A stretch of 64,000 nt of DNA, taken from assembly GCA_049520275.1 (NCBI GenBank), contig JBEKPY010000032.1, positions 26,277-90,276 of the forward strand. Reading direction: 5' to 3'. The notes beneath the pieces are model-generated. The model saw only the letters and a list, made by a program, of their open reading frames with translations, did not search any database and was not told where the DNA came from. Positions 1 through 64,000 of this stretch are shown here, in pieces. The translations under genes were made by a program, and so were the position numbers. The stretch comes from Bryobacteraceae bacterium. GTDB taxonomy: Bacteria; Acidobacteriota; Terriglobia; Bryobacterales; Bryobacteraceae. How positions within the stretch are numbered: the stretch's first letter is position 1; every line of letters begins with the position of its first letter.

Positions 1-3000
1 GTGATAAGTGGTCAATTCGGCGCGCTGGTCAGCCGCGACATCCTGGGCCCAAACCCCATCCGTTTGGCGAAAGCGCAACCGCAGGGCTTCATGCCGCTGT
101 ACCGCGCCATCGATGGCCAGTTGCAGCCGTTCTTCGTCGATGCTCGATGGAACCTCCAGCAGAACCGATTGGTTGTAGTGATGCGGATCTACCTTCATTT
201 GGGCAAAAAAGCGGCGCTGGACCGGCGTCAACGGCGAGGGGCCGGCCGCCGGCGTCATTGCCGGACGCGAGCTATCCAGGCGCTGCGCGGCAACAGCGAG
301 CTCCGCAATGGTGGGGTGCTGAAAGATCTGCTTCGGAACCAGCCGAAGTCCTTCTCTCGACGCTCGCGCCACAATCTGCATGGCGATGATGGAGTCGCCG
401 CCCAGGGTGAAGAAACTGTCGTGAATCCCGGGGTTCTGGATGTTAAGAGCCTCACTCCAGATACGGCAAAGAGTCGCCTCTGTCGCGTTGCGCGGCGGAG
501 CGTATCCCGCGCTTCGGGCCTGTGTCAAACGGTCCGGCGCGGGCAGCGCTTTGCGGTCGAGCTTCCCGTTGGCTGTGAGCGGCAGACGGGCCATGCTGAC
601 GAAGAATGCCGGAATCATGTACTCCGGCAGCTTGCGCGACAGCCGATTCGCCAGATGTACGGGGTCCCACTTCCGGCCGTGTTTCAGAGCCACGTACGCG
701 CACAGATATGTTTCCCTGCCGTCGTCGCGGCGATCCATGACGGCGGCGTTTTCCACGCCTTCGATCGCGCTCAGAGCGGCCTCGATCTCGCCCAGCTCGA
801 TGCGATGGCCGCGAATCTTGACCTGATGGTCCTTGCGGCCGAACAGAAGTACATTCCCGTCCGCCGACCAGCATCCCAGGTCCCCCGTACGATACATGCG
901 AACGCCGCGTTCGGTCCGGAATGGATCTTCGCAAAACGCCAGGCTCGTTTTCAGGGAATCGTTCAGATAGCCCCTTCCGACGCCGGTTCCGGAGACACAG
1001 ATTTCTCCTTTGATGCCGGCCGGGCAGAGGTTGCCCTGCTCGTCGACGATATAGATGTGCGTGTTCCGTATCGGTTTGCCGAGAGGAATGCTCGCTGTCT
1101 CCGGCAAACGGCACATCTTGCAATGGGCAATATCGTCGGAAGCCTCGGTCGGCCCGAAGGCATTGACCACCGGAATCGAAGGGAAAAGGCGGAACCACGC
1201 CTCGATCAATTGCGGCTTCACGATCTCGCCGGTCACGCACAGATACGTCAGGGCGGGAAAGGCGTCGCTCCGTTCCAGGCGGGGCAACAGAGCCGCCAGG
1301 TAGGACGGGACCAGTTGCAGAACGGTGACCTGGTCCGATTCGATGCCATCGCGCAAGGCGCCCGGATCCAGCACGACAGCGTCGCTATAAATGACGGTGG
1401 TTCCACCCGCCAGCAGCGCCGCGAAAAACTGCCAGACCGAGATATCGAAGCAGTGTGACGCATTCTGGGCAATCACGCTCTTCGAAGTGATCTCGAAGTC
1501 CTCGACCTTCGCGAGGAAATGATTGAGCATGCCCGCGTGCTCGATCATGACCCCTTTGGGCTTCCCGGTTGAACCGGAGGTAAAAATCACGTACGCCAGA
1601 TCGCCGGGCTGGACGGGAATCCCCAGGTCCGACGCCTCGTAACCGGACGACTCGGCTTCCGTGCGGTCCCAGTCGGCCTGCGTAAGGATCAACTTCGGCC
1701 GAGCCTCGTCCAGAATGGTCCGGATGCGCTCCTCGGGATAACGCGGCTCGATCGGAATGTATGCCGCGCCGCATTTCCAGATGGCGAGGATACACTGCGC
1801 CATCCGTTCGGAGCGCTCCATCACTATGGCGGCAAGGTCCCCCGAGCCCAGTCCTGTCGAACTCCGGAAGAAGCGCGCCAGGCGATTGGCGCGTTCGTTC
1901 AACTCACCGTAGGAAACTGGACGGCCCTCGCAGCGGAGCGCAACGCGTTCGGGATGAGCGCCAGCGCCCTCCTCAAATCGCGCGATGAACGTACGGTCGG
2001 CGTCGAACTCGGCTTTTGTGTTGTTGAAAACTTCGAAAAGCTGTTGTGTTTCGGCGGCAGTAACAATTCGATATTCGCCCAGTCTGCATTCCGGGTGTGC
2101 CGCGAACTCCTCCAAAAGCTGCACATAATGCCCGCCCATGCGGCTGATGGTGGCGCGGCCGAAACGCCGGTCGTCATAGAGCAATTCAATTTGCCACGGA
2201 TCGACGGGAGTAACCTGCAACGTCAGCGGAATGTCCGTGCGGTCGTACACCTCGACATCGCTCACCTCCCATCCACCGGCGCTGCGCTGCAGCGACTGGT
2301 CGAGAGGGTAGTTCATGAAAACGATATTGCTCTCGAAGAGCGGAAGATTGCCCGCAATGCCACTCCACTGCCGAATGTCCGAAAGAGCCGCGTATTCGTA
2401 CGGCGATCGCAGCGCCTGCAACCCCTGCAGGCTCTTCAACCAGGGCACCAGGGCTGCCTGCGGGTCCACCTGCGCGCGAATCGGAACCGTGTTGATGAAA
2501 ACGCCGAGCATCGATTCGATGCCGGCCAGTTCAGGAGGCCGGCCGGCCACGGTAGCACCGAAGACAACGTCCTTCTCGGAACAATATCGAGACAACAGCA
2601 GAGCCCACGCACCCTGCATGATCGCGTTGAGCGTGAGTTGATGCCGGGTGGCGAGCGCGCGCATGCGGTTCGCAAGGCCGGCAGGCGGGGCCATGATCGC
2701 TCGCGCCTCAGCCACGCTCCCCGTGATCGGTCCCGCGCGGTCGGGCAAAGGCGTAGGTCCCTGAAAGCCTTCCAGATGCTGTTGCCAGAACTCGCGTGCC
2801 CGGCCCGAGTTCTGGCGCTGCAGCCACAGGATGAATTCGCGATAGGCAGGCGCCGGCGGCAGCGTGGAACCGTCGCGCTCGCTGAGCTGACGGCACAGAT
2901 GAAACAGCTCCCCAAGTACGATCTGCAAACACCAGCCATCCATGAGCAGGTGATGATGGGTCCAGTAAAACCGGAATTCCGCGTCGCCGGTCTGGACCAG

Positions 3001-3369
3001 ACGGCACCGCATCAACGGCGCCTGGTCGAGACGAAACGGAGTCCTCCGGTCCGCCGCAAGACACTCGCTCCAGCGTTGTCGTTGCGCTTCCCGCTGGGTG
3101 CCCCGCCAGTCTTCGAAGGTCCAGGGAAGAGTGGCCTCCCGCCGGACTACCTGTATCGGCTTGTCGAGACTGTGAGCATGGAAGGACGTGCGCAAAACCG
3201 GCTGGCGATCCACCAGGGCCTGCCAAGCCTGGCGGAATATCGCGGCCCGCAGATCGCCCGAAAAGGTACAGCTCAACTGGCTCAGGTAGGCGGACGACTG
3301 CGGTTCCGAAAGCGCATGGAACAGCATGCCCTTCTGAATCGGAGACAGTTCGTAGATATCCTCGATCAT
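1..3369 (-). CDS. Non-ribosomal peptide synthetase, partial (C-A-T-C..., continues beyond left edge)
   Basis: Manual translation of the minus strand gives an ATG at 3369 with N-terminus MIEDIYELSPIQKGMLFHAL. C domain with HHHLLMDGW; A-domain motifs LSYGELNERANRLA, FTSGSTGKPKGV, NAFGPTEA, GELCVSGTGVGRGY; PCP FFTLGGDSIIAMQ; then start of a further C domain (LTPVQRRFF) running off position 1. Not in the ORF track because no stop lies in the window. Confidence 0.85.
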   Translation of the reverse strand, partial: MIEDIYELSPIQKGMLFHALSEPQSSAYLSQLSCTFSGDLRAAIFRQAWQALVDRQPVLRTSFHAHSLDKPIQVVRREATLPWTFEDWRGTQREAQRQRWSECLAADRRTPFRLDQAPLMRCRLVQTGDAEFRFYWTHHHLLMDGWCLQIVLGELFHLCRQLSERDGSTLPPAPAYREFILWLQRQNSGRAREFWQQHLEGFQGPTPLPDRAGPITGSVAEARAIMAPPAGLANRMRALATRHQLTLNAIMQGAWALLLSRYCSEKDVVFGATVAGRPPELAGIESMLGVFINTVPIRAQVDPQAALVPWLKSLQGLQALRSPYEYAALSDIRQWSGIAGNLPLFESNIVFMNYPLDQSLQRSAGGWEVSDVEVYDRTDIPLTLQVTPVDPWQIELLYDDRRFGRATISRMGGHYVQLLEEFAAHPECRLGEYRIVTAAETQQLFEVFNNTKAEFDADRTFIARFEEGAGAHPERVALRCEGRPVSYGELNERANRLARFFRSSTGLGSGDLAAIVMERSERMAQCILAIWKCGAAYIPIEPRYPEERIRTILDEARPKLILTQADWDRTEAESSGYEASDLGIPVQPGDLAYVIFTSGSTGKPKGVMIEHAGMLNHFLAKVEDFEITSKSVIAQNASHCFDISVWQFFAALLAGGTTVIYSDAVVLDPGALRDGIESDQVTVLQLVPSYLAALLPRLERSDAFPALTYLCVTGEIVKPQLIEAWFRLFPSIPVVNAFGPTEASDDIAHCKMCRLPETASIPLGKPIRNTHIYIVDEQGNLCPAGIKGEICVSGTGVGRGYLNDSLKTSLAFCEDPFRTERGVRMYRTGDLGCWSADGNVLLFGRKDHQVKIRGHRIELGEIEAALSAIEGVENAAVMDRRDDGRETYLCAYVALKHGRKWDPVHLANRLSRKLPEYMIPAFFVSMARLPLTANGKLDRKALPAPDRLTQARSAGYAPPRNATEATLCRIWSEALNIQNPGIHDSFFTLGGDSIIAMQIVARASREGLRLVPKQIFQHPTIAELAVAAQRLDSSRPAMTPAAGPSPLTPVQRRFFAQMKVDPHHYNQSVLLEVPSSIDEERLQLAIDGAVQRHEALRLRFRQTDGVWAQDVAADQRAELTTYH

Positions 3370-3414
3370 CGTGAGATTAGAGGACCCGCCGGGTGTCCTT
3401 GCATCGTGCAAGCA

Positions 3415-6400
3415 TCAGGAGTTGCCCATGCCGGCGATCAACGCGTCCAGTTCCGTTTGATCGAGCCGCGCGCCCGGAAAGTCGGACGGCGTATAGGCCG
3501 GCGAATCCGCTGTCCGGCAGCTATCCACGAGTGCGCCGAGGATGACGGTGTACCGTTGCGCCAGCCGCTCGATGGTGGCGCGATCGTGCATGTTCTTACT
3601 GAACGTCCACGTCATCGCGAGTTGTCCGGCAGTCACGATCCCGTTGATTTCGAGAACGTGCGACCGCCGGTTAGCGGAAGCTACCTCGGGACTGCTCAAT
3701 CCGAGGACGGGTTTCCATGCATCGCCGGCCGTTAGCACACGATCGGTCTGGCCCAGATAGTTAAAAAGCACCTCCGCGGCGGGTTGCGCCAGGACCTCGG
3801 CGTCGCGCCTGAGGTAGCGAGCCAGGCCATAGCCAAAACCTCGCAAAGGTATCGCGCGAAGCTGTTCCTTGACCGCCTTCAAAGCCTGCACCGGTGAAGC
3901 CCCGGATTCGCCGCGCAAAAGCACCGGATACAACGCCGTGAACCAACCGGCCGTTCTCGAGCAATCGAGATCGGGAAACAGGTCTTCGCGCCCGTGCCCT
4001 TCCATGTCCACCAGCAGCCCGGACGAGCCAGTCCATTCCATGAAGGTCAGCAAAAGGGCGGTCAGAAGAATATCGTCGATTCGTGTATTGAAGGCGCGGG
4101 GCGCTTCATGAAGCAGATCGTGCGTGCGGGACCGATCCAGAGAGCACTGCACGTCCGCAGCGGAGGCAAACGTGCCGCTGTCGGACGAGCCTGCGCGATC
4201 CTTCGGGATGGACGTTACCGGAGCCGCACACACATGCCTCCAGTAAGACAGCCCTTCGAAATCGGTCCGGCTGAATTCGTGCAGGCGCGACGACCATTCC
4301 ATGAAGGAGCTGGTCTTCGCCGGAAGCTCCGCGCCGCGGCACAGGGCGTACAGATCCTCCAGCAGGATTCGCCAGGAGACGCCGTCAATGGCCAGATGAT
4401 GCACCGCGACGAGCAGAAGCGATGGACCGCTTCCCGGTCGCCGGAATAGATGAACCCGGATCAGCGGCCCGTGGGCCAGATCCATGCCGCTCTGAATCTG
4501 GGCGGCGCGGCGCTCCACTTCCGAATCCGTGGCCACGTTCGACCAGGTGAAGGGGATCTCCGCGCCCGGCACATCGTATCGTTGTTCCCACTTCTCGCCG
4601 ATCTTGGCAAACCGCAGGCGAAGCGCGTCGTGGTGCTTCAACAACCCCTCCACGGCGAACTGCACCGCCTCCGGCGCCAGGTCCGGAGGGACTTCCAGCA
4701 TCACCGACTGGTTGAAGTGGTGCGGAGCCGCGAAGCTCTGCGAGAAGAACCACTCCTGCATGGGCGCAAGCGGCACGGCGCCCGTGACTGCACCTTGCTC
4801 CGCCACTACTGCCCGCGCGTCGACGGCCACGGCCGCCAGCTCCGCGATCGTCTGATGCTCGAAGAACTGCTGCGCGGACAACTTGATCCCCGCGTGGTTG
4901 GCACGAGCTACCGCCTGGATGATGAGAATCGAGTCGCCTCCGAGCTCGAAGAAGTTGTCGCGAATGCCGACCCGGTCGAGCCCCAACACTTCGGCCCAGA
5001 TGCGCGCCACACGCTCCTGAATTTCCGATTCGGGAGCGTCCCCGCCGCCACCAGCCGCCGCGGCCTCTCTGGGAGCGGGCAGAGCCTTACGGTCGATCTT
5101 GCCGTTGGCCGTCAGCGGCATGTCGTCCAAAACGACGAATACGGGAGGCACCATGAACTCGGGCAACCGGTTTTTCAGGTACTCGCGGAGATCCGCGGGC
5201 GTGACCGGCCCATCCACCGTCACATAGGCAGCCAGGCGTTTCTCCCCGGGCTGGTTCTCATGAACCACAACCACCGCATCGCGGATTCGGCGATGCTGCG
5301 CGAGCACCGACTCGATCTCACCCAGTTCGACGCGGTACCCGCGGATCTTTACCTGAGTGTCCTTGCGGCCAATCAACTCCAACTCTCCGTCCGGCAACCA
5401 CACACCCAGATCGCCGGTGCGGTAGAGCCGCTCCCCATCCTGGAATGGGTTTGGAACGAACGCCGTCTCCGTCTGGTCGGGACGATTCAGATATCCTCGC
5501 GCCAGGCCCACGCCTGCAATACAGATTTCGCCGATGCACCCTTCGGGAACCAGCTCCAGGTTTGCATCCAGCAAATAGATGGCGATGTTATCGATCGCCT
5601 TCCCGATCGGAATCCTCGCCGCATAGGAAGCGAGCGGGTCCACACGATGATGCGTCACGCAGACCGTCGCTTCGGTCGGCCCATAGGAGTTGTAATAAGC
5701 GATGTTCCTGGCGAAATCGCGCGCGTCGTCGACTTTGGCGTTGTCCCCCGCACTGACGATTCGCTTCACCGAATGCAGCTTGCCGCGATCCAGTGCGGCC
5801 AGGTACACGGGAGGCGCGGTGATGGTGGTCACGCCGTGCTTCTGAACCAGCTCCGAAAACTGTGCCGGGTCCTTGATCGCGGCGCGCGGGATGGTGACCA
5901 CGGTTCCTCCCGCCATCAATGGCACCAGGACCTCGAACAGGGAGGAATCGAAGCCGGCGGAATAGAATTGGGAAAAACGATCGGAGGCGTCGATCCCGAA
6001 CGCGGCAATATGATGCAGCGCCATGTTGACGAAGCCGCGGTGCTCCAGAATCACACCCTTGGGTTTGCCGGTCGAACCGGAGGTATAGATAATGTAGGCG
6101 GCGTCGTGAGGCTGGGCTGCTGGCGATGGATCGTCTGTGGACGTTTCGAGCGCGTCCAACTGAAGATCGAGCGCGAACATAGGCGTGGCATAGAACGCGC
6201 TCAACTGCGACATTTGCTCCGAGTGAATCAGCAGGACCCGCACACCGGCATCGTCGATCAGGAACTGAAGCCGTTCTTCCGGGTACTCGGGGTCCAGAGG
6301 GAGATAGACGCAACCGGCTTTCAGAACCGCCAGGAGCGCCGTAATCCACGATTCGGAAGCGTCCGATACGACACCCACCACATCGCCGGTCTGCAACCCA

Positions 6401-7290
6401 TATTCGCTTTTGAGGAAGTGAGCGAGCCGGTTCGCGCGCTCATTCAACTCGGCGTAGGTCAGCCCCGCGCCGTCGTTGACAACCGCGAGCGCGCCGGGCT
6501 GGCTGGCCGCCCGTTGCTCGAACACCTCCGCGATGGAAACCGCGGGCAACACCCGTTGCGTCTCGTGGCGAGCGTACCGCGATCGCTCCGCGTCATCCAT
6601 TAGCGAAACTCCGCTCAACGGACGATCGATGTCTTCATAGCCGGCGAGAACATTTCCGAGGTGGCGTGCGAAATGACTGAGATACTCAGGGGAGAAGGCG
6701 GCGGCGGCCCCGCTCAGATGGATGCGCAAGCCGCGCCCGCGCCTGACTTCAATCGCGAGATCGAAGCGCTCCGGATTCTCCAGGCGGGCGTGCACACCCT
6801 CAAACTGAAGCGACACGTTGGTCGACAAACTGGCTGCGTTTCCCGACTGCTTAGCTGCATCCGCGATGGAAAAATCCCGATAGGTGTAGCTATCCGAGAC
6901 CGTGCGCCGGATGGCGTTCAGATACTCCCGGACGGCGCCATCCGCCGGAACCTCCGCAATCAAAGGCAGGGATCCGCTTTCGCCCGCCATCAAGGGAGAC
7001 TCCACCTGCACCACGGGCGATCCGCTGTAGGCGCTCAAAACGTGAAATATTCCGCCGGCAATGACCACGAACGCACCCAGGTCGTTACCGCCGGAGAGAT
7101 CGTCGATGAGCGCAAGGGCGGACGGAGGCAACTCCACTTCCTGCTCTATTCGCCCGCTCCGTGGAAGCGCGTACGCCCGCTGATGCTGTCGTAGCTGGAA
7201 GCCGCCACGAAGTTTCCGAATCGCGAGCTTCCAGAAGTTCGCGTGTTCGCAATACCCTTCGCTGGTTAGTGTCTGATTCATCGCATTCAT
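3415..7290 (-). CDS. Non-ribosomal peptide synthetase: truncated (C-terminal lobe only) C domain - A - T - E
   Basis: 1291-aa ORF. A motifs LTYAELNERANRLAHFL, YTSGSTGKPKGV, YGPTEATV, GELCIAGVGLARGY, KIRGYRVELGEIE; PCP FFELGGDSILIIQ. Final domain carries HHLAIDGVSWRIL, typical of epimerisation domains. The first ~200 aa resemble only the C-terminal half of a C domain; no HHxxxDG. Confidence 0.85.
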   Translation of the reverse strand: MNAMNQTLTSEGYCEHANFWKLAIRKLRGGFQLRQHQRAYALPRSGRIEQEVELPPSALALIDDLSGGNDLGAFVVIAGGIFHVLSAYSGSPVVQVESPLMAGESGSLPLIAEVPADGAVREYLNAIRRTVSDSYTYRDFSIADAAKQSGNAASLSTNVSLQFEGVHARLENPERFDLAIEVRRGRGLRIHLSGAAAAFSPEYLSHFARHLGNVLAGYEDIDRPLSGVSLMDDAERSRYARHETQRVLPAVSIAEVFEQRAASQPGALAVVNDGAGLTYAELNERANRLAHFLKSEYGLQTGDVVGVVSDASESWITALLAVLKAGCVYLPLDPEYPEERLQFLIDDAGVRVLLIHSEQMSQLSAFYATPMFALDLQLDALETSTDDPSPAAQPHDAAYIIYTSGSTGKPKGVILEHRGFVNMALHHIAAFGIDASDRFSQFYSAGFDSSLFEVLVPLMAGGTVVTIPRAAIKDPAQFSELVQKHGVTTITAPPVYLAALDRGKLHSVKRIVSAGDNAKVDDARDFARNIAYYNSYGPTEATVCVTHHRVDPLASYAARIPIGKAIDNIAIYLLDANLELVPEGCIGEICIAGVGLARGYLNRPDQTETAFVPNPFQDGERLYRTGDLGVWLPDGELELIGRKDTQVKIRGYRVELGEIESVLAQHRRIRDAVVVVHENQPGEKRLAAYVTVDGPVTPADLREYLKNRLPEFMVPPVFVVLDDMPLTANGKIDRKALPAPREAAAAGGGGDAPESEIQERVARIWAEVLGLDRVGIRDNFFELGGDSILIIQAVARANHAGIKLSAQQFFEHQTIAELAAVAVDARAVVAEQGAVTGAVPLAPMQEWFFSQSFAAPHHFNQSVMLEVPPDLAPEAVQFAVEGLLKHHDALRLRFAKIGEKWEQRYDVPGAEIPFTWSNVATDSEVERRAAQIQSGMDLAHGPLIRVHLFRRPGSGPSLLLVAVHHLAIDGVSWRILLEDLYALCRGAELPAKTSSFMEWSSRLHEFSRTDFEGLSYWRHVCAAPVTSIPKDRAGSSDSGTFASAADVQCSLDRSRTHDLLHEAPRAFNTRIDDILLTALLLTFMEWTGSSGLLVDMEGHGREDLFPDLDCSRTAGWFTALYPVLLRGESGASPVQALKAVKEQLRAIPLRGFGYGLARYLRRDAEVLAQPAAEVLFNYLGQTDRVLTAGDAWKPVLGLSSPEVASANRRSHVLEINGIVTAGQLAMTWTFSKNMHDRATIERLAQRYTVILGALVDSCRTADSPAYTPSDFPGARLDQTELDALIAGMGNS

Positions 7291-7296
7291 TTTGAT

Positions 7297-8895
7297 CTAG
7301 TGCGTCCAAATTTCCTTCTGCGCGTACAGGTTCTCGGACACAATTCCGCGGGCCCGACAGTGGGCCACCAGCTTGCGCGACTGGATGTACGATTCGGACT
7401 CTTCATTCAGTTCGTTATCGAGGATGTGCGACAGCCACGGCTCCTGGCCCATCGCGTAGACATACACCTGCTTGAAATGGAAGCGATCCACCAGCGCGGA
7501 CGCCTCGTCGAACGTGGACCCTCGCGAGCGCCGGGACCGGTCCACTTCGCGCGGCAGCGCCTGCGGGAAGAACACGCCGTAGAGCCAGGAAGGCGGCGCA
7601 CCTTCGCATTCCATCCCCAGGAACAGGATTTCGGGCTCACCGGCCTGCCGGAAGACATGCTCGAACAGCCGCGTCTCGGGATTACAGGAATCGGCCACGC
7701 ACAGCACTCTCCGTTCGCCAATGCGGACCAGATAAGCGTTCTTGCTCTGGATCAGAAGATCGTGGTGCTCGCCCAGGAAGGGGATCGCGGTAATGCTGCC
7801 GTTGGGAATGGGAATCTCGGTCATGTCGCGCACTTCCATGACATTCGGAAACCCGGTATTTTGCAGGGCAAGCTGCAATGACGGGTCCTGCAGGAAGCCG
7901 TCGAGATTGCGGCCCACCACCACGGTTTTCACCTTGTGGCGCAATTGCAGCAGCGTCTCCAGCAGGATGTGATCGTGATGGCTGTGCGTGATCAGAACGT
8001 AGTCGATCCGATCCGGCAGGTCGGCGTAGGTATAGCGCGGCAGGTCCGCCGAATAGGTGTAGCTTACGATGGGGTCCACCAGGATCGTGACGTTCTTCGT
8101 CTCGATCAGCAAACACGCATGCCCGAGGTAGCGGATGCGCATCTGGTCTCCGTCGTAAGCCGGGGCCGGCGGCGGGGCGGCCTCCGTGAAAAAGGACTGA
8201 AACCGAAATTCGGCCGCACCCGCGATGTCGAAGCAATCGCGAATCGCTCCGTACGATTGTGCTTCCCGCTTCATGCGAAACAGGCGATCGAGACCCGGAT
8301 TGCGAAACGGCGTCTCCAGGAACACCGTTTGATCGTCCTTGAGGCGGGGCGTGCTCATGATGAACGGGCGCTCCTTGTCGCGAACGATCTCGGAAAGCGC
8401 GATGCTCTGGGCGCTTTCGGCATACATCTCGCTGCGATACAGAAGCGGCTCAAACACGCGCACGGTCGGACTGTGATTCACGTCGTAGCACAGCTCGACA
8501 TAGCCTTTGAGGACATCGGGCATCTCTTTGTAGATGGGGTCCAAAGCCATGCCCTTCGCCTTTTGCACCAGGGCGGAAGAGAATTGCTTCAGAGCGCGGC
8601 CGAACTCCAGAACGCGCTGGCAGCGGCTGGTGGTCTGCTCCAGCAGAGCTTTCACCTCGTCGACCCGCTTGCCCCCAAGGTCGATAAACGGGCCGCCCTT
8701 CATCGCAGGGTTCTTCAGCGCCGCCACGTGCAGTTGAGGCGAGGCCACGTAGGACTTCATGATGGGCAGGTAGCGCTCCAGGAGATTCAGGGCGGCCGAT
8801 GCCGGGGGAATCAGGAGAACCCAGGCGTACCAGTTGTTCCACAACGGCTCCACCTGGATGTTTGGCTTGAGATAGACTTTGCATTCGCCGGTCAT
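7297..8895 (-). CDS. CmlA-like non-heme diiron beta-hydroxylase (N-terminal domain + MBL-fold domain)
   Basis: 532 aa. C-terminal metallo-beta-lactamase fold (LITHSHHDHIL, multiple H/D/E ligand motifs); ~250-aa N-terminal domain. Size and two-domain layout match CmlA-type PCP-substrate beta-hydroxylases. Embedded between NRPS genes and translationally coupled to both. Confidence 0.55.
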   Translation of the reverse strand: MTGECKVYLKPNIQVEPLWNNWYAWVLLIPPASAALNLLERYLPIMKSYVASPQLHVAALKNPAMKGGPFIDLGGKRVDEVKALLEQTTSRCQRVLEFGRALKQFSSALVQKAKGMALDPIYKEMPDVLKGYVELCYDVNHSPTVRVFEPLLYRSEMYAESAQSIALSEIVRDKERPFIMSTPRLKDDQTVFLETPFRNPGLDRLFRMKREAQSYGAIRDCFDIAGAAEFRFQSFFTEAAPPPAPAYDGDQMRIRYLGHACLLIETKNVTILVDPIVSYTYSADLPRYTYADLPDRIDYVLITHSHHDHILLETLLQLRHKVKTVVVGRNLDGFLQDPSLQLALQNTGFPNVMEVRDMTEIPIPNGSITAIPFLGEHHDLLIQSKNAYLVRIGERRVLCVADSCNPETRLFEHVFRQAGEPEILFLGMECEGAPPSWLYGVFFPQALPREVDRSRRSRGSTFDEASALVDRFHFKQVYVYAMGQEPWLSHILDNELNEESESYIQSRKLVAHCRARGIVSENLYAQKEIWTH

Positions 8896-11800
8896 GGGGT
8901 CTTTCCTCTCGACTTTGTGTGAAATGCCAGATCGATTGCCACTTTGACCGTTTGTCGCGGCTGCACCGGATCGAGAGGAATGCTGTGCAGCCGGACGCCG
9001 CCGTCGTTCGCGGCGTAATTCAGAATCGTTTGGAATCCCTCGGCCAGCCGGCGCACGGTGGACTCCTGGAACAGCGAACCGTTGTACACCACATTCATGT
9101 CGATAACTTCGCCGGTGGGCTCGGCCAGAATCCAGAAGTCGGTCATTGCTTCCGCCGCGGTCGCTTCCAGTTCGGGATAGGCCTTCTCGGAAATGCGCAA
9201 GCGCCGGGAGCCGTTCTCGCGGCGAGCCAGACGTTGATTCTGAAGCGTGAATCCAACATCGAAGAGAGGATTCCGTTCGAAACTCCTCTTCACTCCCAGT
9301 TGCTCGACAATTCGATGCAGCGGATAAAGCTGGTTGGCGTGAGCTTCGAGTGTCGTCTCGCGAACTCGATCGAGCAGAATGTCGAACGGGTCGGACCCGG
9401 CAACCGTCGTCCGCAGCGCCACGACGTTCAGATACGGCCCAATCTGATTCTGCAACTCCGTGCGCACCCGTCCCGCTAAAGGCGATCCGACGACGATGTC
9501 GTCACTGCCGGTACTTCGATAGAGGAGCGTTTTGAGGACCGCCAGCATGACCATGAACTGCGACGCGCCATGGCGCCTGCCGATCACATCGACCTGCCGC
9601 GTCTGGTCCGCGCCCAATTGAAAGCGATAGGACTGGCGGCGGTATCCGCGCGCCTCCGAACGCGGTACGTCCGAAGGAAACTCGAGCGGCAGCAATTCCC
9701 CCGCCAGCTTGTGGAGCCAGTAGGTTCGCATGTCCGCTCCCCGCTCTCCGGCAAGAAGTTCGTTCAGCCATGCGGCGTAATCCTTGTAGTGAATTGGCAG
9801 CGGTTCCAGATTCGACGTCCGGCCATCGGCCAGGGCATCGTATGCCTGCTTGAACTCGTCGATCAGGATTTCGATCGATACGCCGTCGGTAACGATGTGG
9901 TGCATGGCGCAGGCGCATAGATGTCTCATCCCGCCCAGGCGGACGAGGGTCACGCGAAGGAGCGGCCCGGTCGCCAGATCCATGGCCGGGGAGGCCTCCC
10001 GTTGCAGGATGCGCACCGCTTCCGCTTCCGGATCGCCCGCGCCGCTCGCATCGAATCGGGCGGCGGCGAACCGGGATTCATCCGGGGCGAGCACCTTTTG
10101 TCTGGGACGATGCTCCAGCGCGGGAAAAACCGTTCGCAGAATCTCGTGCCGCCGGATGAGCGTCCGAAATGCTTCGTCGAAGAGCTCCTCGTCCAGATTC
10201 CCTTCGATGAGAAAGCACCCGGGGAGCATTGCGCCCTGTGCCTGGCCAGTCTGTTCCTGCACCCACAAGCGCATCTGGAACGGCGCCAGCTCATAGGTAT
10301 CCTGCCGCGCCGTGGGAAGGATCGGCTCGTAGCGGGCGCCCCCGCGGCGCGCGATTTCCCGCGCCAGACCCGCGATGGTCGGGTGAGAGAATATGCCGCG
10401 GATCTCCAGATCGCTGGTCATCTCTTCGTGAATCCGCGCCGCTACGCGAGTGGCGGATAGCGAATTGCCGCCGATCTCAAAGAAGTTGTCGAAGACTCCG
10501 ATTCTGGACTTGCCGATGGCTTCCCGCCAGATGACCGCCAGTTTTTCTTCCATGGCATCGCGAGGCGCCGCGTAAAGGGTGCGAACACCCGGATCGGGCA
10601 GCCTGGCGCGATCCACTTTTCCATTCGGAAGCAGAGGGAATTCCTTCAGGACCACAAACCGCGCCGGCGTCATGTACTGCGGCAGCCGGTCCTGCAAATG
10701 CCGGCCGAGGGGCGCCAGGACTTCTTCCTCCGAATGGTCCGACGCGACATAAGCGATCAACAGGGCGGATTCGCCTTCCTCGCGCAGCACGACAATGGCG
10801 TCGCGCACAAACGGATGCAGGGTCAGTGCGGCTTCAATCTCTCCCAGTTCAATACGGAACCCTCGCAACTTGATCTGCGTGTCGGCGCGGCCAAGGAACT
10901 CGATATTGCCGTCTTCGCGAAAGCGGGCGAGGTCGCCGGTCCTGTACAGCCGTTCGCCTTCCTGATAGGGATCTGCGATAAAGCGCTCGCGGGTCAACTC
11001 GGGGCGATTCAGATACTCGCGCGCCAGGCCGGAACCGCCGATATACAGCTCGCCGGCGATGCCCGGAGGAACCGGTTGCAGGTGACGGTCCAGGATGCGG
11101 GCTTTCTTGTTGAGCAAGGGCCGGCCGATCGAGGGCGCCAATTCGTCATCCCGCTCCACGATCGCGCCCGTCGAATAGACGGTGTCCTCGGTCGGCCCGT
11201 AGATATTGAGCACCTGGCGGACCGCCGTCTGCCGGTAGATTCGCTGCACGATGCTGCGAAGCAGGCGTTCGCCGGCGAGCTGGAAAGTGTTGACCGACTC
11301 GGGCAAAGGTCCGGACCTCAGTAGTTCCGGCACAACCGACGGCACCGTACTGACCAGCGTTACTTCGTTGGCCGAGGGCAGTCGTGGCAGATCGAGCGCG
11401 TTCTCCGCAATGACCACCGTACCCCCGCATGCAAGGGGGACGAAGATTTCGAAGACGGATACGTCGAAGCAGACGGAAGTGGAGAACAGCACGCCTCGAA
11501 GCTGCTCGGGCGCATAGAACGAGCAGGCCCAATCCACCAGTCCGCTGAGGCCCGCCTGAGTGATGGCGACACCCTTCGGTTTCCCGGTGGAGCCGGAAGT
11601 GTAGATGACGTACGCCAGATCCTGCGGCTGCACTGTGGCTGGGGACGCCTCCGCCGGCGGGTGCTCGCCATCGACAAACACAAGCCGGGCTGCGTGCTTC
11701 GAAAGCACAAGGGCGCAGGCCCGATCCGTGAGCAGGACATCGATGCCCGCGTCGTCGAGCATCGACTCCAGCCTGGCTTTGGGGTACTCGGGATCGAGCG

Positions 11801-14800
11801 GAACATAAGCGCCACCCGCCTTCCACACCGCCAGCAATCCCGCGATCAGGTCTGCTGTCCGGCCGGCACAAATCCCCACCCTTGTCTCCCGCCGGACTCC
11901 GAGCTTTGCCAACTCGCCCGCGATGCGCATGGCTCGGTCATTGAGCTGGCCGTACGAAACCCTGCGTTCGCGATCGACGACCGCCGTGCGCTGAGGATCG
12001 CGCGCCACCTGTTCCTCGAACAGCGACAGGGCGGAAGCGGCCGACGCTGGAAGAACCGGGCCGTTCCACATTGCGGCAAGCGCCGTCATTGCCGGCTCGG
12101 ATAGCAGCGGCATGCGGGAGATGGCGGCGTCCGGATCGGCAACGGCGGCGCGAAGAAGCGTCTCGTAGATCTCAAGAAATCGCCGGACCGTCTTCGGTTC
12201 CAGGACATCGCTGCTGTAATCGCAATCGATGTGAAGTTCCGAACCCGCATCGGTGACGTTGACGCTCAGATCGAAGGCGACAAATCGAACCTCGGGCTCG
12301 GCCGGTTGCAGGGTCAGTCCTGGAATCTCCGGAAACCGGGAGACCGGCTCCAGGTTAAAGACGACGGAAATCAACGGCGACGCGCCAGCTCCCCGGCGCG
12401 GTCCCAGCTCGCGCAACAACTCCGCGAAGGGATAATCCTGATGTTCCATTCCATCGAGCAAGGTCTGCCGGCTCTGCAGCAGGAACTGACGGAACGAAGC
12501 GTCCGCATCGAAGCGGCTGCGCACCGGCAACAGGTGCGTGCAGTAGCCCGCGACACTCTGGCCCTCACGGGAGAATCTGCCAGTCACCGGAAGACCTACG
12601 ATGAGGTCGTCCTGTCCAGTAATCCGGTGCAGAAGGACGTTGAACACCGCGGTCAGCGTCGCGTATAACGTGCAGCCATGGGAGCGCGCGAGCAGGCGAA
12701 GCCCATCCGCGAGGGCGGAGTCGATACGCTGGGTGAGACGTCCGCCCCGGTACGTGTTGAGCGCGGGTCGCGCGCGATCTAATGGAAGCTGCACGGACGG
12801 ACTATCGGGCCCGGTCTGTGCCAACCAGTAATCGCGATGCGCCTGCATTTCGCGCGATTCCATCCGGTTCGCGGCCGCCGCAAGGTACTCGCGGAACTGC
12901 GTCGGCCTGGCAGGAACGTTCCTGCCCGAATAGAAGTCCGCAATCTCGCCCACTAACAGCGCCATGGAAGCGCCATCGGAAATGATGTGGTGCGCAGTGA
13001 GACTGAGGATGTGCCGGCTATTCTCACGCTGGACCAGATTCGCACGGAACAACGGACCTTCCAGCAGGTTCATCGCTTCCCCGGAATCGGGCTTGTCCTC
13101 GAGCGCAACCTTGAATTTCGACGCCGGCCAGACGATTTGTTCCCGATCTGACGCGATGGTGGTGCGCAGGGCCTCGTGCCGTTCGATGACCCGTTGAATC
13201 GCCTGCCGGAGACGATCGCGATCCAGTTCACCCACCAGCTCGACGCTCGTGTTCACGTGATACGCCAGGTTCCCGCCGCGTTCGATCTGGCTCAGCAGCC
13301 AGAGTTGACGCTGCGCCTCGCTCAAGGGGACGCGAACCGCCGCATCCACCCTGGCATCCGGAAGCCATCCGCCGCAGCGCAGCTCGGCGATGGTTTCGTC
13401 GATGGCGGCCGCGAACCTCCGGAGATCCTCCTCAGTGTGCGCGGTCGACAGGAAGCACGTGCGCCACTCCCAGATGTAGATTCCCTTCTCCAGAAGGTGA
13501 TAGAAGAACAAGTCCAGATTCGAAGAAAACTCGAACCGGAACATCGACCCGAAGTGCGCGACCCGGATCGGCACATTGCCCTCCTCGAAGGACCCGTTCA
13601 ATTGCTCCGCGAACTCAGCCGTCCGTTTGTTCAGGCGATCCTGTGTGGCGCCCTTGTCATCCAGCAGGTAGCGCAAAACGGCCCGCGCGGCCGCCATCGA
13701 AAGAGGATGCTGGCAGAATGTACCGCCGAATGCGGTGCGCTCCGCGGCGGGGAACGATCCGTCGCCGTACTGCCACATTCCGCCGTCGATGCCATCCATG
13801 AACCGTGCCTTGCCGGCCACGACGCCTATGGGCAGTCCGCCGCCGGCGACTTTGCCGTACGTGGCAAGGTCCGCTTCAATGCCGAACCAACCCTGCGCCC
13901 CCTTCGGATGAACGCGGAGGCCGGTGATCATTTCGTCGAAGATCAGGGCCGCGCCACACTCGGTGGTGATCCTGCGGAGTTCCCGCAGGAAGTCTCCAGG
14001 CTGCAGGGAGGGGTTCCGCGATTGCACGGGCTCCACCATGACGGCCGCCAACTCGCCGCCGAGCGCACGGACCTCTTCGAGCGCCTCCTCGGCGCCGTAT
14101 TCCAGCACGGCGATGTCCTCGACGGCGCCGGCAGGCACTCCCGGCGCAACCGCGACCGTTTCCGTCTTCCCGCCCTGAACGCGCGCTGCCGCCAGCGTTC
14201 CGTCGGAATGGCCGTGATAGGAATGCGTAAAGATGACGATCTTCGTGCGGCCCGTGGCCGCGCGTGCAAGCCGCATCGCGGCCATCACCGCCTCAGTTCC
14301 GCTGTTGGAGAACGCAACGCGCTGGTGTCCCGTCAACCGGGTGAAGAGGGTGGCCACTTCGCCAACCAGATCCGAACGCGCTCCGAGCTCCACGCCACGA
14401 CGGAACTCCTCTTCAATGGCTCGGTTAATAAACTCCGGCTGGTGGCCGAACAAGTGGACGCCAAAGCCCATCGTGAAGTCGACGTAATCGTTCCCGTCAA
14501 CGTCCCACAGCTTCGATCCCTGCGCGCGTACACCCACGATGGGATAGAGCATTTCCTTCGTGGAGAATCGAAAACCCACCGTTGCGCGGCTGTCCGCCAG
14601 CACCCCACGCGACTCCTGGACCATTTCCCTGGATCGCCGGGTGCGTCCGTTGTAGCGGGCCACCAGGTCCTCCAGATGCTCCCGCTGTGTCCGGCTGAGT
14701 CCCTGCGTTGCAGGCGAAACGGGCGCCCCCCAAGGCAGCAGAGGCGCGGCACGCTCCGGTGCAACAGGCGCGGCGGAAGGGGAAGGCCTGTGAGGTTCCA

Positions 14801-17800
14801 GCGCCGGAACATTGTGTGGCGGAACTTTCATCTGCCGCAGCATCTCCATCTGCTGGGCGATGATCTGTTGCACCATCCTGTTCTGCTCCGCGATTACCCG
14901 TTCGATCACCGTCGGCGCGTCCGCCGACGACGGTTCGGAAATGGGCGGCGGCGCCGTGGCGGGAAGAACCCGATCGATATGATCGGCCAGGGCTTTCAGT
15001 GTGGACAGATCCTCGAAGAAGTTGCGGATGGCGAGTTTCACGCCATACTCGCGTTCGATGGACTGCAGGACGTCCATCAGCACGAGTGAGTCTGCGCCCA
15101 TTTCAAGGAATGGTGTTGTCTCGCCGACGTCCGCGGCATCGGCGTGAAGGAACGTCGCGACGACGGCTTTCAGCCGGAGAAGAATGCTCTCACGGCGCGG
15201 CCCGACGATCGCATCTTCGTGTTTGGCTGGAGCCTGCACGGTCCTCGGCGATTCCTTGAACCAGATCCGAACGCGGTGGAATGGACGATGTGGCAACGGC
15301 GGCCGGCGGCCTGGCTGGCCAGCAAGAGCTGGCTGCGGCGCTTCCTCGAGCAGCACATGCGCGTTGGTCCCGCTCGCTCCGAACGCACTGACACCCGCGA
15401 TGCGCTTTCGCTCGCCGCGCTTCCAGGGAGTCTGTTCGCGACAGATTTCCAGCGGCAGCTCACTCCAGGAGATCAGGGGGTTGGGATTGCGCACGTGCAG
15501 ACTCGCAGGCAGTTGCTCATGCTGGAGCGCCAGCAGAACCTTGATCACCCCCGCAACGCCCGCGGCCGATTCGGCATGGCCAATGTTCGACTTCACCGAG
15601 CCGATCCGTAGCTTCCCGGGCCGCTCCCCGCCGTCACCGAACACCGCCGCGAGAGCGCGTACCTCGATGGGGTCTCCGAGTTGCGTGCCGCTCCCATGAG
15701 CCTCGACATAGTCCACCTGGGAGGGCGCGACGACGTCTGCCAGGGCCTTCCGGAGCACCGCTTCCTGTGCCCGCCCGTTCGGAACAGTGAAGCCGCTGGA
15801 GGCGCCGTCATGGTTGACGGCCGAGCCACGAATCAGGGCGAGGATGGAATCGCCATCCGCGAGCGCTCTGGATTCCGTCTTCAGGACCACAACTCCGCAG
15901 CCCTCGCTCCGCACGAATCCATTGGCCGATTCATCGAAGCTCCGGCAACGCCCATCGGGAGAGAGCGCGTGGGTCCGGCAGACCGCCACGGTTGTTTCGG
16001 GCGCAAGGATCAGGTTCACGCCGCCGGCAAGCGCCATGCCGCATTCGCCGTTACGCAGGGCCTGGCATGCCTGGTGAATCGCGACCAGCGACGACGAGCA
16101 GGCGGTATCCAGAGCCATCGCCGGGCCGGTGAGCCCCAGAGTGTAGGATACGCGCCCGGCAGCGGTGTTCAGAGGATTGCCGGTGAAGAAGTAGCTGTCG
16201 ACGCCGTTGTTCCCGCCATTCTGCATCAGCAGATGCGCGTAGTCGTGGGTGGTGATGCCCACGAAGACTCCGGTCTGGCTGCCTTTCAGGTCCGCCGCCG
16301 GAATTCCGGCGTTCTCCAGCGCTTCCCAACTCACTTCGAGCAGCAGGCGATGTTGCGGGTCCATGCTCTCCGCTTCGCGTGGTGAAATGCGGAAAAAAGC
16401 CGGATCGAACAGGTCGACGTCGCGCAGGAAGCCGCCATGACGCGTATACATCTTGCCTGGGTCGTCCGGATTGGAACTATAGTGCTGGTCCAGACTCCAG
16501 CGCTCGCGCGGGACCTCCGAGATCGCGTCGATGCCGTCTCGCAGGACGCGCCAGTAGCTCTCACCGTCAATCGCGTCGCCGGGAAATCGGCACCCGAAGC
16601 CGACGATGGCGATGGCTTCGCTCTTTTCCGCCGGCGCCACGGGCGCTTCCACTGGCGCGTCGCCCAGAAGGTAATCCGCAACCGCCTCGATGGTTGGATT
16701 GTCGAATATCAAAGTGGCGGGGAGCGCGCGGCCCGCACAGGCTTCCAGGCGCGTGCGAAATTCGAGCGCGAGCAGGGAATCCATGCCCATGTCGAAGAAG
16801 CCCCGGTCCCGCTCCGGAAGCGTGTCTCGTAACTGCAGGACCTCCGCCGTCTCGCGCTGAAGGAAGCGAATCAGTTCGTCGCGCGACCGGGGCAGCGACG
16901 GGGTTCCCGCGGCATGGGCCGCTTTCCCCTGGTCCATTCGAGCCAGCAGGAGCCGATGTCCGCGGGCTTCATAGGAGCCTCGGAACAAAGGCCAGTTGAC
17001 ATCCGCCACGATTGTCTGAGTCTCCCCGCTGCCGAGAAGCTTTCCCAGGGCCGCGAGGGCCTTGTCGGTGGCGAGCGGATTGACGCCGGCACGCCGCAGC
17101 AGCGCGTCCGATTCCGCGGTATTCATGCCTCCTTCGGCCCAAGGACCCCAGTTGATCGTCAATGCCGGCAAGCCACGTGCGCGTCGATGATGTGCCAGAG
17201 CGTCGAGGTACCGGTTTGCCGCGGCGTAATGAGCCTGGCCGCGAGAGCCCCATACCGATGCGATCGAGGAGAAACAGACGAAGAAGTCCAGCTCCAGGCC
17301 TCGCGTCAGCTCGTGCAGTACCTGGGCGCCTTGCACCTTGGGCCGCAACACCGCGTCCCATTCGCCCGGGCCGATTTCGTCGAATGCCCGATACCCCGCA
17401 ACGCCGGCGGCATGAATGACGCCACGCAGGGCCGGCCCGCAGGAGGCGAGCAGGATATCCATCTGCTCCCGCTCGGCCACGTCGGCGCGCTCGCAACGCA
17501 CCGCGATTCCCCGCGCTTCGAGGGCAGCAATAGCGGCGCGCGCCTGGTCGGTCCGCGGCCCTGCTCTTCCCACCAGAATCAGTTGCCGCGCTCCCCGATC
17601 GGCGAGCCAGCACGCGACTCGCAACCCCAGGGCTCCGAAGCCACCCGTGACCAGGTAAGCGTGGCCGGGCGCGATCTTCAGTTCAGCGGCGCTTCTCGGC
17701 TCCGCTTTCGCCAGTCTGGGAACCAGGCGTTTGCCGCCTCGGAAGGCAACCAGGTCCTCAGGACCGCCGGAGGCGATCTCATGGATCAGACTTTCGACCT

Positions 17801-19697
17801 CACCGGGAGCCGAAGCCGCATCCAGATCGATCGCCGCGCCCGCGAGTTCGGGATGCTCCAGAAACAACACCTTCGCCAATCCCGTCAGGGGCGCCTGTGC
17901 GACACCATCCAGTTCGGGCGCGCCGGCGGCTTCCGTCGCGCCGCGGGTGATCAGCCAGATCCTCGATGGTTTTTCTGTTCGTCGCGCTGCCGCTTGCGCC
18001 ATGTCCAGCAACAGATGTGCGCACCCGGGATCGTCCAGCCCTTTCATGAAGACGATCCGGTCGAAAGATCCCGCATGGAGCGACTCGACGTCCTCCCCCA
18101 GAACGCAGCGGATTGCTCGCGCCTCCGCAAGCTTCGCCAGATTCTCCGCCAGGTCCCCGCGATCGCGAACGATGAGCCACGATTCTTCCCCGGCCGCAAT
18201 GGAGGGCGCTGGCGGCGCCTGCTCCCAATCGACCCGATAGAACCAGTCCGGCGCCGATGCCTTCGCATTGCGCTTGCCGGCCAGTGGATAGTGCTGCCGC
18301 TGGAAGGACAGCCCTGGATTCTCTTTCGCAGGCGCCGCTTCGTTGGTTTCGGGCGGCTCCTCGACGATCGCGTGAGCGTTGGTGCCGCTGAACCCGAAAG
18401 CGCTCAGTCCGGCGATGCGCCGGACGCCCCCCCGTTTCCATTCCACCGGCGCAGCGGCCACGCGAACGCGGATCTCATTCCAGGAAATGTGCGGATTGGG
18501 CTCGCGAAAATGCAGGCTCGCGGGAATACGGCCATTCTGAAACGCCAGCAGAATCTTGATCAGCCCGGCGATGCCGGATGCCGGTTCGAGGTGCCCGATG
18601 TTCGTTTTCACCGAACCGGTCCACAGGGCGGCTTCGCTATCGCGACCCTGGCCGTAAGCGCTCGCCATGGCTTCGATCTCGATCGGGTCTCCCAGGGATG
18701 TGCCGGTACCATGCGCCTCCACGTATCCGACCTGGCGCGGCTCCAGCCCCGCATCCGCCAGGGCGCGTTGAATGACCGAGCGCTGCGCCGCCACGCTGGG
18801 AACGGTCAGCCCGCCGCTCGGTCCGCTGTGGCCAACGGCGGTGCCGCGAACGATTCCGAGAATATTGTCCCGGTTGCGAACCGCATCCGCCAGGCGCTTC
18901 AATACCACCACGCCACAACCCTCGCCACGGCTGTACCCGTCGGCCGACGCATCGAAGGATTTCGACAGTCCATCCGCGGACAACATGTGCGCCCGTGAAA
19001 ACGTGGCCATGACGGCGGCAGACAACATCAGATGAACGCCACCCACGAGCGCGACTTCGCTCTCACCGGACCGAAGACTCTGGCACGCGAGATGGAGGCA
19101 CACCAGCGACGAGGAACACGCCGTGTCGACGGCCATGCACGGACCGGTCAGTCCCAATAGATAGGACAACCGTCCTGCCGCGGCATTGAGGGCGCTGCCC
19201 GTGCCGGCGTAGGCCCCGGCTTGCTCGAGCTCCGCACCCAGCAACACGGCATGATCGAAACAAGTGATTCCGAGAAAGGTGCCGACCGGGCGTTCGTAAA
19301 GGCTGCCGGGCGCAAGCTTCGCGTTTTCGAGCGCCTGCCAGGCCACTTCCAGCAGTATCCGTTGCTGCGGGTCCATGCTGGCGGCTTCCCGAGGCGAGAT
19401 TCCGAAAAACGGAGCATCAAAATCCTCGATGCCTTCAATAAAACCACCCCTCCGGACCGGCATCGAAGTGGCATCCCAACGCTCGGCCGGAACATCCCGG
19501 ATCGCACAGATACCCTTGTCCAGAAGCTGCCAGAAGGACTCGGGACTATTGCACCCTCCCGGAAACCGGCAGCTCATTCCAATGATGGCGATCGGCCCGT
19601 TTCTCGAGGCACGCAGCGCCTCGATTTCCGCGCGCCTCTGCCGCAGCTCTTCGAGAGCCGTCTTCAGCGTTGCGGCGTGATTTGGATTGGAACTCAT
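8892..19697 (-). CDS. Hybrid PKS/NRPS megasynthase: KS-KR-ACP-KS-ACP-aminotransferase(AMT)-C-A-T-C
   Basis: Track ORF 8892..20183; the first 162 codons look like junk, and the likely start is the ATG at 19697 (MSSNPNHAATLKTALEELRQRRAEIEALRAS docking helix). Two KS domains with Cys/His/His intact (TACSSSL, VEAHGTGT / VEAHGSGT, NIGH), no AT. KR (Rossmann VTGGFGALG... YAAAN). Two ACPs (GMDSLLALEF, GADSLVLMDV). Class-III PLP aminotransferase / GSA-aminomutase-like domain (FSNSGTEAVMAAMRLARA, YGKVAGGGLPIGVVAG). Then C (HHIISDGAS), A (YTSGSTGKPKGV), PCP (FFEIGGNSL), C (HHIVTDGVS). Confidence 0.9.
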   Translation of the reverse strand: MSSNPNHAATLKTALEELRQRRAEIEALRASRNGPIAIIGMSCRFPGGCNSPESFWQLLDKGICAIRDVPAERWDATSMPVRRGGFIEGIEDFDAPFFGISPREAASMDPQQRILLEVAWQALENAKLAPGSLYERPVGTFLGITCFDHAVLLGAELEQAGAYAGTGSALNAAAGRLSYLLGLTGPCMAVDTACSSSLVCLHLACQSLRSGESEVALVGGVHLMLSAAVMATFSRAHMLSADGLSKSFDASADGYSRGEGCGVVVLKRLADAVRNRDNILGIVRGTAVGHSGPSGGLTVPSVAAQRSVIQRALADAGLEPRQVGYVEAHGTGTSLGDPIEIEAMASAYGQGRDSEAALWTGSVKTNIGHLEPASGIAGLIKILLAFQNGRIPASLHFREPNPHISWNEIRVRVAAAPVEWKRGGVRRIAGLSAFGFSGTNAHAIVEEPPETNEAAPAKENPGLSFQRQHYPLAGKRNAKASAPDWFYRVDWEQAPPAPSIAAGEESWLIVRDRGDLAENLAKLAEARAIRCVLGEDVESLHAGSFDRIVFMKGLDDPGCAHLLLDMAQAAARRTEKPSRIWLITRGATEAAGAPELDGVAQAPLTGLAKVLFLEHPELAGAAIDLDAASAPGEVESLIHEIASGGPEDLVAFRGGKRLVPRLAKAEPRSAAELKIAPGHAYLVTGGFGALGLRVACWLADRGARQLILVGRAGPRTDQARAAIAALEARGIAVRCERADVAEREQMDILLASCGPALRGVIHAAGVAGYRAFDEIGPGEWDAVLRPKVQGAQVLHELTRGLELDFFVCFSSIASVWGSRGQAHYAAANRYLDALAHHRRARGLPALTINWGPWAEGGMNTAESDALLRRAGVNPLATDKALAALGKLLGSGETQTIVADVNWPLFRGSYEARGHRLLLARMDQGKAAHAAGTPSLPRSRDELIRFLQRETAEVLQLRDTLPERDRGFFDMGMDSLLALEFRTRLEACAGRALPATLIFDNPTIEAVADYLLGDAPVEAPVAPAEKSEAIAIVGFGCRFPGDAIDGESYWRVLRDGIDAISEVPRERWSLDQHYSSNPDDPGKMYTRHGGFLRDVDLFDPAFFRISPREAESMDPQHRLLLEVSWEALENAGIPAADLKGSQTGVFVGITTHDYAHLLMQNGGNNGVDSYFFTGNPLNTAAGRVSYTLGLTGPAMALDTACSSSLVAIHQACQALRNGECGMALAGGVNLILAPETTVAVCRTHALSPDGRCRSFDESANGFVRSEGCGVVVLKTESRALADGDSILALIRGSAVNHDGASSGFTVPNGRAQEAVLRKALADVVAPSQVDYVEAHGSGTQLGDPIEVRALAAVFGDGGERPGKLRIGSVKSNIGHAESAAGVAGVIKVLLALQHEQLPASLHVRNPNPLISWSELPLEICREQTPWKRGERKRIAGVSAFGASGTNAHVLLEEAPQPALAGQPGRRPPLPHRPFHRVRIWFKESPRTVQAPAKHEDAIVGPRRESILLRLKAVVATFLHADAADVGETTPFLEMGADSLVLMDVLQSIEREYGVKLAIRNFFEDLSTLKALADHIDRVLPATAPPPISEPSSADAPTVIERVIAEQNRMVQQIIAQQMEMLRQMKVPPHNVPALEPHRPSPSAAPVAPERAAPLLPWGAPVSPATQGLSRTQREHLEDLVARYNGRTRRSREMVQESRGVLADSRATVGFRFSTKEMLYPIVGVRAQGSKLWDVDGNDYVDFTMGFGVHLFGHQPEFINRAIEEEFRRGVELGARSDLVGEVATLFTRLTGHQRVAFSNSGTEAVMAAMRLARAATGRTKIVIFTHSYHGHSDGTLAAARVQGGKTETVAVAPGVPAGAVEDIAVLEYGAEEALEEVRALGGELAAVMVEPVQSRNPSLQPGDFLRELRRITTECGAALIFDEMITGLRVHPKGAQGWFGIEADLATYGKVAGGGLPIGVVAGKARFMDGIDGGMWQYGDGSFPAAERTAFGGTFCQHPLSMAAARAVLRYLLDDKGATQDRLNKRTAEFAEQLNGSFEEGNVPIRVAHFGSMFRFEFSSNLDLFFYHLLEKGIYIWEWRTCFLSTAHTEEDLRRFAAAIDETIAELRCGGWLPDARVDAAVRVPLSEAQRQLWLLSQIERGGNLAYHVNTSVELVGELDRDRLRQAIQRVIERHEALRTTIASDREQIVWPASKFKVALEDKPDSGEAMNLLEGPLFRANLVQRENSRHILSLTAHHIISDGASMALLVGEIADFYSGRNVPARPTQFREYLAAAANRMESREMQAHRDYWLAQTGPDSPSVQLPLDRARPALNTYRGGRLTQRIDSALADGLRLLARSHGCTLYATLTAVFNVLLHRITGQDDLIVGLPVTGRFSREGQSVAGYCTHLLPVRSRFDADASFRQFLLQSRQTLLDGMEHQDYPFAELLRELGPRRGAGASPLISVVFNLEPVSRFPEIPGLTLQPAEPEVRFVAFDLSVNVTDAGSELHIDCDYSSDVLEPKTVRRFLEIYETLLRAAVADPDAAISRMPLLSEPAMTALAAMWNGPVLPASAASALSLFEEQVARDPQRTAVVDRERRVSYGQLNDRAMRIAGELAKLGVRRETRVGICAGRTADLIAGLLAVWKAGGAYVPLDPEYPKARLESMLDDAGIDVLLTDRACALVLSKHAARLVFVDGEHPPAEASPATVQPQDLAYVIYTSGSTGKPKGVAITQAGLSGLVDWACSFYAPEQLRGVLFSTSVCFDVSVFEIFVPLACGGTVVIAENALDLPRLPSANEVTLVSTVPSVVPELLRSGPLPESVNTFQLAGERLLRSIVQRIYRQTAVRQVLNIYGPTEDTVYSTGAIVERDDELAPSIGRPLLNKKARILDRHLQPVPPGIAGELYIGGSGLAREYLNRPELTRERFIADPYQEGERLYRTGDLARFREDGNIEFLGRADTQIKLRGFRIELGEIEAALTLHPFVRDAIVVLREEGESALLIAYVASDHSEEEVLAPLGRHLQDRLPQYMTPARFVVLKEFPLLPNGKVDRARLPDPGVRTLYAAPRDAMEEKLAVIWREAIGKSRIGVFDNFFEIGGNSLSATRVAARIHEEMTSDLEIRGIFSHPTIAGLAREIARRGGARYEPILPTARQDTYELAPFQMRLWVQEQTGQAQGAMLPGCFLIEGNLDEELFDEAFRTLIRRHEILRTVFPALEHRPRQKVLAPDESRFAAARFDASGAGDPEAEAVRILQREASPAMDLATGPLLRVTLVRLGGMRHLCACAMHHIVTDGVSIEILIDEFKQAYDALADGRTSNLEPLPIHYKDYAAWLNELLAGERGADMRTYWLHKLAGELLPLEFPSDVPRSEARGYRRQSYRFQLGADQTRQVDVIGRRHGASQFMVMLAVLKTLLYRSTGSDDIVVGSPLAGRVRTELQNQIGPYLNVVALRTTVAGSDPFDILLDRVRETTLEAHANQLYPLHRIVEQLGVKRSFERNPLFDVGFTLQNQRLARRENGSRRLRISEKAYPELEATAAEAMTDFWILAEPTGEVIDMNVVYNGSLFQESTVRRLAEGFQTILNYAANDGGVRLHSIPLDPVQPRQTVKVAIDLAFHTKSRGKTP

Positions 19698-19705
19698 GGC
19701 GCGAT

Positions 19706-22700
19706 CTACGGACGTCGTGCGATCTCCTCTTCGACGAGAGCCGCCAGTTCGTCGTCGGTGAGCGACGCCCCTTCCCCGGCTGCGGCGGCCATGGCGCGCG
19801 GAGATTCCAATGTCAGAACTTCCGACAAGAGATATCCCGCCAGCGCGTCGAGCGTCGGATAGGCAAATAGTAAAGTCGCCCGCAGCGGACGGCCCAGGGA
19901 CGCTTCCAGCCGCGTCTTCAATTCCAGAGCCAGGATGGAGTCGAGACCCAGGTCGAACAAACCCTGGCGTGGAGGAATCGCCTGGGAGTCCTTCAGCTTC
20001 AGCGCGTCTCGAACCAGGTTCGCAAGCTGTAAAAGCAGGAACTGGCGACGCTCGCCGGCGGGCATCTCCGTCAAACGGAGCATCAGTTCGCTCGGCCCGG
20101 CGGGACGATCCGTGACGGGCATCATCTGGGAAAGGAACATGGAATTGCGCGCGGCGGGATCGAAACGGAAGAAGCGCTCCCAATCGATGTTGGCGACCCC
20201 GACCTGAGTCCGGCCGCTGCGCATAAGAATCTCAAGGATCCCGAAGCCGGTTTCCGGGGGCAGGGCCTCAACTCCAAGGTGCGCGAGCTTTGCGTGCGCG
20301 AGACGGCCGTACTCCGTGGCAGCGTGGCCGATCTCCTTCCACGGTCCCCAGTTGATGCTGAGCGCGGGGCGGCCCTCGGCGCGGCGCTTCCATGCCAGCG
20401 AATCCAGGGCGCTGTTCGCGGCGGCGTAGTTTCCCTGACCGGGCATGGGCACCAGCGAAGCCATGGACGAAAACATCACGAAGTAGTCGAGGGGATCATC
20501 GCGCGTGGCGTTGTGGAGGTTCCATGCGCCGTTCATTTTCCCCGAGGCGCTACGCTCGAAGCGCGTCCAGTCCTGCGCGCGGAGCAGGGCGTCGTCGAGT
20601 GTCCCCGCCAGATGGAAAACACCGCGAATAGATGGCATCGTGCGCCGTATCGCGGCAAGAGCGGCTGAAGTTTCCCGCTCGCTGCCGAGGTCGGCCTGGA
20701 AGACAGGGGCGCTTCGCGAGATCGATACGACATTCCCCGCCCCACGCTCGCGCAACCACGCCGCGAGCCGGGTGCCGATTCCGCCGGTTCCGCCGGCGAT
20801 CACATAGGTCCCGTCGGCCGCCAACGCGAGGGGAGCATCCTGGGAAACCGATCCCTCCGCCTGCAACCTGGCCACATGAAGCCCACCGCGCCGGACGCCA
20901 AGCAGGTCTTCGCTTCCGCAATCGCGAATCGCCGCGAGAAGTTCCCGCGCCGCCTCCTGCGGACTCGATAGAGGATCGAGGTCTACCAGCCCTCCCCAGA
21001 ACTCGGAGTGCTCCACCTTGATCGTGCATCCGAGTCCCCAGAGCTGAGCCTCCGTCACGCTCCCAGCGTCTCCATCGAGCACCGGCATGGCGCCTGTCGT
21101 CGCGATCCACAGGCGAGCGTCCTCTCTCAGCTCATGCCGGGCCAGAGACTGCGCCGCCTGAAGCAGGCCCTCCAATCCGTTGCCGCCGAGATAAACAACT
21201 CGCTCCGCCAGCGATTCATCGGGGATTTGGCCGGCACGCCGGCAGGTTCCCCCCGAGCCGCGAATGAGCGCTTCCAGTTGCGCCGCGATGTCGCGGCTGT
21301 CTTCGAGAATCAGCCAGTCTCCCGCATCGGCGCCCCGCGCCGCGGTCCTGGATACCGGGATCCACGCACGCCGGTAGAATTGATAATCCCGCTGCGACTG
21401 CAACGGAGCCGCGGAACTGCGCATGCGCTGAAGGCGAAGCCCGCGGATTTCAAAGAGCAGCGAACCGTCCAGACCGTAGACGGAAACATCCCCTTCCCGA
21501 ACTTCGGATGAACCGCCCGCACCCAGCACGGCGTGACTCCACGCTGGCTGGGGCGTCGCTGTTACCACGCGCAACTCCCGAACGCCGGCAGGAATGTAAA
21601 TCGAATCCTCCAACAGATTCGCTGGCAGCGCGGCCAGCGCCACCCGGCTGCAAGCGTCCAGAAATCCGGGATGAACGGTGTAGACCCCGGAACCAGTGTC
21701 TGTCGCCTGAATCCTGCCCAGAGCCTCCCCGTCACGCCGCCAGATTCTTCCAATGCATTGGAGTTGTTCGTCTATCTGAAGCCCGTAGCTCCGCAGCTTC
21801 TCGTGAAACGCGGTTCCCGGCCATTCCTCAGTGCAGCGGCTCTGTATCGTGGCCGGATCGAATCGCTGCGTGGCGGGAGGTGGCGCGGGAAGCGCCGAAG
21901 TGTCGTGCAAATCCTTGAGGCGCGCCAGGTGCTGGAGATTGCTCAGGATGAGATTCGCATCGGGGCCGAAATCCAGCAGGCACGCAATCTCCGTCGCGCC
22001 AATCGATTCCAGGCGCTGCACCAGCGGGAGGCACGTTTCCGGTGTGCCGATCAGTCCGCGCGACTCCGCAAAGCGATCATAGAGGAACTCCACGAACTCG
22101 CTCAAATCGCTCGGACTCAGCGTCCGTACATCCACGTTCTGGCCACGGCTGCGCGCGAGGCCATTCAGCAGGCCGATATTGTTCTGAATGTAGGAGCAGA
22201 ACGGTTTCCTGGCCAGTTGGCGCACCTCCGGCGCGTCGGCGCCCACGAAGGTGTGAAGCATCACGGTCACGACGCCCGATTCGGCATCGTACCCCGCCTG
22301 CGTACGCGCTTCCCGGTATAAGCGGATCTTGCGAGCCAGTTCCTCCTCGCCCTGGTCGAGCAAATGCGTCAGGACATGCGCGCCAAGCTCGCCGGCCCGC
22401 ACATACGATTCGGCTTTGGAGGCCGCTGTTATCCAGACGGGCAGTTCGCGCTGAACCGGGGTCGGGTAGGCTCTGACAGTTGTTTCCCGCCCGAGGCCGT
22501 CCTGTGCGACGACACTCTCACCTCTCCACAAACGCCGGAGGGTGGCGATGGTGGAAGCGAGATGTTCGTAACGGTTGGAATATCGCTCGGGAAAAAACGC
22601 GAAGTCCTCCGGATTCCAACCGGGCGCAAAGGAGATTCCCACTCGGCCGCCCGACAGATTGTCCACCATGGACCACTCCTCGGCGATTCGCAGCGGATGA

Positions 22701-22999
22701 TGCAGCGGAGCCACCACACTTCCCGCCCGAAGCGAGATCCGCTCGGTGACCATCGCGAGGCTGGCATGCAGGACCGCGGGATTCGGATAGAGCGAGCCAT
22801 ACTGCGTAAAGTGCCTCTCGGGAACCCACACGCTGGAAAAGCCGTGCCGGTCGCCGAAGCGCGCACTCTCCACCACGAGACGGTACTTGTCCCCCGCCAG
22901 GGCGTCTTCACTGGCGGCAAAGAACATCAACCCGAACTTCACGAGGATGCCTCCCATTCGTCGCCTGAAGGCGCGCGCTTGCGCACAGGGACCATTCAC
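19706..22999 (-). CDS. PKS subunit: luciferase-like monooxygenase (LLM) domain - DH C-terminal hot-dog - KR - ACP
   Basis: 1097 aa, GTG start. N-terminal ~360 aa is an LLM/FMN-dependent oxidoreductase fold (KFGLMFFAAS... SVWVPERHF). It is followed by the second hot-dog half of a DH (YGLQIDEQLQ, VHPGFLDACSRVA), a KR (IAGGTGGIGTRLA, YAAAN), an ACP (LGLDSILALEL) and a C-terminal docking tail. Overlaps the upstream gene by ~90 nt in another frame. Confidence 0.85.
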   Translation of the reverse strand: MNGPCAQARAFRRRMGGILVKFGLMFFAASEDALAGDKYRLVVESARFGDRHGFSSVWVPERHFTQYGSLYPNPAVLHASLAMVTERISLRAGSVVAPLHHPLRIAEEWSMVDNLSGGRVGISFAPGWNPEDFAFFPERYSNRYEHLASTIATLRRLWRGESVVAQDGLGRETTVRAYPTPVQRELPVWITAASKAESYVRAGELGAHVLTHLLDQGEEELARKIRLYREARTQAGYDAESGVVTVMLHTFVGADAPEVRQLARKPFCSYIQNNIGLLNGLARSRGQNVDVRTLSPSDLSEFVEFLYDRFAESRGLIGTPETCLPLVQRLESIGATEIACLLDFGPDANLILSNLQHLARLKDLHDTSALPAPPPATQRFDPATIQSRCTEEWPGTAFHEKLRSYGLQIDEQLQCIGRIWRRDGEALGRIQATDTGSGVYTVHPGFLDACSRVALAALPANLLEDSIYIPAGVRELRVVTATPQPAWSHAVLGAGGSSEVREGDVSVYGLDGSLLFEIRGLRLQRMRSSAAPLQSQRDYQFYRRAWIPVSRTAARGADAGDWLILEDSRDIAAQLEALIRGSGGTCRRAGQIPDESLAERVVYLGGNGLEGLLQAAQSLARHELREDARLWIATTGAMPVLDGDAGSVTEAQLWGLGCTIKVEHSEFWGGLVDLDPLSSPQEAARELLAAIRDCGSEDLLGVRRGGLHVARLQAEGSVSQDAPLALAADGTYVIAGGTGGIGTRLAAWLRERGAGNVVSISRSAPVFQADLGSERETSAALAAIRRTMPSIRGVFHLAGTLDDALLRAQDWTRFERSASGKMNGAWNLHNATRDDPLDYFVMFSSMASLVPMPGQGNYAAANSALDSLAWKRRAEGRPALSINWGPWKEIGHAATEYGRLAHAKLAHLGVEALPPETGFGILEILMRSGRTQVGVANIDWERFFRFDPAARNSMFLSQMMPVTDRPAGPSELMLRLTEMPAGERRQFLLLQLANLVRDALKLKDSQAIPPRQGLFDLGLDSILALELKTRLEASLGRPLRATLLFAYPTLDALAGYLLSEVLTLESPRAMAAAAGEGASLTDDELAALVEEEIARRP

Positions 23000-25900
23000 G
23001 GTCCGCCAAATCCGTTCGCCGGAACACCTGGAACGAAAACGATCCGCCCGGCTGACGGTTCAGGACGGTCTGCATTTCAGCCTGGGAGCCGGCCTCGAAG
23101 AACACCGGCTGGTGAAGCTGTAAGTCGGAAACTTGGTAGTGTGAGCCCGGCGTTGTTTCGGACGCCGCCCGCAAGGCTATTTCGACGTAGGCGGAATACG
23201 GCAGTACCGCCGCACCCATCAGGCAATGGCCCTGTATGTAGTCCGTGCTCCCCGGTATTCGCGATCGCCAGACGTACGTCTCCGGCAGATGCGCGAGCCC
23301 TTCCATGCGCTCCCCAAGGAGAGGGTGCGGCTTCTCCGCGGCTTTCGACACGAACCCCGGAGCGGCGTCGATCCAATAGCGCTCGCGTTGGAACGGATAG
23401 GTGGGGAGGCCCGCAAGCCGCTGGCGGGAAGACCCGCAATCCACCGCGCGCCAATTCACCTCGCTGCCTCGCATGTACAGCTCGCCGAGGCTCTCCAGCA
23501 ACGTGCTCCAGTTCCCGCGGTGCTGATCGAGGCTGGCCAGCCAGGCGTGCTTTTCCGGTGCAATGCACCTCTTCCCCATGGTCAGCAACATTGGTTTCAC
23601 ACCGATTTCCAGAAAGGCATCGACCCCTGCGCCAGCCAGGAATTGCATTGCCGCCATGAATTGCACAGGCTCCATGGCGTTGCGGCTCCAGTACCCGGCA
23701 GTCGCAAGCTCGGCTCCGGCTGGGCCGCCGGACACGGTGGATACCACCGGCACCGAGGGGGCCCGGAACCTCACCATACGAGCCGCAGCTTCGAACTCGG
23801 TCAACATAGGCCTCATCAGCGGCGAGTGAAACGCATGGGAAACGGAAAGAGGCGCGGTGTGTGCACCGGAGCGCTCCAGCGCCGCTGCAATCTCCTGCAC
23901 GGCCCGCGATTCGCCGGAAATCACCACCTGCCGGGGACCGTTGATCGCCGCGATCGACACCGCGTCCGCATGGCGCGCCACCAGGTCGGCGACCCGGTCC
24001 TGTCCCGCCAAAACAGACAGCATCGCTCCGTTGCGGCACAGTGCCTTCGTCAAAGCCGCGCGTCGAGCGACTAATATGAGGCCATCCTCGAGGCTGAACA
24101 CGCCAGCCGCACAGGCCGCCGCGTATTCTCCAATGCTGTGGCCCATGACGATGGAGGGTTCGATTCCCCAGCTTTTCCACATCTCGGTAAGAGCGGCTTC
24201 CATCGCGAACAGAATCGGCTGGGTCCAGACCGTTTCGTCGATTCGCGACGGTTGGCCGGGTGGCGCAAACAAAACCTCCAGCAGCGAGCCTTCCGAGTGA
24301 GGCCGCAGGATTTCGGAGCAGCGGTCGAGCGTTTGCCGGAAAACCGGCTGGGTGTCGTACAACTCGCGGCCCATCCCGGCGTATTGCGACCCCTGACCCG
24401 TGTAGACGAACGCGATCCGCGGCGGTCGCGACGGCGTCCGCGCATCGAAGCCCGCCCGCAGTTTCTCGAGCAGCTCTCCAGCCGACTTCGCGATCAAAGC
24501 TCTCCGCACGGGGAAGTGTTCTCTGCCGGAACAGACCGTGAAAGCAAAGTCGCCTAATGAAACTCGTGGATTGGCCGCCAGAAAGCCGACGTACTGTTTG
24601 CAGACCTCGTCGAGAGCCCGCGGAGTCCTGGCTGAAAGTGCGACCGGATGGATTCCACCTTCCGCACCGTTCGCTTTCGGCCGATTGGGCCCTTCCTCAA
24701 TCACCACGTGAGCATTGGTTCCGCCGAATCCGAAAGAACTGACGCCCGCCAGGCGCTTCCTCTCACCGCGCGGCCACGGTGTCAGCGCCAGGGGGATGCG
24801 CACGCGCGTGCCGTCTTTCGCGGCGCTCCGGTTGAGCCGCTGGAAATGCAAATGCGGGGGAATCTCCTCGTACCGCAAAGACAGCACTGTCTTGATCAAA
24901 CCGGCGATTCCGGCCGCGGCTTCCAGATGTCCGATGTTCGTCTTGACGGAACCGGCGAAAATGGAGCCAGTGCGCTCGGCCCCGAAAACGGCTTTGAGAG
25001 ATGCCAATTCCATCGCGTCACCCAGGGGGGTGCCGGTGCCGTGCGCCTCCACATAGCCGGCTTCGGAAGGATCCACGCCGCTGCGGCGCCAGGCGTCCCG
25101 CATTACGGCTTGCTGGGCCGGACCGTTGGGCGCGGTGAGTCCGTTGGTCATTCCGTCCTGGTTTACCGCCGAGCCGCGAATCACGGCCAGCACCGGATCG
25201 CCATCGCGGAGCGCATCGCTCAGGCGTTTCAGGACGACAAGTCCCGCGCCCTCGCCCCGCACGTAGCCGCTCGCGCTCTCGTCAAAAGTCCGGCAACGTC
25301 CGTCCGCGGAAAGCATCCCCGCGCGAGCGAACATCACGCTCAGGTGCGGCGCGAGGATGAGATTCACTCCGCCCGCCAGGGCCATGTCGCAGGCGCCGCT
25401 CAGAAGGCTCTCCGCCGCCTGGTGCACCGCGACCAGCGACGAGGAACACGCCGTGTCCACGGCCCAACTGGGGCCGCGAAGATCCAGCAGATAAGAGATC
25501 CTGTTGGCGGCGATGCTGAGGGCGTTGCCCGTTGCCGCATATGGCTCCGTGGCGGAAGCGTGGTTGCTCTGCAGCCTCGCGTAATCGGAGTTGCTGATTC
25601 CAATGAAAACGCCGGTTCTTGTGCCGCCCAGACTGTTCGGAGGAATCCCCGCGTCTTCCAGCGCTTCGCGGGCGATCTCCAGAAGCAGGCGCTGCTGAGG
25701 GTCCATGGCTTCCGCTTCACGCCTCGTGATTTCGAAGAACTCCGCATCGAAGTTTTCGACTTCATCCAGCAGCCCGGCCCATTCCGGAGCTGTCGAATCA
25801 GGCCAGCCGAATCTTCTGAACCGGGCTCCCAGAGCGGGAGCGATCGCGCTCCGTCCCTCCCGCAGCATGCGCCAGAACGCTTCGGGATTGCGCGCTCCCG

Positions 25901-27992
25901 GAAAGCGGCAGCCCATGCCAACGATCGCCACGGCATCTTTCCCGCCCGCTGCCGAGGGGGCCGTCGGAGCCTGGTCCATTTGCGGGGAAAGATGGCGCGC
26001 CAGCGCTTCGATGGTGGGATAGTCGTACAGCAGCGTGGCCGCCAGCGGACGGCCTAGCCACTCCTGGAGCTCTCCCGACAGCGCCACCGCGTCTTTGGAA
26101 TCGATGCCGAAGTGGCTGAACGGATCGCTTGCGCGAACGGTGTGGACCGGCACGCGCAGCTTGTCCGCCACCTTCTCCATCAGCCACGCGCGGATGGAGC
26201 CGGTATCGACGGCGCGTGGGTTGGCCTTCATGACTTTCGCCGGCGCCGGATTCTCCGGGCGGCGCCATTCCCCTGCAATCTGCAACCCTTCATCCGCGAG
26301 GAAACTCGCGCGGCAGAGGTGCCGTTGAATCTTCCCGCTGGAAGTCCTCGGGATGGTCACGGGCTGGACGAGCAACGCCGCGTATAGTTCAATGTCATGC
26401 TGCTCGGCCACCGCCCGGCGAATTGCCGCGACAGTTTCTTCGACATCCAGCTTGCGCAGATGTTCGCGTTTCACCTCGCAGACCACCACCAGCCGTTCTT
26501 CCCCGTCGATATCCACGCTCACGGCAGCGGCTGCGTTCAAAGCGAGGGCGGCGTGGCTGGCTTCCACCGTACGTTCGATATCCTGCGGGTGATGATTCCG
26601 GCCGCGGATGATGATCAGGTCCTTGATGCGCCCGGAAACGAAAAGCTCGCCGCCGAGCAGGAATCCAAGATCGCCGGTCCGCAGGAACGGACCGTCGCCG
26701 CCGGACAGCCGTGCCTGGAAGACGCGCGCAGTGTCTGCGTCGCGGCCCCAGTACCCGGCCGCGATGTGCGGTCCAGCCGCCCAGATTTCGCCAATCTGTC
26801 CGCTTTCCACGGGTGCGCAGGTATCCGGGTTCACGATCGCGAGCCGCGTACCGGCGGCTGCTTGTCCGGAACTCACCAGTCGCCGCGCGTTGGTCTCCTG
26901 CGTGGAAGCCACTGCCGCACCGGCCTCCAATGACCGGCCGTCGAACGAAGCCTCGACGTGCGGCTGATCCGGCTTGCTTCCCGTGACCAGCAGCGTGGCC
27001 TCCGCCAGGCCGTAACAGGGGTAGGGAGCCTCCGGGCGAAGCCCGCACGCGCGAAACGCCTCCACGAACCGGTGCAAGGTCTCGGCACGAACCGGCTCCG
27101 AACCGTTGTACGCAATCCGCAGGCTGCTGAGATCCAAACCCGCCTTTTGTTCCTCCGTCACCTTCCTGGCACACAAATCGTAAGCGGAGTTCGGCCCGCC
27201 CGTCGTGGTAGCCCGGTATTTCGAGATGGCCTGCAACCAGCGGACTGGCTTCTGAATGAACGAAGCCGGTTCCATCAACACCGACAGAATGCCCAGATGC
27301 AAAGGGTGCAGTGTGTTCCCGATCAAGCCCATATCGTGAAACAGAGGCAGCCAGGATGCGAAGATCGTGGTTTGATCGTGGCCAAAACAATGCCCGATCA
27401 TCTCCGAGTTGTGGAGAAGGTTTCCATGGCTCACCATCACACCCTTCGGCGAGCCCGTGGACCCGGACGTGTATTGCAGAAACGCCAGGGCATCCGGATC
27501 GAGGGAACCGTCCACCCAGAAATCGGCGTGGGGATCCTGGCCGTCGTCGGTGGCAATCCAACGCGATGTCCGGAGCCCGTCGATAACCGCCGCTTGCCGT
27601 TCCAGTCCCTCAAGCTTTGCGGCGGTGGTCAAGGCGAAAACCGCGCCGCAATCCGCAACAATCGACTGTAAGCGTGCGGCGTAACGGTTCTGCCGCGGCG
27701 GATACGCGGGCACGGCGACCGCACCGGCGTATAGGCAGCCCATGAACGCGCTGATGAACTCGAGGCTCGGTGGATAAAGAAGAAGCACCCGGTCGCCCGG
27801 GTCGACAGCCGCCTGCAGCCTCGCTCCAATTTGACGAGCCCGTGAATCCAGCGCCTGGAACGTGAGACTGCCCGATTCCACCTCGCCGTTTTCGAGAAAA
27901 ACATACGCCGTCCGATCGGGCCGGGTTCGCGCGTGATGTCGCAGCACTTCCACGAAGCTTCGAAACTCGGGATTTATAGAGAGGACCTTCAT
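22908..27992 (-). CDS. Fatty acyl-AMP ligase (FAAL)-ACP-KS-AT-DH(N-terminal hot-dog) loading/extension subunit
   Basis: 1694 aa. FAAL N-terminus MKVLSINPEFRSFVEVLRHHA... YTSGSTGSPKGVMVSHGNLLHN; ACP (GIDSKDAVAL); KS (DTACSSSL, EAHGTGT, NIGH); cis-AT (GHSIGEYAA, YTGQGSQ); then a DH first hot-dog with HxxxGxxxxP (IQGHCLMGAAVLP). The ORF ends right after this half-DH. Confidence 0.9.
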   Translation of the reverse strand: MKVLSINPEFRSFVEVLRHHARTRPDRTAYVFLENGEVESGSLTFQALDSRARQIGARLQAAVDPGDRVLLLYPPSLEFISAFMGCLYAGAVAVPAYPPRQNRYAARLQSIVADCGAVFALTTAAKLEGLERQAAVIDGLRTSRWIATDDGQDPHADFWVDGSLDPDALAFLQYTSGSTGSPKGVMVSHGNLLHNSEMIGHCFGHDQTTIFASWLPLFHDMGLIGNTLHPLHLGILSVLMEPASFIQKPVRWLQAISKYRATTTGGPNSAYDLCARKVTEEQKAGLDLSSLRIAYNGSEPVRAETLHRFVEAFRACGLRPEAPYPCYGLAEATLLVTGSKPDQPHVEASFDGRSLEAGAAVASTQETNARRLVSSGQAAAGTRLAIVNPDTCAPVESGQIGEIWAAGPHIAAGYWGRDADTARVFQARLSGGDGPFLRTGDLGFLLGGELFVSGRIKDLIIIRGRNHHPQDIERTVEASHAALALNAAAAVSVDIDGEERLVVVCEVKREHLRKLDVEETVAAIRRAVAEQHDIELYAALLVQPVTIPRTSSGKIQRHLCRASFLADEGLQIAGEWRRPENPAPAKVMKANPRAVDTGSIRAWLMEKVADKLRVPVHTVRASDPFSHFGIDSKDAVALSGELQEWLGRPLAATLLYDYPTIEALARHLSPQMDQAPTAPSAAGGKDAVAIVGMGCRFPGARNPEAFWRMLREGRSAIAPALGARFRRFGWPDSTAPEWAGLLDEVENFDAEFFEITRREAEAMDPQQRLLLEIAREALEDAGIPPNSLGGTRTGVFIGISNSDYARLQSNHASATEPYAATGNALSIAANRISYLLDLRGPSWAVDTACSSSLVAVHQAAESLLSGACDMALAGGVNLILAPHLSVMFARAGMLSADGRCRTFDESASGYVRGEGAGLVVLKRLSDALRDGDPVLAVIRGSAVNQDGMTNGLTAPNGPAQQAVMRDAWRRSGVDPSEAGYVEAHGTGTPLGDAMELASLKAVFGAERTGSIFAGSVKTNIGHLEAAAGIAGLIKTVLSLRYEEIPPHLHFQRLNRSAAKDGTRVRIPLALTPWPRGERKRLAGVSSFGFGGTNAHVVIEEGPNRPKANGAEGGIHPVALSARTPRALDEVCKQYVGFLAANPRVSLGDFAFTVCSGREHFPVRRALIAKSAGELLEKLRAGFDARTPSRPPRIAFVYTGQGSQYAGMGRELYDTQPVFRQTLDRCSEILRPHSEGSLLEVLFAPPGQPSRIDETVWTQPILFAMEAALTEMWKSWGIEPSIVMGHSIGEYAAACAAGVFSLEDGLILVARRAALTKALCRNGAMLSVLAGQDRVADLVARHADAVSIAAINGPRQVVISGESRAVQEIAAALERSGAHTAPLSVSHAFHSPLMRPMLTEFEAAARMVRFRAPSVPVVSTVSGGPAGAELATAGYWSRNAMEPVQFMAAMQFLAGAGVDAFLEIGVKPMLLTMGKRCIAPEKHAWLASLDQHRGNWSTLLESLGELYMRGSEVNWRAVDCGSSRQRLAGLPTYPFQRERYWIDAAPGFVSKAAEKPHPLLGERMEGLAHLPETYVWRSRIPGSTDYIQGHCLMGAAVLPYSAYVEIALRAASETTPGSHYQVSDLQLHQPVFFEAGSQAEMQTVLNRQPGGSFSFQVFRRTDLADREWSLCASARLQATNGRHPREVRVDVLCRQ

Positions 27993-28010
27993 GAGACCAG
28001 CCGGCCGTTT

Positions 28011-29108
28011 CTACGCGTGAGTGCTCGCGGCATTCCCGATCTCCAGCGGCGCATACCTTCGTTCCGGCCAGGGCGTGGGAACGAAGCCGTCGATAATCGT
28101 GCCAATGCCCTCGGCTCGGGCGAGGTCCACCGCCAGGCGCGCCACCGCGAGATCCAGAATGCCCAGCCCAAACGGGCTGAAGATCACCGGCTCGCCGCCA
28201 CGGCGGGCTTTTTGCCCCGATAGAATCGCGCCCAGAGTGGCGCGGATACAATCGCGGTTCCCCGCCTTCTGCACCGCCAGATCAAGCGAAGTCCGATTGG
28301 AACAAACATGCTCGACGTCGTCGACAACGTTGTCGCCCGCGAGGATTACTTCCGGCGCGAGATCGCGCAACGAGATATGTAAGATGACCGAATTCTCGCG
28401 GCAGCCGTCCAGGTTGTCCAGATGCGGAATCGTTGCGTTGGTCGCCAGGCTGACGACATCCGCTTCGCGGAACAGGGTAGTGGCCGAAGGCGCCAATGCG
28501 ATGTGTCGAGTCCCGCAGAGATCGGGGCATTTCTCCAAAAACCTGCGAGCCTGGGCCGGGTCTGTATCGAAGAGCAGGAACTCCGCAATTTCGGGATGCG
28601 TCGCCAGCAGGAACCGGACAGTCTCGAAATTGATCGGACCGCAACCCAGAATGCCAACCGAATGAATCGAGCGGCCCTCGCGAAGGACCGATGCCGCCAG
28701 CGCCGCGCTTGCCGCGGTGCGGCACGCGTTGATTACGGACCCTTCCAGGATCGCTTCAGGTTGTCCCGTTCGCGTCGAGTTCAGAATCAATGTGGCGGAG
28801 GCCCGGTCCATGCCCGATCGGATGTTGTCGGGGAAAGATGCTACCCATTTCATTCCCGCGACCTGGAACGACCCGCCCAAGAACGCGGGTTTGGGAATGA
28901 TCCGATCCCTTGTATTGCCGGGGAACCGCAGGAAAGGGCAATTGGGAGCGCTGTAGTCACCCTGCTCCTTCAGCAGGTAAGCTTGCCTGACGCTCTCCAT
29001 GATCGCCGCCTCGCGCCCCTCGAAGAGTCGGATGATCTCGTTCCCGCGCAGCAGAGTCACCCCGCCGGTACTTTCCAGTGAGCGCTTCACGTTAATTTCC
29101 CGATTCAT
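28011..29108 (-). CDS. sbnB: SbnB-like NAD-dependent ornithine cyclodeaminase/mu-crystallin family enzyme (2,3-diaminopropionate biosynthesis)
   Basis: Track ORF 28011..29213. Alignment to SbnB suggests the start MNREINVKRSLESTGG at 29108. OCD/mu-crystallin family Rossmann motif GILGCGPI. Immediately downstream of sbnA, with a 16-nt overlap. Confidence 0.7.
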   Translation of the reverse strand: MNREINVKRSLESTGGVTLLRGNEIIRLFEGREAAIMESVRQAYLLKEQGDYSAPNCPFLRFPGNTRDRIIPKPAFLGGSFQVAGMKWVASFPDNIRSGMDRASATLILNSTRTGQPEAILEGSVINACRTAASAALAASVLREGRSIHSVGILGCGPINFETVRFLLATHPEIAEFLLFDTDPAQARRFLEKCPDLCGTRHIALAPSATTLFREADVVSLATNATIPHLDNLDGCRENSVILHISLRDLAPEVILAGDNVVDDVEHVCSNRTSLDLAVQKAGNRDCIRATLGAILSGQKARRGGEPVIFSPFGLGILDLAVARLAVDLARAEGIGTIIDGFVPTPWPERRYAPLEIGNAASTHA

Positions 29109-30111
29109 GAAGCCATGGCCTGAAAGTGCCGCCGAAATGCGTGGAAATCCATTCCCGTGAGTACACCGTTTCGAAATATCGGTCCCCCCGGTCGCAGAGA
29201 ATCGCCACGACAATTGCCCCCGCCGGAATCCGGGTTCTCATCCTGCCAATCGCGGAAATCACCGCTCCCGAGGAGCCACCGGCCAGGATAGCCTCGCTCT
29301 GGAGCAGACGGAAGCAACCCTCCACGCATTCGCGGTCGGACACATGTACACAGTCGTCTTCGAGGCCGCTCTCGTACAGCGCCGGTCTTCTCGATGCGCC
29401 GTGCCCCGGGATGAGCCGCCGCTGTGGCTCGTTCCCAAAGATCACGCTGCCCACGGCGTCCACCGCGATGATCTTAGTGCTCAAAGCGTGATCGCGCACG
29501 TAGTCCCGGCAGCCGCGCAGCGTGCCACAGGTGCTGGTCGCAACAAACAGATAATCCACCTGGCGCCCCAGATCCCGATCGAGCTCCCCACACATGTCGT
29601 ATTGTGCCCGAGGGTTGCTGGGATTGGCGTATTGATCGATCCAGAAGCTGTCGGCAATGCGCGCCTGCAGTTGTTTCACGCGGTTCAGGCGAGCCGTCAA
29701 AAGCTCTCCGCTAACTGGATCGGCCTGGTCCACGACTTCAACCTCAGCCCCGTATGCCTTCAGGATTGCGATGTGGCTTACTGTCGTCCGGCTGTCGACC
29801 ACGCACACGAAACGAAGCTTCAACAATGCGCACGCTTGCGCCAGTCCGACGCCGAGATTGCCCGAGCTCGACTCGATGATGGTTGTGCGCGGCCCTACAT
29901 CTCCGCGGTCACAGGCGTCCAGCAGCATTCCCCGAGCAGATCGGTCCTTACCACTGCCTCCGGGATTCATCATTTCGAGCTTGGCGTACAGCGCGAAATC
30001 GATCGGTGCGAACACCCGCGTGAGCTGCACCAGGGGAGTATTCCCCACCGCAGCAAGAACGCCGCTCGCCTCCGTGGAAGTGTCTAACCGGGCTTTTGCT
30101 TCAGCGGCCAC
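29092..30111 (-). CDS. sbnA: SbnA-like PLP-dependent cysteine-synthase-family enzyme (N-(2-amino-2-carboxyethyl)-glutamate synthase)
   Basis: 339 aa; GNTPLV, PGGSGKDRSA lysine-PLP motif, GTGGT-like glycine loop. Pairs with the sbnB homologue as in staphyloferrin B Dap supply. Confidence 0.7.
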   Translation of the reverse strand: MAAEAKARLDTSTEASGVLAAVGNTPLVQLTRVFAPIDFALYAKLEMMNPGGSGKDRSARGMLLDACDRGDVGPRTTIIESSSGNLGVGLAQACALLKLRFVCVVDSRTTVSHIAILKAYGAEVEVVDQADPVSGELLTARLNRVKQLQARIADSFWIDQYANPSNPRAQYDMCGELDRDLGRQVDYLFVATSTCGTLRGCRDYVRDHALSTKIIAVDAVGSVIFGNEPQRRLIPGHGASRRPALYESGLEDDCVHVSDRECVEGCFRLLQSEAILAGGSSGAVISAIGRMRTRIPAGAIVVAILCDRGDRYFETVYSREWISTHFGGTFRPWLHESGN

Positions 30112-30716
30112 TCTCAGTTCTCCTCACCGCCCATGGAGATGTTCCGGCTGGAGACGGTAACCCCTGGCATTCCAAGGACGGCAGTACGCAGCGGTTCCAA
30201 AGGGGTCGGCAATCTCCACGCAGGACGAGTAGGCTCCCATTCCCAGCCATAGTGATACGGCCTGGGACAAAGCTGCTGAGATGCCTGGCGCCAAAGAACC
30301 GGGCTGTTCTCGCAGACAGAAACGGGACAGTGACGTCGATATACAATTCCTCCAACGGTCTCGATCAGCCACGAAATCCTCATAGCGCCGCTCTAAGACG
30401 ACCGCAGAATCGTCGCGCGGCGCAGGAATTATTGTCATCATCGCGAAGTCCCCGGCGCGAGTCAAGGAAAATCTTTTTTGTTTTTCAAAGTCGCCGCTCA
30501 CCGCCACCGTGCGTTCTCGCCAAGAGTAACCCTGTCGGCCGACGCCGGACATTCGGCATCGGCAAGGGCGAACAACGGACGAAATTAGCGGTGTTTCCCG
30601 ACCGAGTCGTGTACCGGGGGAAACACTGGTTGTGAGATCGCGAGGTCTGTGGTACCCATAGTAGATCTTGGGGATTTCGACCTGGGTTTGAAATCCTGTT
30701 CGCCAGAGGACGCCAC

Positions 30717-33284
30717 GTGCAGGTAGTTCAGATTTTGCTGCTCGAGTCTCCGGAAGCGTGGAAGCGTGTGTTGATCGTCGCGGGCATAGCTGGCGCTGGC
30801 AACGCGGCTATCCTGGGGATCATCAACCGCAGCGCCTTGCTGGCCCCAACCGACAGCAACCTGCTCATTCTCGGCCTCTTGCTGCTGTTCGGGATGTGCA
30901 TGCTGGCGCTCTTCATGGGGAAGCGCTACGCGTTCATCCAGGCCTCCGTGATCGTGGAGAACATGATCAGCGACCGGCTGATCCGCGTCTCCAACAAGAT
31001 CCGCCACACGGAGCTGGAACTGGTGGAGAGCCTGGGGCACGGCGAGCTGTTCACCCGGCTCTGCCAGGACACGGCCCTGATTTCGCAGTCCGGACTGATG
31101 CTGGTGGACGCGGCGCAGCAGTCGCTGGTGCTGCTGTTTTGTTTGTGTTACATCGCGGTGCTCTCGCTCCCGGCGTTCGTCGTCACCGTGGGCACCATCG
31201 CGGCTGGCGTGGCCGTCTATTTCCGGCATGCCGGGAAGTTGCAGGCGCTGCTGCACCGGCTCAAGGGAAAGGAATCGCGTCTGGTGGACGCGCTGGGTCA
31301 CATGGTCGACGGATTCAAGGAAATCCGGATGAATCGAAAGAAAAGCGACGCGGTATTCGTTGAGTTCACGGAGTTATCCGAAGGCGTGCGCGCGCTGAAG
31401 ATCGACACCCAGGCCATGTTTCTGGTCGACATCATGTTGTCGGACCTGGTGTTCTATTCGCTGCTGGCTGTCGTCGTTTTCCTGCTGCCGCGCTTCCACC
31501 ACACCACGGGCGCCGCCGTGCTCATGACCACGGCGGCGATCCTGTTCATCATGGGCCCGTTGCAACTGGTGGTGCAGGCGGCTCCGGTGCTGCAGCGGGC
31601 CCAGGCGGCCATCGCCGACCTGGCGGTCCTCGAAGAGAAGCTCGACCGCGCCGGCGCCAGCGGCGAGGGGCCTGCCGACGGCCGCTGGCGGGGTTTCCAA
31701 ACGATCTCCATCGATTCCGTGGTTTTCGCCTACGCCGAGCGCGATGGCGTCAATGGCGCCTTCTCGGTGGGGCCGCTGAGCACGCAGATCCGCCGCGGCG
31801 AGACTATTTTCATTGTGGGCGGCAACGGCAGCGGCAAGACCACCGCGCTCAAGCTGCTGACCGGGCTGTACTTCCCCCACAGCGGGGCCATTCTGGTGGA
31901 TCGCGAGTTGCTGACGCGCGGCAACGTGCAGAACTACCGCGAGCTTTTTTCCACCGTTTTCGCGCAGTTTCATCTGTTCGACCGGTTGTACGGGGCGGAG
32001 GACGTCGATCCCCGCTCGGTGCAGGCGATTCTGGAGGAAATGGAGCTGGCGGGGAAAACGCGCTTCGAAGGGGGACGTTTCAGCAACCTCAATCTGTCCA
32101 CGGGCCAGCGCAAACGTCTGGCCCTGGCGGTGACTCTGCTGGAAAACAAGGAGATTCTGGTGTTCGACGAGTGGGCCGCCGACCAGGATCAGCACTTTCG
32201 CAGGTACTTTTATGAAGTGGTGCTGAAGCGGCTCAAACAGGAAGGCCGGACGGTGATCGCGGTCACCCACGACGAACGCTTCTGGAAGCACGCCGACCGC
32301 ATCATCAAAATGGACTACGGCGCCATCGTGGAAGATGCCGCGTCGGAGGCGCCGGACACCGATGGTGCGCCGGCCTTCGGGCCACGCCGGGGGAGTGTCG
32401 ATGCCGGGGAGCGGCGCCGAATGAAACGAATTTACGACTGGTTGTCCGGGGTGCCCGGAAGATTGAAGGCTTTCCTGAAACGGCAGATCCCGTACCTGCT
32501 GGTTCTCGGGTTCATCCTGGTGTTCCTGCTGGTCTACTTTTACAACAGCATGTTTGTGGCCATCCACCCGGGAGAACTCGGGGTGCTGTGGAGCATGCTG
32601 GGCGGCGGCACCGTGGTGCACACGGTGTACCGGGAAGGCCTCCACTTTGTCCTGCCCTTCAACCACATGTATGTCTACAACGCCCGCAAGCAGCGCTTCG
32701 CCGACTCCATCGATGTGCTGACCGTCGACGGGCTGACCGTGCACGTGGAGTACTCGGTGCGCTACTATCCGAATCCGGACCTGCTGCCGCTGCTGCATCA
32801 GCGGGTGGGCCCCGACTACCTCAACGTGGTGGTGCGGCCGGAAGTGCGCTCGGTGATCCGAACCGTGTTCGGACAGTACAAGCCGGAGGAGATCTACACC
32901 ACCCAGAAGGCCATCCAGGAACGCGTTTCCGTGGATTCCAAGATTCAGATGGAAGCGCGCTTTGTCTCGGTGGACGACGTGCCGCTGGAGCGCATCTCGC
33001 TGCCGCCGACCTTGGCCCAGGCCATCGAATCCAAGCTGGCGCAGCAGCAACTGGACGAGGAGTACGTCTACCGGCTCGCCGTGGCCGGCAAGGAAGCGCA
33101 GCGGAAACTGATCGAGGCCGGGGGGCAGAAGGCCTACAACGACGTGGTGAACCAGAGCCTGACCCCGTCGTTGCTGGAGTGGCAGGGCATTCTGGCCACC
33201 CTGGAGCTGGCCAAATCTCCCAACGCCAAGGTGGTCATTGTGGGCGGCAAGAACGGCCTCCCCATCATTCTCGGGAAGGAGTGA
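30717..33284 (+). CDS. SyrD/PvdE-type cyclic-peptide ABC exporter (TMD+NBD) fused to a C-terminal SPFH/band-7 (HflK/C-stomatin-like) domain
   Basis: 855 aa, GTG start. Six-TM N-terminus, Walker A GGNGSGKTT, signature LSTGQRKRLAL, Walker B ILVFDEWAADQD, H-loop AVTHDE; then an extra TM (IPYLLVLGFILVFLLVYFY) and an SPFH domain (GELGVLWSMLGGG...HFVLPF...VDGLTVHVEYSVRYY). Confidence 0.8.
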   Translation: MQVVQILLLESPEAWKRVLIVAGIAGAGNAAILGIINRSALLAPTDSNLLILGLLLLFGMCMLALFMGKRYAFIQASVIVENMISDRLIRVSNKIRHTELELVESLGHGELFTRLCQDTALISQSGLMLVDAAQQSLVLLFCLCYIAVLSLPAFVVTVGTIAAGVAVYFRHAGKLQALLHRLKGKESRLVDALGHMVDGFKEIRMNRKKSDAVFVEFTELSEGVRALKIDTQAMFLVDIMLSDLVFYSLLAVVVFLLPRFHHTTGAAVLMTTAAILFIMGPLQLVVQAAPVLQRAQAAIADLAVLEEKLDRAGASGEGPADGRWRGFQTISIDSVVFAYAERDGVNGAFSVGPLSTQIRRGETIFIVGGNGSGKTTALKLLTGLYFPHSGAILVDRELLTRGNVQNYRELFSTVFAQFHLFDRLYGAEDVDPRSVQAILEEMELAGKTRFEGGRFSNLNLSTGQRKRLALAVTLLENKEILVFDEWAADQDQHFRRYFYEVVLKRLKQEGRTVIAVTHDERFWKHADRIIKMDYGAIVEDAASEAPDTDGAPAFGPRRGSVDAGERRRMKRIYDWLSGVPGRLKAFLKRQIPYLLVLGFILVFLLVYFYNSMFVAIHPGELGVLWSMLGGGTVVHTVYREGLHFVLPFNHMYVYNARKQRFADSIDVLTVDGLTVHVEYSVRYYPNPDLLPLLHQRVGPDYLNVVVRPEVRSVIRTVFGQYKPEEIYTTQKAIQERVSVDSKIQMEARFVSVDDVPLERISLPPTLAQAIESKLAQQQLDEEYVYRLAVAGKEAQRKLIEAGGQKAYNDVVNQSLTPSLLEWQGILATLELAKSPNAKVVIVGGKNGLPIILGKE

Positions 33285-33288
33285 AGGG

Positions 33289-34470
33289 GTGAAGAAGACA
33301 CTGGCCGTCGTTCTGCTATTGGCGCTTGGAATCGCCCTGTACCTCCTGCTGCGGCCCTCCGGGGCCCCGATGGCCCGCGGTTCGCCGGACGAAATCCTGA
33401 TCGGTGTGGCCTGGCCGTTCGCCGTGAATCAGGACGGCATGGACAAAGGGCTGATTCTGGCCCAGGAGGAGATCAATGTCCGGGGGCTGCTGGGGAAGCG
33501 CATCCGGCTGTTGATGCGCGACGATCGCATGAACCGCGAGCAGTCGAGAAGGCTCGCGATCGAGTTCTCGCGCAACCCGTCGATGGTGGCCGCCATCGGC
33601 TACTACGACGACAAGTTCGCCGTGCGAGCTTCGGCCATCTTCGAACAGAGCAGCCTGCTGCACATCGTAGCGGGCGCTAACAACACCTATATGACCACGC
33701 ATGGTTTCCGGTATCTGATCCGCTCGGTGCTGCCGAACAACCTGATCGCGCGCAGTCTGGCCCGCCTGTGCACCGACCGCGGCTACCGCAACTTCGCCAT
33801 GGTCGCCGAGGATGGTCCGTTCGGAGAGGACCTGATGTTCCAGATCGGAACGGCGCTGGGCGCCCTGAACGCCAGCACGGTCTACGAGTCGACATACGTA
33901 CCAGGGGAGGTCGATTTCCGCGAGACCGTCGACCAACTGAGAGAAGCCGGAGGAGATGCCATCCTCTTTCTGGGGTTAGAACACGAAGGCGCCGCGTTCA
34001 TCAAGGCGGCTCGCGGCATGGGGCTGAAAACCCCGATTGTGGGGGCCTTCAGCGACACGCCCGAAATGCACGAAATCGCGGGTCCGTTATTGGAAGGCGT
34101 GATGTTCTACGAAATCTACGACGTGAATTCTCCAACGCCGGAGAACCGCGCCTTCGTGGCCAGGTACCGCCATCGCTTCGGCGAAGATCCGGAACCCTAC
34201 GCCGCGCAAGGATACGACGCATTACGAATTCTGGCGAAGGCAATCGGAACCACGGGGTCCACCAACGGTCTCGACCTGGCATACGCGATCCGCTACATGG
34301 ATCCGTGGGAGGGAGCCAATGGTTCTTACAAGTTCGATTCCACCGGGGAACTGGACGACAAGGACCTCTACCTGAAGATGTTCCGTGGAGGCAAACCGGT
34401 CGTGATTGCGACCAGCCATCCGGTTGCTCCGGCCCCCCCCGTGCACGACCAACTGCTTGTTCCTTATTGA
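33289..34470 (+). CDS. Periplasmic substrate-binding protein, type-1 PBP (branched-chain amino acid/Liv-type family)
   Basis: Track ORF starts at 33238; likely start is GTG 33289 (VKKTLAVVLLLALGIALYLL signal/TM), preceded by GGAAGGAG. PBP type-1 fold similarity (IGVAWPF..., GYYDDKFAV...). Confidence 0.65.
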   Translation: MKKTLAVVLLLALGIALYLLLRPSGAPMARGSPDEILIGVAWPFAVNQDGMDKGLILAQEEINVRGLLGKRIRLLMRDDRMNREQSRRLAIEFSRNPSMVAAIGYYDDKFAVRASAIFEQSSLLHIVAGANNTYMTTHGFRYLIRSVLPNNLIARSLARLCTDRGYRNFAMVAEDGPFGEDLMFQIGTALGALNASTVYESTYVPGEVDFRETVDQLREAGGDAILFLGLEHEGAAFIKAARGMGLKTPIVGAFSDTPEMHEIAGPLLEGVMFYEIYDVNSPTPENRAFVARYRHRFGEDPEPYAAQGYDALRILAKAIGTTGSTNGLDLAYAIRYMDPWEGANGSYKFDSTGELDDKDLYLKMFRGGKPVVIATSHPVAPAPPVHDQLLVPY

Positions 34471-34483
34471 CAATGGACAGAAT

Positions 34484-34666
34484 ATGACCCAATATCTTGT
34501 TATTGCGTGGATCCTCGGCAGTTTAATTATTGCCCTGTGCGGCTCCAGGTTTCGGTTCGGATTCTGGGGGTACTTCTTTGGGTCGTTGCTGTTGACGCCC
34601 ATCATCGGCCTGCTTCTATTACTGGCGGCCGTTCCACCCCGTCCCCGGAAATCCGAACGTGTGTAA
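34484..34666 (+). CDS. Small two-TM membrane protein (60 aa)
   Basis: MTQYLVIAWILGSLIIALCGSRFRFGFWGYFFGSLLLTPIIGLLLLLAAV; ATG at 34484 14 nt after the SBP stop. Confidence 0.4.
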   Translation: MTQYLVIAWILGSLIIALCGSRFRFGFWGYFFGSLLLTPIIGLLLLLAAVPPRPRKSERV

Positions 34667-34874
34667 ACGCGGGTCGGCTGATCGTGAACTCGGCGTACCA
34701 GGGATTCCCTTGGGCGTGAATCGTAGAGTACTAAAGTTTTCACCTTACCCGACCGATCACAGAGTTGTTGATCAAATGCATGAGGCAGCCAACAGGAGGT
34801 CCGCGCTGGCTGAGTTCGATCCAGATCGCAAACGGAAGTCCTTCCACCACTAAGCCCGGACAGAACGAGAGAGT

Positions 34875-35621
34875 ATGCCTGCACCGAAAAAGCCCCGATT
34901 GACAAAACAGAATTCGCGGAAGCCGGCAGATGAGCCACCGGCCCCTACTCAGGAAGACGCGCCCATCCCTCCTGCCGGATTTGTGGAGACGAACCGAGAG
35001 ACAGTAGCACGATATCAAGGAGAGAACACTGTGCCCGAAACACAAACTCAACAGCCGACGGGTCCCGACGCGGCAATCGACGCCGCCGCGGCCCCGGCCA
35101 CCCCGGCGGACCCCACCAGTGAGATCAATCGATTGAAGGCGGATATTGTCATAACGAGGCACGTAGCCGTGGCGGCGAGCGCTGGATTGATTCCCCTGCC
35201 AATCGTCGATTTCGCCGCCGTGACCGGCGTGCAATTGACCATGCTCGCTCTGATCTGCAACATCTACAAGCAGCCATTTTCGAAGGAAGCGGTCAGGAGC
35301 ATCATCGCTTCCCTCGTGGGCGGAGCGGTCACCGGCGGCGAAGCCAGTTCCCTCGCCATCAGCAGCAGGCTGAAGTTCATTCCGGTGGTGGGCACGGCGG
35401 TCTCCTGGCTGGTGACTCCGGCCCTGGCGGGCGCCACCACCTACGCCATCGGCAAGGTATTCGTTCGCCACCTGGAGAGCGGCGGCAGCCTGCTTACCTT
35501 CGACGGGAAGAAGATGAAGGGATACATGGAGAAGGCAATGGAGGAAGGCAAGAAGCGGATGCCGCATTGGGGCAAGCGGGCTCCCGCCGCGGCTTCTTTC
35601 GACCCGGCCCCGGCAGTCTAA
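34875..35621 (+). CDS. DUF697-like (YcjF family) membrane-associated protein with Pro/Ala-rich N-terminus
   Basis: 248 aa; conserved block IPLPIVDFAAVTGVQLTMLALICNIYKQPF...KFIPVVGTAVS...ATTYAIGKVF. Confidence 0.4.
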   Translation: MPAPKKPRLTKQNSRKPADEPPAPTQEDAPIPPAGFVETNRETVARYQGENTVPETQTQQPTGPDAAIDAAAAPATPADPTSEINRLKADIVITRHVAVAASAGLIPLPIVDFAAVTGVQLTMLALICNIYKQPFSKEAVRSIIASLVGGAVTGGEASSLAISSRLKFIPVVGTAVSWLVTPALAGATTYAIGKVFVRHLESGGSLLTFDGKKMKGYMEKAMEEGKKRMPHWGKRAPAAASFDPAPAV

Positions 35622-35636
35622 GAAACAGGTGAACCA

Positions 35637-36614
35637 ATGATAAGAACAACGGCCATGGCGCCGGCGCTCGCGGTGTGTCTGGCCATTTCGCTTTACGCCG
35701 CGGAATCCGACACTCAGAGTGCTCCCAGCGGGCAGCAGCCCCCAGCGGCGAGCCAGCCACCCCCACAGACAGCAAACGCACAGCAGGCGCCCGCAGCAGG
35801 CACGCCGCCGGCGACCGCGGCCAGCGCGCCGGCCGCGCCCAAAAAACAGGAAATCGGCAGATGGTGGGAGAAGAGTTCGCGGGAGTACAGTCCGCTGCTG
35901 CCCCAGTGGCTGTTTCACGCCGAAGGCACGCTGTCATATATGAACGCGTCGGGAAACGCCAGCGGGAGCACATTCGACACCACCGACAGGGTAGACGTCC
36001 GGAAGGCTCGCTGCACGGCCCATTCGGTTGTCCGGTGGAGCCGCCAGGATATGGTGTACGGATTCGGTCAGGGGGCGGTGAATTACACCGAGCGAACCCT
36101 GCGCGAACAGGTGGATTGCGACGCCACGAAGACCCTCTACTTCGTTGTGGGTATCGAAGACTACCAGAACACCCTGTGGTACATGGATAAGCGGCTGAAA
36201 GCGTACGTCGGCGGGGCCGCGACCCTGTTCGAGAATGAGAAACAGCAGCTCACTTTTACGGGCGGTGTCGGACACGCGAACTTCACCTTCGACCGCGCCC
36301 GAATCATGGAACTGCCGTTCCCAACCAACATAAACTACAATCCGAGTTCGGGCGGCGCGCTGGGTATCCAAACCTGGCGCTGGAAGGCATGCTCCCGCTT
36401 GACCTTCAACGAAGTTGCCTCTTACATGAAATATTTCGACTCCTATCTCGGCTATAACTGGGAGATCGATTTGAGCGGGGATGTCCCTATCGACAAGCGG
36501 TTTTCCTTCCACGTGACGTATCGCATACAGGACCAGGCCAACAGCATCGTCACGGCGCTGCATGTGTTTGAGCAGGACCGCGCTTTCCTGTTGGGCGTCA
36601 AGGCATCGATGTGA
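35637..36614 (+). CDS. Secreted/outer-membrane protein of unknown function (DUF481-like beta-rich), signal peptide, Pro/Ala/Gln-rich linker
   Basis: 325 aa; signal peptide MIRTTAMAPALAVCLAISLYAAE; low-complexity PQTANAQQAPAAGTPPATAASAPAAP; alternating hydrophobic C-terminal strands. Confidence 0.4.
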   Translation: MIRTTAMAPALAVCLAISLYAAESDTQSAPSGQQPPAASQPPPQTANAQQAPAAGTPPATAASAPAAPKKQEIGRWWEKSSREYSPLLPQWLFHAEGTLSYMNASGNASGSTFDTTDRVDVRKARCTAHSVVRWSRQDMVYGFGQGAVNYTERTLREQVDCDATKTLYFVVGIEDYQNTLWYMDKRLKAYVGGAATLFENEKQQLTFTGGVGHANFTFDRARIMELPFPTNINYNPSSGGALGIQTWRWKACSRLTFNEVASYMKYFDSYLGYNWEIDLSGDVPIDKRFSFHVTYRIQDQANSIVTALHVFEQDRAFLLGVKASM

Positions 36615-36744
36615 CTGGGGGGTGACACGGTGAGAGCGGTCGGCCGCGGCGCCCTTGCCGCCCGAGCTCGAAACTCGCTGGCAGACGAAGTTCGGCCGGC
36701 CGATTCAACCGGGGCTACGGATTAACGGAGACCTCGCGCCGTCT

Positions 36745-37290
36745 CCGCGATTTCCCGTTTCATCGGCTCGATGGCCGTCCCCTCGTCTACGTGTCACTCG
36801 GCGCCACCTTCCACGGCGTGCCCGCCTTCTATCAAGCGTGTTTCGAAACGCTTTGGCGCCCGACCGTGGCCGGTGATTCTCTCCACCGGTGGGGCGAAGC
36901 TCGATTTCAGGGCGCCGCCGGATAACCTTCTGGTGCGCCAGTTTGTTCCGCAACCTGGGCTGCTCGAGCGGGCCGGCGCGTTCGTCACCCACGGCGTCAT
37001 GAACAGCCCGAACCAGGCTCGACTTTGGCGTTCCGTTGGTGATACCGCAGCGCGGAGATCAGCACCTGGTCGGCGCGCGCAACGCGGAACTCGGCGCCAG
37101 ACCCGCGATTTCGGCGCATGAATCGGAATGAACTGGATGCCGCGCGCCTGCGGGGTGCCGTGGAGGCCGCGCTCTCCAATGCGGCTTTCCGCGAAAGGGC
37201 GCAGGCGCTCGGCGCATTGCTGCGTGCTTCGGGCGCTTATCGGCACGCCGCGGACGCGATGCCGGCCGTCGTCCGCTCTCGCGCCAGAAG
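36745..37290 (+). pseudogene. Decayed C-terminal half of a macrolide-type (MGT/GT1 family) UDP-glycosyltransferase, at least 3 frameshifts, N-terminal half absent
   Basis: Three frames each carry consecutive GT1 C-terminal motifs. Frame a: RPLVYVSLGATFHG. Frame b: WPVILSTGG...NLLVRQFVPQPGLLERAGAFVTHGVMNS. Frame c: GVPLVIPQRGDQHLVGARNAELGA. Frame a again: ELDAARLRGAVEAALSNAAFRERAQALGALLRASGAYRHAADAM. Confidence 0.6.
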
Positions 37291-37452
37291 CCCGCGCGCC
37301 ATGACCGTGGTTGCCGCCTCACGGACGCGTGACGACAGCCGTATTCTCGCGCGTCGAACTCGCGTCTTTCGGTGTTGCCATAGACACTCGACGCCGAAAA
37401 GGTTCGGCCTGGTGACGCGGCCGCCGCGCAGGCAGCGCCCGCATCGCCACGT

Positions 37453-40400
37453 TCAGTCGGTGCCAGCCTTCGGCGCCGGCGGCGCTTTTTGCCTGGGCTC
37501 GGCCGCCGTTTTTCGTTTCTGAGACAGCCGGTAACGCGCGAGGAGCTCCTCGCGATTCTGGCGAAGGTCCATTCCGGACGGCGCGGCGGGATAAGGCTTG
37601 TCGCCCATCATCCCTTTCCACAGAATGCTGTTAAAGAGCGCGGGATCGACGCGATCCGCGTCCGAGAAGTCCATTCCCCTGGTGACTCGCGCCCAGTACT
37701 TCGCGTCGTGCGCCGGCTTCGGCGCCACCATGCCGGTGGGAGCGGGGGGCAGCGGCAGGGACGTATTGTAGAGAATCGGCGCGGGAGCGGGAGTAAAGCT
37801 CCACGGGCTTGGCGTGGTGTTAAAGATGTCGGCCATGGGCGCGGCGAGCGCGTCGTTCAGATTCATCGGCGGGAGGCCCAGAACCTCTTCGATGGTGCGC
37901 AGGAAGTTGATCGTATTGTACGGAGTGGAGACCAGTGCGCCTTGTTTCACCCAGGCGCCCGCCACGAATGCGATGCTGCGGTGCGAATCGACGTGGTCGC
38001 CGCCATCCTGCGCGTCGTCTTCAACTATGAAGATCAGCGTGCTGTTCGCGTACACGCTGCTGGCGATCTTTTGAACCAGCAGGCCCACCGCATAATCGTT
38101 GTCGGCCACCTCCAGATCCGGCGTATTCACGCCGTCAATCGCCCCCGGGCCTCCGGACCCGGTGGTGTAGTTTCCGGTGTGATCGTGCATCAGGCGAACC
38201 AGGGTCAGCGCCGGCAGATCCTCCGTGCTGCGTCCGGCGTGGTGGCCGTTGACATATCGGGCGTCGAAATCCCGCACCCATTCGGTGTAGCGCCAGTAAT
38301 CCGGAAGCGCGTTGTCGAAGCCGCGGAAGTACGGGTCGGTGAACGGGGCGAGGTCGGCATTCGCGGGAAAAGCCACCTGCGTGCGGGTTGCGAACGGATC
38401 GCGCAACACGGGTATGGCGTACCTGGACAGTGTGGGAGGCAGTTGATAGCGGGTTCCGTCCACAAAGAAGCCATAGTTGCGGACCCTGAGCCCCGCCCGC
38501 AGCGCGGCGTTCCATAAATAGCCGGTATTGATTTCGTTCTCCGGCCCATCCGGCGCGGACACATTGGTCTGGCCCGCCAGCGCATCCGGATCCTGTGGGG
38601 TCAGAGGATTGGCGGCCAGCCGCCCGGCAAGGGTGGGAATGGCCACGTTCACGTTGCGGTTCAGACCATCGGAATCCAGACTGGTGCCGCGGAGCGCGTA
38701 CGCCACCGGGTACTGGCGTTCCACCACGTCGGGGGCCTGCGCGGAGGTGCTCCACAGCCAGCCGTCATAGCTGACTTCGGCGGTGTCCAGGAAGTTGTCG
38801 AGGGTGACGAAGCTTCGCGCCAGGTTATGGAGATTCGGAGTGATGGCCTCTCCAAACTCGGTCAGATCGGGATCGCCATTGCCGATTCCGAGATCTCCCA
38901 AAACCTGGTCGTACGTCCGGTTTTCCTTGATGATGAAGATGACGTGTTTGACGCCTGCGCGCACGGCCGCCATCACCGCGGCGTCGCTGGCGCTCTCGGT
39001 GCCGGCGAAGTGGTTGTTCGCGGCCACCTGCTGGGTCAGCGTCGCCAGTTGCGCCGGTTCGGGGAGCGGGAAGCTCTGCAGACCGGCTTTGGTCAACTGA
39101 GGATTGTATTGATTCGATTCCATGCAGGTTTTCGACAACGGCGGCCCGTAGCCGCCATAGCAGAAGCCGGGATTCGGTCCCGTCGGCGACTTCCCATTGG
39201 CCGCGTACACGGATGCCGGGCTGAGCGGGCTGGCGCCGCCGGCGTGCACCACGCTCACTGAGTTCGGGTACCAGCCGGTGGGAATAAGACCAACTACATG
39301 GTCGCCGCTGTTGGTTCCGCCCAGCGCCACCACCGCGATACAGTTCAGGTTGCCATTGGTCACGTAGAGTTGCTTCTCGTCCGGCTCCGAGAGCGTTACG
39401 CTGTTGGGGTTCGCGCCCTTGTACTGCGCCACCGGCGAGGGCACTACCGACGCGACTACCGGGATCGTCTCGACGACCGCGTTCTTCACGGTGTCGATGA
39501 CGTCAACGGTATCCGATTGGTCTTCGGCGACATACAGGAAAGTCTGGGCGGCGTTCAGCGTCATCCTGTTCGGTTGTCCGGTCACGTGGATCCGGGCCGC
39601 CACCGCTGGCGTGCCACCCAGATTAACGACGTCGATCTCGCGGTCGCGAATGCTGGATACGTACGCTGTCGCGCTCTGTCCTTTACCCTTCACAGCCACC
39701 CAGAACGGGTATTCGCCGCCCGGAACTCCTTGCTGCGGGTTGCTCGCGCTCTTGCCGGGGCGCAGGTCGAGTTCCGCCTGCTTCAACCAGGCGCCGTAGC
39801 CTCCGGTGAATACCGTGATCGAGTCGTTGTAGTAATTCACGACTACCAGCGTCTGGCCATCGCTCGAAATAGCCACGCCGGCGGCGCAGGCCGACACGCT
39901 AAGTCCCACGCCCCCCGCGCTGTGGCCCAGAGGAAGCGGAGAACTCGGGTCCTCCGCCCAGGTTGCCGGGGCGCTCGGGGTGGCGGGGCTCAGCGAATAA
40001 ATGTGAAGGTTGTCGTTGGGGCCGCCGGCCACATAAAAATGTGTGCCGGACGGATCGAAGACAATCCCGTTGTAAGTATTTGGAACCTGCAACACCTGCG
40101 TCTGGGTTGGAGTCAGATTCGAGATGTCGTAGATGAACACGTACTCATTCGAGTCCGGGGGATGCCATGGCGGCGTTGCTGCCGATGTCACCGCCGGCAC
40201 GGTGTCGGTGTTATAAACGCGATTGAACCCGCTGGTCAGGACCAGCAGGGTCTTGCCGTTTGGACTCACCACGGTGCTGACCGCCTGTCCGGCCAGCCAG
40301 TCGGGCTTGTCGGCCAGGCCGGGGTTCAACGGTTGGAACGCCGACCCTGTGGGCGCCAGCGGCGTGATCTGCTGGCCCATATTGGGCAGGAACTGGGGGC

Positions 40401-40494
40401 TGGGCTGGGCCTGGGCCAGCACGCCCGAGATGACCAGCGCAAGCGTCGGACCGGCCGCTCGAAACGAGAAACGCCGATAAGCTTCCTTTGTCAT
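37453..40494 (-). CDS. Secreted bifunctional-architecture protein: N-terminal YVTN-type beta-propeller + C-terminal phosphoesterase family (phospholipase C/AcpA acid-phosphatase-like)
   Basis: 1013 aa; signal peptide; repeated propeller blades (LYVTNGNLN, FLYVAEDQSDTVDVID); phosphoesterase signature VKHVIFIIKENRTYDQVLG and DDAQDGGDHVDSHRS. RBS AAGGAG before the ATG at 40494. Confidence 0.75.
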   Translation of the reverse strand: MTKEAYRRFSFRAAGPTLALVISGVLAQAQPSPQFLPNMGQQITPLAPTGSAFQPLNPGLADKPDWLAGQAVSTVVSPNGKTLLVLTSGFNRVYNTDTVPAVTSAATPPWHPPDSNEYVFIYDISNLTPTQTQVLQVPNTYNGIVFDPSGTHFYVAGGPNDNLHIYSLSPATPSAPATWAEDPSSPLPLGHSAGGVGLSVSACAAGVAISSDGQTLVVVNYYNDSITVFTGGYGAWLKQAELDLRPGKSASNPQQGVPGGEYPFWVAVKGKGQSATAYVSSIRDREIDVVNLGGTPAVAARIHVTGQPNRMTLNAAQTFLYVAEDQSDTVDVIDTVKNAVVETIPVVASVVPSPVAQYKGANPNSVTLSEPDEKQLYVTNGNLNCIAVVALGGTNSGDHVVGLIPTGWYPNSVSVVHAGGASPLSPASVYAANGKSPTGPNPGFCYGGYGPPLSKTCMESNQYNPQLTKAGLQSFPLPEPAQLATLTQQVAANNHFAGTESASDAAVMAAVRAGVKHVIFIIKENRTYDQVLGDLGIGNGDPDLTEFGEAITPNLHNLARSFVTLDNFLDTAEVSYDGWLWSTSAQAPDVVERQYPVAYALRGTSLDSDGLNRNVNVAIPTLAGRLAANPLTPQDPDALAGQTNVSAPDGPENEINTGYLWNAALRAGLRVRNYGFFVDGTRYQLPPTLSRYAIPVLRDPFATRTQVAFPANADLAPFTDPYFRGFDNALPDYWRYTEWVRDFDARYVNGHHAGRSTEDLPALTLVRLMHDHTGNYTTGSGGPGAIDGVNTPDLEVADNDYAVGLLVQKIASSVYANSTLIFIVEDDAQDGGDHVDSHRSIAFVAGAWVKQGALVSTPYNTINFLRTIEEVLGLPPMNLNDALAAPMADIFNTTPSPWSFTPAPAPILYNTSLPLPPAPTGMVAPKPAHDAKYWARVTRGMDFSDADRVDPALFNSILWKGMMGDKPYPAAPSGMDLRQNREELLARYRLSQKRKTAAEPRQKAPPAPKAGTD

Positions 40495-40584
40495 TGCTGA
40501 GGCTCCTTATGGGTGGCGGAGTTCTGTGCAGCGGTTACACTGGCTGATCCCGCCCTGGTGGGTTGGACCTGGCTGGGCCGGAGA

Positions 40585-40628
40585 CCCAGCACGGTGTCTG
40601 GGGACCGCTTCAAGTAGAGTTATCGGCC
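40585..40628. promoter_or_regulatory. Conserved ~40-nt upstream motif, copy 1 (~100 nt upstream of the YVTN/phosphoesterase gene)
   Basis: cagcacggtgtctggggaccgcttcaagtagagttatcggc. Copy 2 matches at 43596..43636 with 34/41 identities, including an invariant CTTCAAGTAGAG-TATCGGC core. Confidence 0.45.
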
Positions 40629-40759
40629 TGGTCCTCTGGTACCAGTACCTCGGCCCCGTAGAATTCTCAAAGAACAAGAACGACGTTGCCGGAGGGCGTC
40701 ACATTAGCGTTGCCGAGGTCCAGGAATGGCAGCGCGGAGAAAGCCCGGAAAGACAAAAG

Positions 40760-42073
40760 TCAGTTCATCAGGTCGGCGGAGTGCGGGTCAATCGCCTGGT
40801 TCGCCAGCTTTACGAAAGTCCCAAGGGGGCAGTCGAAAGTCGCATTGCCGGCGCTGCAACCGGGGATGAAGACCGGGGCGCTGGGCGGCGGCGCAGCGAG
40901 GGTCAGGGGCGTGAGATTGCGCAACTGGTCCAGAGTCTGCCCGACGTAAGAGGCCCGGACGATGTACTCGCCAGTGTTTTGGGACTGACGGAGTTGGAGC
41001 ACGAGAGCGCCGCCCGGAGAGCAGAAGTCTTTCTGATATCCCGGCAGAAGCCAGTCGAGGTGGAACAGGCCGGCTAATCCGGTGATGTCGGTGTCCGAAG
41101 CGATCAGCACGATCACTTTCGTCGACGGATTCCCCAGCGAGCCCGTCAGCGTATTCCCGGTGGCTGACTGGACCATGGATCGAACGATGTGCGAAGCCAG
41201 ATTGGAACTCTGCACTCTATCCAGATAGGGCGTGCGGAACTCCAGATCGAGGACCAGGTTAGGAACGCGAGAGGTCTGGCTAACGCCGTCGGCAGTCAAC
41301 TGGCCCCACCCGGCCGGCAGCCCATCGGCGTACTCCATAAGGAAAGGATCGATGGCCAGGGCAACGTCGGTCAGCCCTCCGAGGTCGACCGGTGCGCCGC
41401 CCGTCCCGGCTGTGACGGCAAATGGAATCGCGGTGACGTCGAACTGATTTGCCGGGGCTGCGGGCGCCGGAGTCTCGCTCGCGGGATAATTCAACAGGAC
41501 CGAGCGCGTGAGGGCGATTTCCGGGGCCCAGGCGGAGGCCAGCAGTTGCAGATTGCCGCCGACACGACCGTTCACGGCCGCAATCGCCATCCGCGAATCC
41601 AGCAGCGCGACGCCGGCGCCCACCGGATTGAACAACGGATCGATGGCCGTCGTCGGGGTCAGGGATTGGACGTTGGCCGGGGCCGCCGGGAGAAAGCCCG
41701 CCCAGAAGTGTTGCGCGGAGTCAACGGTCCGCTGGATCGCGTTGGCATGAAAGAAAACGAAGCTGGCGTCGGCGGAGTCGTTGCCGGTCAGCAGTCCTTC
41801 ATCAGTGAGCCAGAGACGGTAGTAGCCGCCGAGGATGGTCTCCAGTTTCTCACCGTTGGGGGTCAGAATGCCCGGTAGAGGGCCGACGCCGAAATCCGGG
41901 TAGTCTTGCACGGAGAAGGTGTTGAGGACGCCGGATGGCGCGACCGGAGACCGCACGTTATGACGGCCGAAAACGATCACCTGCTTGAGCTGGGTGTCAT
42001 CGACGGGCTGAGCTGCCAGCCCGAAGACGCAGACAAGAACGGGAAGGAAGAGCCGAAGGGAATGGATTGTCAT
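40760..42073 (-). CDS. Histidine acid phosphatase (branch 2, phytase/AppA-Agp-like), secreted
   Basis: 437 aa; signal peptide; RHG motif VIVFGRHNVRSP; C-terminal Cys pattern PGCSAGNATFDCPLG. Translationally coupled to the upstream paralogue. Confidence 0.75.
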   Translation of the reverse strand: MTIHSLRLFLPVLVCVFGLAAQPVDDTQLKQVIVFGRHNVRSPVAPSGVLNTFSVQDYPDFGVGPLPGILTPNGEKLETILGGYYRLWLTDEGLLTGNDSADASFVFFHANAIQRTVDSAQHFWAGFLPAAPANVQSLTPTTAIDPLFNPVGAGVALLDSRMAIAAVNGRVGGNLQLLASAWAPEIALTRSVLLNYPASETPAPAAPANQFDVTAIPFAVTAGTGGAPVDLGGLTDVALAIDPFLMEYADGLPAGWGQLTADGVSQTSRVPNLVLDLEFRTPYLDRVQSSNLASHIVRSMVQSATGNTLTGSLGNPSTKVIVLIASDTDITGLAGLFHLDWLLPGYQKDFCSPGGALVLQLRQSQNTGEYIVRASYVGQTLDQLRNLTPLTLAAPPPSAPVFIPGCSAGNATFDCPLGTFVKLANQAIDPHSADLMN

Positions 42074-42075
42074 AC

Positions 42076-43500
42076 TTAGTTCACCAGGTCGGCGGATTGC
42101 GGGTCGATTACGTGGTTCGCTATCGTCACGAAGGTCCCGAGGGGACAGTCGAAGTTGGCATTATCGACGCTGCAACCGGGGATGAACACCGGGGCGCTGG
42201 GCGGCGGCGCAGCGAGCGTCAGGGCGGTCTGATTGCGTAGCTGGTCGAGCGTCTGAGAGACGTAGGAGGCGCGGACGATATACTCCCCGGTGCTCTGCGA
42301 CTGGCGGAGCTCGAACACCAACGCGCCGCCCGGACCGCAGACGTCGGCTTCGTAACCCGGCAGAAGCCAGTCGAGATGGAACAGGCCGGCGAGTCCGGTG
42401 ATATTGGTGTTCGAACCCGTTAGTACGATCGCTTTGGTCGCCGGACTTCCCAGCGCGCCTTTCATCGCATTCCCGGTGGCCGCCTGAACCATGGAGCGCA
42501 CTATGTGGGAGGCCACATTCGAACTCTGCACTCGGGCCAGATAGGGGGTGCGGTATTCCAGATCGAGGATGACGTTGTACAAGCGGAAGGTCTGGTTGAT
42601 ACTGCCAACGGTCAACTGGCCCCAACCGGCCTCCGCAGCCGGCAGTCCATCCGCGTACTCCATGACGAAAGGATCGATAGCGCCGCCAACATCGGCCAGC
42701 CCTCCAAGGTCCACCGGCAAAGTGGTGCTTCCGGCCGCAACGCCGATGGGAATGGAGGTGACGTCGATCCTGCCTGTCGGGGTCGCCGGGACCGGAGTCT
42801 GGCTGACGGGATAGTTGAACAAAATGGAGCGCGTGAGGGCGAGTTCGGGCGCCCAGGCGGAGGCCAGGGACTGTGGATTAGCGCCGAGGCGTCCGTTCAC
42901 GGCCGCGACCGCCCTGCGGTAATCGAGCAGCGCGACTCCCGCGTCCACCGGATCGAACAGCGGGTCGATGGCCGGTGGGCTGTAGGAATTGACGTTTACA
43001 GTGGCCGCCGGGAGCATGCCGGCCGCGAAGGCTTGCGCGGTGCCAACAATGAGCGGAGTCCCATTGGCCCGGAGGTATACGAAGGCGGCATCGGCTGCGT
43101 CATTACCGGTCAGCAGTCCCTCCTGGGTGAGCCACAGTCGGAAATACCCGCCGAGGATAGTCTCATCCGTGCCACCGTTGTGGGTGAGGACGCTGATACC
43201 CGGCTCGAGGAACGCCGGGTAGGGCAGCGCGGAGAAGGCGTCGAGGGCGGTGTTCGGCAAAATAGGAGTCCGCACACCATGACGGCCGAAGATAATAACC
43301 TGCTTGAGCTGGGTATCGTCTGCGGGCCGCGCCGTGGGGTTGGACAAGCGTGGCTCGCCGGTGAGCGTGGGGCTCAGCGGCGTAGTCGCTGGGCCCATAT
43401 TGAGCGCGGGTTGTGCGTAGGCCGCCGCGCCGGCGATAATTAACGCAAGCGTCAGGCCCGCCGATGAGAGCGGAAAACGCTCGCAAACTTTTTCTGCCAT
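42076..43500 (-). CDS. Histidine acid phosphatase paralogue, secreted
   Basis: Track ORF 42076..43641. Likely start ATG 43500 (MAEKVCERFPLSSAGLTLALIIAGAAAYA), preceded by AGGAGA. RHG motif VIIFGRHGVRTP. About 55 % identical to the downstream paralogue, including the C-terminal Cys motif. Confidence 0.75.
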   Translation of the reverse strand: MAEKVCERFPLSSAGLTLALIIAGAAAYAQPALNMGPATTPLSPTLTGEPRLSNPTARPADDTQLKQVIIFGRHGVRTPILPNTALDAFSALPYPAFLEPGISVLTHNGGTDETILGGYFRLWLTQEGLLTGNDAADAAFVYLRANGTPLIVGTAQAFAAGMLPAATVNVNSYSPPAIDPLFDPVDAGVALLDYRRAVAAVNGRLGANPQSLASAWAPELALTRSILFNYPVSQTPVPATPTGRIDVTSIPIGVAAGSTTLPVDLGGLADVGGAIDPFVMEYADGLPAAEAGWGQLTVGSINQTFRLYNVILDLEYRTPYLARVQSSNVASHIVRSMVQAATGNAMKGALGSPATKAIVLTGSNTNITGLAGLFHLDWLLPGYEADVCGPGGALVFELRQSQSTGEYIVRASYVSQTLDQLRNQTALTLAAPPPSAPVFIPGCSVDNANFDCPLGTFVTIANHVIDPQSADLVN

Positions 43501-43595
43501 TTGCGGGAGTCTCCTTAGTCTGTGAAGTCCTGCGTGCGGCGGTTGCCCGGGGTCAATCTGAAGCGAAGCGATCGGCTTTCGACAGATGACGGAAG

Positions 43596-43636
43596 CCAGA
43601 GCGGTCCCAGGGGCCGCCTCAAGTAGAGCTATCGGC
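43596..43636. promoter_or_regulatory. Conserved upstream motif, copy 2 (~100 nt upstream of the tandem acid-phosphatase operon)
   Basis: ccagagcggtcccaggggccgcctcaagtagagctatcggc; see copy 1. Confidence 0.45.
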
Positions 43637-43861
43637 TTCATGCATTCGCACCATTACACCGGGGCGCCAGCCGAAGGCGGCATGATCGGGAAGCACCGGT
43701 GGCGCTATTGGCGGCCACACCCAATCAAACGGGGTCAACCTGCCGCGCGTGCCGGTGAAGATGCCGGATGGCGCCATCGAGCGGCGGATCAGGTCCTCGA
43801 TCGATCCTCGCTGAGATGCTTGATTAGCGATCTTCGACGAATGGCTCGCACGACGCCACCC

Positions 43862-44004
43862 TCGCTAGAGCCAATACTGTTCAGTTTGCGCGGGAGGGAC
43901 ACGCGGCGCAAGCCGCGTTCGTTCGGTGCTGTGCAAAAACGCGGCTTGCGCCGCGTGTCCGATTGGCGGACGAAGGCCAAAGTGAACAGTATTGGTCGCT
44001 AGAG
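43862..44004. mobile_element. MITE-like nested palindromic element: 9-bp direct repeats (TCGCTAGAG) flanking 13-bp terminal inverted repeats (CCAATACTGTTCA / TGAACAGTATTGG) around a perfect 23-bp-arm inner palindrome; the inner hairpin is an intrinsic terminator
   Basis: DR 43862-43870 and 43996-44004; TIR 43871-43883 and 43983-43995; inner arms 43897-43919 and 43938-43960 (GGACACGCGGCGCAAGCCGCGTT). On the minus strand this reads CGCGGC-GCAA-GCCGCG followed by TTTTT, right after the secretin stop (TAG at 43999-44001, inside the right DR). Confidence 0.5.
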
Positions 44005-45678
44005 CAGCGAGATCGGCTTTGTTTCCGTGCCCGTCAGGAGCGCGGGCGTGGGGAGATCGGTGGGCGGAAGGTTCAACAGCCGCGGCTTGATCACCAGCAG
44101 CGCGCCGGCGCGGTCGGTGTTGCGCGTGTTGTTCCCGAGCAGCCGGCCCAGCACCGGCACGTTCGCGAGGCCGGCGATGCCGCTGAAACTGGCCGCGTCG
44201 GTCCTGCTTATCAGCCCCGTGAGCACCGCCCATTCGCCCTCGTGAAGACGGACGGTGGATTGGAATTTCCGGTTGTTGATTGCCGGTATGCCGCTGGGCT
44301 GCACCGCCCCGAGCAGTGTGTAGGAGGCCTCCACCTCCAGGGTCACCTCTTCTGTTCCGTGAATATGCGGGGTGATTTTCAGCTCGAAGCCGAGATCCTG
44401 GAACTGAATGGTGGGCGGAGGCACATAGGACGCGGCCGCCGTACCGGTGCCGGACGCCGAGGTGGTGAAGGTACTGCTGATCAGCGGATACTTGCTGCCC
44501 ACGTGCAACAACGCAGGCTGGCCCTGGGACGCCGTCAGATGCGCCCGGTACACGGTGCTGGTAATGGCCTTTGTCACGGTGGCAAACAGGTTCGCCTGGG
44601 CAATGCCGATCCCGAGGATGGTGGCGCCGCCGCCAAACGTGAGGAAACTGGAGAAGCCGGACGGAATCGCGGTCGTGGCCACGTAATTCGCGATCGTCCC
44701 GAAGTCGATCAGGGGGAACGAAGACGGCAGCCCCGCGCCCCACTGGAGCGAATCCGAGTCGTCAATGTCCAGCAATTCCACTTCGAGGTCCACCTGCGGG
44801 TGAGCCCGCAGCAGGCTTTCCAGCAGGGCCTGGGCCGGGCGAACCTTGGAGATCTGATCGCGCAGCAGCACCATGCGGTTCGTGGTGTCCACCATCACGC
44901 GCTGGATGTCCATGGTGGAGCGCACGGCGTTGACCATTTCCTGAAGTTCCTGGGTGTTGACCGTCTCCGGGATGGGAATAGTCACCGAGACGGTTCGTTC
45001 GAACTCCTTGCGCTTGGCGGGAGTGTCGGCGGCGACAAAGACCAGCCGGTCGCCCACGGGGATGACAAACGTCCCGGTGGCGTCTTCCAGAGCGCGCAGC
45101 GCAGTCCGGTAGTCCACCTGTTGCATCTGGAACCGGGTAGGGGGAGACGGAGAGTACTCCGAGTCGAACACCACGAGCAGGCCAAAGGCCTTCGCCACCT
45201 GCTCAAACAGAGACTTGCCGTCGCCCCGGACATCGAAGTCCCGTAGGGCCGGTGTGGCTTTTAGTTCGGTGGGAGGCAGGGGTTTGCGGGCTTCGGCGGC
45301 GTCACTGGCGGTGAGTTCGCCAAACAGGCTGTCATCGAGACCGGCATCCGGTTTGGCCTCCTTCCCGATAGCGTCGGCTTTGTCTTTCAGGCCGGGGTCC
45401 AGTTTGGCGACGGATTCGAAATCGCGTATTCGCAGAGCGTACGCCGGATTGGCTGGGTCCAGTGCATATGCATGTGAATAAAGGACATAGGCGCGAGCTA
45501 CATCGCCTTTTCGCTCGGCCTTCGCGGCTGCCCGGGCCAGTTGGGAGGCGGCCTCGCTGGCGTCGCTGGCGGCCGCGAAACATCCCGCAAAACAGGCCGC
45601 AAACACGACCAGGGCAATGCAAGGGCGAAACCCCACAACAGGCATGACGGCGCCCGGAGCCGGAACGTGGACAAGCAA
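43999..45678 (-). CDS. Secretin-family outer-membrane protein (GspD/PilQ/CpaC-like) with N-terminal TPR-like region
   Basis: 559 aa; C-terminal secretin block (GEWAVLTGLISRTDAASFSGIAGLANVPVLGRLLGNNTRNTDRAGALLVIKPRLL); hydrophobic N-terminus with Cys (possible lipobox). An internal start at 45645 (MPVVGF...) is also possible. Confidence 0.7.
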   Translation of the reverse strand: MLVHVPAPGAVMPVVGFRPCIALVVFAACFAGCFAAASDASEAASQLARAAAKAERKGDVARAYVLYSHAYALDPANPAYALRIRDFESVAKLDPGLKDKADAIGKEAKPDAGLDDSLFGELTASDAAEARKPLPPTELKATPALRDFDVRGDGKSLFEQVAKAFGLLVVFDSEYSPSPPTRFQMQQVDYRTALRALEDATGTFVIPVGDRLVFVAADTPAKRKEFERTVSVTIPIPETVNTQELQEMVNAVRSTMDIQRVMVDTTNRMVLLRDQISKVRPAQALLESLLRAHPQVDLEVELLDIDDSDSLQWGAGLPSSFPLIDFGTIANYVATTAIPSGFSSFLTFGGGATILGIGIAQANLFATVTKAITSTVYRAHLTASQGQPALLHVGSKYPLISSTFTTSASGTGTAAASYVPPPTIQFQDLGFELKITPHIHGTEEVTLEVEASYTLLGAVQPSGIPAINNRKFQSTVRLHEGEWAVLTGLISRTDAASFSGIAGLANVPVLGRLLGNNTRNTDRAGALLVIKPRLLNLPPTDLPTPALLTGTETKPISLL

Positions 45679-45735
45679 GTGACCGCGGGATGTGTATAAA
45701 CAATCTGTCGCAAGGAGCCGATGTAAAGCTCAGGC

Positions 45736-46995
45736 ATGCCCGTGACACTTGCTCCGACTCGTCCTGCATTCTCGCCCCCGATACCGCAGAACATTGAGGA
45801 ACTGGGCATTCCGCACTCCCTGCTGGTTGACCTGGTAATGCGGCGGTCGCTGCTGGAAGGTGGCAGCACCCTGCAATCGCTGAGTAACGCCCTGCGGGTC
45901 CCCGTGCCACTGATCAACCTCATTTTCCAGCATCTGCGCTCGCAACACCTTGTGGAGGTGAAGGGCATGCAGGGCAACGACTACAACTTCACCCTCTCGG
46001 CCTCCGGCAAGAGCCTTGCCGCAGAACGTTTTCAGTTGAGCCAGTATGCCGGCGCGGCGCCGGTTTCGCTGCGCGATTACAGTATCGCCACCAAGGCCCA
46101 GACCGCCCGCGTGCAGATTGACCGCCGCTCCCTGCGGCAGGCGTTTTCGGACCTGGTGGTTCCCGACGGCCTGCTGGACCAGCTCGGTCCCGCCCTCATT
46201 TCGCAGAACTCCATCTTTGTGTATGGACCGACCGGAAACGGCAAGACCAGCCTGGCGGAACGCATGCTGCGCGTCTACTCCGACACGGTTTACCTCCCGT
46301 TTGCGGTGGAAGTGGACGGACAGGTCATCAGCCTGTACGACCCGGTAGTCCACCAGCAGGTGGAAACGGAAGAGGCCCTGGTGGATGCACGCTGGACTCT
46401 GTGCCGCCGGCCGTGCATCGTAGTGGGCGGCGAGTTGATTCCGAGCATGCTGGAGTTGCGTTTGGACGAAAGCTCGGGCATCTACGCCGCGCCTCTGCAG
46501 ATGAAGGCCAACAACGGCATCTTCATCATCGACGACTTCGGCCGTCAGCTCATGTCGCCGCGCGATCTGCTGAACCGCTGGATTGTTCCGCTGGACCGGC
46601 GCGTCGATTACCTCATGCTGCGTTACGGCGTCAAATTCCAGATCCCGTTCGAGCTGATGGTAGTGTTCTCCACCAACCTCGATCCCGGCGATCTGGCCGA
46701 CGAAGCGTTCCTGCGCCGCATTCACAACAAGATTTTCGTCGACGCCGTGGACGCCCGCTCCTTCGACCTGATCTTCCAGCGCGTGGTGGGGGCCAAAGGG
46801 ATCGTGGTGGAGCCCGACAGCGCCGAGTACCTGCGCGAGCTATGCCTGCGGGATGGCCGCACCGAGCTGCGCGCCTGCTATCCCGCGGACATCTGCAGCA
46901 TCCTGACCTCGATCGGGAAATACGAGAGCCGGCCGCCCATTATGACCAAAGGCGAGCTGGAACGCGCCGCGGCCCTTTACTTTGCGCGGAGCTGA
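45736..46995 (+). CDS. AAA+ ATPase of uncharacterised family, divergent from the secretin gene
   Basis: 419 aa; Walker A IFVYGPTGNGKTSLAE, Walker B IFIIDDFGRQ, sensor VVFSTNLDP. Confidence 0.6.
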   Translation: MPVTLAPTRPAFSPPIPQNIEELGIPHSLLVDLVMRRSLLEGGSTLQSLSNALRVPVPLINLIFQHLRSQHLVEVKGMQGNDYNFTLSASGKSLAAERFQLSQYAGAAPVSLRDYSIATKAQTARVQIDRRSLRQAFSDLVVPDGLLDQLGPALISQNSIFVYGPTGNGKTSLAERMLRVYSDTVYLPFAVEVDGQVISLYDPVVHQQVETEEALVDARWTLCRRPCIVVGGELIPSMLELRLDESSGIYAAPLQMKANNGIFIIDDFGRQLMSPRDLLNRWIVPLDRRVDYLMLRYGVKFQIPFELMVVFSTNLDPGDLADEAFLRRIHNKIFVDAVDARSFDLIFQRVVGAKGIVVEPDSAEYLRELCLRDGRTELRACYPADICSILTSIGKYESRPPIMTKGELERAAALYFARS

Positions 46996-47102
46996 CGGCG
47001 GCCTGCCGGGCCCGGACCCTCTCATTGCGTGCTGCCGCACCGCGCTTCGCCGGAGGTCCGTGCAGCGCCTGAGCGGCATCGGCGAAACCCCGGACGGAGT
47101 CC

Positions 47103-47375
47103 TCAGTGGCCGTGGCTGGGCGGGACGTAGCCGGGGGGGAAGGCCGAGCCTTCGCCGAAAAAATACTCTTCCATCTGTTTGATCAGGAACTCCTGCGCTT
47201 CCTGGGTACCCAGGTTGAGGCGGTATTCGTTCATGATCATCTTCATCTGCTCCACCCACAAACGCCAGGCCTCCTTCGACACGTTGTCGTAGATTCGCTG
47301 GCCGAGGGGGTGACCTTCGAAGGGAACCTCATCGAGTCCCGGCATCTCGCGCTGAAACTTCGCGCAAAACACCAT
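47103..47375 (-). CDS. yggX: Fe(II)-trafficking / oxidative-damage protection protein YggX
   Basis: Internal start at 47375 (MVFCAKFQREMPGLDEVPFEGHPLGQRIYDNVSKEAWRLW...), collinear with E. coli YggX ([36 protein letters not shown]). Confidence 0.75.
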   Translation of the reverse strand: MVFCAKFQREMPGLDEVPFEGHPLGQRIYDNVSKEAWRLWVEQMKMIMNEYRLNLGTQEAQEFLIKQMEEYFFGEGSAFPPGYVPPSHGH

Positions 47376-47572
47376 GCGCTTAGCCGGCTCGCTCTGGATT
47401 CGCGGACCTGACGCGCCGCTTCCGCAGCCCATTGTATTGGTTTTCTCCTTCGTTCAGGATAGCGCAGCGGGCAGCGGCGGCTCGGCGGAAGAACGGCCCA
47501 ATGTCGATTGTCTAACGGCCCCCGTTGGCCGCGTGTCGGAGCGACCCGGAACATAATGGTTACATCCGCCGC

Positions 47573-48619
47573 ATGCGAGTTGGACTCATAGGTACGGGCG
47601 CCATCGCCCACAAGCACGCCGAGGCGTATCGCAACATCGGTTATCGGTTGACCGCGTGCACGGACCTCCGCGAAGAAACCGGCCGGCGCTTTGCCGCGCA
47701 GTACGATTGCCAGTTCGTGCCCGCGTACGAGGAGGTGTGCCGCGATCCGCGCCTCGATTTCGTGGATGTGTGCACGTTTCCCGATTTCCGCTTGCAGCCG
47801 CTGCGGATCTGCGCCGAGGCAGGCCGGCATATCCAGGTGCAGAAGCCCATGGCCACAGATCTGGCCACGGCGCGGGTGATAGTGGAGACGGCGCGGCGCG
47901 CGGACATCCTGCTCAACGTGGTCAGCCAGCACCGCTTCGACGATTCCGTACAGTTTCTGAAACGCGCCATCGCGGCCGGCCGGCTGGGGCGGATTCTGCA
48001 AGCCGACGCGTACGTGAAGTGGTATCGCCCGGCCGCCTATTATTCGCGCCCCGGCAAGGGGAGTTGGCAGACCGAAGGCGGCGGTGCGCTCATCAACCAG
48101 GCGATCCACCAGGTGGACATTCTGCTGTTCCTCGCCGGAGCGGTGGTCGAAGTGTTCGGGACGTGGCAGATTGGCGCGCTGCACGCGATTGAGTCGGAGG
48201 ATGTTGTCTCGGCCGTGCTTCGCTATGCTTCGGGGGCGACCGGCGTGATTCAGGCGTCCACCGCCTTCTGGCCCGGCTACAGCGAGCGCGTGGAGATCCA
48301 CGGCGCCAACGGCACGGCGATCATCACCGGCGACAAGCTGACAACATGGGATGTGCGGGGTGATGTGCAGAACGATGCTGGCGAACCGGCGCCGCTCGCG
48401 CGCGAGGTCAGCTCCGGGGCCTCCGATCCGATGGCCATTTCGCTCGTGCCATTCGAACGCCAGTTCCTCGATTTCGGCGAAGCGATTCGTACCGGCGGCC
48501 GGCCATGTTCGTCGGGCGAGGAGGGCTTGCGCGCGCTGGAGCTGGTGATGTCCGTGTATCAGTCCTGCCGCGAAGGGCGCAGGATCACGCTCAATGAAGG
48601 ACCACGAAAGAATGACTGA
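47573..48619 (+). CDS. Gfo/Idh/MocA-family NAD(P)-dependent oxidoreductase
   Basis: Start MRVGLIGTGAIAHKHAEA (ATG 47573); Rossmann fold plus a C-terminal alpha/beta domain typical of the family. Confidence 0.75.
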   Translation: MRVGLIGTGAIAHKHAEAYRNIGYRLTACTDLREETGRRFAAQYDCQFVPAYEEVCRDPRLDFVDVCTFPDFRLQPLRICAEAGRHIQVQKPMATDLATARVIVETARRADILLNVVSQHRFDDSVQFLKRAIAAGRLGRILQADAYVKWYRPAAYYSRPGKGSWQTEGGGALINQAIHQVDILLFLAGAVVEVFGTWQIGALHAIESEDVVSAVLRYASGATGVIQASTAFWPGYSERVEIHGANGTAIITGDKLTTWDVRGDVQNDAGEPAPLAREVSSGASDPMAISLVPFERQFLDFGEAIRTGGRPCSSGEEGLRALELVMSVYQSCREGRRITLNEGPRKND

Positions 48620-49538
48620 GAACCCCTGGTGGGAGGTGCGGGTCCCGGCGTCCAGCGCGAATCTGGGGCCGGGATTCGACGCGCTTGGACTGGCCCTCGA
48701 GATCTACCTGACGTGCCGGTTTCGCCGCGCCGAGCGACTGCTCATTCGGGCGCTCGGCCGCGACGCGGAATCGATCCCCACCACTGCGGAGAATCTCATC
48801 TGGCAGACCGCGCTGGCCGTGGCTGCGGATACGGGGAGCGAACTGCCGCCGGTGGAGCTGGAGATCGACAACGACATCCCGCTGGGCAAAGGTCTGGGAT
48901 CGAGCGCGGCCGCGCTGACGGCGGGCGTGGTGATGGCCGATCAGTTGCTCGGTTTGCGTTGGAAGCCGCTACGGATATTGGACGAGGCGGCGCGCATCGA
49001 GGGACATCCGGACAACGTGGCGGCGTGCGTGCTGGGCTCCATCGTGGCCAGCGCAATCGACGGTGGCGGCGTAGCGCGCGCGGTGCGGCTGGAGTTGCCC
49101 AGGCGGTACGGCATCGCCATCGTCGTGCCCGATTTCATTCTGCCCACAGTGCAGGCTCGCGCCGTGCTGCCGGCTTCCTACAGCCGCCAGGATGCCGTGT
49201 TCAACGTGCAGCGCTCGGCGCTGCTGATTGCGGCTCTGGCCACCGGAACCACCAGCGCCTTTCCCGCCGCGCTGCAGGATCGCTTTCATCAGCCCTATCG
49301 CGCGCCGCTGGTGCCGGGCCTTGAGGAGATCCTGCGGCTGCGTGCCCCGGGTCTGCTGGGCTCGGTACTCAGCGGGGCGGGGCCGTCGATCCTGGTCTTC
49401 TACGAGCGCGGATACGAGAGCGTGACGGATCTCGTCCGGCAGATCTTCGCCCATCACGGGCATGCGGCCGAAGTGCTGATGGCGGCCATCGCCGACCACG
49501 GGTATGAGCTGAAGCGGATGGGAGACGCGGCGGAGTGA
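48612..49538 (+). CDS. thrB: Homoserine kinase
   Basis: VPASSANLGPGFDALGLAL and PLGKGLGSSAAA GHMP-kinase motifs; start either 48594 or 48612. Confidence 0.85.
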   Translation: MTENPWWEVRVPASSANLGPGFDALGLALEIYLTCRFRRAERLLIRALGRDAESIPTTAENLIWQTALAVAADTGSELPPVELEIDNDIPLGKGLGSSAAALTAGVVMADQLLGLRWKPLRILDEAARIEGHPDNVAACVLGSIVASAIDGGGVARAVRLELPRRYGIAIVVPDFILPTVQARAVLPASYSRQDAVFNVQRSALLIAALATGTTSAFPAALQDRFHQPYRAPLVPGLEEILRLRAPGLLGSVLSGAGPSILVFYERGYESVTDLVRQIFAHHGHAAEVLMAAIADHGYELKRMGDAAE

Positions 49539-49977
49539 TGCGCGCTCGCCGTCGTAAAGCGACCGCAGGGGCGCTCGGCGGGACCGGTCCTTCCAGATTG
49601 AACTCCTCGATTGGAATGGTGGTGCCAGGCCGAAAAGCCTCGAATAGCTCGTCGGCGCGATCGCGTTGGACGCGACATGGCGCCCCCTCCCAGTGGTGGA
49701 CCGGTGTACTCGGGTGTGCGACACAGAAGTGGGGGTGCGGGCGAAATCCCCAGAAAACGCAGAAATCCTTGCGTACTGCTACTTCAGCCTGCCCTGCCGC
49801 CACACCGACGAGGAAGGGTACCACACGACCGCGCTTTGCAGCCCAAAAGTGCCTGTATTTGCAGGGCGTCCGCATCGGCTAAGTTCGGTTGCGGCGATTC
49901 TTCCATTTCTATGTCGTGCACCCGGTGTACCATCCCGACGAGCCTGAAAGTGGGATAGGATAGACTGCCGGGGAACG

Positions 49978-50525
49978 ATGTCGTCCATCTTCATCTGTCA
50001 TAGCTCAATCGACAAACCATTCGTCCGAATACTGAAGAGCCGTCTTGAGCGGTTTGAGATTCGTGTGTGGGTGGACGAGGACGAAACCAGGCCGGGTGCT
50101 GATCGGAAGTATATCGGCCGCTATCGAAGAAATGGCCTTTCTGGGAATCGTCCTCTCCCCGAACTCAGTCGCGTCAAGATGGGTGAAGGAAGAGCTTGAA
50201 CTTGCGTTGAACAATCAGATTCAACAGGCACAAGTCCGCGTCATCTCTATTCTCTTTCGCGAGTGCGCGCTGCCCGGCTTCTTGAAAGGCAAGGAATATG
50301 TGGATTTTTCCGCTTGGAGCCGAAGCAGAAAAAACGACCATCAGAGTTGACTCGCCGGGATTTTGTGACCCGACAAGCAGAGTCATCAATCGCGACCTCT
50401 TCTCGGACCGCCTCAAGGCCGCATTCGAGGCGTACCTTGCTGAACTCCGTGCGAGCCCCAGCGATAGTGGTGTCTGGAAGAAGGCCAGGCGCAGAATCTG
50501 GTGGCTGATCCGGATGAGTGCATGA
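49978..50525 (+). pseudogene. TIR-domain protein gene disrupted by frameshift(s); lies in a lower-GC segment
   Basis: Frame 1: MSSIFICHSSIDKPFVRILKSRLERFEIRVWVDEDE. It shifts near 50090 to a frame encoding LIGSISAAIEEMAFLGIVLSPNSVASRWVKEELELA...KGKEYVDFS. Together these form a canonical bacterial TIR (TIR_2-like) fold; a further frame continues to 50525. Local GC is about 50 % against >62 % in flanking DNA. Confidence 0.6.
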
Positions 50526-50603
50526 GCGATAAGGAGGAAGAATCTCTCCTCCCGGCCCGCCATCCACTCAACCTTCCCTCTTCGCCCCTCCGCTAACACC
50601 CGC

Positions 50604-50926
50604 CCCCTACCCCGCCACCCGCTCCTGAATCAGCTCCCAAAAGGCCCGCGCCGCGTGGCTCAGCACCCGCTTTTCCGGATACACCAGCCGGATGGGCCGC
50701 TCCACGTGCAGGTCCCGCACCCGCACCTCGCACAGGTTCCCGGCGGGCCACTCCCTCGTTGGGCGACACCAGCAGCCGGTTGGTCTCCACCGTGGCATCT
50801 CAACGTCCATGCTCAGCGCCGCCCTGGCGTGCTGAAAACTCGCGAATCACAATCGCGCGGTACGGCGAAAGCACGTTTGTGGGCGATGAAGGTTTCCATG
50901 CCCAGCTCGGTGATCGGAATCTCCTC
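50604..50926 (-). pseudogene. Decayed duplicate (copy A) of the 3' ~350 bp of the LysR gene at 54646..55530
   Basis: Near-identical to 54643-55000 (ccctaccccgccacccgctcctgaatcagctcc...gatcggaatctcctc) with point changes and a ~35-bp internal deletion; encodes ...CEVRVRDLHVERPIRLVYPEKRVLSHAARAFWELIQERVAG in broken frames. Confidence 0.8.
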
Positions 50927-50940
50927 GCTACGGCGAGCCG

Positions 50941-52199
50941 CTACTGGAAATGGACCTGCGACGAAGCCTCGAAGTGCCGGTGATTCCTATACTCCAGATC
51001 TACCTTCCAGGCGCCGCCCGCGGCGTACCGAACCACAATGCTGGCGGAGACCGGCAGCAGGTGTTCAACGTCTCCAATTCGCACCCGGTCCCAGGACGCT
51101 TCCTCCTCCCATCCGCTCATCTCGAACTCTCCCGGAAACCCCGTCGCTCTTGCCTCCAGGTGGACGACATCGCCGCCAGGGTCCTCGACAAAAACGCGTC
51201 CGCTCTCTCCTGGGTAGAAACGTCGGAACTTCCAGTAGAGATCGCCAAAGCATCCATCCGGTGGCGCCACGAATTCATACACCAGCACACTCCTTCCACG
51301 CATCTGCATGCGTCCACTGAACTGGAGCGTGGTCGGACATTCCGGGTCGAAAAGCGGCTTAAGCTCGGCGCCGAACCCACCTATCCATTTGAAACCCGGC
51401 AATGCCTCAAACGGTTTGCCCCAGGGACGGCCATTCCTGGTCACTCGCTGCCGGCTGGTGCTGCTTCCCCGAAAGGTCACTTCCGATCCGACCGTCTGCA
51501 CATATTTCCACTCCCGCCCAACATCGTTACCCGAGTAGTGTCTGCCGATTTCATCCGCGACAAAATTGGGCAGGTTCGCCGCGTAATCCAGGTTGACCCG
51601 GCGTGCCTGCTCCAACTCATTCTGGTAATCCACTGAAGGACCTCTGAGCGCATTACCCTCACCCTGCGCCGGCGCACTTGTCGCGGGAAGGTCCTTCAGC
51701 CGGTTTCCCGCCTGGCGCCACGCGCGGCAGCCGATCTCTCTCGAGCGCTCCTCATCGGAAAACGGCGTCAGCAAGCGGAGGTTCTTCACTTCGAGGAAGC
51801 GATACCGTTGCGATTCCGCATCGTAGATTTCATCGATGGGGCTGCAGGTAATCTCCACCCGGTCGCCGAATGTGTAATGCGCGACAATCTCCTCCACAGT
51901 CACGTGGCCACCCTTCGCCAGCGCGGCATCGATCAGCACGCCGTCGGCAAGCCGGATCGTAATCGATTCCTGCCCGATGTGCTGCAAGCCCCCGGAGAAT
52001 ACAACGCTCCGGCGCCCTTCATGTCTGGGGGTGAGCCGGTGGTTTCCCTGAGCCCGGTCGATCGCGTCCTGCAGTCTCCCACGCCAGCCCTGTTGCGGCG
52101 TGCCGGAACCCTCACCCGGCGTCTCCTGTGCCGGCGTGTAAGCCAGAATCAGGAAACACGCAACAAACAGCCTCGGCCGCGGCAGACATACAAACATGC
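50941..52199 (-). CDS. Hypothetical secreted protein (signal peptide), no recognisable domain
   Basis: Track ORF 50941..52386. The first 62 codons are an antisense read-through of LysR-fragment copy B. Likely start MFVCLPRPRLFVACFLILAYTPAQE at ~52199. Confidence 0.45.
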
Positions 52200-52257
52200 C
52201 TGCTCCCGATGCCCCAGTCACTCTTCCGGTTTCGAATCTTTCGATACCTCCCGTTCC

Positions 52258-52379
52258 CGCGCCGCCACCCGCTCCTGAATCAGCTCCAAAAAGGCCCGCG
52301 CCGCGTGGCTCAGCACCCGCTTCTCCGGATGCACCAGCCGGATGGGCCGCTCCACGTGCAGCTCCCGCACCCGCACCTC
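52258..52379 (-). pseudogene. Decayed duplicate (copy B) of the last ~120 bp of the LysR gene
   Basis: ccgccacccgctcctgaatcagctccaaaaaggcccgcgccgcgtggctcagcacccgcttctccggatgcaccagccggatgggccgctccacgtgcagctcccgcacccgcacctc matches 54651-54772 at ~95 %. Confidence 0.8.
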
Positions 52380-52428
52380 CTGCCACGCACAGCGGCAGAA
52401 GGCCGCAGAGCGCAGCCTGGTCCGTGGG

Positions 52429-52839
52429 CTAGATGAAAAGATCGGCCGTGACCTTGAACACTAACGCGAGTTTCTTAGCCTGCTCCTTGCTGATGGAACG
52501 CTTCCCACTCAGCACCTCCGAAACCCGGCCGCGCGTGCCCAGCACTGGCAGCAGGTCCCTGGCTGTTCGTCCGCTCGTCTCCATCAGGTAGGCCAGCATT
52601 TCGTTGGGCGCAACCGGGGGCAGAGGGCGCTGGCGATCGTCGTAAGCCTGCACCAAAATCGCCATAGTCTCCAGCAGCGCGGATTCCTCCGGGGACAAGC
52701 GGTCCTCGCCCTTGCCGATCAAATGCTCCACGGCGGCGACCATACGGTCGTACTCTTCCTCGGTCCCGATCACTTTGACGACAATGCGATTCGCGAGCCG
52801 GGCGTATTTCCTGGGGTCGACGGACAGTGTAGCGCTCAT
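52429..52839 (-). CDS. HigA-family (XRE-HTH) antitoxin-like protein
   Basis: Start MSATLSVDPRKYARLANRIV; C-terminal HTH ...RTARDLLPVLGTRGRVSEVLSGKRSISKEQAKKLALVF, typical of HigA/VapI-type antitoxins. Confidence 0.6.
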   Translation of the reverse strand: MSATLSVDPRKYARLANRIVVKVIGTEEEYDRMVAAVEHLIGKGEDRLSPEESALLETMAILVQAYDDRQRPLPPVAPNEMLAYLMETSGRTARDLLPVLGTRGRVSEVLSGKRSISKEQAKKLALVFKVTADLFI

Positions 52840-52882
52840 GATTTCCACGCGGCCCGAGGATCGGCTCGTTGCCATCTACAGT

Positions 52883-53350
52883 CTAACGTTGAATCAGCAG
52901 TTGCAGAAGGAAATCTTCCGCAATGGTCTCCTTCGCAATCATCTTCCGGCTATCGAACGCCGCCGCTGCCAATTCGATGTGGGCCAGCACTTCCGTTCTC
53001 GTCCACTTCTTCGAGTTGTCATCGTCCGCCGTGTGCCGATACTGCTGGAGCCGGACGAACGCGTCCGCGACAGCCCGCAGGTGGCGGACTGAGGAGTGAT
53101 TGGGATTGGGGAACGATTTGCTGCGCGTCCTGGTGCAGGCGTCGTTCATCTTCCGATGCTCGAAGGCGCGCGCGAGGGCCGCTCGCTGGCGAGGCCTCTT
53201 CCAGTTGGCAACGGCGGCGGTGGTGAGGAGATGGAAGACCGCGTAATACGCCGTCGAAACTGCTCTTCTCAGGCTCGCCTGTCGGGGACGCTTCTTGTCG
53301 AGGTTGGCGAGAAGCTGCGCCTGCTCGATCAGATGGTCCGCGAACGCCAT
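52883..53350 (-). CDS. Hypothetical alpha-helical protein immediately upstream of the HigA-like gene (possible toxin partner; has Rx5H RTEVLAH near the C-terminus, HEPN-like?)
   Basis: 155 aa; RRAVSTAYYAVFHLL... No confident family assignment. Confidence 0.35.
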   Translation of the reverse strand: MAFADHLIEQAQLLANLDKKRPRQASLRRAVSTAYYAVFHLLTTAAVANWKRPRQRAALARAFEHRKMNDACTRTRSKSFPNPNHSSVRHLRAVADAFVRLQQYRHTADDDNSKKWTRTEVLAHIELAAAAFDSRKMIAKETIAEDFLLQLLIQR

Positions 53351-53354
53351 CGCG

Positions 53355-54474
53355 CTAAGCCCAGGCGGGTTCTCTAAGCTTCGCCTGTTCTGATTGGCTG
53401 CGGAAACTGAAATAGGCCTGAAGGCCTGATTGATCGGTCCTGGTCTCAGTCATGATCCTGTGGGATACGCGCTGAGTCACTTCCCGCAGGTTTTCGGGCC
53501 GGCTGGCCTCGTCCGTCAGAATGATGGTGAAAAATATGGAGGTATTTCCGATCCAGTCGGTACCGATATCGTAGCCGATGCGCACAACCTCGGCAGCCAG
53601 GGCCCTCGCGGCCCTTTCGACACCGGCCGCGATGCTGCGCTGGTTCACAAGACCGCCAGGGACAATCGACACAAGTTCATTATCCCGCGTTTTCGCGCGG
53701 ACTGTCTCTCGGTCGGTTCTAGCTGGGGGGCAACCCGAGGTACTGGTGTATCCACCTTGTGGCTTCCGCCTTGGCGACCTCAATACCAATGCCCAGTCCT
53801 GCTTGGCCTAGCTTGCTGCCAAGCTGCCTTAGCCAGGTTGCGGTTCGGCGCCCCAGGGTTTTTGAGCCACCGTTTGCCGAATCTTCTTTAACCGCGGACT
53901 GCAAACTTGCTATCTCAGAGTCCAGTACACCCAGACCGCTGAGGGCGTTGGCGAGTGAGGCCCAACTCCCTCGTTCGATTGTAATACTGTGGACTTGCGC
54001 GAAATCCCGCGAGGCGATCACGTTGTTCCCCCCGAAGATATACGTAATCACGCTCTGATCGACCTTCTCTTTGGGTAGCTCGTCAAAACTGTCAGTCACC
54101 AGTCCGAGATCGTCCTTCAGTTCAAGAGCAAGACGTAAGACTCTGGTTCGGATGGTGTCGATCAGCCCCACGAAAGCCGAGCCGGCGATCTCCTGCCACG
54201 CTCTGCTCAGACCGTATTGTCCTCCGAAAAAGGACCACTCATACCTGAGGGTCAGATTTGGCGGCCAATCGACGATGAAGCACGAGTCCACACCAACACC
54301 TTCGTAGGAGGCTATAGGCTGAAAGAGGATCGCCGAATCTGCGAAGTGCCTGTGCTGCTGTTCCAACACTATTGATGGTAATGGCTGGTCACTTATCTTC
54401 GATCCAAATCGGCCCACGAAGCACCCCCTCGCTATTGCAACCGTTTCTTCACGGCGTATGCCAATACCAAGCAC
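53355..54474 (-). CDS. Hypothetical protein, apparently frameshifted (two overlapping ORFs 53355..53789 and 53719..54474); lower GC
   Basis: Two same-strand ORFs overlap by 70 nt with coding-like composition; no recognisable domain. Confidence 0.35.
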
Positions 54475-54645
54475 CTGCGCAGGAGTGTCGCAACCGAGCC
54501 ACTGTCTGCAGCGGCAAGAGCGATTATCTCGTCAAGCAATTCTCTCGGTGAGCCAAGCCTGTCTGTCATCTCCCGCCCGATCCGCCCTCCCATTTCCGAA
54601 AGGCTGGAAACGCACGCATCGATTGGTCCTATTCTCAGCCTACCC

Positions 54646-55530
54646 CTACCCCGCCACCCGCTCCTGAATCAGCTCCAAAAACGCCCGCGCCGCGTGGCTC
54701 AGCACCCGCTTTTCCGGATACACCAGCCGGATGGGCCGCTCCACGTGCAGCTCCCGCACCCGCACCTCGCACAGGTTGCCCGCGGCGATGTCCTGCTCCA
54801 CGCACATGCGCGGCAGAAAGGCCACCCCCTCGTTGCGCGACACCAGCAGCCGGATGGTCTCCACCGTGGGCATCTCCACGTCCATGTTCAGCGCCACCTT
54901 GGAACGTTGAAATTCGCGAATCACAATCGCGCGGTACGGCGAAAGCACATTGTGGGCAATGAAGGTCTCCATGCCCAGTTCTGTGATCGGAATCTCCTCC
55001 AGACTGGCAAAGCGATGGCGCGGTGAAACCACGAACGCCAGGTGATCGTGGTAGATCACCAGCGACCGCAGCCGGTCGTCCTCGGGATCGTAGCTGATCA
55101 CGCCCAGCTCCAGGTCGCCGTCGATAAGCTGCCCCGGAATCTTGCTCGACAGGCAGCGCCGCACCTGCACCTTCACCTTCGGGTACATCCTGCGGTACTG
55201 CTCGAGCGACGGCAGCATGTACAGCGTGGTCGATTCGTTCGCACCGATAATCAGCCGCCCGGCCGAGTGGTCCCTCAGCTCGGCAAGCGCGGTGTCCAGC
55301 TCGCTCTGCAGATTCTCGAACCGCCGCGCGTGCTCCAGCACGATTTGGCCGGCGTCGGTGACGATGAGATCCTTCCCCGAGCGGTCGATCAGCTTCTCGC
55401 CCAGGTCCGATTCCAGCTTCGCAATGGCCAGCGAGACCGCCGGCTGGGTCCGCAGAAGCTTTTCCGCCGCGCGCGAAAAGCTCTTCTCGCTCACTACAGT
55501 GCGGAATACCTTGAGTGGGTACAGTTCCAT
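54646..55530 (-). CDS. LysR-family transcriptional regulator (intact), divergent from leuA
   Basis: 294 aa; N-terminal HTH LKVFRTVVSEKSFSRAAEKLLRTQPAVSLAIAKLE; C-terminal substrate-binding domain. Its 3' end is the template of copies A and B. Confidence 0.85.
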   Translation of the reverse strand: MELYPLKVFRTVVSEKSFSRAAEKLLRTQPAVSLAIAKLESDLGEKLIDRSGKDLIVTDAGQIVLEHARRFENLQSELDTALAELRDHSAGRLIIGANESTTLYMLPSLEQYRRMYPKVKVQVRRCLSSKIPGQLIDGDLELGVISYDPEDDRLRSLVIYHDHLAFVVSPRHRFASLEEIPITELGMETFIAHNVLSPYRAIVIREFQRSKVALNMDVEMPTVETIRLLVSRNEGVAFLPRMCVEQDIAAGNLCEVRVRELHVERPIRLVYPEKRVLSHAARAFLELIQERVAG

Positions 55531-55635
55531 AAGTCCTGCTTATGCCATTACTATAGCTCATGTACGGAGCGGGAATTATAAATTTGCCAAATACGTGGCA
55601 CCCTCGCATACTGGAAGTCTCAGGAGGGAAACCCG

Positions 55636-56811
55636 TTGCCTGATCGCGTATACATCTTCGACACCACCCTGCGGGACGGCGAACAGTCGCCCGGTTGCAG
55701 CATGACCGTACCCGAGAAGCTGCGGATGGCGGCAAAACTGGTGGAGCTGGGCGTCGATATCCTCGAAGCCGGCTTTCCCATTGCGTCGCAGGGCGATTTC
55801 GAGGCTGTGGATGCCATCAGCCGCGAGTTCCCCTGGGTACAGGTGGCGGCGCTGGCGCGGGCGAACAAGCTCGACGTCGAACGCGCCGCCGCCTCGCTCC
55901 GTCACGCCCAGAGGCCGCGCATTCACACTTTCATCGCCACCAGCGACATCCATCTGAAATACAAGTTGCGCAAGACGCGCGAGCAGGTGCTCGCCGAAGC
56001 CGTCGCGGCGGTGGAGCTGGCGCGCCAGTACACCGATGACGTGGAGTTCTCGGCCGAAGACGCCACCCGAACCGACTACGACTACCTGGAGCAGGTGTCG
56101 CGCGCAGTGGTGGCGGCCGGCGCTCGAACCGTGAACCTGCCCGACACCACCGGCTATTCGGTGCCCGACGAATATGGCGAGCTCATTGGCCGGATGGCAC
56201 GCGCGCTGGGCGACAGCGCCATCGTGAGCGTGCACTGCCACGACGATCTCGGCCTGGCGGTGGCCAATTCCATTGCCGCCGTGCAGGCGGGCGCGCGCCA
56301 GATCGAGTGCACCATCAACGGCATCGGCGAGCGGGCCGGCAACGCGTCGCTGGAAGAAATCGTGATGGCGTTCAAGACACGGCCGGACCGGTTGCCCTTC
56401 GAGACCGCCATCGTCACCGAGTTCCTTTTCCCGGTGAGCTGCGTGCTCACCGACACAATTACGTTCGGGCCGCAGCCGAACAAGGCCATTGTGGGAGAGA
56501 ACGCGTTCGCGCACGAGGCGGGCATTCATCAGGACGGCTACCTGAAGGAGAAATCCACCTACGAGATCATTGACCCGAAGACGGTGGGCGTGCCCGAGAG
56601 CCGCCTGGTGCTGGGGAAGCACAGCGGGCGCCACGCGCTGAACCAGCGCGCGAAGGATCTCGGGTTCGATCTCACCGGCAGCGAGCTGGACGCCTTTTAC
56701 CACCGCTTCACCACCCTTGCCGACTGCAAGAAGGGCTTGCGCAACGACGAGATCTCGCACCTGCTGCGCGAGGTGTGCGGCATGGCGTCTCAGGCCGCCG
56801 CCAGCGATTAA
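55636..56811 (+). CDS. leuA: 2-isopropylmalate synthase-family enzyme (short form without LeuA C-terminal regulatory domain; could be a citramalate/homocitrate-synthase-like variant)
   Basis: LRDGEQ, HxH (VHCHDDLG) and DRE-TIM barrel motifs; 391 aa; heads the leuB-leuC-leuD run. Confidence 0.7.
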   Translation: MPDRVYIFDTTLRDGEQSPGCSMTVPEKLRMAAKLVELGVDILEAGFPIASQGDFEAVDAISREFPWVQVAALARANKLDVERAAASLRHAQRPRIHTFIATSDIHLKYKLRKTREQVLAEAVAAVELARQYTDDVEFSAEDATRTDYDYLEQVSRAVVAAGARTVNLPDTTGYSVPDEYGELIGRMARALGDSAIVSVHCHDDLGLAVANSIAAVQAGARQIECTINGIGERAGNASLEEIVMAFKTRPDRLPFETAIVTEFLFPVSCVLTDTITFGPQPNKAIVGENAFAHEAGIHQDGYLKEKSTYEIIDPKTVGVPESRLVLGKHSGRHALNQRAKDLGFDLTGSELDAFYHRFTTLADCKKGLRNDEISHLLREVCGMASQAAASD

Positions 56812-56948
56812 ATTGTGGGGCAGGCCCGTGGCCTGCGCGGGGCTCTCAGCCCCGCCTCTGCCACGAACCGAACAACCCAGTGGACGGCCTGAGAGGCCGC
56901 CGCAGGCTGAGAGCCTGCCCCACAGGGCCGGAGTTACATACTAGTCTC
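56812..56948. repeat. Cluster of GC-rich hairpins (REP-like) in the leuA-leuB spacer
   Basis: Outer inverted repeat TGTGGGGCAGGC (56815) / GCCTGCCCCACA (56905) enclosing hairpins GGGGCTCTCAGCCCC, GGCCTGAGAGGCC, GCAGGCTGAGAGCCTGC. Confidence 0.5.
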
Positions 56949-58031
56949 ATGAACCTTAACGTCCTCATACTGCCGGGCGACGGCATCGGTGTCGAAGTCA
57001 CCCACGAAGCGGTGAAAGTACTGCGGCGCGTTGCCGCGAAGTACAACCACACGCTGGAGCTGAGCGAAGGGTTGCTCGGAGGCGTCGCCATTCATCGTTG
57101 CGGCACGCCGCTGCCGCAGGAAACCGTCGATCTGGCGCAGAAGGCCGACGCCACGCTGATGGGCGCCGTCGGACTGCCCGAGTTCGACAACGCGCCGCCC
57201 GACCAGCGGCCCGAGCGCGGCCTGCTGGGCTTGCGCAAAGTGCTCGGCGTGTTCGCCAATCTGCGCCCGGTGCGCACCTACCCCTCGCTGCTCGATTCTT
57301 CGCCGCTGAAGAACGATCGCATCGCCGGCACGGACATGATCATCGTGCGCGAGCTGACCGGCGGAATCTACTACGGTACGCCACGCGGCATCTTCGGGGA
57401 AGGCGCTGAGGAGCGCGCCGTGAACACCATGTCCTACACGCGTCCGGAAATCGAGCGCGTCGCCCGAGTCGCCATGTCTTTGGCCCGCAACCGGCGCAGG
57501 AAGGTCACCAGCGTGGATAAATCGAACGTGCTTGAGAACTCGCAGCTCTGGCGAAAGGTGGTCGTCGAAATCGCCGCCGAGTACCCCGATATCGAGCTCG
57601 ATCACCTGCTGGTGGATAACTGCGCCATGCAACTGGTGCTGAACCCGCGCCGTTTCGACGTGCTGCTCACCGAGAATCTCTTCGGAGATATCCTTAGTGA
57701 TGAAGGGGCTGTGCTGGCTGGCTCCATCGGCATGCTACCATCAGCCTCGCTGGGGGACAAGCGCGCGTCCGGCGCGTGGACCGGTCTCTACGAACCGGTG
57801 CACGGATCGGCGCCCGATCTGGCAGGACGAAACGAAGCCAATCCGCTCGCCGCCATCGGCTCGGTCGCGGCCATGCTTGAGTACAGCTTTGGCCTTAAGA
57901 ATGAGTCGGCTTCGGTCAACCGGGCTATTGAAGCGGTCATTGAATCGGGCCGCGTAACCGGCGATCTGAAACCCGCTGGCAAGCCGGCTACTACATCTGA
58001 AGTAGGAGACGCTGTCGCGTTTCTCGTGTGA
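56949..58031 (+). CDS. leuB: 3-isopropylmalate dehydrogenase
   Basis: Start [17 protein letters not shown] (ATG 56949; the track ORF starts further upstream at 56775); typical isocitrate/isopropylmalate DH motifs ([12 protein letters not shown]). Confidence 0.9.
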
Positions 58032-59461
58032 ACATCATGCAACCTCGCACCATCGTTGAAAAAATCTGGGACAGCCACGTGGTCGCCGAAAACCCCGGCG
58101 CGCCGCCCCTTATCTACATCGACCTGCACCTGGTCCACGAAGTCACCTCGCCGCAGGCCTTCTCCGGCCTGCGCGAGCGCGGTCTGAAAGTGCGCCGGCC
58201 GGACCGCACCTTCGGCACGGTGGATCACAGCATTCCCACCACGCCGCGCGGGCTGCCCATCGTCGATCCGATCGCCGCTGCGCAGGTGAATCAATTCGAA
58301 ACCAACTGCCGAGATTTCGGCATCCCCTTCTTCGGGCTGCATAGCGAGCACCAGGGCATCGTGCACGTGATCGGCCCCGAGCAGGGCCTCACCCAGCCGG
58401 GCATGACGCTGGTCTGCGGCGACAGTCACACCGCCACGCACGGGGCGTTCGGCGCGCTGGCCTTCGGCATCGGCACCAGCCAGGTGGAGCACGTGCTGGC
58501 CTCCCAGTGCCTGCTGCAGCAGAAGTCGAAGACCTTCCAGGTGCAGGTGGACGGCACGCTTCACTCCGGCGTCGGCGCCAAGGATATCATCCTCGCGCTC
58601 ATTACGAAGATCGGCATCGGCGGCGGCACCGGCTGCGTGATCGAGTACACCGGCCCGGCCATTCGCGCGTTGTCCATGGAAGAGCGCATGACCGTGTGCA
58701 ACATGTCCATCGAGGGCGGCGCGCGGGCCGGTCTTATCGCCCCGGACGACACCACGTACAACTTCCTTCACGGCCGGCCGTTCGCCCCGAAGGGCGCAGC
58801 ATGGGAGGCTGCGTTGAAGCTCTGGAAACAGCTCCCCACCGACGACGGCGCCGTCTATGATCGCTCGGTGACCATCGACGCCTCCGCGCTCGAGCCGATG
58901 GTCACGTTCGGCACTAACCCGGGCATGGGCATGCCGATTTCGGGCTCGGTTCCCGATCCGGCGACGGTCGCCGATCCGCTGGAGCGCGAATCTCTCGCCA
59001 AAGCCCTGCGCTATATGGACCTCGAACCCGGTACGCCCATTGAGGGTCACGCCGTCAACGTGGTGTTCATCGGAAGCTGCACCAACTCGCGCATTTCCGA
59101 CCTGCGCAGCGCGGCCACCGTGCTGAAAGGCCGCAAGGTGGCGCCGGGCGTCCGCACCCTGGTGGTGCCCGGCTCGATGGAGATCAAACGCCAGGCCGAG
59201 GCCGAAGGGCTCGATCGGGTTTTCCGCGAGGCCGGCGCCGAGTGGAGGGAAGCGGGCTGCTCCATGTGCATCGCCATGAACGGCGATCAACTCCAGCCCG
59301 GCGAATACAGCGTCTCCACCAGCAACCGCAATTTTGAAGGCCGTCAGGGCAAGGGGGGCCGTACGTTTCTGGCCAGCCCGCTGACCGCCGCCGCCAGCGC
59401 CGTTGTCGGCGCGGTAACCGACGTAAGGAAACTGCTCAATGGAAAAATTCACGCCGTTTGA
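58028..59461 (+). CDS. leuC: 3-isopropylmalate dehydratase large subunit
   Basis: Aconitase-family motifs ([23 protein letters not shown]; Fe-S cysteines [15 protein letters not shown]). Confidence 0.9.
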
Positions 59462-60014
59462 AAGCCAGTTCGTGACGCTGCCGGTGGACAACATCGACAC
59501 CGATCAGATCATCCCGGCGCGGTTTCTGAAGACTATCTCGAAGGCCGGGCTCGGCGACCAGCTTTTCTACGACTGGCGCTACGACTCGACGGGCGCGCCC
59601 CGGCCCGACTTCGTGCTGAACAAGCCGGAGTCGAAGGAGCGCCGCATCCTGCTGGGCGGCGACAACTTCGGCTGCGGCAGCTCGCGCGAGCACGCGCCGT
59701 GGGCGCTGACCCAGTACGGCTTCCGCGCCGTGATCAGCACGTCGTTCGCGGACATCTTCCGCCAGAACGCGCTGAAGAATTCGCTGGTGCCGGTGGTGGT
59801 GCCGCGGGACGTGCATGCCTGGCTGTTCGCGAATCCCGAGGCCACGCTGGCGTTGGATCTTGCCGGCCAGGCGCTGATCCTGCCCGGCGGCCGCCGCGTC
59901 GAGTTTCCCGTGGAGGCCTTCGCGAAGCACTGCCTGCTGGATGGCGTGGACGAGCTCGGCTACATCCTGCAACACGAAAGCGCCATCGCCGCCCACGAAA
60001 TTAGGCGAAATTAG
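59439..60014 (+). CDS. leuD: 3-isopropylmalate dehydratase small subunit
   Basis: [30 protein letters not shown]; the last six codons (HEIRRN) and the stop lie inside a tandem CGAAATTAGG repeat abutting the RAYT element. Confidence 0.9.
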
Positions 60015-60023
60015 GTGACGAAA

Positions 60024-60752
60024 TTAGGTGACGTACACCTCATTTCCGAATTTCGGTTTGCGCCCTCGCTTCTGCGGTCGAACCGGCCGCCCGAGACATA
60101 CCTCCATCCGTTCCAGAAACTCGACGTCCCCAATGGGCCGGCCCGTCTCGTTCGCCTGCCGGAATCGCTCAACGAACCCGGCATCACGCACGCCGAGTTC
60201 CAGGACTTCGGCCCAGCTCCGCCTTGTGTAGTTGTCTCTCCAGCGCGCCATATCGAGCGTAACCGGCGTGTTGCGTCCCTCAACATGCGTCGCAGCGCTG
60301 GACCACGGCCAGGCGAGCGCACAACTCACCATACCCGCCCGAACCGGGTTCTGCTCCACATAACACAGCGCGTTCCACAAATGCCGATTGTCGAGTGGGC
60401 ACGACCGGTAACGCCCCTGCCAAAGCTGCCCGGTCTGTCCCCGTTGTACGTGAAGCCATCGTGAGCACCCATGATTGGTGAGGCGGAATGTCCACGCCAT
60501 CGAGGCGAGGCCGTCTGGCTCGCACACAACGTGGTAGTGGTTGCCCATGAGGCAGTAACCCAGGATTCTCAACCCGTACTGCTGGCTGTACTTCTCCAGA
60601 AGCTGCAGAAAGATGCGGCGATCCAGGTCGGAGAAAAATACGTCCTCGCAATGGTTTCCGCGCTGCACAACATGGACGGGCACGCCGGGAACCACAAGCC
60701 GGGAGATATGGGGCATAACCTCGATGTGCCCTCGCGCGGGCTTCCCTCTCAC
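60024..60752 (-). CDS. REP-associated tyrosine transposase (RAYT) / IS200-family Y1 HuH transposase
   Basis: 242 aa; HuH motif GNHYHVV, downstream QGRY catalytic Tyr region, VHVVQRGN N-terminal motif; ORF 3' end reads through the left TIR. Confidence 0.75.
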   Translation of the reverse strand: MRGKPARGHIEVMPHISRLVVPGVPVHVVQRGNHCEDVFFSDLDRRIFLQLLEKYSQQYGLRILGYCLMGNHYHVVCEPDGLASMAWTFRLTNHGCSRWLHVQRGQTGQLWQGRYRSCPLDNRHLWNALCYVEQNPVRAGMVSCALAWPWSSAATHVEGRNTPVTLDMARWRDNYTRRSWAEVLELGVRDAGFVERFRQANETGRPIGDVEFLERMEVCLGRPVRPQKRGRKPKFGNEVYVT

Positions 60753-60783
60753 GTTCGTAATTCGGAAATGAGGTGTACGTCAC
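60028..60783. mobile_element. RAYT/IS200-like element: HuH Y1-transposase gene bounded by perfect 24-bp terminal inverted repeats (GTGACGTACACCTCATTTCCGAAT)
   Basis: TIR-L 60028-60051, TIR-R 60760-60783 (24/24 match); each TIR contains a small CCGAA-T-TTCGG hairpin. Left flank carries 2.8 tandem copies of CGAAATTAGGTGA (59996-60031). Confidence 0.75.
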
Positions 60784-60833
60784 TGTTTTGGACTACAATC
60801 TCTACTAGACCCAGGAGATCCCAGGGTAAGCTC

Positions 60834-61262
60834 ATGCACATCTCTGTCAAAGGCGAGTACGCCTTGCACGCGCTCTTCGACCTGGCCATGCAGCGCACTC
60901 GCGAACCGGTCAAGATCGCCGGTATCGCCAAACGCCAGAAGATCCCGCAGAAGTTCCTGGAACTCATCCTCGCCGGTCTGAAACAGGGCGGCTTCGTGGA
61001 GTCGCGCCGCGGCGCCGAGGGCGGCTACTTGCTGGCGCGCCCGGCCGACGCCATCACGGTAGGAGAAGTGCTGAGGTTCATCGAGGGCAGCCGGAGTAAC
61101 AACTCGCCGAAACAAGGCCCCAACGACGACGATCCCTTCGCCGACATGTGGCGCCGCGTCGACCACTGCATCGCCAACATCGTCGACCGCACCACGTTTT
61201 CCGAACTCTGCCGCGCCTGGCAGGAAAACCGGGCGCGCTACATCCCCAACTGGGAGATCTAA
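60834..61262 (+). CDS. Rrf2-family transcriptional regulator (CymR/IscR-like), upstream of cysK
   Basis: Start [20 protein letters not shown] (Rrf2 HTH), 143 aa; stop overlaps the cysK ATG (TAATG). Confidence 0.8.
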
Positions 61263-62218
61263 TGTTCTTCGAAGATAATTCACTCAGTATCGGCAGGACC
61301 CCGCTGGTGCGGCTCAACCGCGTCATCGATGGCGCGCCCGTCACCATGCTGGTCAAGATTGAAGGCCGTGGACCGGCCTACTCGGTAAAGGACCGGATCG
61401 GCGCGGCCATGATCTGGGACGCCGAAAAGCGCGGCGTCCTCGGGCCCGGAAAGGAACTAATCGAGCCCACCAGCGGCAACACCGGGATCGCCCTCGCGTT
61501 CGTGGCGGCGGCCCGCGGCTATCCCATCACGCTGACCATGCCGGAAACCATGTCGCTGGAGCGGCGCAAGGTGCTGAAGGCTCTCGGAGCGAATCTAATC
61601 CTGACCGAAGGGGCGCTGGGCATGAAGGGCGCCATCGGCAAAGCCGAGGAGATCCTCGCCTCCGATCCCGATCGCTACGTGCTGCTGCAGCAGTTCAAGA
61701 ACCCGGCCAACCCGGAGATTCACTTCCGCACCACGGGCCCGGAAATCTGGGACGACACCGACGGTCAAATCGACGTGCTGGTCTCCGGAGTGGGCACCGG
61801 CGGAACCATCACCGGCGTATCGCGCTACATCAAGAACGAGAGGGGGAAGCCGATCCTTTCGGTGGCGGTGGAACCCTCCAACAGCCCGGTAATCACTCAG
61901 GCGAAGAAGGGCGAGCCGCTGAAGCCGGGCCCGCACAAGATTCAGGGTCTCGGCGCGGGGTTCATTCCGGACACGCTGGATCTGGCCATGGTGGATCGCG
62001 TGGTGCAGGTGACCAACGAAGAGTCCATCGAGATGGCCCGGCGGTTGTCGCGCGAGGAAGGGATCCTGTCCGGCATCTCCTGCGGCGCGGCGGTGGCCGG
62101 CGCGGTGAAAGTGGCCCAGGAGCCCGAGTCGAAAGGAAAGCTGATGGTGGTGGTGCTGCCCGATTCCGGCGAACGGTATCTCTCGAGCGTGCTGTTCGAG
62201 GGGCTTTTCAGCGAGTAA
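61262..62218 (+). CDS. cysK: Cysteine synthase A (O-acetylserine sulfhydrylase)
   Basis: [21 protein letters not shown] lysine [27 protein letters not shown]. Confidence 0.9.
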
Positions 62219-62618
62219 GGGCGCCCGGCCGCGCGGCGATATCCGGGAAGGCCTTCAGCAACGCTTTGTCGAACGTGGCCAGCGGACACCGCTCTTGCAC
62301 CGCCAGCTCGACGAAGAAGGTGTCGTAGACGGCAACGCCGGATGTCAGAGAGCGAAGCAGAGCGCCGTGGCAGAGCGAGCGCGTGGGAACGGACTCAATG
62401 CCAAGCTGGGCCGCCAGGCGCAGTCGAGTGGGCCCATCCTCGGGTGTCAGGACGCCGGTGCGAATGGCCATCCAAACCACGTTGACGAGTTCGGCTTCCC
62501 AGATCGCCGGAGCCATGCCGTTGCTGACGGTCGCCATGAACCGGCCGGCCTCGCCGGCAAAGCGTTCGGTTCCGAGGAGAAAGTACGCTGCGACGTTGGT
62601 GTCGATAACGGCCCTCAC
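62208..62618 (-). CDS. vapC: PIN-domain toxin VapC
   Basis: 136 aa; MRAVIDTNV... acidic PIN residues (D6, E, D...); overlaps vapB stop by 4 nt. Confidence 0.75.
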
Positions 62619-62842
62619 CCGCGGCCTGTTCCGATCCAGGCGTCGATCTCGCCGGCGGTCGGGCGGCGTGCCTGCTTCGCCCAGCCTGCTTCGATCTGTT
62701 CGACAACCGATCGCCGCTCGGCGACATGTTCTTCGAGGAGTTCCCGCACTTCCTGTTCCATCGAACGGTGGCGGCGGCGAGCCAGGGACTTCAGGGACTT
62801 CACGATTCGCGCGGGAACGTTGCGGATCGTCAGGGTAGACAT
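62615..62842 (-). CDS. vapB: VapB/FitA-type (ribbon-helix-helix) antitoxin
   Basis: Start MSTLTIRNVPARIVKSLKSLARRRHRSMEQEVRELL (ATG 62842), classical plasmid-stability-protein-type antitoxin N-terminus. Confidence 0.7.
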   Translation of the reverse strand: MSTLTIRNVPARIVKSLKSLARRRHRSMEQEVRELLEEHVAERRSVVEQIEAGWAKQARRPTAGEIDAWIGTGRG

Positions 62843-62854
62843 AATGCGCTCTAG

Positions 62855-62873
62855 TGCTAGCATCATGCTAGCA
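62855..62873. promoter_or_regulatory. Two copies of the palindromic octamer TGCTAGCA spaced by 3 nt, 13-31 nt upstream of the vapB start codon
   Basis: agTGCTAGCAtcaTGCTAGCAtag, in the 34-bp gap between vapB and the divergent hydrolase gene; candidate RHH-antitoxin operator. Confidence 0.4.
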
Positions 62874-62876
62874 TAG

Positions 62877-63803
62877 ATGATTATGCGAGCAATACTTCTC
62901 TCTCTTCTATGCGCCGCCGTGGCCATCGGTGAGATCCATCACAATCCGGGCAGCACAACGCCGGTGCCCCACGAGAAGTACATCCACGTTGTCAGCGAGG
63001 CCGATTCGCCGATCCAGCAGACTTACATCAAGGCCAGGGACGGCCTGTATATCGCCGCCGCGATTCGCAAGCCGAAAGGCGACGGCCGCTACCCCGCCAT
63101 CATCATGTTTCACGGCGCACCCGGCGGACGGGGCATGGAGCAACTGGTGGGATGGTCGAGGGGCGACTTCGGCGGGCCGGTGTGGGAACGGTTCCTGCAG
63201 GAAGGATATGTCGTCGTGGTGGCCGACTATCGGGGCGGCGACTGGAATCTCATGTCCGTGCCGTCGACGAACGGAATCGTTACTTCCATCGACGACGGGC
63301 TGGCGGCGATCGACTATGTCAGGTCGCTGCCGTACGTCGATCCGGGCCGTCTCAATCTCTACGGGGTCAGCCTGGGCGGCAACCTGGTGATGCAACTGGT
63401 CTCCCGCGTGACGGTGAACTCGGCCATCGTAGGCGCGCCCGCGGCGCTGTGGTTTCTGGGCATGACCTGGCCGGCCGGCGCGCCGTCCGGGCCGGATCGC
63501 GTCAAGGGCATGAAGCCCGACCCCGAGATTTCGCGCAGGAACATCGAGCCCATCCACACCCCGATTTTGATTCTGCAGGGGACCGCGGACGGCCTGATGC
63601 CCGTAGCCATCATGCTGCACGACGCGCTCGCCGCGGCCGGCAAGTCCGTACGCATGGAGGTCTACGAGAACGGCTACCACGACTTCTGCCTCGGGCCGCA
63701 GGGCCAGAAGCGCCCCGACCTGCCGCACGGCGAGATTCTGATGGACGCGGCTCTGGACGCGCTGGAGAAGTCCGTTCTCTTCGTGAAGGGCAAGCTGCAG
63801 TAA
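62877..63803 (+). CDS. Secreted alpha/beta-hydrolase (dienelactone hydrolase / S9 peptidase-like fold)
   Basis: Signal peptide MIMRAILLSLLCAAVAIG; nucleophile elbow GVSLGG; 308 aa. Confidence 0.7.
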   Translation: MIMRAILLSLLCAAVAIGEIHHNPGSTTPVPHEKYIHVVSEADSPIQQTYIKARDGLYIAAAIRKPKGDGRYPAIIMFHGAPGGRGMEQLVGWSRGDFGGPVWERFLQEGYVVVVADYRGGDWNLMSVPSTNGIVTSIDDGLAAIDYVRSLPYVDPGRLNLYGVSLGGNLVMQLVSRVTVNSAIVGAPAALWFLGMTWPAGAPSGPDRVKGMKPDPEISRRNIEPIHTPILILQGTADGLMPVAIMLHDALAAAGKSVRMEVYENGYHDFCLGPQGQKRPDLPHGEILMDAALDALEKSVLFVKGKLQ

Positions 63804-63828
63804 CCGGACACGCGGCGCCAGCCGCATT

Positions 63829-63889
63829 ATGCAACTTTCTGGTTGCATATTCGTCCGGTCTGGCGTATCATGCAACCTGGAGGTTGCAT
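63829..63889. promoter_or_regulatory. Two 20-bp palindromes ATGCAAC-N6-GTTGCAT, 41 bp centre-to-centre, immediately upstream of the SRPBCC gene (candidate operator pair)
   Basis: ATGCAACTTTCTGGTTGCAT (63829-63848) and ATGCAACCTGGAGGTTGCAT (63870-63889); the second abuts the GTG start. Confidence 0.5.
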
Positions 63890-64000
63890 GTGGTTGCTTC
63901 CCAACTGAACCGGATCGAACGAACCACTCTTATCCGCGCCCCGCGGTCCCGCGTCTGGAGCGCGCTCACCGGCGTACGCGAATTCTGCCAGTGGTTTCGC
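63890..64000 (+). CDS. SRPBCC-superfamily (AHSA1/activator-of-Hsp90-ATPase-like) protein, 5' partial
   Basis: VVASQLNRIERTTLIRAPRSRVWSALTGVREFCQWF matches the N-terminal signature of AHSA1/polyketide-cyclase-like SRPBCC proteins; runs off the right edge. Confidence 0.55.
   Translation, partial: MVASQLNRIERTTLIRAPRSRVWSALTGVREFCQWFR

Follow-up and report, generated by a model that had tools for sequence, protein, structure and literature searches.

Probable joining of an ABC exporter gene and a prohibitin-like SPFH gene in one Bryobacteraceae genome, within a cassette linked to NRPS and PKS genes

In a 64,000-nucleotide stretch of Bryobacteraceae DNA, called the window here, an ABC exporter and a prohibitin-like SPFH protein are read as one open reading frame (ORF). 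It is probable that a bicistronic exporter and SPFH pair was joined in one genome, as a private allele or possibly through an assembly error and not as a selected design, and that the conserved unit is a cassette linked to NRPS/PKS genes. The fused ORF and its junction contain the following features.

30717-33284, plus strand: fused ORF, 855 aa (NCBI MGA3026009.1, Bryobacteraceae MAG)
30717-31616, plus strand: ABC transmembrane domain (TMD), about aa 1-300, from profile matches and crude hydropathy
31704-32339, plus strand: nucleotide-binding domain (NBD), aa 330-541, from profile and motif positions
31818-31841, 32094-32108 and 32154-32171, plus strand: Walker A, signature and Walker B motifs of the NBD
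32339-32340, plus strand: deletion junction, where same-population relatives have 36 extra nt, C[A/C]GGATCGCCTGATCTCGTTGCCGGGGGCGCAGGGG; the placement is ambiguous by one C
32340-32420, plus strand: 27-aa linker ASEAPDTDGAPAFGPRRGSVDAGERRR, the earlier ABC-SPFH intergenic spacer, here translated
32406-32423, plus strand: Shine-Dalgarno-like GGGGAG (32406-32411), 9-nt spacer and native SPFH ATG (32421-32423), from the sequence; the stand-alone protein P0121 begins at the same ATG
32487-32543, plus strand: TM helix IPYLLVLGFILVFLLVYFY, seventh of the fused ORF, aa 591-609, the native SPFH N-terminal anchor, from hydropathy
32562-33068, plus strand: SPFH / Band_7 domain, aa 616-784, from Pfam Band_7
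33069-33284, plus strand: C-terminal helical (coiled-coil) region, conserved GGKNGLPxILG tail and stop codon, from PDB alignment and a low-confidence model

The ORF starts with GTG and contains no internal stop. The preliminary description had reported a single 855-aa frame without a stop between its parts, and this was confirmed, with the continuity being peculiar to this one sequence. A TIGR01194 exporter (aa 1-541) is followed by the 27-aa linker and then by one TM helix and the prohibitin-like SPFH domain (aa 569-855). TIGR01194, "cyclic peptide export ABC transporter", matches residues 8-541 (profile 11-551 of 554) with 340.5 bits against the curated cutoff of 286.2, and Pfam ABC_tran matches at 1.3e-25. 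Walker A (GGNGSGKT, aa 368), the signature (LSTGQ, aa 460) and Walker B (ILVFDE, aa 480) are intact, in agreement with the earlier assignment to a SyrD/PvdE-family exporter with complete ABC motifs. Hydrophobic helices of the TMD lie around aa 18-36, 40-70, 138-156, 239-257 and 268-286 (crude hydropathy, with the number of helices approximate). The order of TMD and NBD, the motifs and the adjacency to NRPS/PKS genes are shared with other TIGR01194 half-transporters (SyrD, PvdE and YojI type), whereas the C-terminal TM helix and SPFH domain are additions unseen in the other members found. Exporter relatives with 89-92% identity end at about 544 aa, the length of all close ABC homologues, and Ala541, the end of the NBD, is the final residue common to the fused and unfused alleles. 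From the profile and the linkage to a FAAL-PKS-NRPS operon, residues 1-541 are assigned to TIGR01194 as a putative peptide exporter. Two HMM-significant domains in a single open frame of 2.6 kb are well outside chance.

The second half was assigned to the SPFH family through HMM and PDB sequence matches. Pfam Band_7/SPFH aligns to aa 616-784 (profile 3-169 of 176) with an E-value of 4.4e-28 and a score of 99 bits, above the cutoff of 23.6; the HMM check thus upheld the C-terminal SPFH/band-7 domain proposed earlier, and the extra TM helix placed between exporter and SPFH was located at aa 591-609. The nearest solved relatives of this half are prohibitin-2 and prohibitin-1 (1e-14 to 1e-10), and the PHB2 alignment reaches residue 261 of the 287 residues of the SPFH protein. 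The AlphaFold2 model of the SPFH protein, based on an alignment of 24 sequences, has a mean pLDDT of 54.9 and a pTM of 0.34, and includes a long helix at residues 196-246 of 287 with low confidence. Homologues are named "prohibitin family protein" at NCBI and "regulator of protease activity HflC" at JGI. The alignment to PHB1 and PHB2 runs across the SPFH domain into the coiled coil, and both kinds of protein have a single N-terminal anchor, most of the protein lying beyond the membrane. PHB1 and PHB2 form rings in the mitochondrial inner membrane, whereas the window protein is bacterial and has a single paralogue. In place of an m-AAA protease, its conserved neighbours are the genes for a Liv-type binding protein, for a DUF697 protein and for an ABC exporter. 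Four K/R residues are present among the 15 residues before helix 591-609 and none among those after it, and this positive-inside bias predicts an N-in/C-out anchor. With such an anchor, the fusion would be topologically legal: the NBD would remain in the cytoplasm and the SPFH domain in the periplasm, the arrangement of HflK/C and the prohibitins.

Three independent contigs almost identical to the window (99.9-100%) all have a 36-nt segment with a TGA at the junction. Their identity to the window is 100.000% over 2,988 nt (L077), 99.94% (L078) and 99.87% (L079), and the flanks of the segment in L077 match the window completely over 3 kb, with no second indel. The segment comprises 12 codons, Arg-Ile-Ala-TGA and eight spacer codons; the first three are the last codons of the ABC gene. 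In the unfused population allele, the ABC and SPFH genes share a frame, with one TGA and 96 nt of stop-free spacer between them, and the loss of the 12 codons would merge these neighbours in frame. The product would then run from the TMD and the cytoplasmic NBD through the 27-aa linker into the native SPFH N-terminus, the TM helix and the SPFH domain. Six other near-identical ABC fragments in the 90% cluster of the fused protein terminate with GAIVEDARIA and a stop. P0121, a stand-alone SPFH protein of 287 aa, is 100% identical to aa 569-855 of the fused ORF, and the longer SPFH call in the relative L001 has an N-terminal extension resembling the linker peptide. From the retained internal Shine-Dalgarno-like sequence and ATG, a separate SPFH product may still be made.

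In all 27 other loci with the gene pair, a stop parts the ABC and SPFH genes. The fused protein occurs once among about 15 billion proteins by cluster look-up, as MGA3026009.1. No ABC-SPFH fusion was found in the best 150 matches of 1.84 billion representative proteins or among the best matches in a set of 5.8e9 proteins, and the gene-position index has nothing on record for the exact fused product. The presence of the 36-nt segment with its stop in relatives and the single occurrence of the fused form indicate either an allele private to this genome, with an in-frame deletion, or an artefact of the assembly. The preliminary description had presented the fusion as an architecture and had proposed domain-architecture searches for further cases; the searches brought no second case, and that reading did not survive the comparison with the same-population contigs and the 27 loci. 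It had also named an erroneous stop or frameshift parting the two halves as what would overturn the fusion, and the reverse was found: every other sequence has the stop, and this one lacks it.

Two long matches among the representative proteins, of 834 and 792 aa, were considered as reverse-order SPFH-ABC fusions and rejected, since Pfam finds duplicated ABC domains alone. Programmed read-through of the TGA between the two genes was also rejected, as the two genes share a frame in about one-third of loci, which is the chance expectation. In a collection of metagenome contigs, the 30-mer of the fused junction had no match; the control 30-mer of the unfused allele, known from the JGI contigs L078 and L079, had none either, so the collection evidently lacks such short contigs.

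It is a serious possibility, though short of an even chance, that the organism has two genes and that the 36 nt were dropped during assembly or polishing of the MAG, or by polymerase skipping during library preparation. The single occurrence of the fused protein, in a MAG, and the retention of the segment in at least three contigs with 99.9-100% identity are consistent with this. The segment is also very GC-rich, and a stem-loop can be drawn with its base nearly at the deletion endpoints; however, its stability equals that of shuffled sequence (z = 0.19). A clean loss of 36 nt, a multiple of three with 1-nt microhomology, is unlike a repeat collapse or a homopolymer error, and the flanks in L077 are identical over 3 kb without a further indel. 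The multi-kb PKS/NRPS ORFs of the window are unbroken, which argues that the assembly is not generally indel-prone. The first base of the Logan contig L077 lies exactly 30 nt ahead of the first base that differs between the alleles, which fits a graph branch at that base if k = 31, the value that we take to have been used for this assembly; an A/C SNP at the same base in L078 could account for the branch equally well. Hairpin-mediated deletion was considered separately: with RNA parameters a stem-loop nearly matches the segment, but the DNA fold has -21.6 kcal/mol against -22.1 +/- 2.7 kcal/mol for shuffles, and the candidate was rejected.

Whether allele or artefact, the joined pair belongs to a wider set of genes in the window.

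3415-27992, minus strand: hybrid FAAL-PKS-NRPS operon, from a profile scan
28011-30111, minus strand: SbnB (28011-29213) and SbnA (29092-30111), L-2,3-diaminopropionate biosynthesis; TIGR03944 396 bits and TIGR03945 400 bits, both over cutoff
30112-30716, no strand: intergenic region separating sbnA from the divergently read ABC-SPFH ORF, from ORF reading
33289-34470, plus strand: 393-aa periplasmic binding protein of the Liv type, with one anchor helix at the N-terminus; Peripla_BP_6 2.9e-42; starts 4 nt past the SPFH stop
34484-34666, plus strand: 60-aa two-helix membrane protein, at the same position in relatives L001 and L002, with no family match
34875-35621, plus strand: DUF697 membrane protein, a frequent cassette member, from Pfam; start uncertain, 141-195 aa in relatives
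35637-36614, plus strand: DUF481-family protein with an N-terminal signal-like helix, in closer relatives only

The modules of the operon are FAAL-ACP-KS-AT-DH, LLM-DH-KR-ACP, KS/KR/aminotransferase/C-A-T-C, a CmlA-like beta-hydroxylase, and A-T-C. The SbnA/SbnB and FAAL-PKS-NRPS genes are all on the minus strand, and the fused ORF is divergent from this lipopeptide operon, as was first described. The Liv-type binding protein had likewise been described as having no cognate permease, and neither LivHM permease nor LivGF ATPase genes were found among the scanned window ORFs or the annotated related loci.

The core of the cassette is an SPFH gene followed within a few bases by the gene for a membrane-anchored Liv-type binding protein (PBP). 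The PBP gene is directly after the SPFH gene at about 51 of 55 loci, a DUF697 gene is nearby in most of them, and a TIGR01194 exporter is often upstream, an ABC gene directly preceding the SPFH gene in about half. The genes are packed closely; in L080 the ABC and SPFH genes overlap by 17 nt and the SPFH and PBP genes are 4 nt apart. A megasynthase (NRPS/PKS), scored by proxy, is within 6 kb of the cassette at 38 of 41 evaluable loci, and NRPS or PKS genes adjoin it at all nine loci checked with Pfam. The cassette was found from Acidobacteriota, Chlorobiaceae, Geobacteraceae, Proteobacteria, Opitutaceae and Ozemobacteraceae. The window has the same arrangement, an SPFH domain and a Peripla_BP_6 gene with a 4-nt gap beside a megasynthase. 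The very close relative L003 encodes an identical ABC protein without SPFH and PBP genes, which indicates that exporter and SPFH protein are not mutually dependent. Since an adjacent ABC gene is missing at roughly half of the cassette loci, it is the binding protein and not the exporter that is the constant partner of the SPFH protein. The tight synteny beside NRPS/PKS genes, conserved in many phyla, gives indirect support to the exporter and the SPFH protein acting together.

A similar pairing of an SPFH gene with a membrane partner in a tight operon is known from the NfeD-SPFH operons (stomatin/QmcA-YbbJ type). The partner in the cassette is Peripla_BP_6 instead, and no NfeD-family match was obtained among the neighbours scanned. 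YcjF is presumably equivalent to DUF697. Linkage of the ycjXF and psp genes is documented (PMC3041696). The tie of DUF697/YcjF to the Psp membrane-stress response is a lead.

We tentatively propose that the SPFH protein, the tethered Liv-type PBP and the DUF697 protein may constitute an uncharacterised envelope module of NRPS/PKS clusters in at least six phyla, providing a periplasm-facing compartment at the exit site for hand-off or self-protection. An SPFH cage around a membrane machine is an idea from HflK/HflC-FtsH. From synteny and topology, the SPFH protein would form an oligomeric ring or cage that sits on the inner membrane and faces the periplasm; the ring and the tethered binding protein would mark the exit site of an amphiphilic product, for hand-off or as a shield for the membrane of the producer, and the exporter would operate beside or within this assembly. 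The stoichiometry does not match, as a homodimeric exporter is set against a many-subunit SPFH ring, and this counts against the model. If the proposal is true, the accidental fusion is a natural "Rosetta stone", in that a tether of 27 residues can bridge the exporter NBD and the SPFH N-terminus.

The cassette could instead serve uptake or recapture, with the anchored binding protein feeding a siderophore-like product or a precursor such as Dap to an exporter-fold ABC importer, but this is unlikely. A binding protein without its LivHMGF permease sits in the cassette, SbnA/SbnB (Dap) genes are typical for siderophore and peptide pathways, and some exporter-fold ABC proteins, such as YbtPQ and IrtAB, do import siderophores. 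The exporter-fold importers known to us, however, work without binding proteins, the profile score of the ABC half places it in the export subfamily TIGR01194, and the loci with PBP and SPFH genes and no adjacent ABC gene do not fit. The residues Ser79, Thr102, Tyr202 and Glu226, which we take to clamp the alpha-amino and alpha-carboxylate groups of the ligand in LivJ/LivK, correspond to Asp108, Asn131, Leu230 and Phe254 in a pairwise alignment with 1USG (about 22% identity, possibly off by about one residue), so the clamp for a free alpha-amino acid is replaced throughout.

A generic HflK/C-type role of the SPFH protein, as a modulator of FtsH or of some other membrane protease that has the exporter gene beside it by coincidence alone, is quite improbable. 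Its membership of the SPFH family and the JGI label speak for such a role, and like E. coli HflK/HflC it is a predicted periplasm-facing SPFH protein with one N-terminal helix anchor; the HflK/HflC chains 7vhp and 7wi3 are weak PDB matches to it. The equivalog models for HflC and HflK (TIGR01932 and TIGR01933), however, score it at 26.2 bits (cutoff 134.4) and 19.7 bits (cutoff 159.4), far below either cutoff. The window and all related loci have one SPFH gene each and no pair of HflK and HflC paralogues, and neither ftsH nor hflX was found near the SPFH ORF in the window. The clade is linked to PBP and NRPS/PKS genes across phyla, whereas distant prohibitin homologues (at most 41% identity, from Zixibacteria and Ignavibacteria) have no PBP.

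Least probable is an evolved and selected fusion that ties an SPFH scaffold covalently to the lipopeptide exporter for microdomain-localised export: the joined frame and the compatible topology would allow it and the ABC and SPFH genes are conserved neighbours at at least 27 loci, making a functional link plausible, but the comparative data have already largely refuted it, with a second instance absent from the best matches in the protein sets and from the loci compared, and with the unfused same-population members (99.9-100% identity), the linker derived from the old intergenic spacer and the unchanged internal start signals indicating that the event is very recent and bears no mark of adaptation.

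To our knowledge, bacterial SPFH proteins have few defined clients besides FtsH. In the literature on Band 7, SPFH or prohibitin proteins with NRPS or biosynthetic gene clusters, no more was found than a remark in passing (PMC12016528) and one finding from proximity labelling (PMC11960670). The former concerns Thalassobaculum sp. OXR-137, in which a gene pair for an ABC exporter and a prohibitin adjoins an NRPS/PKS cluster. The layout, likened here by description only, is the same as in the window and its relatives; the Thalassobaculum genes are two separate genes, and the paper gives no function and makes no mention of a binding protein or DUF697. In the latter, proximity labelling placed an SPFH paraslipin close to the glycopeptide exporter Tba (balhimycin, Amycolatopsis). 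This places an SPFH protein experimentally beside an ABC exporter of a biosynthetic cluster; the paraslipin is of another SPFH subfamily, from a Gram-positive host, and its gene is not reported within the cluster.

As a one-genome event, the fusion itself is of little weight, and it illustrates how an ORF at the level of a MAG can point to a seemingly new architecture for which population data give no support. The more durable result is that a prohibitin-like clade with an orphan anchored Liv-type binding protein is a recurrent accessory of NRPS/PKS clusters in distant phyla. A client of SPFH proteins in secondary-metabolite export or self-resistance would be testable in the culturable carriers Methylobacter tundripaludum, Telmatospirillum siberiense, Rhizomicrobium electricum and Chlorobium ferrooxidans, and could also bear on the heterologous expression of NRPS/PKS clusters.

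The fused reading frame is uninterrupted, and it lies in the window with the following neighbours.

30717-33284, forward strand: ORF of 855 aa (ORF reading of the window)
33289-34470, forward strand: Liv-type periplasmic binding protein (PBP) gene, Peripla_BP_6 (2.9e-42)
Upstream of the fused ORF, opposite strand: SbnA and SbnB (2,3-diaminopropionate, Dap), both above the equivalog cutoffs
Beyond SbnA/SbnB, opposite strand: FAAL-PKS-NRPS operon (Pfam)
7297-8895: CmlA-type beta-hydroxylase

The ABC part passes the NCBIfam model TIGR01194, "cyclic peptide export ABC transporter", at aa 8-541 (340.5 bits; cutoff 286.2), and the YojI-type model PRK10522 is a near-match to the same residues. Pfam ABC_tran is recognized at 1.3e-25, and the ATPase motifs are all intact (Walker A GGNGSGKT at aa 368, signature LSTGQ at 460, and Walker B ILVFDE at 480). 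An additional hydrophobic helix is present at aa 591-609, followed by Pfam Band_7/SPFH at aa 616-784 (4.4e-28). For the C-terminal 287 aa alone, the nearest solved structures are prohibitin-2 and prohibitin-1 (1e-14 to 1e-10), with alignments that span the SPFH domain and reach into the coiled coil. HflC gives no more than a marginal match among the solved structures, and the HflC and HflK equivalog models score 26 and 20 bits, far below their cutoffs of 134 and 159. The preliminary description, a continuous exporter-SPFH ORF with an extra transmembrane helix, a Liv-type binding protein downstream and a divergent lipopeptide operon, is thus accurate as an observation; its interpretation is in part supported.

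The fusion itself is a one-off caused by the loss of 36 nt in a single MAG, and offers no basis for the new architecture proposed there. All close homologues, the nearest at 89-92% identity, have about 544 aa and cover the ABC part alone. Their contigs share the synteny of the window (SbnB-SbnA, divergent ABC, Band_7, PBP, 60-aa ORF, DUF697, and DUF481), with ABC (544 aa) and Band_7 (284-314 aa) as separate gene calls, and alignment at the junction revealed that a short segment bearing the ABC TGA in the relatives is missing from the window. A stand-alone 287-aa SPFH protein, P0121, is 100% identical to aa 569-855. It is encoded on three contigs from different samples (Logan SRR13621567, JGI 3300040943, and JGI 3300041955), which match the window at 100.000% over 2,988 nt, 99.94% over 1,746 and 99.87% over 1,555. 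Between 32339 and 32340 all three carry 36 extra nt, C[A/C]GGATCGCCTGATCTCGTTGCCGGGGGCGCAGGGG. In this unfused allele the ABC protein ends ...VEDARIA, then TGA, and the SPFH gene begins 96 nt beyond, in the same frame with no further stop between. The 36 nt amount to 12 codons, and their removal therefore joined the two genes in frame, leaving the former intergenic spacer as a linker of 27 residues, ASEAPDTDGAPAFGPRRGSVDAGERRR.

The fused protein is recorded once (NCBI MGA3026009.1, on a 116 kb Bryobacteraceae MAG contig), and its 90%-identity cluster contains six further ABC-derived members, on JGI and ENA contigs, every one of which ends ...GAIVEDARIA. A genome-wide scan found an ABC exporter directly 5' of the SPFH gene at 27 loci, and a stop closes the ABC frame in every one; the SPFH gene is in frame with ABC at roughly one third of these loci, the proportion expected by chance. 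No fused homologue was found among the best 150 matches of an exhaustive HMMER search with the 855-aa query against 1.84 billion representative proteins. Long matches among these were rejected as fusions, being tandem ABC-ABC proteins, and the best SPFH-only match in the same representatives has 292 aa.

The spacer lacks stops in the SPFH frame both in the window (32340-32420) and in the related contig L001 (L001:7659-7739), and its peptide (…GPRRGxVxxGERRx-MKR) is alike in three lineages. An ATG further upstream in L001 turns it into an N-terminal extension of a 314-aa SPFH call; other homologues have 305-326 aa. It is possible that the spacer is coding sequence, either degenerate or alternative, which would explain why it reads cleanly as a linker.

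The deletion is probably genuine, as a private allele. Its length is a clean multiple of three, the microhomology is a single base, its flanks match the Logan contig (L077) perfectly across 3 kb, and the multi-kilobase PKS/NRPS frames of the window are intact. L077 also starts (L077:1-31) exactly 30 nt before the first allele-distinguishing base, which is A in L077 and in the JGI contig L079, C in the other JGI contig, L078, and G in the deletion allele. If the Logan assembler used k = 31, this start would mark a graph branch at that base; the A/C SNP in L078 would account for the branch just as well. An assembly artefact is the less probable origin, favoured by the single instance, in a MAG, and by the GC-richness of the 36-nt segment. 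A special stem-loop in the segment was rejected as no more stable than shuffled sequence (z = 0.19), and therefore nothing is drawn from it. Scanning the JGI metagenome collection gave 0 matches for the fused junction and likewise 0 for the unfused allele as positive control, so the absence carries no weight. An exact 56-mer of L078/L079, contigs reached through the protein index, went unfound when metagenome_contigs was scanned as DNA; the contents of the two resources therefore differ, and a negative DNA scan there should be read only beside a positive control.

The 15 residues that precede the SPFH anchor helix include 4 K/R and the 15 that follow it 0, so the helix is N-in/C-out. The SPFH domain is accordingly predicted to face the periplasm, which is compatible with attachment to a cytoplasmic NBD. 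About 50 residues, an ample length, separate the NBD end from the helix. HflK/C and prohibitins have the same orientation. The SPFH gene keeps its native GGGGAG and ATG (32406-32423) unchanged, so free SPFH protein may still be made. The linker bears no sign of remodelling, and the event looks recent and roughly neutral.

What is conserved is a cassette, not the fusion. In about 55 surveyed loci with SPFH at least 42% identical to that of the window, a PBP homologue directly follows the SPFH gene in about 51, often at a distance of a few nucleotides (4 nt both in the window and in L080, a Bryobacteraceae chromosome). In most loci DUF697 is encoded no more than about 2.5 kb away, and a TIGR01194 exporter is directly upstream of SPFH in about half, overlapping its start by 17 nt in L080. 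The PBP gene is absent beside distant prohibitin homologues (up to 41% identity; Zixibacteria, Ignavibacteria). SPFH and PBP are often far better conserved than ABC, as in L021 (80%, 68%, and 41% identical, respectively); across several Bryobacteraceae and Acidobacteriota loci (L021/L080, L017, L020, and L022-L024) the values against the window are 72-80%, 57-70% and 40-43% for the adjacent ABC. Both ABC lineages pass TIGR01194; thus two lineages of this exporter accompany the same pair, and it seems from these identities that the exporter was swapped while the SPFH-PBP pair was kept. The related contigs L003 (L003:3117-5660) and L004 (L004:6001-9970) encode an identical 544-aa ABC protein, P0002. 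L003 runs from ABC straight to DUF697, without the SPFH, PBP and 60-aa genes, and differs downstream (TPR protein, tryptophan halogenase, A-T). The pair has therefore been gained and lost among very close relatives, as a presence/absence polymorphism. Small two-helix membrane proteins of about 54-60 aa with no family match also recur within the cassette (34484-34666, forward strand; L001:9827-10009; L080:8063-8227), between PBP and DUF697 in the window lineage and between DUF697 and ABC in L080.

NRPS or FAAL-PKS genes adjoin the cassette in the window by Pfam, and likewise in L080, Methylobacter tundripaludum (order NRPS ...A-T-C-A-T-R, TauD, ABC, SPFH, PBP), an Acidobacteria MAG, Terriglobales, Geobacteraceae, Chlorobium ferrooxidans, Burkholderiales, and Opitutaceae. 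With a megasynthase proxy (a reading frame of 700 aa or longer that matches adenylation, thiolation or KS domains, at most 6 kb from the cassette), 38 of 49 non-redundant loci qualify; the flanks are too short in 8, and 3 have none.

The operon in the window includes an in-line aminotransferase, a luciferase-like monooxygenase domain and the CmlA-type beta-hydroxylase. In the megasynthase at 8892-20183 (reverse strand) a class-III aminotransferase domain sits between KS-ACP and C-A-T modules, a placement that points to a beta-amino fatty-acyl unit like that of iturin-type lipopeptides; in the neighbouring protein at 19706-22999 (reverse strand) the monooxygenase domain stands at the start, fused to DH-KR-ACP. 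Together, aminotransferase, SbnA/SbnB and beta-hydroxylase predict a Dap-containing, beta-hydroxylated lipopeptide. Elsewhere, long ORFs (331-593 aa) without a Pfam match at 1e-5 were found at 1-1458 and 1954-3735 (forward strand) and, on the reverse strand, at 45730-46725, 47243-48301, 50941-52386, and 54635-56760; some may be shadow ORFs, the genome being 62% GC. At 40760-45678 (reverse strand) two adjacent histidine-phosphatase (branch 2) paralogues lie beside a secretin-domain protein, with a 1013-aa protein upstream that has weak lactonase-propeller and phosphoesterase matches. This region bears no relation to the finding above.

The PBP is anchored by a single N-terminal helix and lacks a lipobox. 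Among solved structures it is closest to 4MLC/4Q6B (1e-42), then to LivJ/LivK-type proteins. The LivK residues that clamp the alpha-amino and alpha-carboxylate groups are replaced in a low-identity pairwise alignment with 1USG (Ser79 by Asp108, Thr102 by Asn131, Tyr150 by Phe178, Tyr202 by Leu230, and Glu226 by Phe254). As a lead, the PBP may not be an ordinary amino-acid binding protein. Among 45 cassette PBPs, 26-85% identical, conservation at most of these positions reaches or exceeds the protein average of 68%, as at N47 (80%), G129 (91%), N131 (91%) and F254 (82%), and only Phe178 (64%, majority Tyr) and Leu230 (56%) fall below it. The conserved positions weakly favour recognition of one ligand class shared by the cassettes, or a structural role, rather than recognition specific to each product.

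A tentative model, doubtful as a whole, can be proposed. Like the prohibitin and HflK/C complexes, the SPFH protein would form a ring or cage on the periplasmic face and work with the tethered PBP, and the TIGR01194 exporter would act beside or inside the assembly. The task of the assembly would be to handle the amphiphilic product on exit from the inner membrane, by relaying it or else by protecting the membrane of the producer. The relay route could lead to the downstream DUF481-family protein in the window lineage, DUF481 being a family of predicted outer-membrane proteins, and to an RND/OEP system in L080. An uptake or recapture system is weakened as an explanation by the half of the cassettes without an adjacent ABC gene, and a generic FtsH modulator by the failed equivalog match and the clade-specific linkage to PBP and NRPS genes.

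The two-gene ABC-SPFH arrangement is known from annotation and has been noticed once in print, where the exporter and prohibitin pair of a 95-kb NRPS/PKS cluster in Thalassobaculum sp. was remarked with no function proposed (PMC12016528). TurboID placed an SPFH paraslipin near the balhimycin exporter Tba, and a membrane microdomain for biosynthesis was speculated (PMC11960670). A survey of BGC transporters leaves Band_7, Peripla_BP_6 and DUF697 unmentioned (PMC7849407), and the literature searched contained no account of an SPFH-PBP-DUF697 cassette and none of an ABC-SPFH fusion. What merits further attention is how widely the two-gene arrangement is conserved, linked to NRPS genes and accompanied by an orphan binding protein.

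What the first reader, a model, noticed from the sequence alone, without database searches (positions are those of the whole stretch)
40585..43636. Shared ~40-nt motif upstream of two separate secreted-phosphatase transcription units
The same sequence (core CTTCAAGTAGAG[C/T]TATCGGC, 19/20 identical; extended 34/41) occurs ~100 nt upstream of the start codons of the YVTN/PLC-like gene and of the tandem histidine-acid-phosphatase operon, in the same orientation relative to each gene. It does not resemble an enterobacterial Pho box, so it may be the lineage-specific operator or promoter of a phosphate-starvation regulon, or a conserved 5'-UTR RNA element.
Basis: seen in the sequence. Interest (0 to 1): 0.55.

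Follow-up and report, generated by a model that had tools for sequence, protein, structure and literature searches.

The report
Duplicated promoter-leader of secreted phosphatase genes
Two soil-acidobacterial phosphatase gene units carry the same conserved ~45-base upstream block because they share one anciently duplicated "front end" (promoter, leader and signal peptide); the block most likely holds the promoter, whose -10 element looks like that of flagellar-type sigma-28 factors and not like a phosphate box.

Summary
On the gene (minus) strand, GCCGATA[A/G]CTCTACTTGA[A/G]GCGG occurs exactly twice in the window, at 40605-40627 and 43614-43636. The copies are 21/23 identical (39/49 extended) and end 110 and 113 nt before the start codons of gene A (beta-propeller/phosphoesterase) and the B-C operon (AppA-like histidine phosphatases).

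The copies are not independent. A and B are homologous from about -155 to +170, covering promoter, leader and signal peptide. B is an A-like N-terminus fused to a C-like catalytic domain.

The block is also conserved upstream of the B orthologue of a related Bryobacteraceae lineage (41/49), while the flanks have decayed. This argues for purifying selection.

Its most deeply conserved part, GCCGATAG/A, is found in 4 of 5 B-type upstream regions. It equals the -10 consensus of sigma-28 (FliA/WhiG) promoters. A weak -35-like TAnTGkTa lies 12 nt upstream, and a GC-rich hairpin follows the predicted start.

I found no Pho box, no Rfam match and no convincing RNA structure. No further copies turned up in about 190 kb of related DNA or in public collections, so a regulon is untested.

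Best reading: the core promoter plus leader start of a duplicated 5' module. This is ordinary in kind and modestly interesting.

The parts
40605..40627 (-). Core motif, copy A: GCCGATAACTCTACTTGAAGCGG, upstream of gene A
43614..43636 (-). Core motif, copy B: GCCGATAGCTCTACTTGAGGCGG, upstream of the B-C operon
40620..40627 (-). GCCGATAA: 8/8 match to the sigma-28 (FliA/WhiG) -10 consensus. The predicted transcription start is about 40611-40613.
   Evidence: consensus from PMC8325347 and PMC12784957
43629..43636 (-). GCCGATAG: 7/8 match to the sigma-28 -10 consensus. The same variant occurs in the E. coli FliA-dependent flxA promoter. The predicted start is about 43620-43622.
40640..40647 (-). 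Weak -35-like octamer TACTGGTA, 12 nt upstream of the -10 (consensus TAAAGTTT)
43649..43656 (-). Weak -35-like octamer TAATGGTG, 12 nt upstream of the -10
40591..40608 (-). GC-rich hairpin (GCGGT...ACCGT) starting a few nt after the predicted start, copy A
43600..43618 (-). GC-rich hairpin (GGCGG...CCGCT) starting a few nt after the predicted start, copy B
40572..40590 (-). Second leader hairpin, copy A (GCTGGG...CCCAGC). A hairpin occupies the same position with a different sequence in copy B (43574-43597) and in L010.
40526..40536 (-). Second conserved leader block AACCGCTGCAC. Its CCGC can pair with the GCGG at the 3' end of the core in a predicted long-range helix.
43534..43544 (-). Second conserved leader block AACCGCCGCAC, copy B
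40495..40612 (-). Predicted 5' leader of gene A (about 118 nt), including the Shine-Dalgarno AAGGAG at 40503-40508 and a conserved AACTCC at 40518-40523
   Evidence: the start position is inferred
43501..43621 (-). Predicted 5' leader of the B-C operon (about 121 nt), including the Shine-Dalgarno AAGGAG at 43511-43516
   Evidence: the start position is inferred
37453..40494 (-). Gene A: secreted beta-propeller (YncE/Lactonase type) plus PF04185 phosphoesterase, 1013 aa. Codons 1-49 (40348-40494) are homologous to the N-terminus of B.
42076..43500 (-). Gene B: chimeric histidine acid phosphatase/phytase, 474 aa. Residues 1-45 are A-like (signal peptide plus NMG..TPL). Residues 57-474 are 69% identical to C.
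40760..42073 (-). Gene C: histidine acid phosphatase/phytase, 437 aa, with its own different signal peptide. It starts 2 nt after the stop of B.

Best explanation
The shared block is the core promoter and the first ~35 nt of the transcript of a 5' module made of promoter, ~120-nt leader, Shine-Dalgarno site and signal peptide. This module was duplicated long ago and now heads both gene A and the B-C operon.

Within the block, GCCGATA(A/G) is the -10 element, of the type read by sigma-28 (FliA/SigD/WhiG-family, group 3) sigma factors. A weak -35-like TAnTGkTa sits 12 nt upstream.

Transcription is predicted to start about 8 nt downstream of the -10, inside the conserved CTCTACT|TGA. The conserved GCGG that follows opens a GC-rich 5'-terminal hairpin. 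Such a hairpin would be expected to stabilise the mRNA or tune its translation.

Shown:
- The two copies exist and are significant.
- The homology extends from about -155 to +170.
- The block is conserved in an orthologous lineage.
- GCCGATAG is retained in four lineages.
- The -10 is identical to the sigma-28 consensus.

Inferred:
- RNA polymerase with a sigma-28-family factor uses it.
- The position of the start site.
- The role of the hairpin.
- Any link to phosphate.
For: - Two copies only, with 0 expected by chance. The local alignment of the two upstream regions is 39/49 and far above shuffles.
- Similarity between the A and B regions runs from about -155 to +170. Identity peaks at the core (0.79-0.83 in 24-nt windows), at a leader block near -46 to -25, at the SD, and in the signal-peptide codons.
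- B residues 1-45 align to A residues 1-49. B residues 57-474 are 69% identical to C.
- L010 is a related lineage whose B is 76% identical. It carries the block at -136, 41/49 identical to window B and 35/45 to window A. The rest of the upstream regions is at noise level. Window A shares states with L010_B that window B lacks, so the duplication predates the split of these lineages and both copies stayed constrained.
- GCCGATAG is the only 8-mer shared by 4 of 5 B-type upstream regions. The chance of any 8-mer of the block recurring in both distant lineages is about 8e-4.
- The published sigma-28 consensus is -35 TAAA, -10 GCCGATAA (PMC8325347; PMC12784957). GCCGATAG occurs in the FliA-dependent E. 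coli flxA promoter (PMC4203485).
- In register in four sequences: TACTGGTA, TAATGGTG, TACTGTAA and TATTGTTA, each followed by N12 and GCCGATAR.
- A PWM built from E. coli FliA sites gives -10 scores of 14.8 and 11.8 bits and totals of 14.6 and 14.4 bits. These totals fall within the range of real E. coli sites, 13.9-28.3.
- The block has no dyad or direct-repeat symmetry, as expected for a promoter and not for a dimeric operator (read directly from the sequence).
- A hairpin follows within a few nt of the predicted start in all four sequences.
- Bryobacter and Paludibaculum genomes carry motility-class genes although the strains are described as non-motile (PMC8841776). A FliA-family sigma in the family is therefore plausible.
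Against: - The -35 match is weak (4-5 of 8), and the spacer is 12 nt against the canonical 11.
- The total PWM scores are not significant on their own: about 3 sites of at least 14 bits are expected by chance in 128 kb.
- The apparent excess of 12-nt spacers among PWM hits is confounded by codon periodicity.
- I could not check whether the source genome encodes a FliA/WhiG-family sigma.
- No transcription start data exist.
- Sigma-28 promoters do not normally need 15 conserved nt downstream of the -10, so an extra function (operator or RNA) must be added to explain CTCTACTTGARGCGG.
- Secreted phosphatases are not typical sigma-28 targets.
- One B-type gene (L041) and two A-type genes with their own upstream regions (L006_A, L039_A) lack the element.
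Confidence: 0.45

Rival explanations
1. The block is an operator for a lineage-specific transcription factor, possibly the local phosphate-starvation regulator. It overlaps or flanks a promoter whose own elements are too weak to recognise. The factor binds the 23-nt core and switches both units on or off together.
For: - A contiguous 23-nt conservation is longer than a -10 element needs.
- Both units encode phosphate-scavenging enzymes.
- In L010 the unit lies next to polyphosphate kinase.
- An additional element, GAATGCAT, is shared by three B-type upstream regions.
Against: - The core has no conserved dyad or direct-repeat structure.
- There are no Pho-box-like 7+4+7 repeats above chance in any of 11 upstream regions.
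- No response regulator or other candidate factor is encoded nearby.
- No third site was found in about 190 kb.
- The element is absent from more distant orthologues that should be in the same regulon.
Confidence: 0.2
2. The block is transcribed and acts as RNA. It would be the 5' part of a conserved ~120-nt leader that controls stability or translation of the phosphatase mRNAs. One route is a long-range helix between GCGG at the 3' end of the core and CCGC about 75 nt downstream. Another is an ACTYC segment that can pair with the Shine-Dalgarno sequence.
For: - RNAalifold on four leaders predicts the GCGG/CCGC helix, with 87.5% of cells paired and two pairs showing changes on both sides.
- The leader block AACCGCYGCAC and an ACTYC motif 12-15 nt before the SD are conserved.
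- Leader length is nearly constant (133-142 nt from the core 5' end to the ATG).
- Hairpins sit at the same positions with different sequences.
Against: - No Rfam family matches, even at E up to 10.
- Folding energies are ordinary, z -0.2 to -1.2.
- Only four sequences are available, and the structure was derived from them, so the pair counts are biased.
- The local hairpins do not use the same alignment columns in the three close copies.
- The AT-rich half of the core is predicted to be unpaired.
- If the sigma-28-type -10 is real, most of the core lies upstream of the start and is not in the RNA.
Confidence: 0.15
3. It is a promoter, but for a different sigma factor (housekeeping sigma-70 type or an ECF sigma). 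The identity of GCCGATAA with the sigma-28 -10 would then be coincidental.
For: - In L012 the same region reads TTGTTA-N17-TAGATT, an acceptable sigma-70-type promoter (sequence).
- The pattern nGTAnT-N18-CGATA loosely resembles ECF-type promoters (my reading of alignment A2).
- The sigma-28 PWM totals are within chance expectation.
Against: - The sigma-70 consensus scan finds nothing in 40300-44100.
- TAGCTC and TAACTC lack the conserved T at the last position of a -10 hexamer.
- The deeply conserved unit is exactly the 8-mer GCCGATAG, including the GCC that a sigma-70 or ECF -10 would not need.
Confidence: 0.12
4. The similarity is a neutral leftover of the duplication, or of a short gene-conversion tract between the two paralogous 5' regions. 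It has no function of its own.
For: - The two regions are homologous overall.
- At about 55-60% background identity, a 22/24 run somewhere in about 200 positions is not vanishingly rare (my estimate is about 0.1).
- Directly repeated copies 3 kb apart could undergo gene conversion.
Against: - The same block is conserved in the orthologous upstream region of a different lineage (41/49) whose flanks are at noise level.
- GCCGATAG persists in two still more distant lineages.
- Window A shares derived or ancestral states with L010_B and not with window B, which argues against recent conversion.
Confidence: 0.07

Closest known systems
Sigma-28 (FliA / SigD / WhiG) dependent promoters, e.g. E. coli tar, flxA and fliC, P. 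aeruginosa fliC, and WhiG targets in Streptomyces and Rubrobacter
   Same: - The -10 octamer is GCCGATAA (copy A, 8/8) or GCCGATAG (copy B, L010, L012, L006). The G variant also occurs at E. coli flxA.
- A T-A-x-x-G-x-T-type -35 octamer lies about one helical turn upstream.
- The architecture is asymmetric.
- Non-flagellar regulons are known for this sigma family (WhiG in sporulation, type IV pili in Rubrobacter; PMC8325347).
   Different: - The -35 is weak (TAnT in place of TAAA).
- The spacer between octamers is 12 nt, not 11.
- Fifteen further nt downstream of the -10 are conserved.
- The targets are secreted phosphatases.
- No sigma-28 gene, start site or sigma dependence has been shown for this organism.
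Pho boxes (PhoB/PhoP binding sites) of phosphate-starvation promoters
   Same: It lies upstream of phosphate-scavenging enzyme genes, in a fixed orientation and at a similar distance in two units.
   Different: - There are no 7-bp direct repeats with 11-bp periodicity. Scores against CTGTCAT-N4-CTGTCAY are at chance in all 11 upstream regions tested.
- No PhoB/PhoR genes are nearby.
- The regulon-wide distribution is untested.
Structured 5' leaders and 5'-terminal stabilising stem-loops (established examples: E. coli ompA leader, B. subtilis aprE leader; cited from my own knowledge)
   Same: - The predicted leader is long (about 120 nt).
- A GC-rich hairpin begins within a few nt of the predicted 5' end in all four sequences.
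- There are conserved leader blocks near the ribosome-binding site.
   Different: - There is no experimental 5' end.
- Folding energies are not unusual.
- There is no Rfam family.
- Covariation rests on four sequences.
E. coli appA (AppA phytase/acid phosphatase) regulation (from my own knowledge: alternative-sigma and starvation control of the appCBA operon)
   Same: B and C are AppA-family enzymes (NF007552). Control by an alternative sigma factor and not by a Pho box alone has precedent for this enzyme family.
   Different: In E. coli the sigma factor is RpoS, acting with AppY. The promoter sequence is unrelated.

Membership tests
Sigma-28 (FliA/WhiG)-type promoter | -10 element GCCGATAA | tested here: met
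   Copy A is GCCGATAA (8/8). Copy B, L010_B, L012_B and L006_B are GCCGATAG (7/8). Consensus from PMC8325347 and PMC12784957. The G variant occurs at E. coli flxA.
Sigma-28 (FliA/WhiG)-type promoter | -35 element TAAA(GTTT) about 15 nt (11 nt between octamers) upstream of the -10 | tested here: inconclusive
   TACTGGTA, TAATGGTG, TACTGTAA and TATTGTTA lie at a 12-nt spacer and match 4-5 of 8. The -35 PWM scores are -0.2 to 3.6 bits. Some real E. coli FliA sites have equally poor -35 elements.
Sigma-28 (FliA/WhiG)-type promoter | Overall score clearly above the genomic background | tested here: inconclusive
   Totals are 14.4-14.6 bits, against 13.9-28.3 for E. coli sites. About 3 such hits are expected by chance in the window.
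Sigma-28 (FliA/WhiG)-type promoter | A FliA/WhiG-family sigma factor encoded in the same genome | not testable with these tools
   There is no sigma gene in the window or the loci. The only indirect hint is motility-class genes in Bryobacter and Paludibaculum genomes (PMC8841776).
Sigma-28 (FliA/WhiG)-type promoter | Transcription start 7-9 nt downstream of the -10, dependent on the sigma factor | not testable with these tools
   No transcript data. The predicted starts are 40611-40613 and 43620-43622.
Pho box / PhoB-type operator | Two or more 7-bp direct repeats spaced by 4 bp (11-bp period), placed at the -35 position | tested here: not met
   The best matches to CTGTCAT-N4-CTGTCAY in 11 phosphatase upstream regions are no better than shuffles. 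No periodic repeat is visible in the block.
Pho box / PhoB-type operator | Recurs upstream of several phosphate-starvation genes of the genome | not testable with these tools
   Only 64 kb of the source genome is available. It holds no other phosphate genes and no third copy.
Known cis-regulatory RNA family (riboswitch or leader in Rfam) | Match to a curated covariance model | tested here: not met
   There is no hit at the gathering threshold in the window. The local E-value scans returned only chance-level hits, E 0.23 and 6.3, to unrelated families.
Structured RNA element (unclassified) | Conserved secondary structure supported by covariation and by stability above shuffles | tested here: inconclusive
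   z-scores are -0.2 to -1.2. Five of 16 predicted pairs show double changes, but on only 4 sequences and on a structure derived from them.
Dispersed repeat (REP/MITE-like) | Many copies in the genome and in relatives, independent of gene starts | tested here: not met
   There are two copies in the window. In 596 Gb of genomes, the JGI metagenomes and IMG/VR there are only 8, 13 and 3 scattered hits, in unrelated taxa and in coding sequence where inspected.

The most novel reading that the evidence does not exclude
The conserved block and the ~120-nt leader behind it together form an undescribed cis-regulatory RNA leader of Bryobacteraceae phosphate-scavenging genes. Its features would be the GCGG/CCGC long-range helix, the AACCGCYGCAC block and the anti-Shine-Dalgarno-like ACTYC. 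It would sense a phosphorus-related signal. Alternatively, a FliA/WhiG-family sigma factor has been co-opted in this family to drive secreted phytase and phosphoesterase genes, coupling phosphorus scavenging to a motility or lifestyle switch.
Probability: 0.12. Interest if true: 0.65.

Novelty: new member of a known kind. Interest (0 to 1): 0.3.

Why it matters
Almost nothing is known about promoters and gene regulation in Acidobacteriota, one of the most abundant soil phyla. These genes (phytase-type and PLC/AcpA-type phosphatases) are candidates for organic-phosphorus turnover in soil.

If the sigma-28-type reading holds, it gives a concrete, testable promoter model for Bryobacteraceae. It would also be another case of a flagellar-type sigma factor controlling non-flagellar genes.

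The finding also shows how a whole 5' module (promoter, leader and signal peptide) can be copied onto another enzyme. That is a simple route to co-regulation and co-secretion.

It does not so far reveal a new kind of element or a phosphate regulon.

Tried and rejected
- **Rfam.** The whole window at the gathering threshold, and both upstream regions at E up to 10, gave nothing meaningful.
- **Sigma-70 consensus scan of 40300-44100.** No site.
- **Sigma-54 (TGGCAC-N5-TTGC), IHF, Fur and CRP/NtcA-type patterns.** Checked by eye on the aligned sequences; none fits in more than one copy.
- **Enterobacterial Pho box scoring in 11 upstream regions.** At chance.
- **Public collection scans with GCCGATANNTCNACTTGANGCNG.**
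  - There were 8 hits in genomes, 13 in metagenomes and 3 in viral contigs (the viral scan used a slightly shorter pattern).
  - All were in unrelated taxa and, where inspected (genome and metagenome hits), inside coding sequence; the three viral hits were not read. The counts are at or below chance expectation.
  - The source organism's own contigs were not returned, so these collections do not contain it. The scans are therefore not a genome-wide test.
- **Protein-based search of viral contigs.** No locus.
- **nhmmer with a 3-sequence profile over the window and 12 related loci.** No further copy. There was only a weak partial second match inside the B leader (43562-43576, GCCGATCGCTTCGCT).
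- **Orthologue footprinting.**
  - C-type phosphatase genes (L004, L008, L036-L038) lack the block.
  - So do an A-type gene at 72% identity (L039), L006_A and one B-type gene (L041).
- **Antisense ORF.** The motif reads ASSR(A/V)IG in the same frame in both copies, but L010 has a stop 10 codons later, so it is not coding.
- **Upstream ORF overlapping the A start codon.** Not conserved in B (read directly from the sequence).
- **Excess of 12-nt spacers among sigma-28 PWM hits.** At first this looked like support. It turned out to follow a 3-nt periodicity (spacers 9, 12, 15), meaning a coding-sequence artefact, so I do not use it.
- **Block 4 (ATTGACC...) as an alternative promoter.** No -10 at any sensible spacing.


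Full report
**What is there**

None is expected in shuffles.

All three genes concerned lie on the minus strand:
- A is at 37453-40494. It encodes a 1013-aa Lactonase/YVTN-type beta-propeller with a PF04185 phosphoesterase domain. NCBI names homologues [quoted passage not shown].
- B is at 42076-43500 (474 aa).
- C is at 40760-42073 (437 aa). Both B and C are His_Phos_2 / AppA-family phytase-acid phosphatases, and they are separated by 2 nt.

Read on the gene strand, the core is GCCGATA[A/G]CTCTACTTGA[A/G]GCGG, 21/23 identical. Its 3' end lies 110 nt (A) and 113 nt (B) before the ATG. The best local alignment of the two upstream regions is 39/49, score 44, against a shuffle maximum of 27. The only correction is that the 20-mers are 18/20 identical, not 19/20.

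**Source organism**

The proteins are exact matches to soil-metagenome contigs. Their relatives are labelled Bryobacteraceae, Paludibaculum or Acidobacteriia. The nearest relatives in the databases are only about 70-76% identical in protein sequence, so few close upstream regions are available.

**The two copies are paralogous, not independent**

- A global alignment of the A and B regions shows similarity from about -155 to +170. Identity peaks at the core, at a leader block (AACCGCYGCAC, about -46 to -25), at the Shine-Dalgarno region, and in the first ~45 codons.
- B residues 1-45 (signal peptide plus NMG..TPL) align to A residues 1-49.
- B residues 57-474 are 69% identical to C, which has a different signal peptide.
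- B is therefore a chimera: an A-type 5' module (promoter, leader, signal peptide) joined to a C-type catalytic domain.
- The same A-type N-terminus is found on B-type genes in other lineages (L006, L012, P0100). It is strikingly conserved across the whole A family. The fusion is therefore old.

**Conservation elsewhere**

I fetched related loci through exact-protein look-ups.

- In L010, B is 76% identical and the operon B-C-C'-A lies downstream of polyphosphate kinase. The block sits at -136 of B and is 41/49 identical to window B and 35/45 to window A. The remaining upstream sequence is at noise level.
- Window A shares several states with L010_B that window B lacks. The duplication therefore predates the split of these lineages, and both copies have been maintained.
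- At greater distance only the 5' octamer survives. GCCGATAG is present upstream of L012_B (-142) and L006_B (-71). It is the only 8-mer shared by 4 of 5 B-type upstream regions, and the simulated chance of such sharing is about 8e-4.
- C-type genes, two A-type genes with their own upstream regions, and one B-type gene (L041) lack the element.

**What the conserved octamer is**

GCCGATAA is the established -10 consensus of sigma-28 (FliA/SigD/WhiG) promoters, with -35 TAAA (PMC8325347; PMC12784957). In P. aeruginosa fliC the -10 spans -15 to -8.

The table of 52 FliA-bound sites in E. coli (PMC4203485) shows the format TAAAGTTT-N11-GCCGATAA. It includes GCCGATAG at the strongly FliA-dependent flxA promoter, and several real sites have poor -35 elements.

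In register, the four Bryobacteraceae sequences read as follows:

| Sequence | -35-like octamer | Spacer | -10 |
|---|---|---|---|
| window A | TACTGGTA | N12 | GCCGATAA |
| window B | TAATGGTG | N12 | GCCGATAG |
| L010_B | TACTGTAA | N12 | GCCGATAG |
| L012_B | TATTGTTA | N12 | GCCGATAG |

A PWM built from the 23 strongest E. coli sites gave the two window copies -10 scores of 14.8 and 11.8 bits and totals of 14.6 and 14.4 bits. These totals sit at the low end of real E. coli sites (13.9-28.3). About three such totals are expected by chance in 128 kb, so the PWM alone does not establish the case.

The argument rests on three coincidences. The phylogenetically most conserved unit is exactly the sigma-28 -10 octamer. 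It sits at the 5' edge of the block. A T-A-x-x-G-x-T octamer lies one helical turn upstream.

An apparent preference for 12-nt spacers among PWM hits proved to be a codon-periodicity artefact and is not used.

The two best PWM hits in the window are other intergenic sites: 34732, TAAAGTTT-N12-ACCGATCAC, and 45697. Two hits of at least 19 bits compare with 0.15 expected, P about 0.01. This hints that such promoters exist in this organism.

I could not test whether the genome encodes a FliA-family sigma. Published comparative genomics reports motility-class genes in Bryobacter and Paludibaculum genomes despite non-motile descriptions (PMC8841776).

**Mechanistic model**

- RNA polymerase with a group-3, sigma-28-type factor binds the weak -35 and the strong -10.
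- By analogy with P. aeruginosa fliC, transcription starts about 8 nt after the -10. That falls inside CTCTACT|TGA, at about 40611-40613 and 43620-43622.
- The transcript begins with GA(A/G)GCGG, which opens a GC-rich hairpin in all four sequences.
- A ~120-nt leader follows, with a second hairpin, the AACCGCYGCAC block, and an ACTYC segment 12-15 nt before AAGGAG.
- Conservation of the 15 nt after the -10 is not explained by sigma-28 recognition. It implies an added function, either an overlapping operator or the 5' end of the RNA.

**Rivals**

- **Operator or Pho box.** The block has no dyad or periodic repeats. Pho-box scoring is at chance in 11 upstream regions. No regulator is encoded nearby.
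- **RNA element.**
  - There is no Rfam match, and fold z-scores are only -0.2 to -1.2.
  - RNAalifold does predict a GCGG/CCGC long-range helix with two double changes. This rests on four sequences and on a structure derived from them.
- **Another sigma factor.** The sigma-70 scan is negative.
- **Neutral remnant or gene conversion.** This is contradicted by the orthologous conservation.
- **Antisense coding.** Excluded by a stop codon in L010.

**Regulon question**

No third copy exists in the window or in about 127 kb of related loci.

Scans of 596 Gb of genomes, of the JGI metagenome collection and of IMG/VR with a degenerate core gave only scattered hits in unrelated taxa. The genome and metagenome hits, which I inspected, lie in coding sequence. 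Those collections did not return the source organism's own contigs, so they do not test its genome.

The window contains no other phosphate-related genes. The idea of a phosphate-starvation regulon is therefore neither supported nor refuted.

**Verdict**

This is a real, selected cis element. It is best explained as the core promoter (sigma-28-type -10) plus the leader start of an anciently duplicated 5' module shared by two phosphatase units. It is a new member of a known kind, and interest is modest.

Noticed in passing
window 43868-43998: A ~130-nt near-perfect palindrome lies immediately after the stop of the secretin gene and about 235 nt upstream of motif copy B. Its outer arms are CCAATACTGTTCA/TGAACAGTATTGG and its inner 20-nt arms are GACACGCGGCGCAAGCCGCG. 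The RNA fold is -76.8 kcal/mol, z = -9.5. A related 20-mer (2 mismatches) follows the stop of the gene ending at 63803. It may be a REP-like or terminator-like repeated element.
   Followed up: partly
window 37453-40494 and 42076-43500; proteins P0122-P0240: The ~1000-aa beta-propeller/phosphoesterase family has an unusually conserved signal peptide across Bryobacteraceae: M[TI]REVHERFPLSAAGLTLALVISGALAHAQ, then LPNMGQQITPLAP. The same N-terminus is grafted onto B-type histidine phosphatases in several lineages. The first codons are also conserved at the DNA level (GAAGTTCAC, CGTTTYCCGCT). This could reflect a special export route or an RNA-level constraint.
   Followed up: partly
window 3415-30111: A large hybrid NRPS-PKS biosynthetic cluster occupies the first half of the window. 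It includes a 3763-aa megasynthase (KS, KR, ACP, aminotransferase, C, A, PCP), 1694-aa and 1097-aa PKS proteins, a 1291-aa NRPS module, a CmlA-like diiron beta-hydroxylase, an ornithine cyclodeaminase and a PLP enzyme.
   Followed up: partly
window 34732-34760 (+) and 45697-45725 (+): These are the two best matches in the window to an E. coli FliA (sigma-28) PWM. TAAAGTTT-N12-ACCGATCAC lies 115 nt upstream of a DUF697 gene. TAAACAAT-N12-GCCGATGTA lies between the secretin gene and an AAA-ATPase gene. Two hits of at least 19 bits compare with 0.15 expected. The second may instead be a ribosome-binding region.
   Followed up: partly
window 43562-43576 (-): A second, degenerate GCCGAT-type segment (GCCGATCGCTTCGCT) lies inside the B leader, 60 nt downstream of the core. 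It resembles the L012_B version (GCCGATAGATTCGCT) more than the core does. It is either chance or a small internal duplication.
   Followed up: no
window 43640-43647 (-); L010 5421-5428; L006 about 5951-5958: GAATGCAT, which contains the palindrome ATGCAT, is shared by three B-type upstream regions. It lies upstream of GCCGATAG in window B and L010, and downstream of it in L006. It is absent from copy A. It may be a B-specific site.
   Followed up: no
L038 650-678: A sigma-28-like match, TAAGGTTC-N12-GCCGATCAG, ends 6 nt before the probable true ATG of a C-type phosphatase gene. If real, this would imply a leaderless transcript. The score is 15.4 bits, which is not significant alone.
   Followed up: no
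window 53719-54474 (-) and 60024-60752 (-): An AbiTii-domain protein (abortive-infection family) and an IS200/Y1-type transposase are present, in a lower-GC stretch (about 0.60) of the window.
   Followed up: no

Follow-up and report, generated by a model that had tools for sequence, protein, structure and literature searches.

A very probable IS4-family MITE enclosing a REP doublet at the stop codon of a Bryobacteraceae secretin gene

The secretin locus and the element at its 3′ end

The window, the whole 64-kb stretch of DNA analysed here, carries a secretin gene on its minus strand, the longest ORF of which extends over 43999-45678 with a Pfam Secretin match of 95.5 bits. The protein is 100% identical to an NCBI protein from a Bryobacteraceae genome bin, and the 535-aa NCBI product P0001 would start at 45606. 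At the 3′ end of this gene lies a 123-bp element, CAATACTG...CAGTATTG (43872-43994), flanked by two perfect copies of a 10-bp target-site duplication, TCGCTAGAGC. The left copy (43862-43871) is flush with the element, while on the right side the duplication (43996-44005) is offset by one extra G at 43995. An earlier note on this DNA had described a MITE-like element over 43862-44004, an interval that includes the duplications, with 9-bp direct repeats. The 9-mer TCGCTAGAG does occur exactly twice in the window (43862-43870 and 43996-44004), but the real length of the repeat is 10 nt with a 10/10 match; alternatively the junctions can be read as a duplication of 9 bp next to ends that are longer by one base. 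The secretin stop codon (43999-44001), CTA on the plus strand and TAG on the minus strand, lies inside the right duplication, as the note had stated, at its CTAG.

The element ends in inverted repeats of 16-18 nt (CAATACTGTTCAsTTT), the left being CAATACTGTTCAGTTT (43872-43887, plus strand; family consensus CAATACTGTTCACTTW, taken from the repeat logo) and the right CAATACTGTTCACTTT (43979-43994, read on the minus strand). Thirteen bases are perfect, as had been reported, and in the 18-nt ends CCAATACTGTTCAGTTTG and complement CAAAGTGAACAGTATTGG (43871-43888 and 43978-43995) 17/18 bases agree. Between the ends, separated from them by non-palindromic linkers, is a 64-nt REP doublet, or REPIN (43897-43960), made up of two inverted 23-nt REP units (43897-43919 on the plus and 43938-43960 on the minus strand) and an 18-nt spacer. 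These arms are the perfect 23-bp palindrome of the earlier note and are 100% complementary, with 0.00 matches to the 23-mer expected in shuffled sequence, and the 161-nt region containing the element folds at -91.3 kcal/mol (z = -8.9). On the minus strand, which is the secretin-sense strand, the sequence CGCGGC-GCAA-GCCGCG followed by UUUUU (43935-43955) forms a terminator-like hairpin; this too had been seen correctly, although its stem begins about 43 nt past the stop codon and not 40.

The 123-bp element shows no coding capacity, the sole ORF across it (43586-44002, plus strand) having no Pfam match. Within the 64-kb window the terminal repeats were not found a second time, nor was an IS4-like transposase, megablast of the region against plasmids gave zero matches, and Rfam searched at a permissive threshold returned only microRNA-hairpin look-alikes far below threshold. 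A solitary third REP unit, GGACACGCGGCGCCAGCCGCATT, is located at 63806-63828 (plus strand), 2 nt past the stop of the ORF at 62877-63803, with no terminal inverted repeats near it. Between this unit and the next ORF (63829-63890) are two 20-nt palindromes of the form ATGCAAC-N6-GTTGCAT, ATGCAACTTTCTGGTTGCAT and ATGCAACCTGGAGGTTGCAT, about 44 nt apart from start to start, which look like a putative pair of operator sites of a dimeric regulator. Much of the left half of the window is occupied by very long ORFs, at 8892-20183 (3763 aa), 22908-27992 (1694 aa) and 3415-7290 (1291 aa), all on the minus strand.

The presence of a single copy in the 64-kb window would be in keeping with a palindromic terminator of long vertical descent, or with an inverted duplication of local origin, whose flanking repeats arose by chance or slippage. 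Orthologous secretin loci (79-81% amino-acid identity) were compared with their flanks (L001-L007), and the element was absent from all of them, which argues that it is not a conserved terminator of the locus; the earlier note had named an ancient conserved sequence at orthologous positions, together with a lack of other copies, as what would count against a mobile element. The orthologues end in ...TCGCTGCTGTAG and the window secretin in ...TCGCTGCTCTAG, a comparison indicating that CTCTAG (Leu-stop) is native gene sequence. Native CTCTAG within the repeat would be the expected look of a duplicated target.

Downstream of the orthologous secretins a thioredoxin gene follows directly, and no empty site with a single target copy was recovered in these loci. 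In the closest relative, the SPRUCE 694 bin (L007), DNA homology runs from window position 47479 to 44014 and stops at the 3′ end of the secretin gene, synteny ending at the stop codon with different genes beyond. The genes upstream of the secretin have 95-97% protein identity to this bin while the secretin itself has just 79%, and downstream of it, in the window, a phosphoesterase and two His_Phos_2 genes take the place of thioredoxin. The pattern resembles the edge of a recombined or replaced segment, falling at the secretin gene or inside it. A rearrangement mediated by the MITE was considered as the cause of the break in synteny and is contradicted by the identical flanking 10-mers.

A dispersed family and its transposase-bearing partner

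The check proposed in the earlier note, a search for other copies of the terminal repeats, was made on metagenomes with the pattern CAATACTGTTCA-N(84-114)-TGAACAGTATTG, and repeat pairs 84-114 nt apart were found on at least 120 metagenome contigs, with part of the uniformity of the copies being due to a search that fixed 12 nt per end and the size range. The window element fits this pattern. Conservation of the ends reaches position 16 (CAATACTGTTCACTTW), past the 12 nt set by the pattern, in 100 unique copies among the matches listed. The flush flanking 10-mers of 103 unique copies among the matches listed were identical in 37 cases, with one mismatch in 19 and two in 17, such that 73/103 have no more than two mismatches, while control 10-mers further out have a mismatch peak at 7-9. 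The logo of the duplicated target is GGnYTARCCC, with which the CTAG centre of the window's TCGCTAGAGC agrees, and a few family members have duplication variants of 9-11 nt akin to the offset G of the window copy. The flanks differ among copies, which thus occupy unrelated loci.

Among the matches listed the core subfamily of the window element has 15 members. Three of these (L088, L116 and L167) align with the window copy over its full length, including the ends, both non-palindromic linkers, the REP arms and the spacer. Since these three share the whole element at unrelated loci, the composite was transposed as one unit after its formation.

The first sets of loci contained no full-length elements, looked for as pairs of ends separated by 160-6000 nt and flanked by matching sequence, and unpaired end matches in the fetched loci were decayed or truncated MITEs. 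A scan of viral contigs with the 16-mer returned mostly chance matches in phage genes, together with one MITE and a few contig-end fragments. A full-text literature search with the end sequence gave just mosquito PCR primers, and a family with these ends is not described in a recent MITE census (PMC11602168), in which clusters were almost always genus-specific. A LexA/SOS box and an integron attC site were also considered as identities for the repeats; neither accounts for the 10-bp duplications or for the transposase-bearing form.

That form was reached through contig-end fragments (L192, L214 and L217) in which the end sequence is not matched by a second end nearby. It adjoins a conserved peptide, ...SNYNLRPR..., in L192 and L214; a search with this peptide gave approximately 390 clusters of 51-68-aa ORFs, and the genomic contexts of these gave the partner element. 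At L232 (3765-5216) it measures 1452 bp, has perfect CAATACTGTTCACTT at either end and is flanked by a 10-bp duplication, AGGCTAGAAC, that is likewise perfect and lies at a CTAG; a 1739/1740-bp variant with the same ends is present in five copies (L233, L235, L236, L238 and L239). Across these partners (L232-L239) the left repeat of the MITE is identical over 12 nt, and the partners have identical 15-nt ends. Both forms encode an IS4-family DDE transposase: the main ORF matches Pfam Nterm_IS4 (87 bits) and DDE_Tnp_1 (59 bits) and NCBIfam transpos_IS4_1 at 239 bits against a cut-off of 115. Its identity to E. coli InsG is 28% over 379 residues (E = 3e-42), and the Y-2-R-3-E-6-K (YREK) motif is visible in that alignment (YHERWEIETALDELK). 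A tblastn search of InsG against the first sets of loci found nothing beyond one weak match to a SecA-like gene, and BLASTP of the 40-aa peptide against InsG gave no alignment.

The partner transposase is always split into an ORF of 406/411 aa and an overlapping ORF of 67-68 aa in the +1 frame (L232 3824-5207; L233-L239), the stop of the small ORF falling in or just before the right end of the partner. The small ORF resembles the C-terminal tail of InsG by eye only. Programmed frameshifting could underlie the split, or the small ORF could encode a protein of its own. In the 1739/1740-bp variant an additional ORF of 87 aa, encoding a KTSC domain (PF13619), lies in the interval between the left end and the transposase (L233, L235, L238 and L239; at L233, 1548-1811), and would be a passenger or accessory gene.

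The IS4 subgroup is characterised by the end signature -AATR--------WTW and by direct repeats of 10-13 bp (De Palmenaer et al. 2008, PMC2266710 Table 1). The consensus CAATACTGTTCACTTW agrees at all seven specified positions, for which the chance is about 5e-4, and the duplication is 10 bp; compared with the ends of E. coli K-12 IS4, the MITE ends are identical at 10-11/16 positions (chance p ~0.002). Because the ends and the duplication are identical to those of a transposase-bearing partner and the IS4-subgroup signature is present, 43872-43994 is very probably a non-autonomous element (MITE) of the IS4 family of insertion sequences, IS4 subgroup. The mobilised character that the earlier note had suggested is thereby borne out by family copies, by their 10-bp duplications and by an autonomous partner with identical ends. 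The occurrence of over 100 further copies at unrelated loci, with differing flanks and 10-bp duplications of their own, and of identical ends on an autonomous insertion sequence also makes an ancestral terminator or local duplication at the secretin locus extremely improbable. The perfect duplication, the perfect REP arms and the 17/18 match of the ends suggest that the insertion at the secretin gene may be recent, and we infer that the transposase is supplied in trans, as there is no such transposase in the window.

The ends and duplication are as in a full element, which would also fit the remnant of a full IS4-like element that lost its interior at this site. The 16-nt ends are all that the MITE and its partner have in common; the MITE is thus no simple deletion derivative, and no full-element sequence inward of those ends is left in the window copy. 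In addition the same core and linkers lie between the same ends at L088, L116 and L167, and this recurrence at other loci indicates that the short form was transposed as such. Loss of the interior in situ is thus very unlikely.

Members of the IS4 family, which includes Tn5 and Tn10, move by cut-and-paste through a DDE transposase. The present family resembles E. coli IS4 and its subgroup (PMC2266710) in the end signature and the identical end positions, in a target duplication of about one helical turn (10-13 bp) and in the Nterm_IS4 and DDE_Tnp_1 transposase with YREK motif of the 1452-bp partner. Unlike IS4, the window element lacks a transposase and has just 123 bp, the family has a marked preference for CTAG-centred targets, and the partner transposase is divergent from InsG with split ORFs. 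With the end sequence, the duplication rule (10 bp, GGnCTAGnCC), the parent element and the transposase family in hand, the family is documented in a manner that aids annotation of acidobacterial genomes and accounts for assembly breaks.

The REP doublet and the nested architecture

The inner palindrome does lie inside the element, as had been claimed, but it is a separate REP doublet rather than mere filling. A scan of a genome collection with GGACACGCGGCGCNAGCCGC gave at least 78 loci, and by hand count the 23-nt unit GGACACGCGGCGCCAGCCGCGTT is present at no fewer than 45 loci in four Acidobacteriota bins (Solibacteraceae binchicken_co3_134, MFD04463.bin.2.212, and Bryobacteraceae SPRUCE 694 and SPRUCE 21). 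In these bins the unit has sharp boundaries and unrelated flanks and is often found a few nucleotides past a stop codon, commonly within 20 nt of ORF ends; among the matches listed 23/41 REP units are in sense orientation no more than 60 nt from an ORF end. The same matches include 12 free inverted doublets without terminal repeats, nine of them 63-64 nt long (range 54-64), which align with the window core at 50-55 identities (48 for the shortest) over 64-68 columns. In several of these doublets the spacer begins with GCGTTTTTGC after one arm.

At L057 (4933-5754, minus strand) the family is linked to a RAYT-like Y1 gene, the product of which scores 78.9 bits (E = 3.5e-22) on NCBIfam REP_Tyr_transpos, slightly below its cut-off of 80, and 22.3 on Pfam Y1_Tnp, slightly below the cut-off of 23. 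REP units at 5532, 5652 and 5730 (minus strand) lie upstream of the gene and an inverted degenerate unit at 4937-4959 (plus strand) downstream. On these grounds the arrangement would be a classical REP-RAYT one, the homology being clear and exact RAYT equivalence not. Within this locus (5532-5752) a segment of about 120 nt that comprises a REP unit and its flanks is tandemly duplicated (units 5532 and 5652), with the further unit at 5730.

The doublet has the features of REPs and REPINs and their RAYTs (Bertels and Rainey 2011, PMC3116915) in being built of a GC-rich, extragenic, multi-copy 23-nt hairpin unit, in occurring as singlets and as inverted doublets mostly of 63-64 nt, and in the RAYT-like gene flanked in inverted orientation. 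Unlike classical REPs the units lack the GTAG tag; they begin (G)GGACAC, which is nearer to the GGGGWSAS motif of the repeats flanking acidobacterial tyrosine transposases, or TIRYT, for which 'TIRtron'/TIRYT variants have been described in Acidobacteria (Di Nocera et al. 2013, PMC3733652). The inner 64 nt would therefore be REPIN-like in its working and not a classical GTAG REP.

As such the question arises of whether the whole structure is of REPIN type, moved by a Y1/RAYT transposase with the outer repeats incidental. In its favour, the inner 64 nt genuinely belongs to a REP-doublet family with which a RAYT-like gene is associated, and the window itself has a Y1_Tnp gene at 60024-60752 (minus strand; Y1_Tnp 32.4 bits, REP_Tyr_transpos 53.5 bits, below 80). 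The hairpins at that gene are of a different type (AGGTGACGTACACCT), and in 720 kb of loci from the matches listed the free REP units and doublets are never accompanied by the terminal repeats CAATACTGTTCA, while the ends and 10-bp duplication recur with some 20 unrelated cores and on an IS4-family element. Furthermore IS200/IS605-type Y1 transposases are not known to produce a target duplication. Movement of the whole by a Y1/RAYT transposase is consequently highly unlikely. The surroundings of 60024-60752, where a triple GAAATTAGG repeat is also found (~60000-60040), probably represent another REP/RAYT-like system of this genome.

With the outer repeats assigned to the IS4-family MITE and the core to a REP doublet of a Y1-linked family, a DDE-mobilised shell appears to carry a unit of a second, HUH-type system. 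The core is a complete REPIN of a family dispersed in Bryobacteraceae and related Acidobacteriota, in one bin of which a RAYT-like gene is flanked by it. This is not peculiar to one core, as 20 unrelated core types were found between the same ends among 100 unique copies listed, nearly all of them hairpin doublets; the other subfamilies have different host REP-like doublets inside the same ends, and the hairpin units of these cores also occur free of MITEs on the same contigs. In the window, a free REPIN-like doublet of another class, GTGGGGCAGGCCCGTGGCCTGC ... GCAGGCTGAGAGCCTGCCCCAC, lies at 56814-56932 without terminal repeats; part of it (44-47 nt) has an 87-95% match at L001 (9529-9580). 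The same hairpins, of the GTGGGGCAG type, are the core of the largest MITE subfamily among the matches listed.

Three possibilities for how REP-like doublets came to lie in such shells are REPIN insertion into a MITE hairpin, inside-out transposition, in which two full elements flank a REPIN, and selection for insulated cores. It is quite possible, if still tentative, that these copies represent an undescribed MITE superfamily very widespread in soil, peat and sediment bacteria, with constant 16-bp IS4-family ends and a host-resident REP doublet as cargo, in which a DDE system repeatedly captures and spreads Y1/HUH REPINs and a CTAG target puts about half of the copies on stop codons, seeding strong hairpins at gene ends.

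Bacterial MITEs are short, code for no protein, are bounded by terminal inverted repeats and target-site duplications and have their transposase provided in trans; they lie adjacent to genes, where their strong hairpins can affect transcripts. Examples are Correia/NEMIS, ERIC, RUP and Nezha, and the IS231-derived MIC231 cassettes belong to the IS4 family. Elements such as IS1397, ISKpn1 and ISPpu9/10 are insertion sequences that target REPs and sit inside a REP. The window element, being short, non-coding, repeat-ended, duplication-flanked and gene-adjacent, resembles the bacterial MITEs covered in reviews (PMC3184786, PMC3733652), but unlike usual MITEs its core is a host-resident REP doublet and not a parental leftover, with approximately 20 unrelated cores sharing the same ends. 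It likewise has in common with IS1397, ISKpn1 and ISPpu9/10 an association of DDE element and REP, whereas here it is the ends that enclose the REP doublet, and insertion is into a CTAG-centred 10-mer rather than a REP. A doublet inside a DDE-type MITE is not among the arrangements described in the studies consulted. Mobile elements of this kind are known, but the nested architecture is unusual. If general, the nested design bears on the origin of MITEs that are not deletion derivatives and on how REPINs spread.

Insertion at stop codons and the terminator question

In the proposed mechanism an IS4-like DDE transposase made elsewhere would bind the 16-bp ends CAATACTGTTCACTTW and move the element by cut-and-paste, cutting the target with a 10-bp stagger and a preference for sites resembling GGnCTAGnCC. 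At the secretin gene the CTAG would have come from the last Leu codon together with the TAG stop, and the 10-bp duplication would have kept the reading frame and the stop while placing the element directly 3′ of the gene. The predicted site prior to insertion is ...GACGCCACCCTCGCTAGAGCAGCGAGATCGG....

In keeping with such a target, an ORF of at least 100 codons has its stop inside the duplication in 39/76 copies with enough flank among the matches listed, mostly at the central TAR. The corresponding figures are 34% for other YTAR sites on the same contigs and 5% for random positions (p = 0.0014). Since other YTAR sites already reach 34%, the target preference accounts for much of the stop-codon pattern, to which selection against insertions inside genes probably adds. 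A CTAG target would offer a simple reason for a pile-up of copies at stop codons, with the 3′ ends of mRNAs becoming reachable without damage to the gene.

This position raises the further reading that the element is a functional intrinsic terminator or 3′-UTR stabiliser of the secretin gene and has been kept for that purpose, which is compatible with a MITE origin. The GC-rich stem of 6-7 bp, the GCAA loop and the U5 lie on the secretin-sense strand, the local hairpin has a predicted fold of -15.6 kcal/mol (z = -3.1) and a custom scan calls it together with its U5. The proximity of REP units to ORF ends, and the frequency with which free doublets of the same family have GCGTTTTTGC after one arm, point in the same direction. 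Against this, in the full transcript the two arms are predicted to pair into one long hairpin (-91 kcal/mol) that competes with the local stem, and the window site was absent from the output of a standard consensus scan. The copy at L088, the closest relative of the window copy among the matches listed, has TTTGCCC in place of TTTTT. Across the family terminator-like sites were found on 8/152 MITE strands among the matches listed, and at gene ends two were sense versus two antisense in 36 copies, with no orientation bias. On the balance of these predictions, retention of the element for termination or mRNA stabilisation is possible but on the doubtful side, and a secretin terminator at this site is put forward as a structural prediction of similarly guarded standing.

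The hairpin and U5 arrived with the element, and on the secretin transcript the first REP hairpin with its U5 may terminate transcription or stabilise the mRNA.

Follow-up and report, generated by a model that had tools for sequence, protein, structure and literature searches.

Direct partial copies of a LysR gene end separate toxin-antitoxin and defense cassettes in a soil acidobacterium and may record serial displacement

In the genome of a soil acidobacterium of the Bryobacteraceae, the 3' end of a LysR-family regulator gene is present three times in direct orientation, as the intact gene, copy B, and copy A, and toxin-antitoxin and defense cassettes are kept apart by these gene ends. Which process could stack gene ends and cargo in this way is the question that the locus raises. 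The window, i.e. the whole stretch that was analyzed and to which all positions below refer, comprises 64,000 nt (Bryobacteraceae bacterium, Acidobacteriota; GCA_049520275.1, JBEKPY010000032.1, positions 26,277 to 90,276 of the forward strand). The original prediction was that integrative elements had inserted serially at an attB site in the LysR 3' end and had then decayed. A moderately probable reading of our results is that the stretch between thrB and LysR is an array in which homology-anchored displacement occurred serially, comparable to the orphan arrays of Rhs or T6SS.

Layout of the array and its cargo

The intact LysR gene (54646–55530, minus strand) encodes 294 amino acids with the Pfam domains HTH_1 and LysR_substrate and is divergent from leuA (55636–56811, plus strand; tblastn synteny table, HMGL-like Pfam domain), its conserved neighbor on the anchor side, and the core gene thrB (homoserine kinase, 48594–49538, plus strand; GHMP kinase Pfam domains) lies at the far side of the stack. 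The proximal repeat copy consists of the last 357 nt of LysR (54643–54999). In the alignment, copy B (52218–52379, minus strand) comprises LysR nt 763–880 (52262–52379) followed by a 14-codon extension with its own stop codon (52218–52261), and copy A (50566–50926, minus strand) comprises a decayed version of nt 532–888 (50604–50926) and an extension remnant of ~40 nt (50566–50603). Copy B aligns with gene nt 763–880 without gaps, 115 of 118 bases being identical (97.5%), and copy A is identical to gene nt 532–888 at 301 of 319 aligned bases (94.4%), unevenly along its length (90% over nt 532–762 and 97.5% over nt 763–880), lacking 35 nt (gene nt 711–745) and carrying four small indels besides. 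Similarity among the three copies is far above chance expectation. Only cargo genes are found between them (ORFs and Pfam, 49540–54645), and the cargo is unrelated from one unit to the next: the intact LysR end is followed by an AbiTii-like pseudogene and a 97-aa/HEPN/XRE module, copy B by a secreted-protein gene, and copy A by a TIR pseudogene. The arrangement is reproduced by independent assemblies from four samples; for example, the L161 contig covers LysR to copy B, L162 covers the HTH gene, copy B, the secreted-protein gene, copy A, and TIR, and L166 runs from thrB through TIR to copy A. Because four independently assembled contigs span it at 99.9–100% identity to the window, the array is not an assembly artifact. 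The three direct copies and the internal deletion and frameshifts of copy A, as originally predicted, are confirmed, and the low GC content claimed for the island (50–56%) holds for the TIR stretch, which is lowest (52%), and for the AbiTii stretch (55–58%) but not for the segments overall, which reach 59–61% against 63% for the window.

The first cargo gene, 52 nt past the LysR stop codon, is an AbiTii-like abortive-infection gene on the minus strand (53719–54593) broken by one frameshift (ORFs 54432–54593 and 53719–54474), with PF18864 profile positions 1–32 and 72–184 matched in two different frames, a PADLOC AbiTii match at E = 3e-10, a GC content of 55–57%, and a GC3 of 0.62–0.65. It had been described as a frameshifted hypothetical gene, of which the frameshift stands and the label does not. 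Next comes a three-gene toxin-antitoxin-like module (52429–53693, minus strand; homolog searches and PADLOC) made up of a 97-aa protein (53355–53648), a HEPN/UPF0332 protein of 155 aa assigned by family search (52883–53350), and an XRE-type HTH protein of 148 aa with a partial PADLOC match, to the N terminus of PD-Lambda-2_B (52429–52875). More than 1400 homologs of the HEPN/UPF0332 family exist, and a gene of about 100 aa precedes them in every case. The earlier assignment of a HigA-like antitoxin with a possible partner survives only as part of this module, the HigA match being below threshold. The whole module is 86% identical to its counterpart in L168, where it occupies an unrelated locus, and the HEPN cassette occurs elsewhere at unrelated loci without flanking gene-end repeats; the duplication is therefore a property of the LysR locus rather than of the cassette. 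L082, the sole partially donor-like locus, has an ortholog of the HTH gene downstream of LysR, and its homology does not extend past the stop codon of that gene. The secreted-protein gene (50941–52197, minus strand; 418 aa with a signal peptide, from ORF and sequence) begins 20 nt past the copy B stop codon and ends 14 nt before copy A. A Pfam search returned no family for this protein; it was first taken for an orphan but has more than 430 homologs at 43–50% identity, mostly in Bryobacteraceae. Beyond copy A and convergent with the LysR copies lies the TIR-domain gene (49978–50350, plus strand), correctly predicted to be frameshifted, as TIR_2 profile positions 1–40 and 34–111 are matched in two different frames.

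The gene ends themselves carry traces of their history. The ~40 extra bases on copies A and B are a remnant of an ancestral 14-codon C-terminal extension that is still present in the relatives L002 and L083; the tail of copy B aligns with both and that of copy A with L002. The intact LysR has a premature TAG that is absent from copy B. Of the polarized substitutions, the seven derived differences of the intact copy are all in third position and six are synonymous, and the 14 substitutions specific to copy A are spread over all codon positions; copy A and the present LysR end are thus alleles diverged under selection, with decay in A in addition. Copy A as a fresh local duplicate was rejected on the same polarized pattern. 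Allele sharing is reticulate: copy A and the intact copy share GGGGTAGGGG, a C at nt 849 is common to copies A and B, and the extension tail is common to A, B, and L002. The proximal and distal copies are mutually nearest (90–97.5%), the nearest sampled species reaching at most 92%, 77%, and 86%.

The same locus in relatives

Full-length LysR orthologs adjoin leuA-leuB in about 140 of 160 LysR-anchored loci, and the leuB-leuA-LysR order is kept; in the same 160 loci, the 10 kb around LysR returned no thrB match in any relative. At least 10 further species or contigs (L024, L028, L036, L041, L042, L043, L056, L109, L137, and L157) have one partial copy of their own LysR 3' end, or two in the case of L028 and L041. 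These copies are 26–337 nt long and lie 0.6–4.2 kb downstream of LysR, and all inserts, in the window as in relatives, are 0.6–4.2 kb of cargo only. The enclosed cargo differs and includes HEC-01, McrBC with a DUF4928 restriction enzyme, VapBC, MNT, HEPN, a PIN/Xre pair, and DUF433, and AbiE is found in L002; some cargo genes at the LysR locus are on the opposite strand, and all are separate ORFs. The original prediction had named, as the pattern that would speak for an ancient local duplication, relatives with the same duplicated fragments and no foreign DNA in between; the relatives present the opposite, with duplications enclosing different inserted DNA. A LysR-VapBC unit, the ancestral state, is undisplaced in L056; in L024 an insert of 1.8 kb has displaced it (287-nt copy), and in L028 a different one of 0.95 kb has done so (35-nt copy), the two displacements being independent. 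Most of the 626 downstream proteins from 80 species are singletons, and the commonest families adjoining LysR are AAA_21, PIN, AAA_15, and DUF4276, as counted at this locus with no genome-wide background compared. Toxin-antitoxin and defense cargo has recurrently accumulated at the LysR locus in Bryobacterales, which makes the locus a hotspot. Most related LysR loci have different cargo and no repeats, and simple replacement appears to be commoner there than stacking. No donor haplotype, intermediate array, or same-species empty site was found, the same-strain contigs all having the final structure.

Possible origins of the array

Under serial displacement, DNA from a close strain would bring in a LysR end with different downstream cargo, and this end would pair with the LysR gene already in place through ordinary homology of the RecA type, the conserved leuB-leuA-LysR block serving as the homology anchor. 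The other side, having no homology, would be closed by illegitimate joining inside the resident gene, or a circle would enter there by a single crossover, so that LysR would stay intact and its old 3' end, severed wherever the joint happened to fall, would move downstream with its cargo. At least two such events would be needed here, with the joint at nt 532 for copy A and at nt 763 for copy B, after which the displaced copies and part of the cargo would have decayed; a dedicated integrase or att site would not be required. High similarity between copies is expected under such a mechanism because donors must resemble the resident enough for homologous pairing. As in known displacement arrays, the partial copies vary in length and are near-identical to the adjacent gene and less like other genomes, different and often lower-GC DNA lies behind each copy, the displaced units degenerate, and one ancestral unit (LysR-VapBC) has been displaced by different units across lineages. 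The cargo is not an in-frame C-terminal toxin tip with an immunity gene; consisting of separate ORFs, it makes the locus one that works like such arrays and not a polymorphic-toxin locus. In 11 of 12 cases the copies cease to be homologous no more than about 10 nt from the stop codon, and this precision counts against displacement, being what one would expect of a gene-restoring integrative element. To explain it, displacement must further assume that, in all donor haplotypes, variable DNA begins right at the stop codon.

Integrative elements would account for this boundary, since they would need to supply only the coding end of the gene. Two or three elements, each with its own LysR 3' end as attP, may have been inserted serially by a tyrosine or serine integrase that was then lost, or cargo-only elements may have been mobilized in trans in the manner of CIMEs. 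We rate this alternative as unlikely. Foreign DNA lies between direct 3'-end repeats with the gene restored, and the old ends were pushed outward, as predicted, together with their downstream DNA; the differences between the intact end and copy A are third-position and mostly synonymous, as is seen for prophage-borne icd ends, and tandem accretion has been documented both at gene 3' ends and at ssrA (PMC7563491; PMC3146451). An attB, on the other hand, predicts a core that all copies share, whereas the 5' limits of the 14 copies in the window and relatives fall at nt 532, 541, 589, 685, 690, 763, 807/808, 814/815, 830, 834, and 849, scattered over 320 nt of the gene with only the gene end in common. 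Because the copies begin at so many positions there is no defined core, and the common att sequence that aligning them was expected to yield did not emerge. Nor did the insert ends share arm sequences: when the terminal 150 nt on either side of 13 inserts were compared all against all, nothing beyond the inherited L028/L056 pair matched. As predicted, there is no integrase in the island: searches for tyrosine and serine recombinases found none in 49540–54645, in the 64-kb window, or downstream of LysR in about 165 loci (motif search and jackhmmer on all ORFs of 167 loci). Phage_integrase was also absent among the Pfam families with at least two members in 371 downstream proteins, a count that would not show a family matching one protein. 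These screens are of limited sensitivity, although they did detect their positive control, the L028 integrases beyond leuB. The loci come mostly from metagenome-assembled genomes, in which mobile elements are under-sampled; because such assemblies tend to break at mobile elements and only 10 kb downstream was covered, larger integrase-bearing elements could be missed. The LysR end was not found on viral contigs, every insert is small and devoid of anything but cargo, and cargo cassettes are found elsewhere without such repeats. What stands of the original proposal is thus serial insertion at the LysR 3' end, and what falls is an attB used by an integrase. Decayed elements account for the family-wide pattern less economically than displacement and are possible at this single locus.

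Other routes were weighed against displacement in the light of the same data. Intragenomic duplication by unequal crossing-over or replication template switching, with cassettes inserted or swapped later and gene conversion preserving similarity, is decidedly improbable in our view. That the copies resemble each other more than they resemble any other genome, that copy A is patchy in identity in a way that fits conversion tracts, and that several copies have alleles in common would all follow from it, but a tandem duplication would at first repeat the downstream DNA, and the cargo is unrelated in every unit. The premature TAG, present in the intact copy and not in the intermediate copy B, would call for extra conversion steps, and new cargo exactly between the copies in 10 or more lineages would be left unexplained. 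Very unlikely, too, is the bolder conjecture that the stop-codon region of LysR is a dedicated capture site for promoter-carrying toxin-antitoxin and defense cassettes, served by an unrecognized recombination function elsewhere in Bryobacterales genomes and integron-like without intI, the LysR copies being by-products. In its plainer form, which we also rate as very unlikely, an insertion system encoded elsewhere in the genome would capture cassettes at the LysR stop codon much as an integron platform does. The precise 3' boundary across lineages, the repeated use of the locus, and the cassettes, which hold one to three cargo genes and nothing else and are sharply bounded at gene ends, are in keeping with capture, yet the hallmarks of integrons, an integrase and a conserved site at cassette ends, are absent, the cassette ends have no common conserved motif or structure, the nucleotide sequence at the LysR end varies between clades, the same cassette is found at other loci without a LysR fragment, and no enzyme emerged as a candidate.

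Wider meaning and comparison with known systems

If displacement is the true origin of the array, a mechanism known mainly from Rhs, CDI, and T6SS polymorphic-toxin genes extends to an ordinary regulator gene, and does so at a toxin-antitoxin and defense hotspot within a soil phylum that is abundant and for the most part uncultivated. The leftover LysR ends are a record of the order of acquisition and of the alleles involved, and with such a built-in record the gain of defense cassettes without an integrase becomes traceable in metagenomes. Caution is also called for in annotation: direct repeats of gene 3' ends are routinely taken as att sites, and at the LysR loci the other hallmarks of integrative elements are missing in every instance examined.

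Elements that integrate in gene 3' ends are familiar from e14 and phage 21, both of which use the end of icd, and the prophage-borne icd ends differ by synonymous changes. Further examples of integration with tandem accretion are ICESt1 and CIMEs in fda (PMC7563491) and the ssrA islands of Dehalococcoides (PMC3146451). Such elements share with the LysR locus the flanking direct repeats, the restored gene, the serial arrays, and the synonymous differences, but they have a recombinase, a fixed core or crossover site, and conserved ends, all three of which were sought at LysR loci and not found. Closer in structure is the C-terminal displacement of Rhs genes, in which partial cores of varying length, near-identical to the upstream gene, are followed by low-GC DNA and degenerate (Jackson et al. 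2009, PMC2935791); the mechanism proposed is homologous recombination with incoming, possibly circular, partial-core DNA (PMC2935791). Rhs/CDI orphan modules and the LysR locus alike consist of an intact gene followed by direct partial copies, each with different, lower-GC DNA, and by frameshifts in the displaced copies. In contrast to Rhs/CDI, LysR is a transcription regulator and not a polymorphic toxin, its host is an acidobacterium, its cargo consists of separate genes (toxin-antitoxin, defense, secreted protein) rather than in-frame tips with immunity genes, and change in LysR itself is confined to the last 1–14 codons. The effector-immunity arrays of the Vibrio cholerae T6SS, attributed to sequential displacement by homology-facilitated illegitimate recombination (Kirchberger et al. 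2017, PMC5361080), likewise have a conserved upstream anchor gene, old modules pushed downstream, and no integrase. As defined in experiments, this type of recombination involves 3–10 nt of microhomology at the nonhomologous joint and an anchor on one side. In Vibrio, however, the immunity genes retained are of obvious selective value, whereas pseudogenes and LysR fragments are among what was displaced at the LysR locus. Defense and toxin-antitoxin hotspots between core genes, and minimal mobile elements swapped through flanking homology, complete the comparison. Like the LysR locus, these hotspots have hypervariable content beside a conserved block, apparent enrichment in toxin-antitoxin and defense genes, and no mobility genes; they are usually described as clean replacements, whereas a minority of the events at the LysR locus have left datable partial copies of the anchor gene.

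The LysR gene end, its copies and the intervening cargo

The window carries an intact LysR-family gene (54646-55530, minus strand; 294 aa with HTH_1 and LysR_substrate domains) and, downstream of it, two partial copies of its 3' end in the same, direct orientation. Copy A (50604-50926) corresponds to gene nt 532-888, with 301 of 319 aligned bases identical, 35 nt deleted and four small indels, and copy B (52262-52379) gives an ungapped match to gene nt 763-880 (115/118 bases identical). In four other samples, independent assembly gave contigs that match the window at 99.9-100% identity and span every junction, so that the stack is not a chimeric assembly. Given this concordance and the 94-97.5% identity over 118-319 nt, chance or artefact was ruled out as the origin of the copies, the artefact explanation of the stack being negligible; the three direct LysR ends of the original prediction are thereby confirmed. 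Downstream of LysR, a 52-nt spacer separates the stop codon from an AbiTii-like gene with one frameshift (54593-53719, LysR sense), which is followed by a three-gene module (53693-52429) whose products are a protein of 97 aa, a HEPN/UPF0332 protein of 155 aa and an XRE-type HTH protein of 148 aa. Some 50 nt further on lies copy B, which runs to 52218 and retains a 14-codon C-terminal extension with its own stop codon; after 20 nt comes a secreted-protein gene (52197-50941, 418 aa, LysR sense) and, 14 nt beyond it, copy A, whose tail, reaching 50566, holds a remnant of about 40 nt of copy B's extension. A frameshifted TIR gene (49978-50350) is convergent to the LysR copies, with the core gene thrB beyond. 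The sequence-only description of this cargo requires revision. The TIR gene is indeed frameshifted, whereas the other frameshifted gene, read as hypothetical, is the AbiTii-like one. The TIR (52%) and AbiTii (55-58%) stretches are the sole clearly low-GC parts, the two inter-copy segments having 59 and 61% overall, against 63% for the whole window; GC3 is 0.54-0.79 in the cargo and 0.76-0.86 in the flanking core genes. The supposedly orphan secreted protein has >430 homologues, mostly in Bryobacteraceae, and the genomic context of its family revealed no link to LysR. A HigA identity was rejected for the HTH protein (TIGR02607, 18 bits against a cutoff of 47.7), whose gene belongs to the 97-aa/HEPN/XRE module. 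A search of 47-58.5 kb for RNA families, promoters and terminators returned nothing exceeding expectation.

The module also occurs elsewhere. The HEPN family numbers >1400 homologues, and a partner gene of about 100 aa stands ahead of every one. The entire module (52429-53693) recurs with 86% nucleotide identity at an unrelated locus (L168:1606-2845) and its two-gene core at two unrelated chromosomal loci (L170:7666-8481 and L171:7655-8467), with no gene-end repeats around it in any of the three. Homology between the loci begins about 45 nt ahead of the first gene and stops exactly at a stop codon, without flanking repeats. In a close relative (L082:10902-12442), LysR is followed by a small lipoprotein-like gene, by ORFs that, judged by eye, look like a Phd/RelE pair and a remnant of HigB (NCBIfam gave no family for the three ORFs submitted) and then by an orthologue of the window XRE-HTH gene with an internal stop codon; this region is a different mosaic, built partly from parts common to the window. 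No other homologue of the window cargo was found at relatives' LysR loci, and alignment to L082 for a truncated donor gene past the HTH stop codon scored at the shuffle mean.

A recurrent insertion hotspot in relatives

Judged by its LysR orthologues, the window belongs to Bryobacteraceae/Solibacteraceae (Acidobacteriota); representatives of the nearest species show 96-97% protein and about 91% DNA identity. Across relatives the leuB-leuA-LysR order is conserved and the DNA after LysR is almost never alike, the 626 downstream proteins from 80 species being mostly singletons; the commonest families among the first two genes are AAA_21, PIN, AAA_15 and DUF4276 (HEC-01), and L002 carries AbiE. 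Because thrB is absent within 10 kb of LysR in 160 relative loci, the far boundary of the stack is not fixable by comparison. Partial direct copies of each locus's own LysR 3' end recur 0.6-4.2 kb downstream of the gene, covering gene nt 589-875 (L024/L112), 685-886 (L036), 541-877 (L042), 834-868 and 807-873 (L028), 807-867 (L056), 815-889 and, at the contig end, 690-766 (L041), 808-876 (L137), 830-886 (L109), 849-925 (L157) and 814-839 (L043). The enclosed DNA varies by locus, including HEC-01, McrBC with a DUF4928 restriction enzyme, VapBC, MNT, HEPN, a PIN/Xre pair and DUF433. The original prediction had set against itself the case of relatives with duplicated fragments and no foreign DNA; the relatives' copies instead enclose different DNA each time, showing that insertion-coupled duplication is real and recurrent, and serial insertion with displaced gene ends therefore holds. 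An ancestral LysR-VapBC unit is undisplaced in L056; in L024 (287-nt copy) and L028 (35-nt copy) it has been displaced, each time by a different insert. The L042 HEC-01 insert has diverged from its L025 and L061 counterparts as much as the flanking core genes, indicating that such events can be old and the repeat lost; in L025 and L061 the HEC-01 pair occupies the equal position and the LysR repeat is gone.

Several other features were observed in the window. Between leuA and leuB, ARAGORN calls an 83-nt tRNA-Glu(CTC) (56847-56929, minus strand) overlying a 47-nt imperfect palindrome (inverted repeat 56814-56860/56878-56924); Rfam at gathering threshold gave no tRNA at 56847-56929, and the feature is probably a REP-like intergenic palindrome, not a tRNA. 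A short repeated element occupies the equivalent spacers in L017. At 40762-43332 two paralogous units stand in tandem, about 1.3 kb from each other and 72-81% identical over most of their length. Motifs of 84-101 nt with 68-73% identity, spaced 3-6 kb apart (1531-1614, 6034-6117 and 11550-11633; also 16309, 19321 and 25651), suggest from their sequence a conserved enzyme-domain motif, and point to a multi-module or multi-paralogue enzyme cluster within the first 26 kb.

Boundaries and history of the copies

Copy A differs from the gene by 22 substitutions: 7 are derived in the intact gene, all at third positions (six synonymous), 14 are derived in A at all codon positions and one is ambiguous. 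This polarised pattern implies that the gene end and copy A were alleles that diverged with at least one under selection, after which A decayed. Identity of copy A to the gene is 90% across nt 532-762 and 97.5% across nt 763-880. Ancestral LysR seems to have carried a 14-residue charged extension, which copy B retains, like L002 and L083, and which the window gene has lost through a premature TAG also present in copy A, in a context (GGGGTAGGGG) common to both; copies A and B, on the other hand, share C at nt 849, and allele sharing among the copies is thus reticulate. Proximal and distal copies were mutually closest in the four cases tested (90-97.5%), as expected if donors need similarity for homologous pairing; the closest species sampled give no more than 92%, 77% and 86% in a collection of one genome per species, which places conspecific donors outside its view. 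Exact-protein look-ups (LysR, secreted protein, thrB, leuA) for a conspecific empty site or intermediate haplotype returned only the window arrangement or nothing. The LysR C-terminus varies among close relatives (G, GRE, ARG, AARERGAGEESKPEA and others, each before the stop; window 54646-54660, 52218-52270 and 50566-50612, L002:10880-10924, L083 and others), which points to recombination joints in or at the last codons.

Proposed homology-anchored displacement and its alternatives

The original prediction invoked an attB used by an integrase, the elements having since decayed. Such elements, decayed or mobilised in trans, would account for the precision of the 3' boundary: in 11 of 12 cases homology between copies ends no more than about 10 nt from the stop codon, and in copy A, copy B and L002 it ends where the extended reading frame stops, a feature that does fit an integrative element. 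However, the 5' limits scatter across 320 nt of the LysR gene, and in place of a common core the copies share the gene end alone, in a sequence that differs between clades. Clustering of 5' joints (e.g. 532 and 541) was not taken as meaningful: 12 joints give 66 pairs, of which by a rough estimate about 3 would lie within 9 nt by chance; some near-coincident joints are inherited events. The 150 nt at either end of 13 inserts share no sequence apart from one inherited pair. When all ORFs of the window and of 167 loci were screened by motif and jackhmmer, the only recombinases to emerge were those of L028, two or three tandem tyrosine-recombinase ORFs (2476-5392, Pfam Phage_integrase) beyond leuB, on the side opposite the hotspot; confirmed by Pfam, these served as the positive control of the screen. 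Pfam counts over 371 proteins downstream of LysR included no Phage_integrase family with at least two members, and viral contigs searched for a phage-borne attP held neither a LysR relative nor a LysR-end 21-mer. With no recombinase found downstream of LysR in these screens, scattered 5' limits and unrelated insert ends, the attB reading is not sustained, and integrase elements are an unlikely source of the stack. Intragenomic duplication with gene conversion, the cassettes being inserted later, is improbable, and an unrecognised dedicated capture system more improbable still.

Homology-anchored displacement is the most economical account of the stack, its individual steps being those we infer. 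Donor DNA from a close relative would bring a LysR end together with its own downstream DNA and recombine homologously with the resident gene via the conserved leuB-leuA-LysR side, while the other side would be joined without homology inside the resident LysR gene, either by homology-facilitated illegitimate recombination if the DNA was linear or by a single crossover if it passed through a circular intermediate. Displacement explains why the gene is intact and the displaced copy cut at an arbitrary 5' point, and it accounts for the unrelated cargo, the missing recombinases and element ends, and the close similarity of the copies. Its weak point is the 3' precision at the stop codon, which may reflect cargo packed against the gene end in all haplotypes of a saturated hotspot, as in L042, where LysR and the convergent DUF4276 (HEC-01B) gene share 4 nt at their stop codons (4422-4425), an extreme packing against the anchor gene. 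The same mechanism has been proposed for T6SS effector-immunity arrays (PMC5361080) and for Rhs C-terminal displacement (PMC2935791). In the latter, low-GC DNA follows degenerating partial cores, which differ in length and nearly match the upstream gene. On this account the stack would be a variant on these known arrays, built by displacement at an ordinary regulator gene beside a toxin-antitoxin/defence hotspot in Acidobacteriota.
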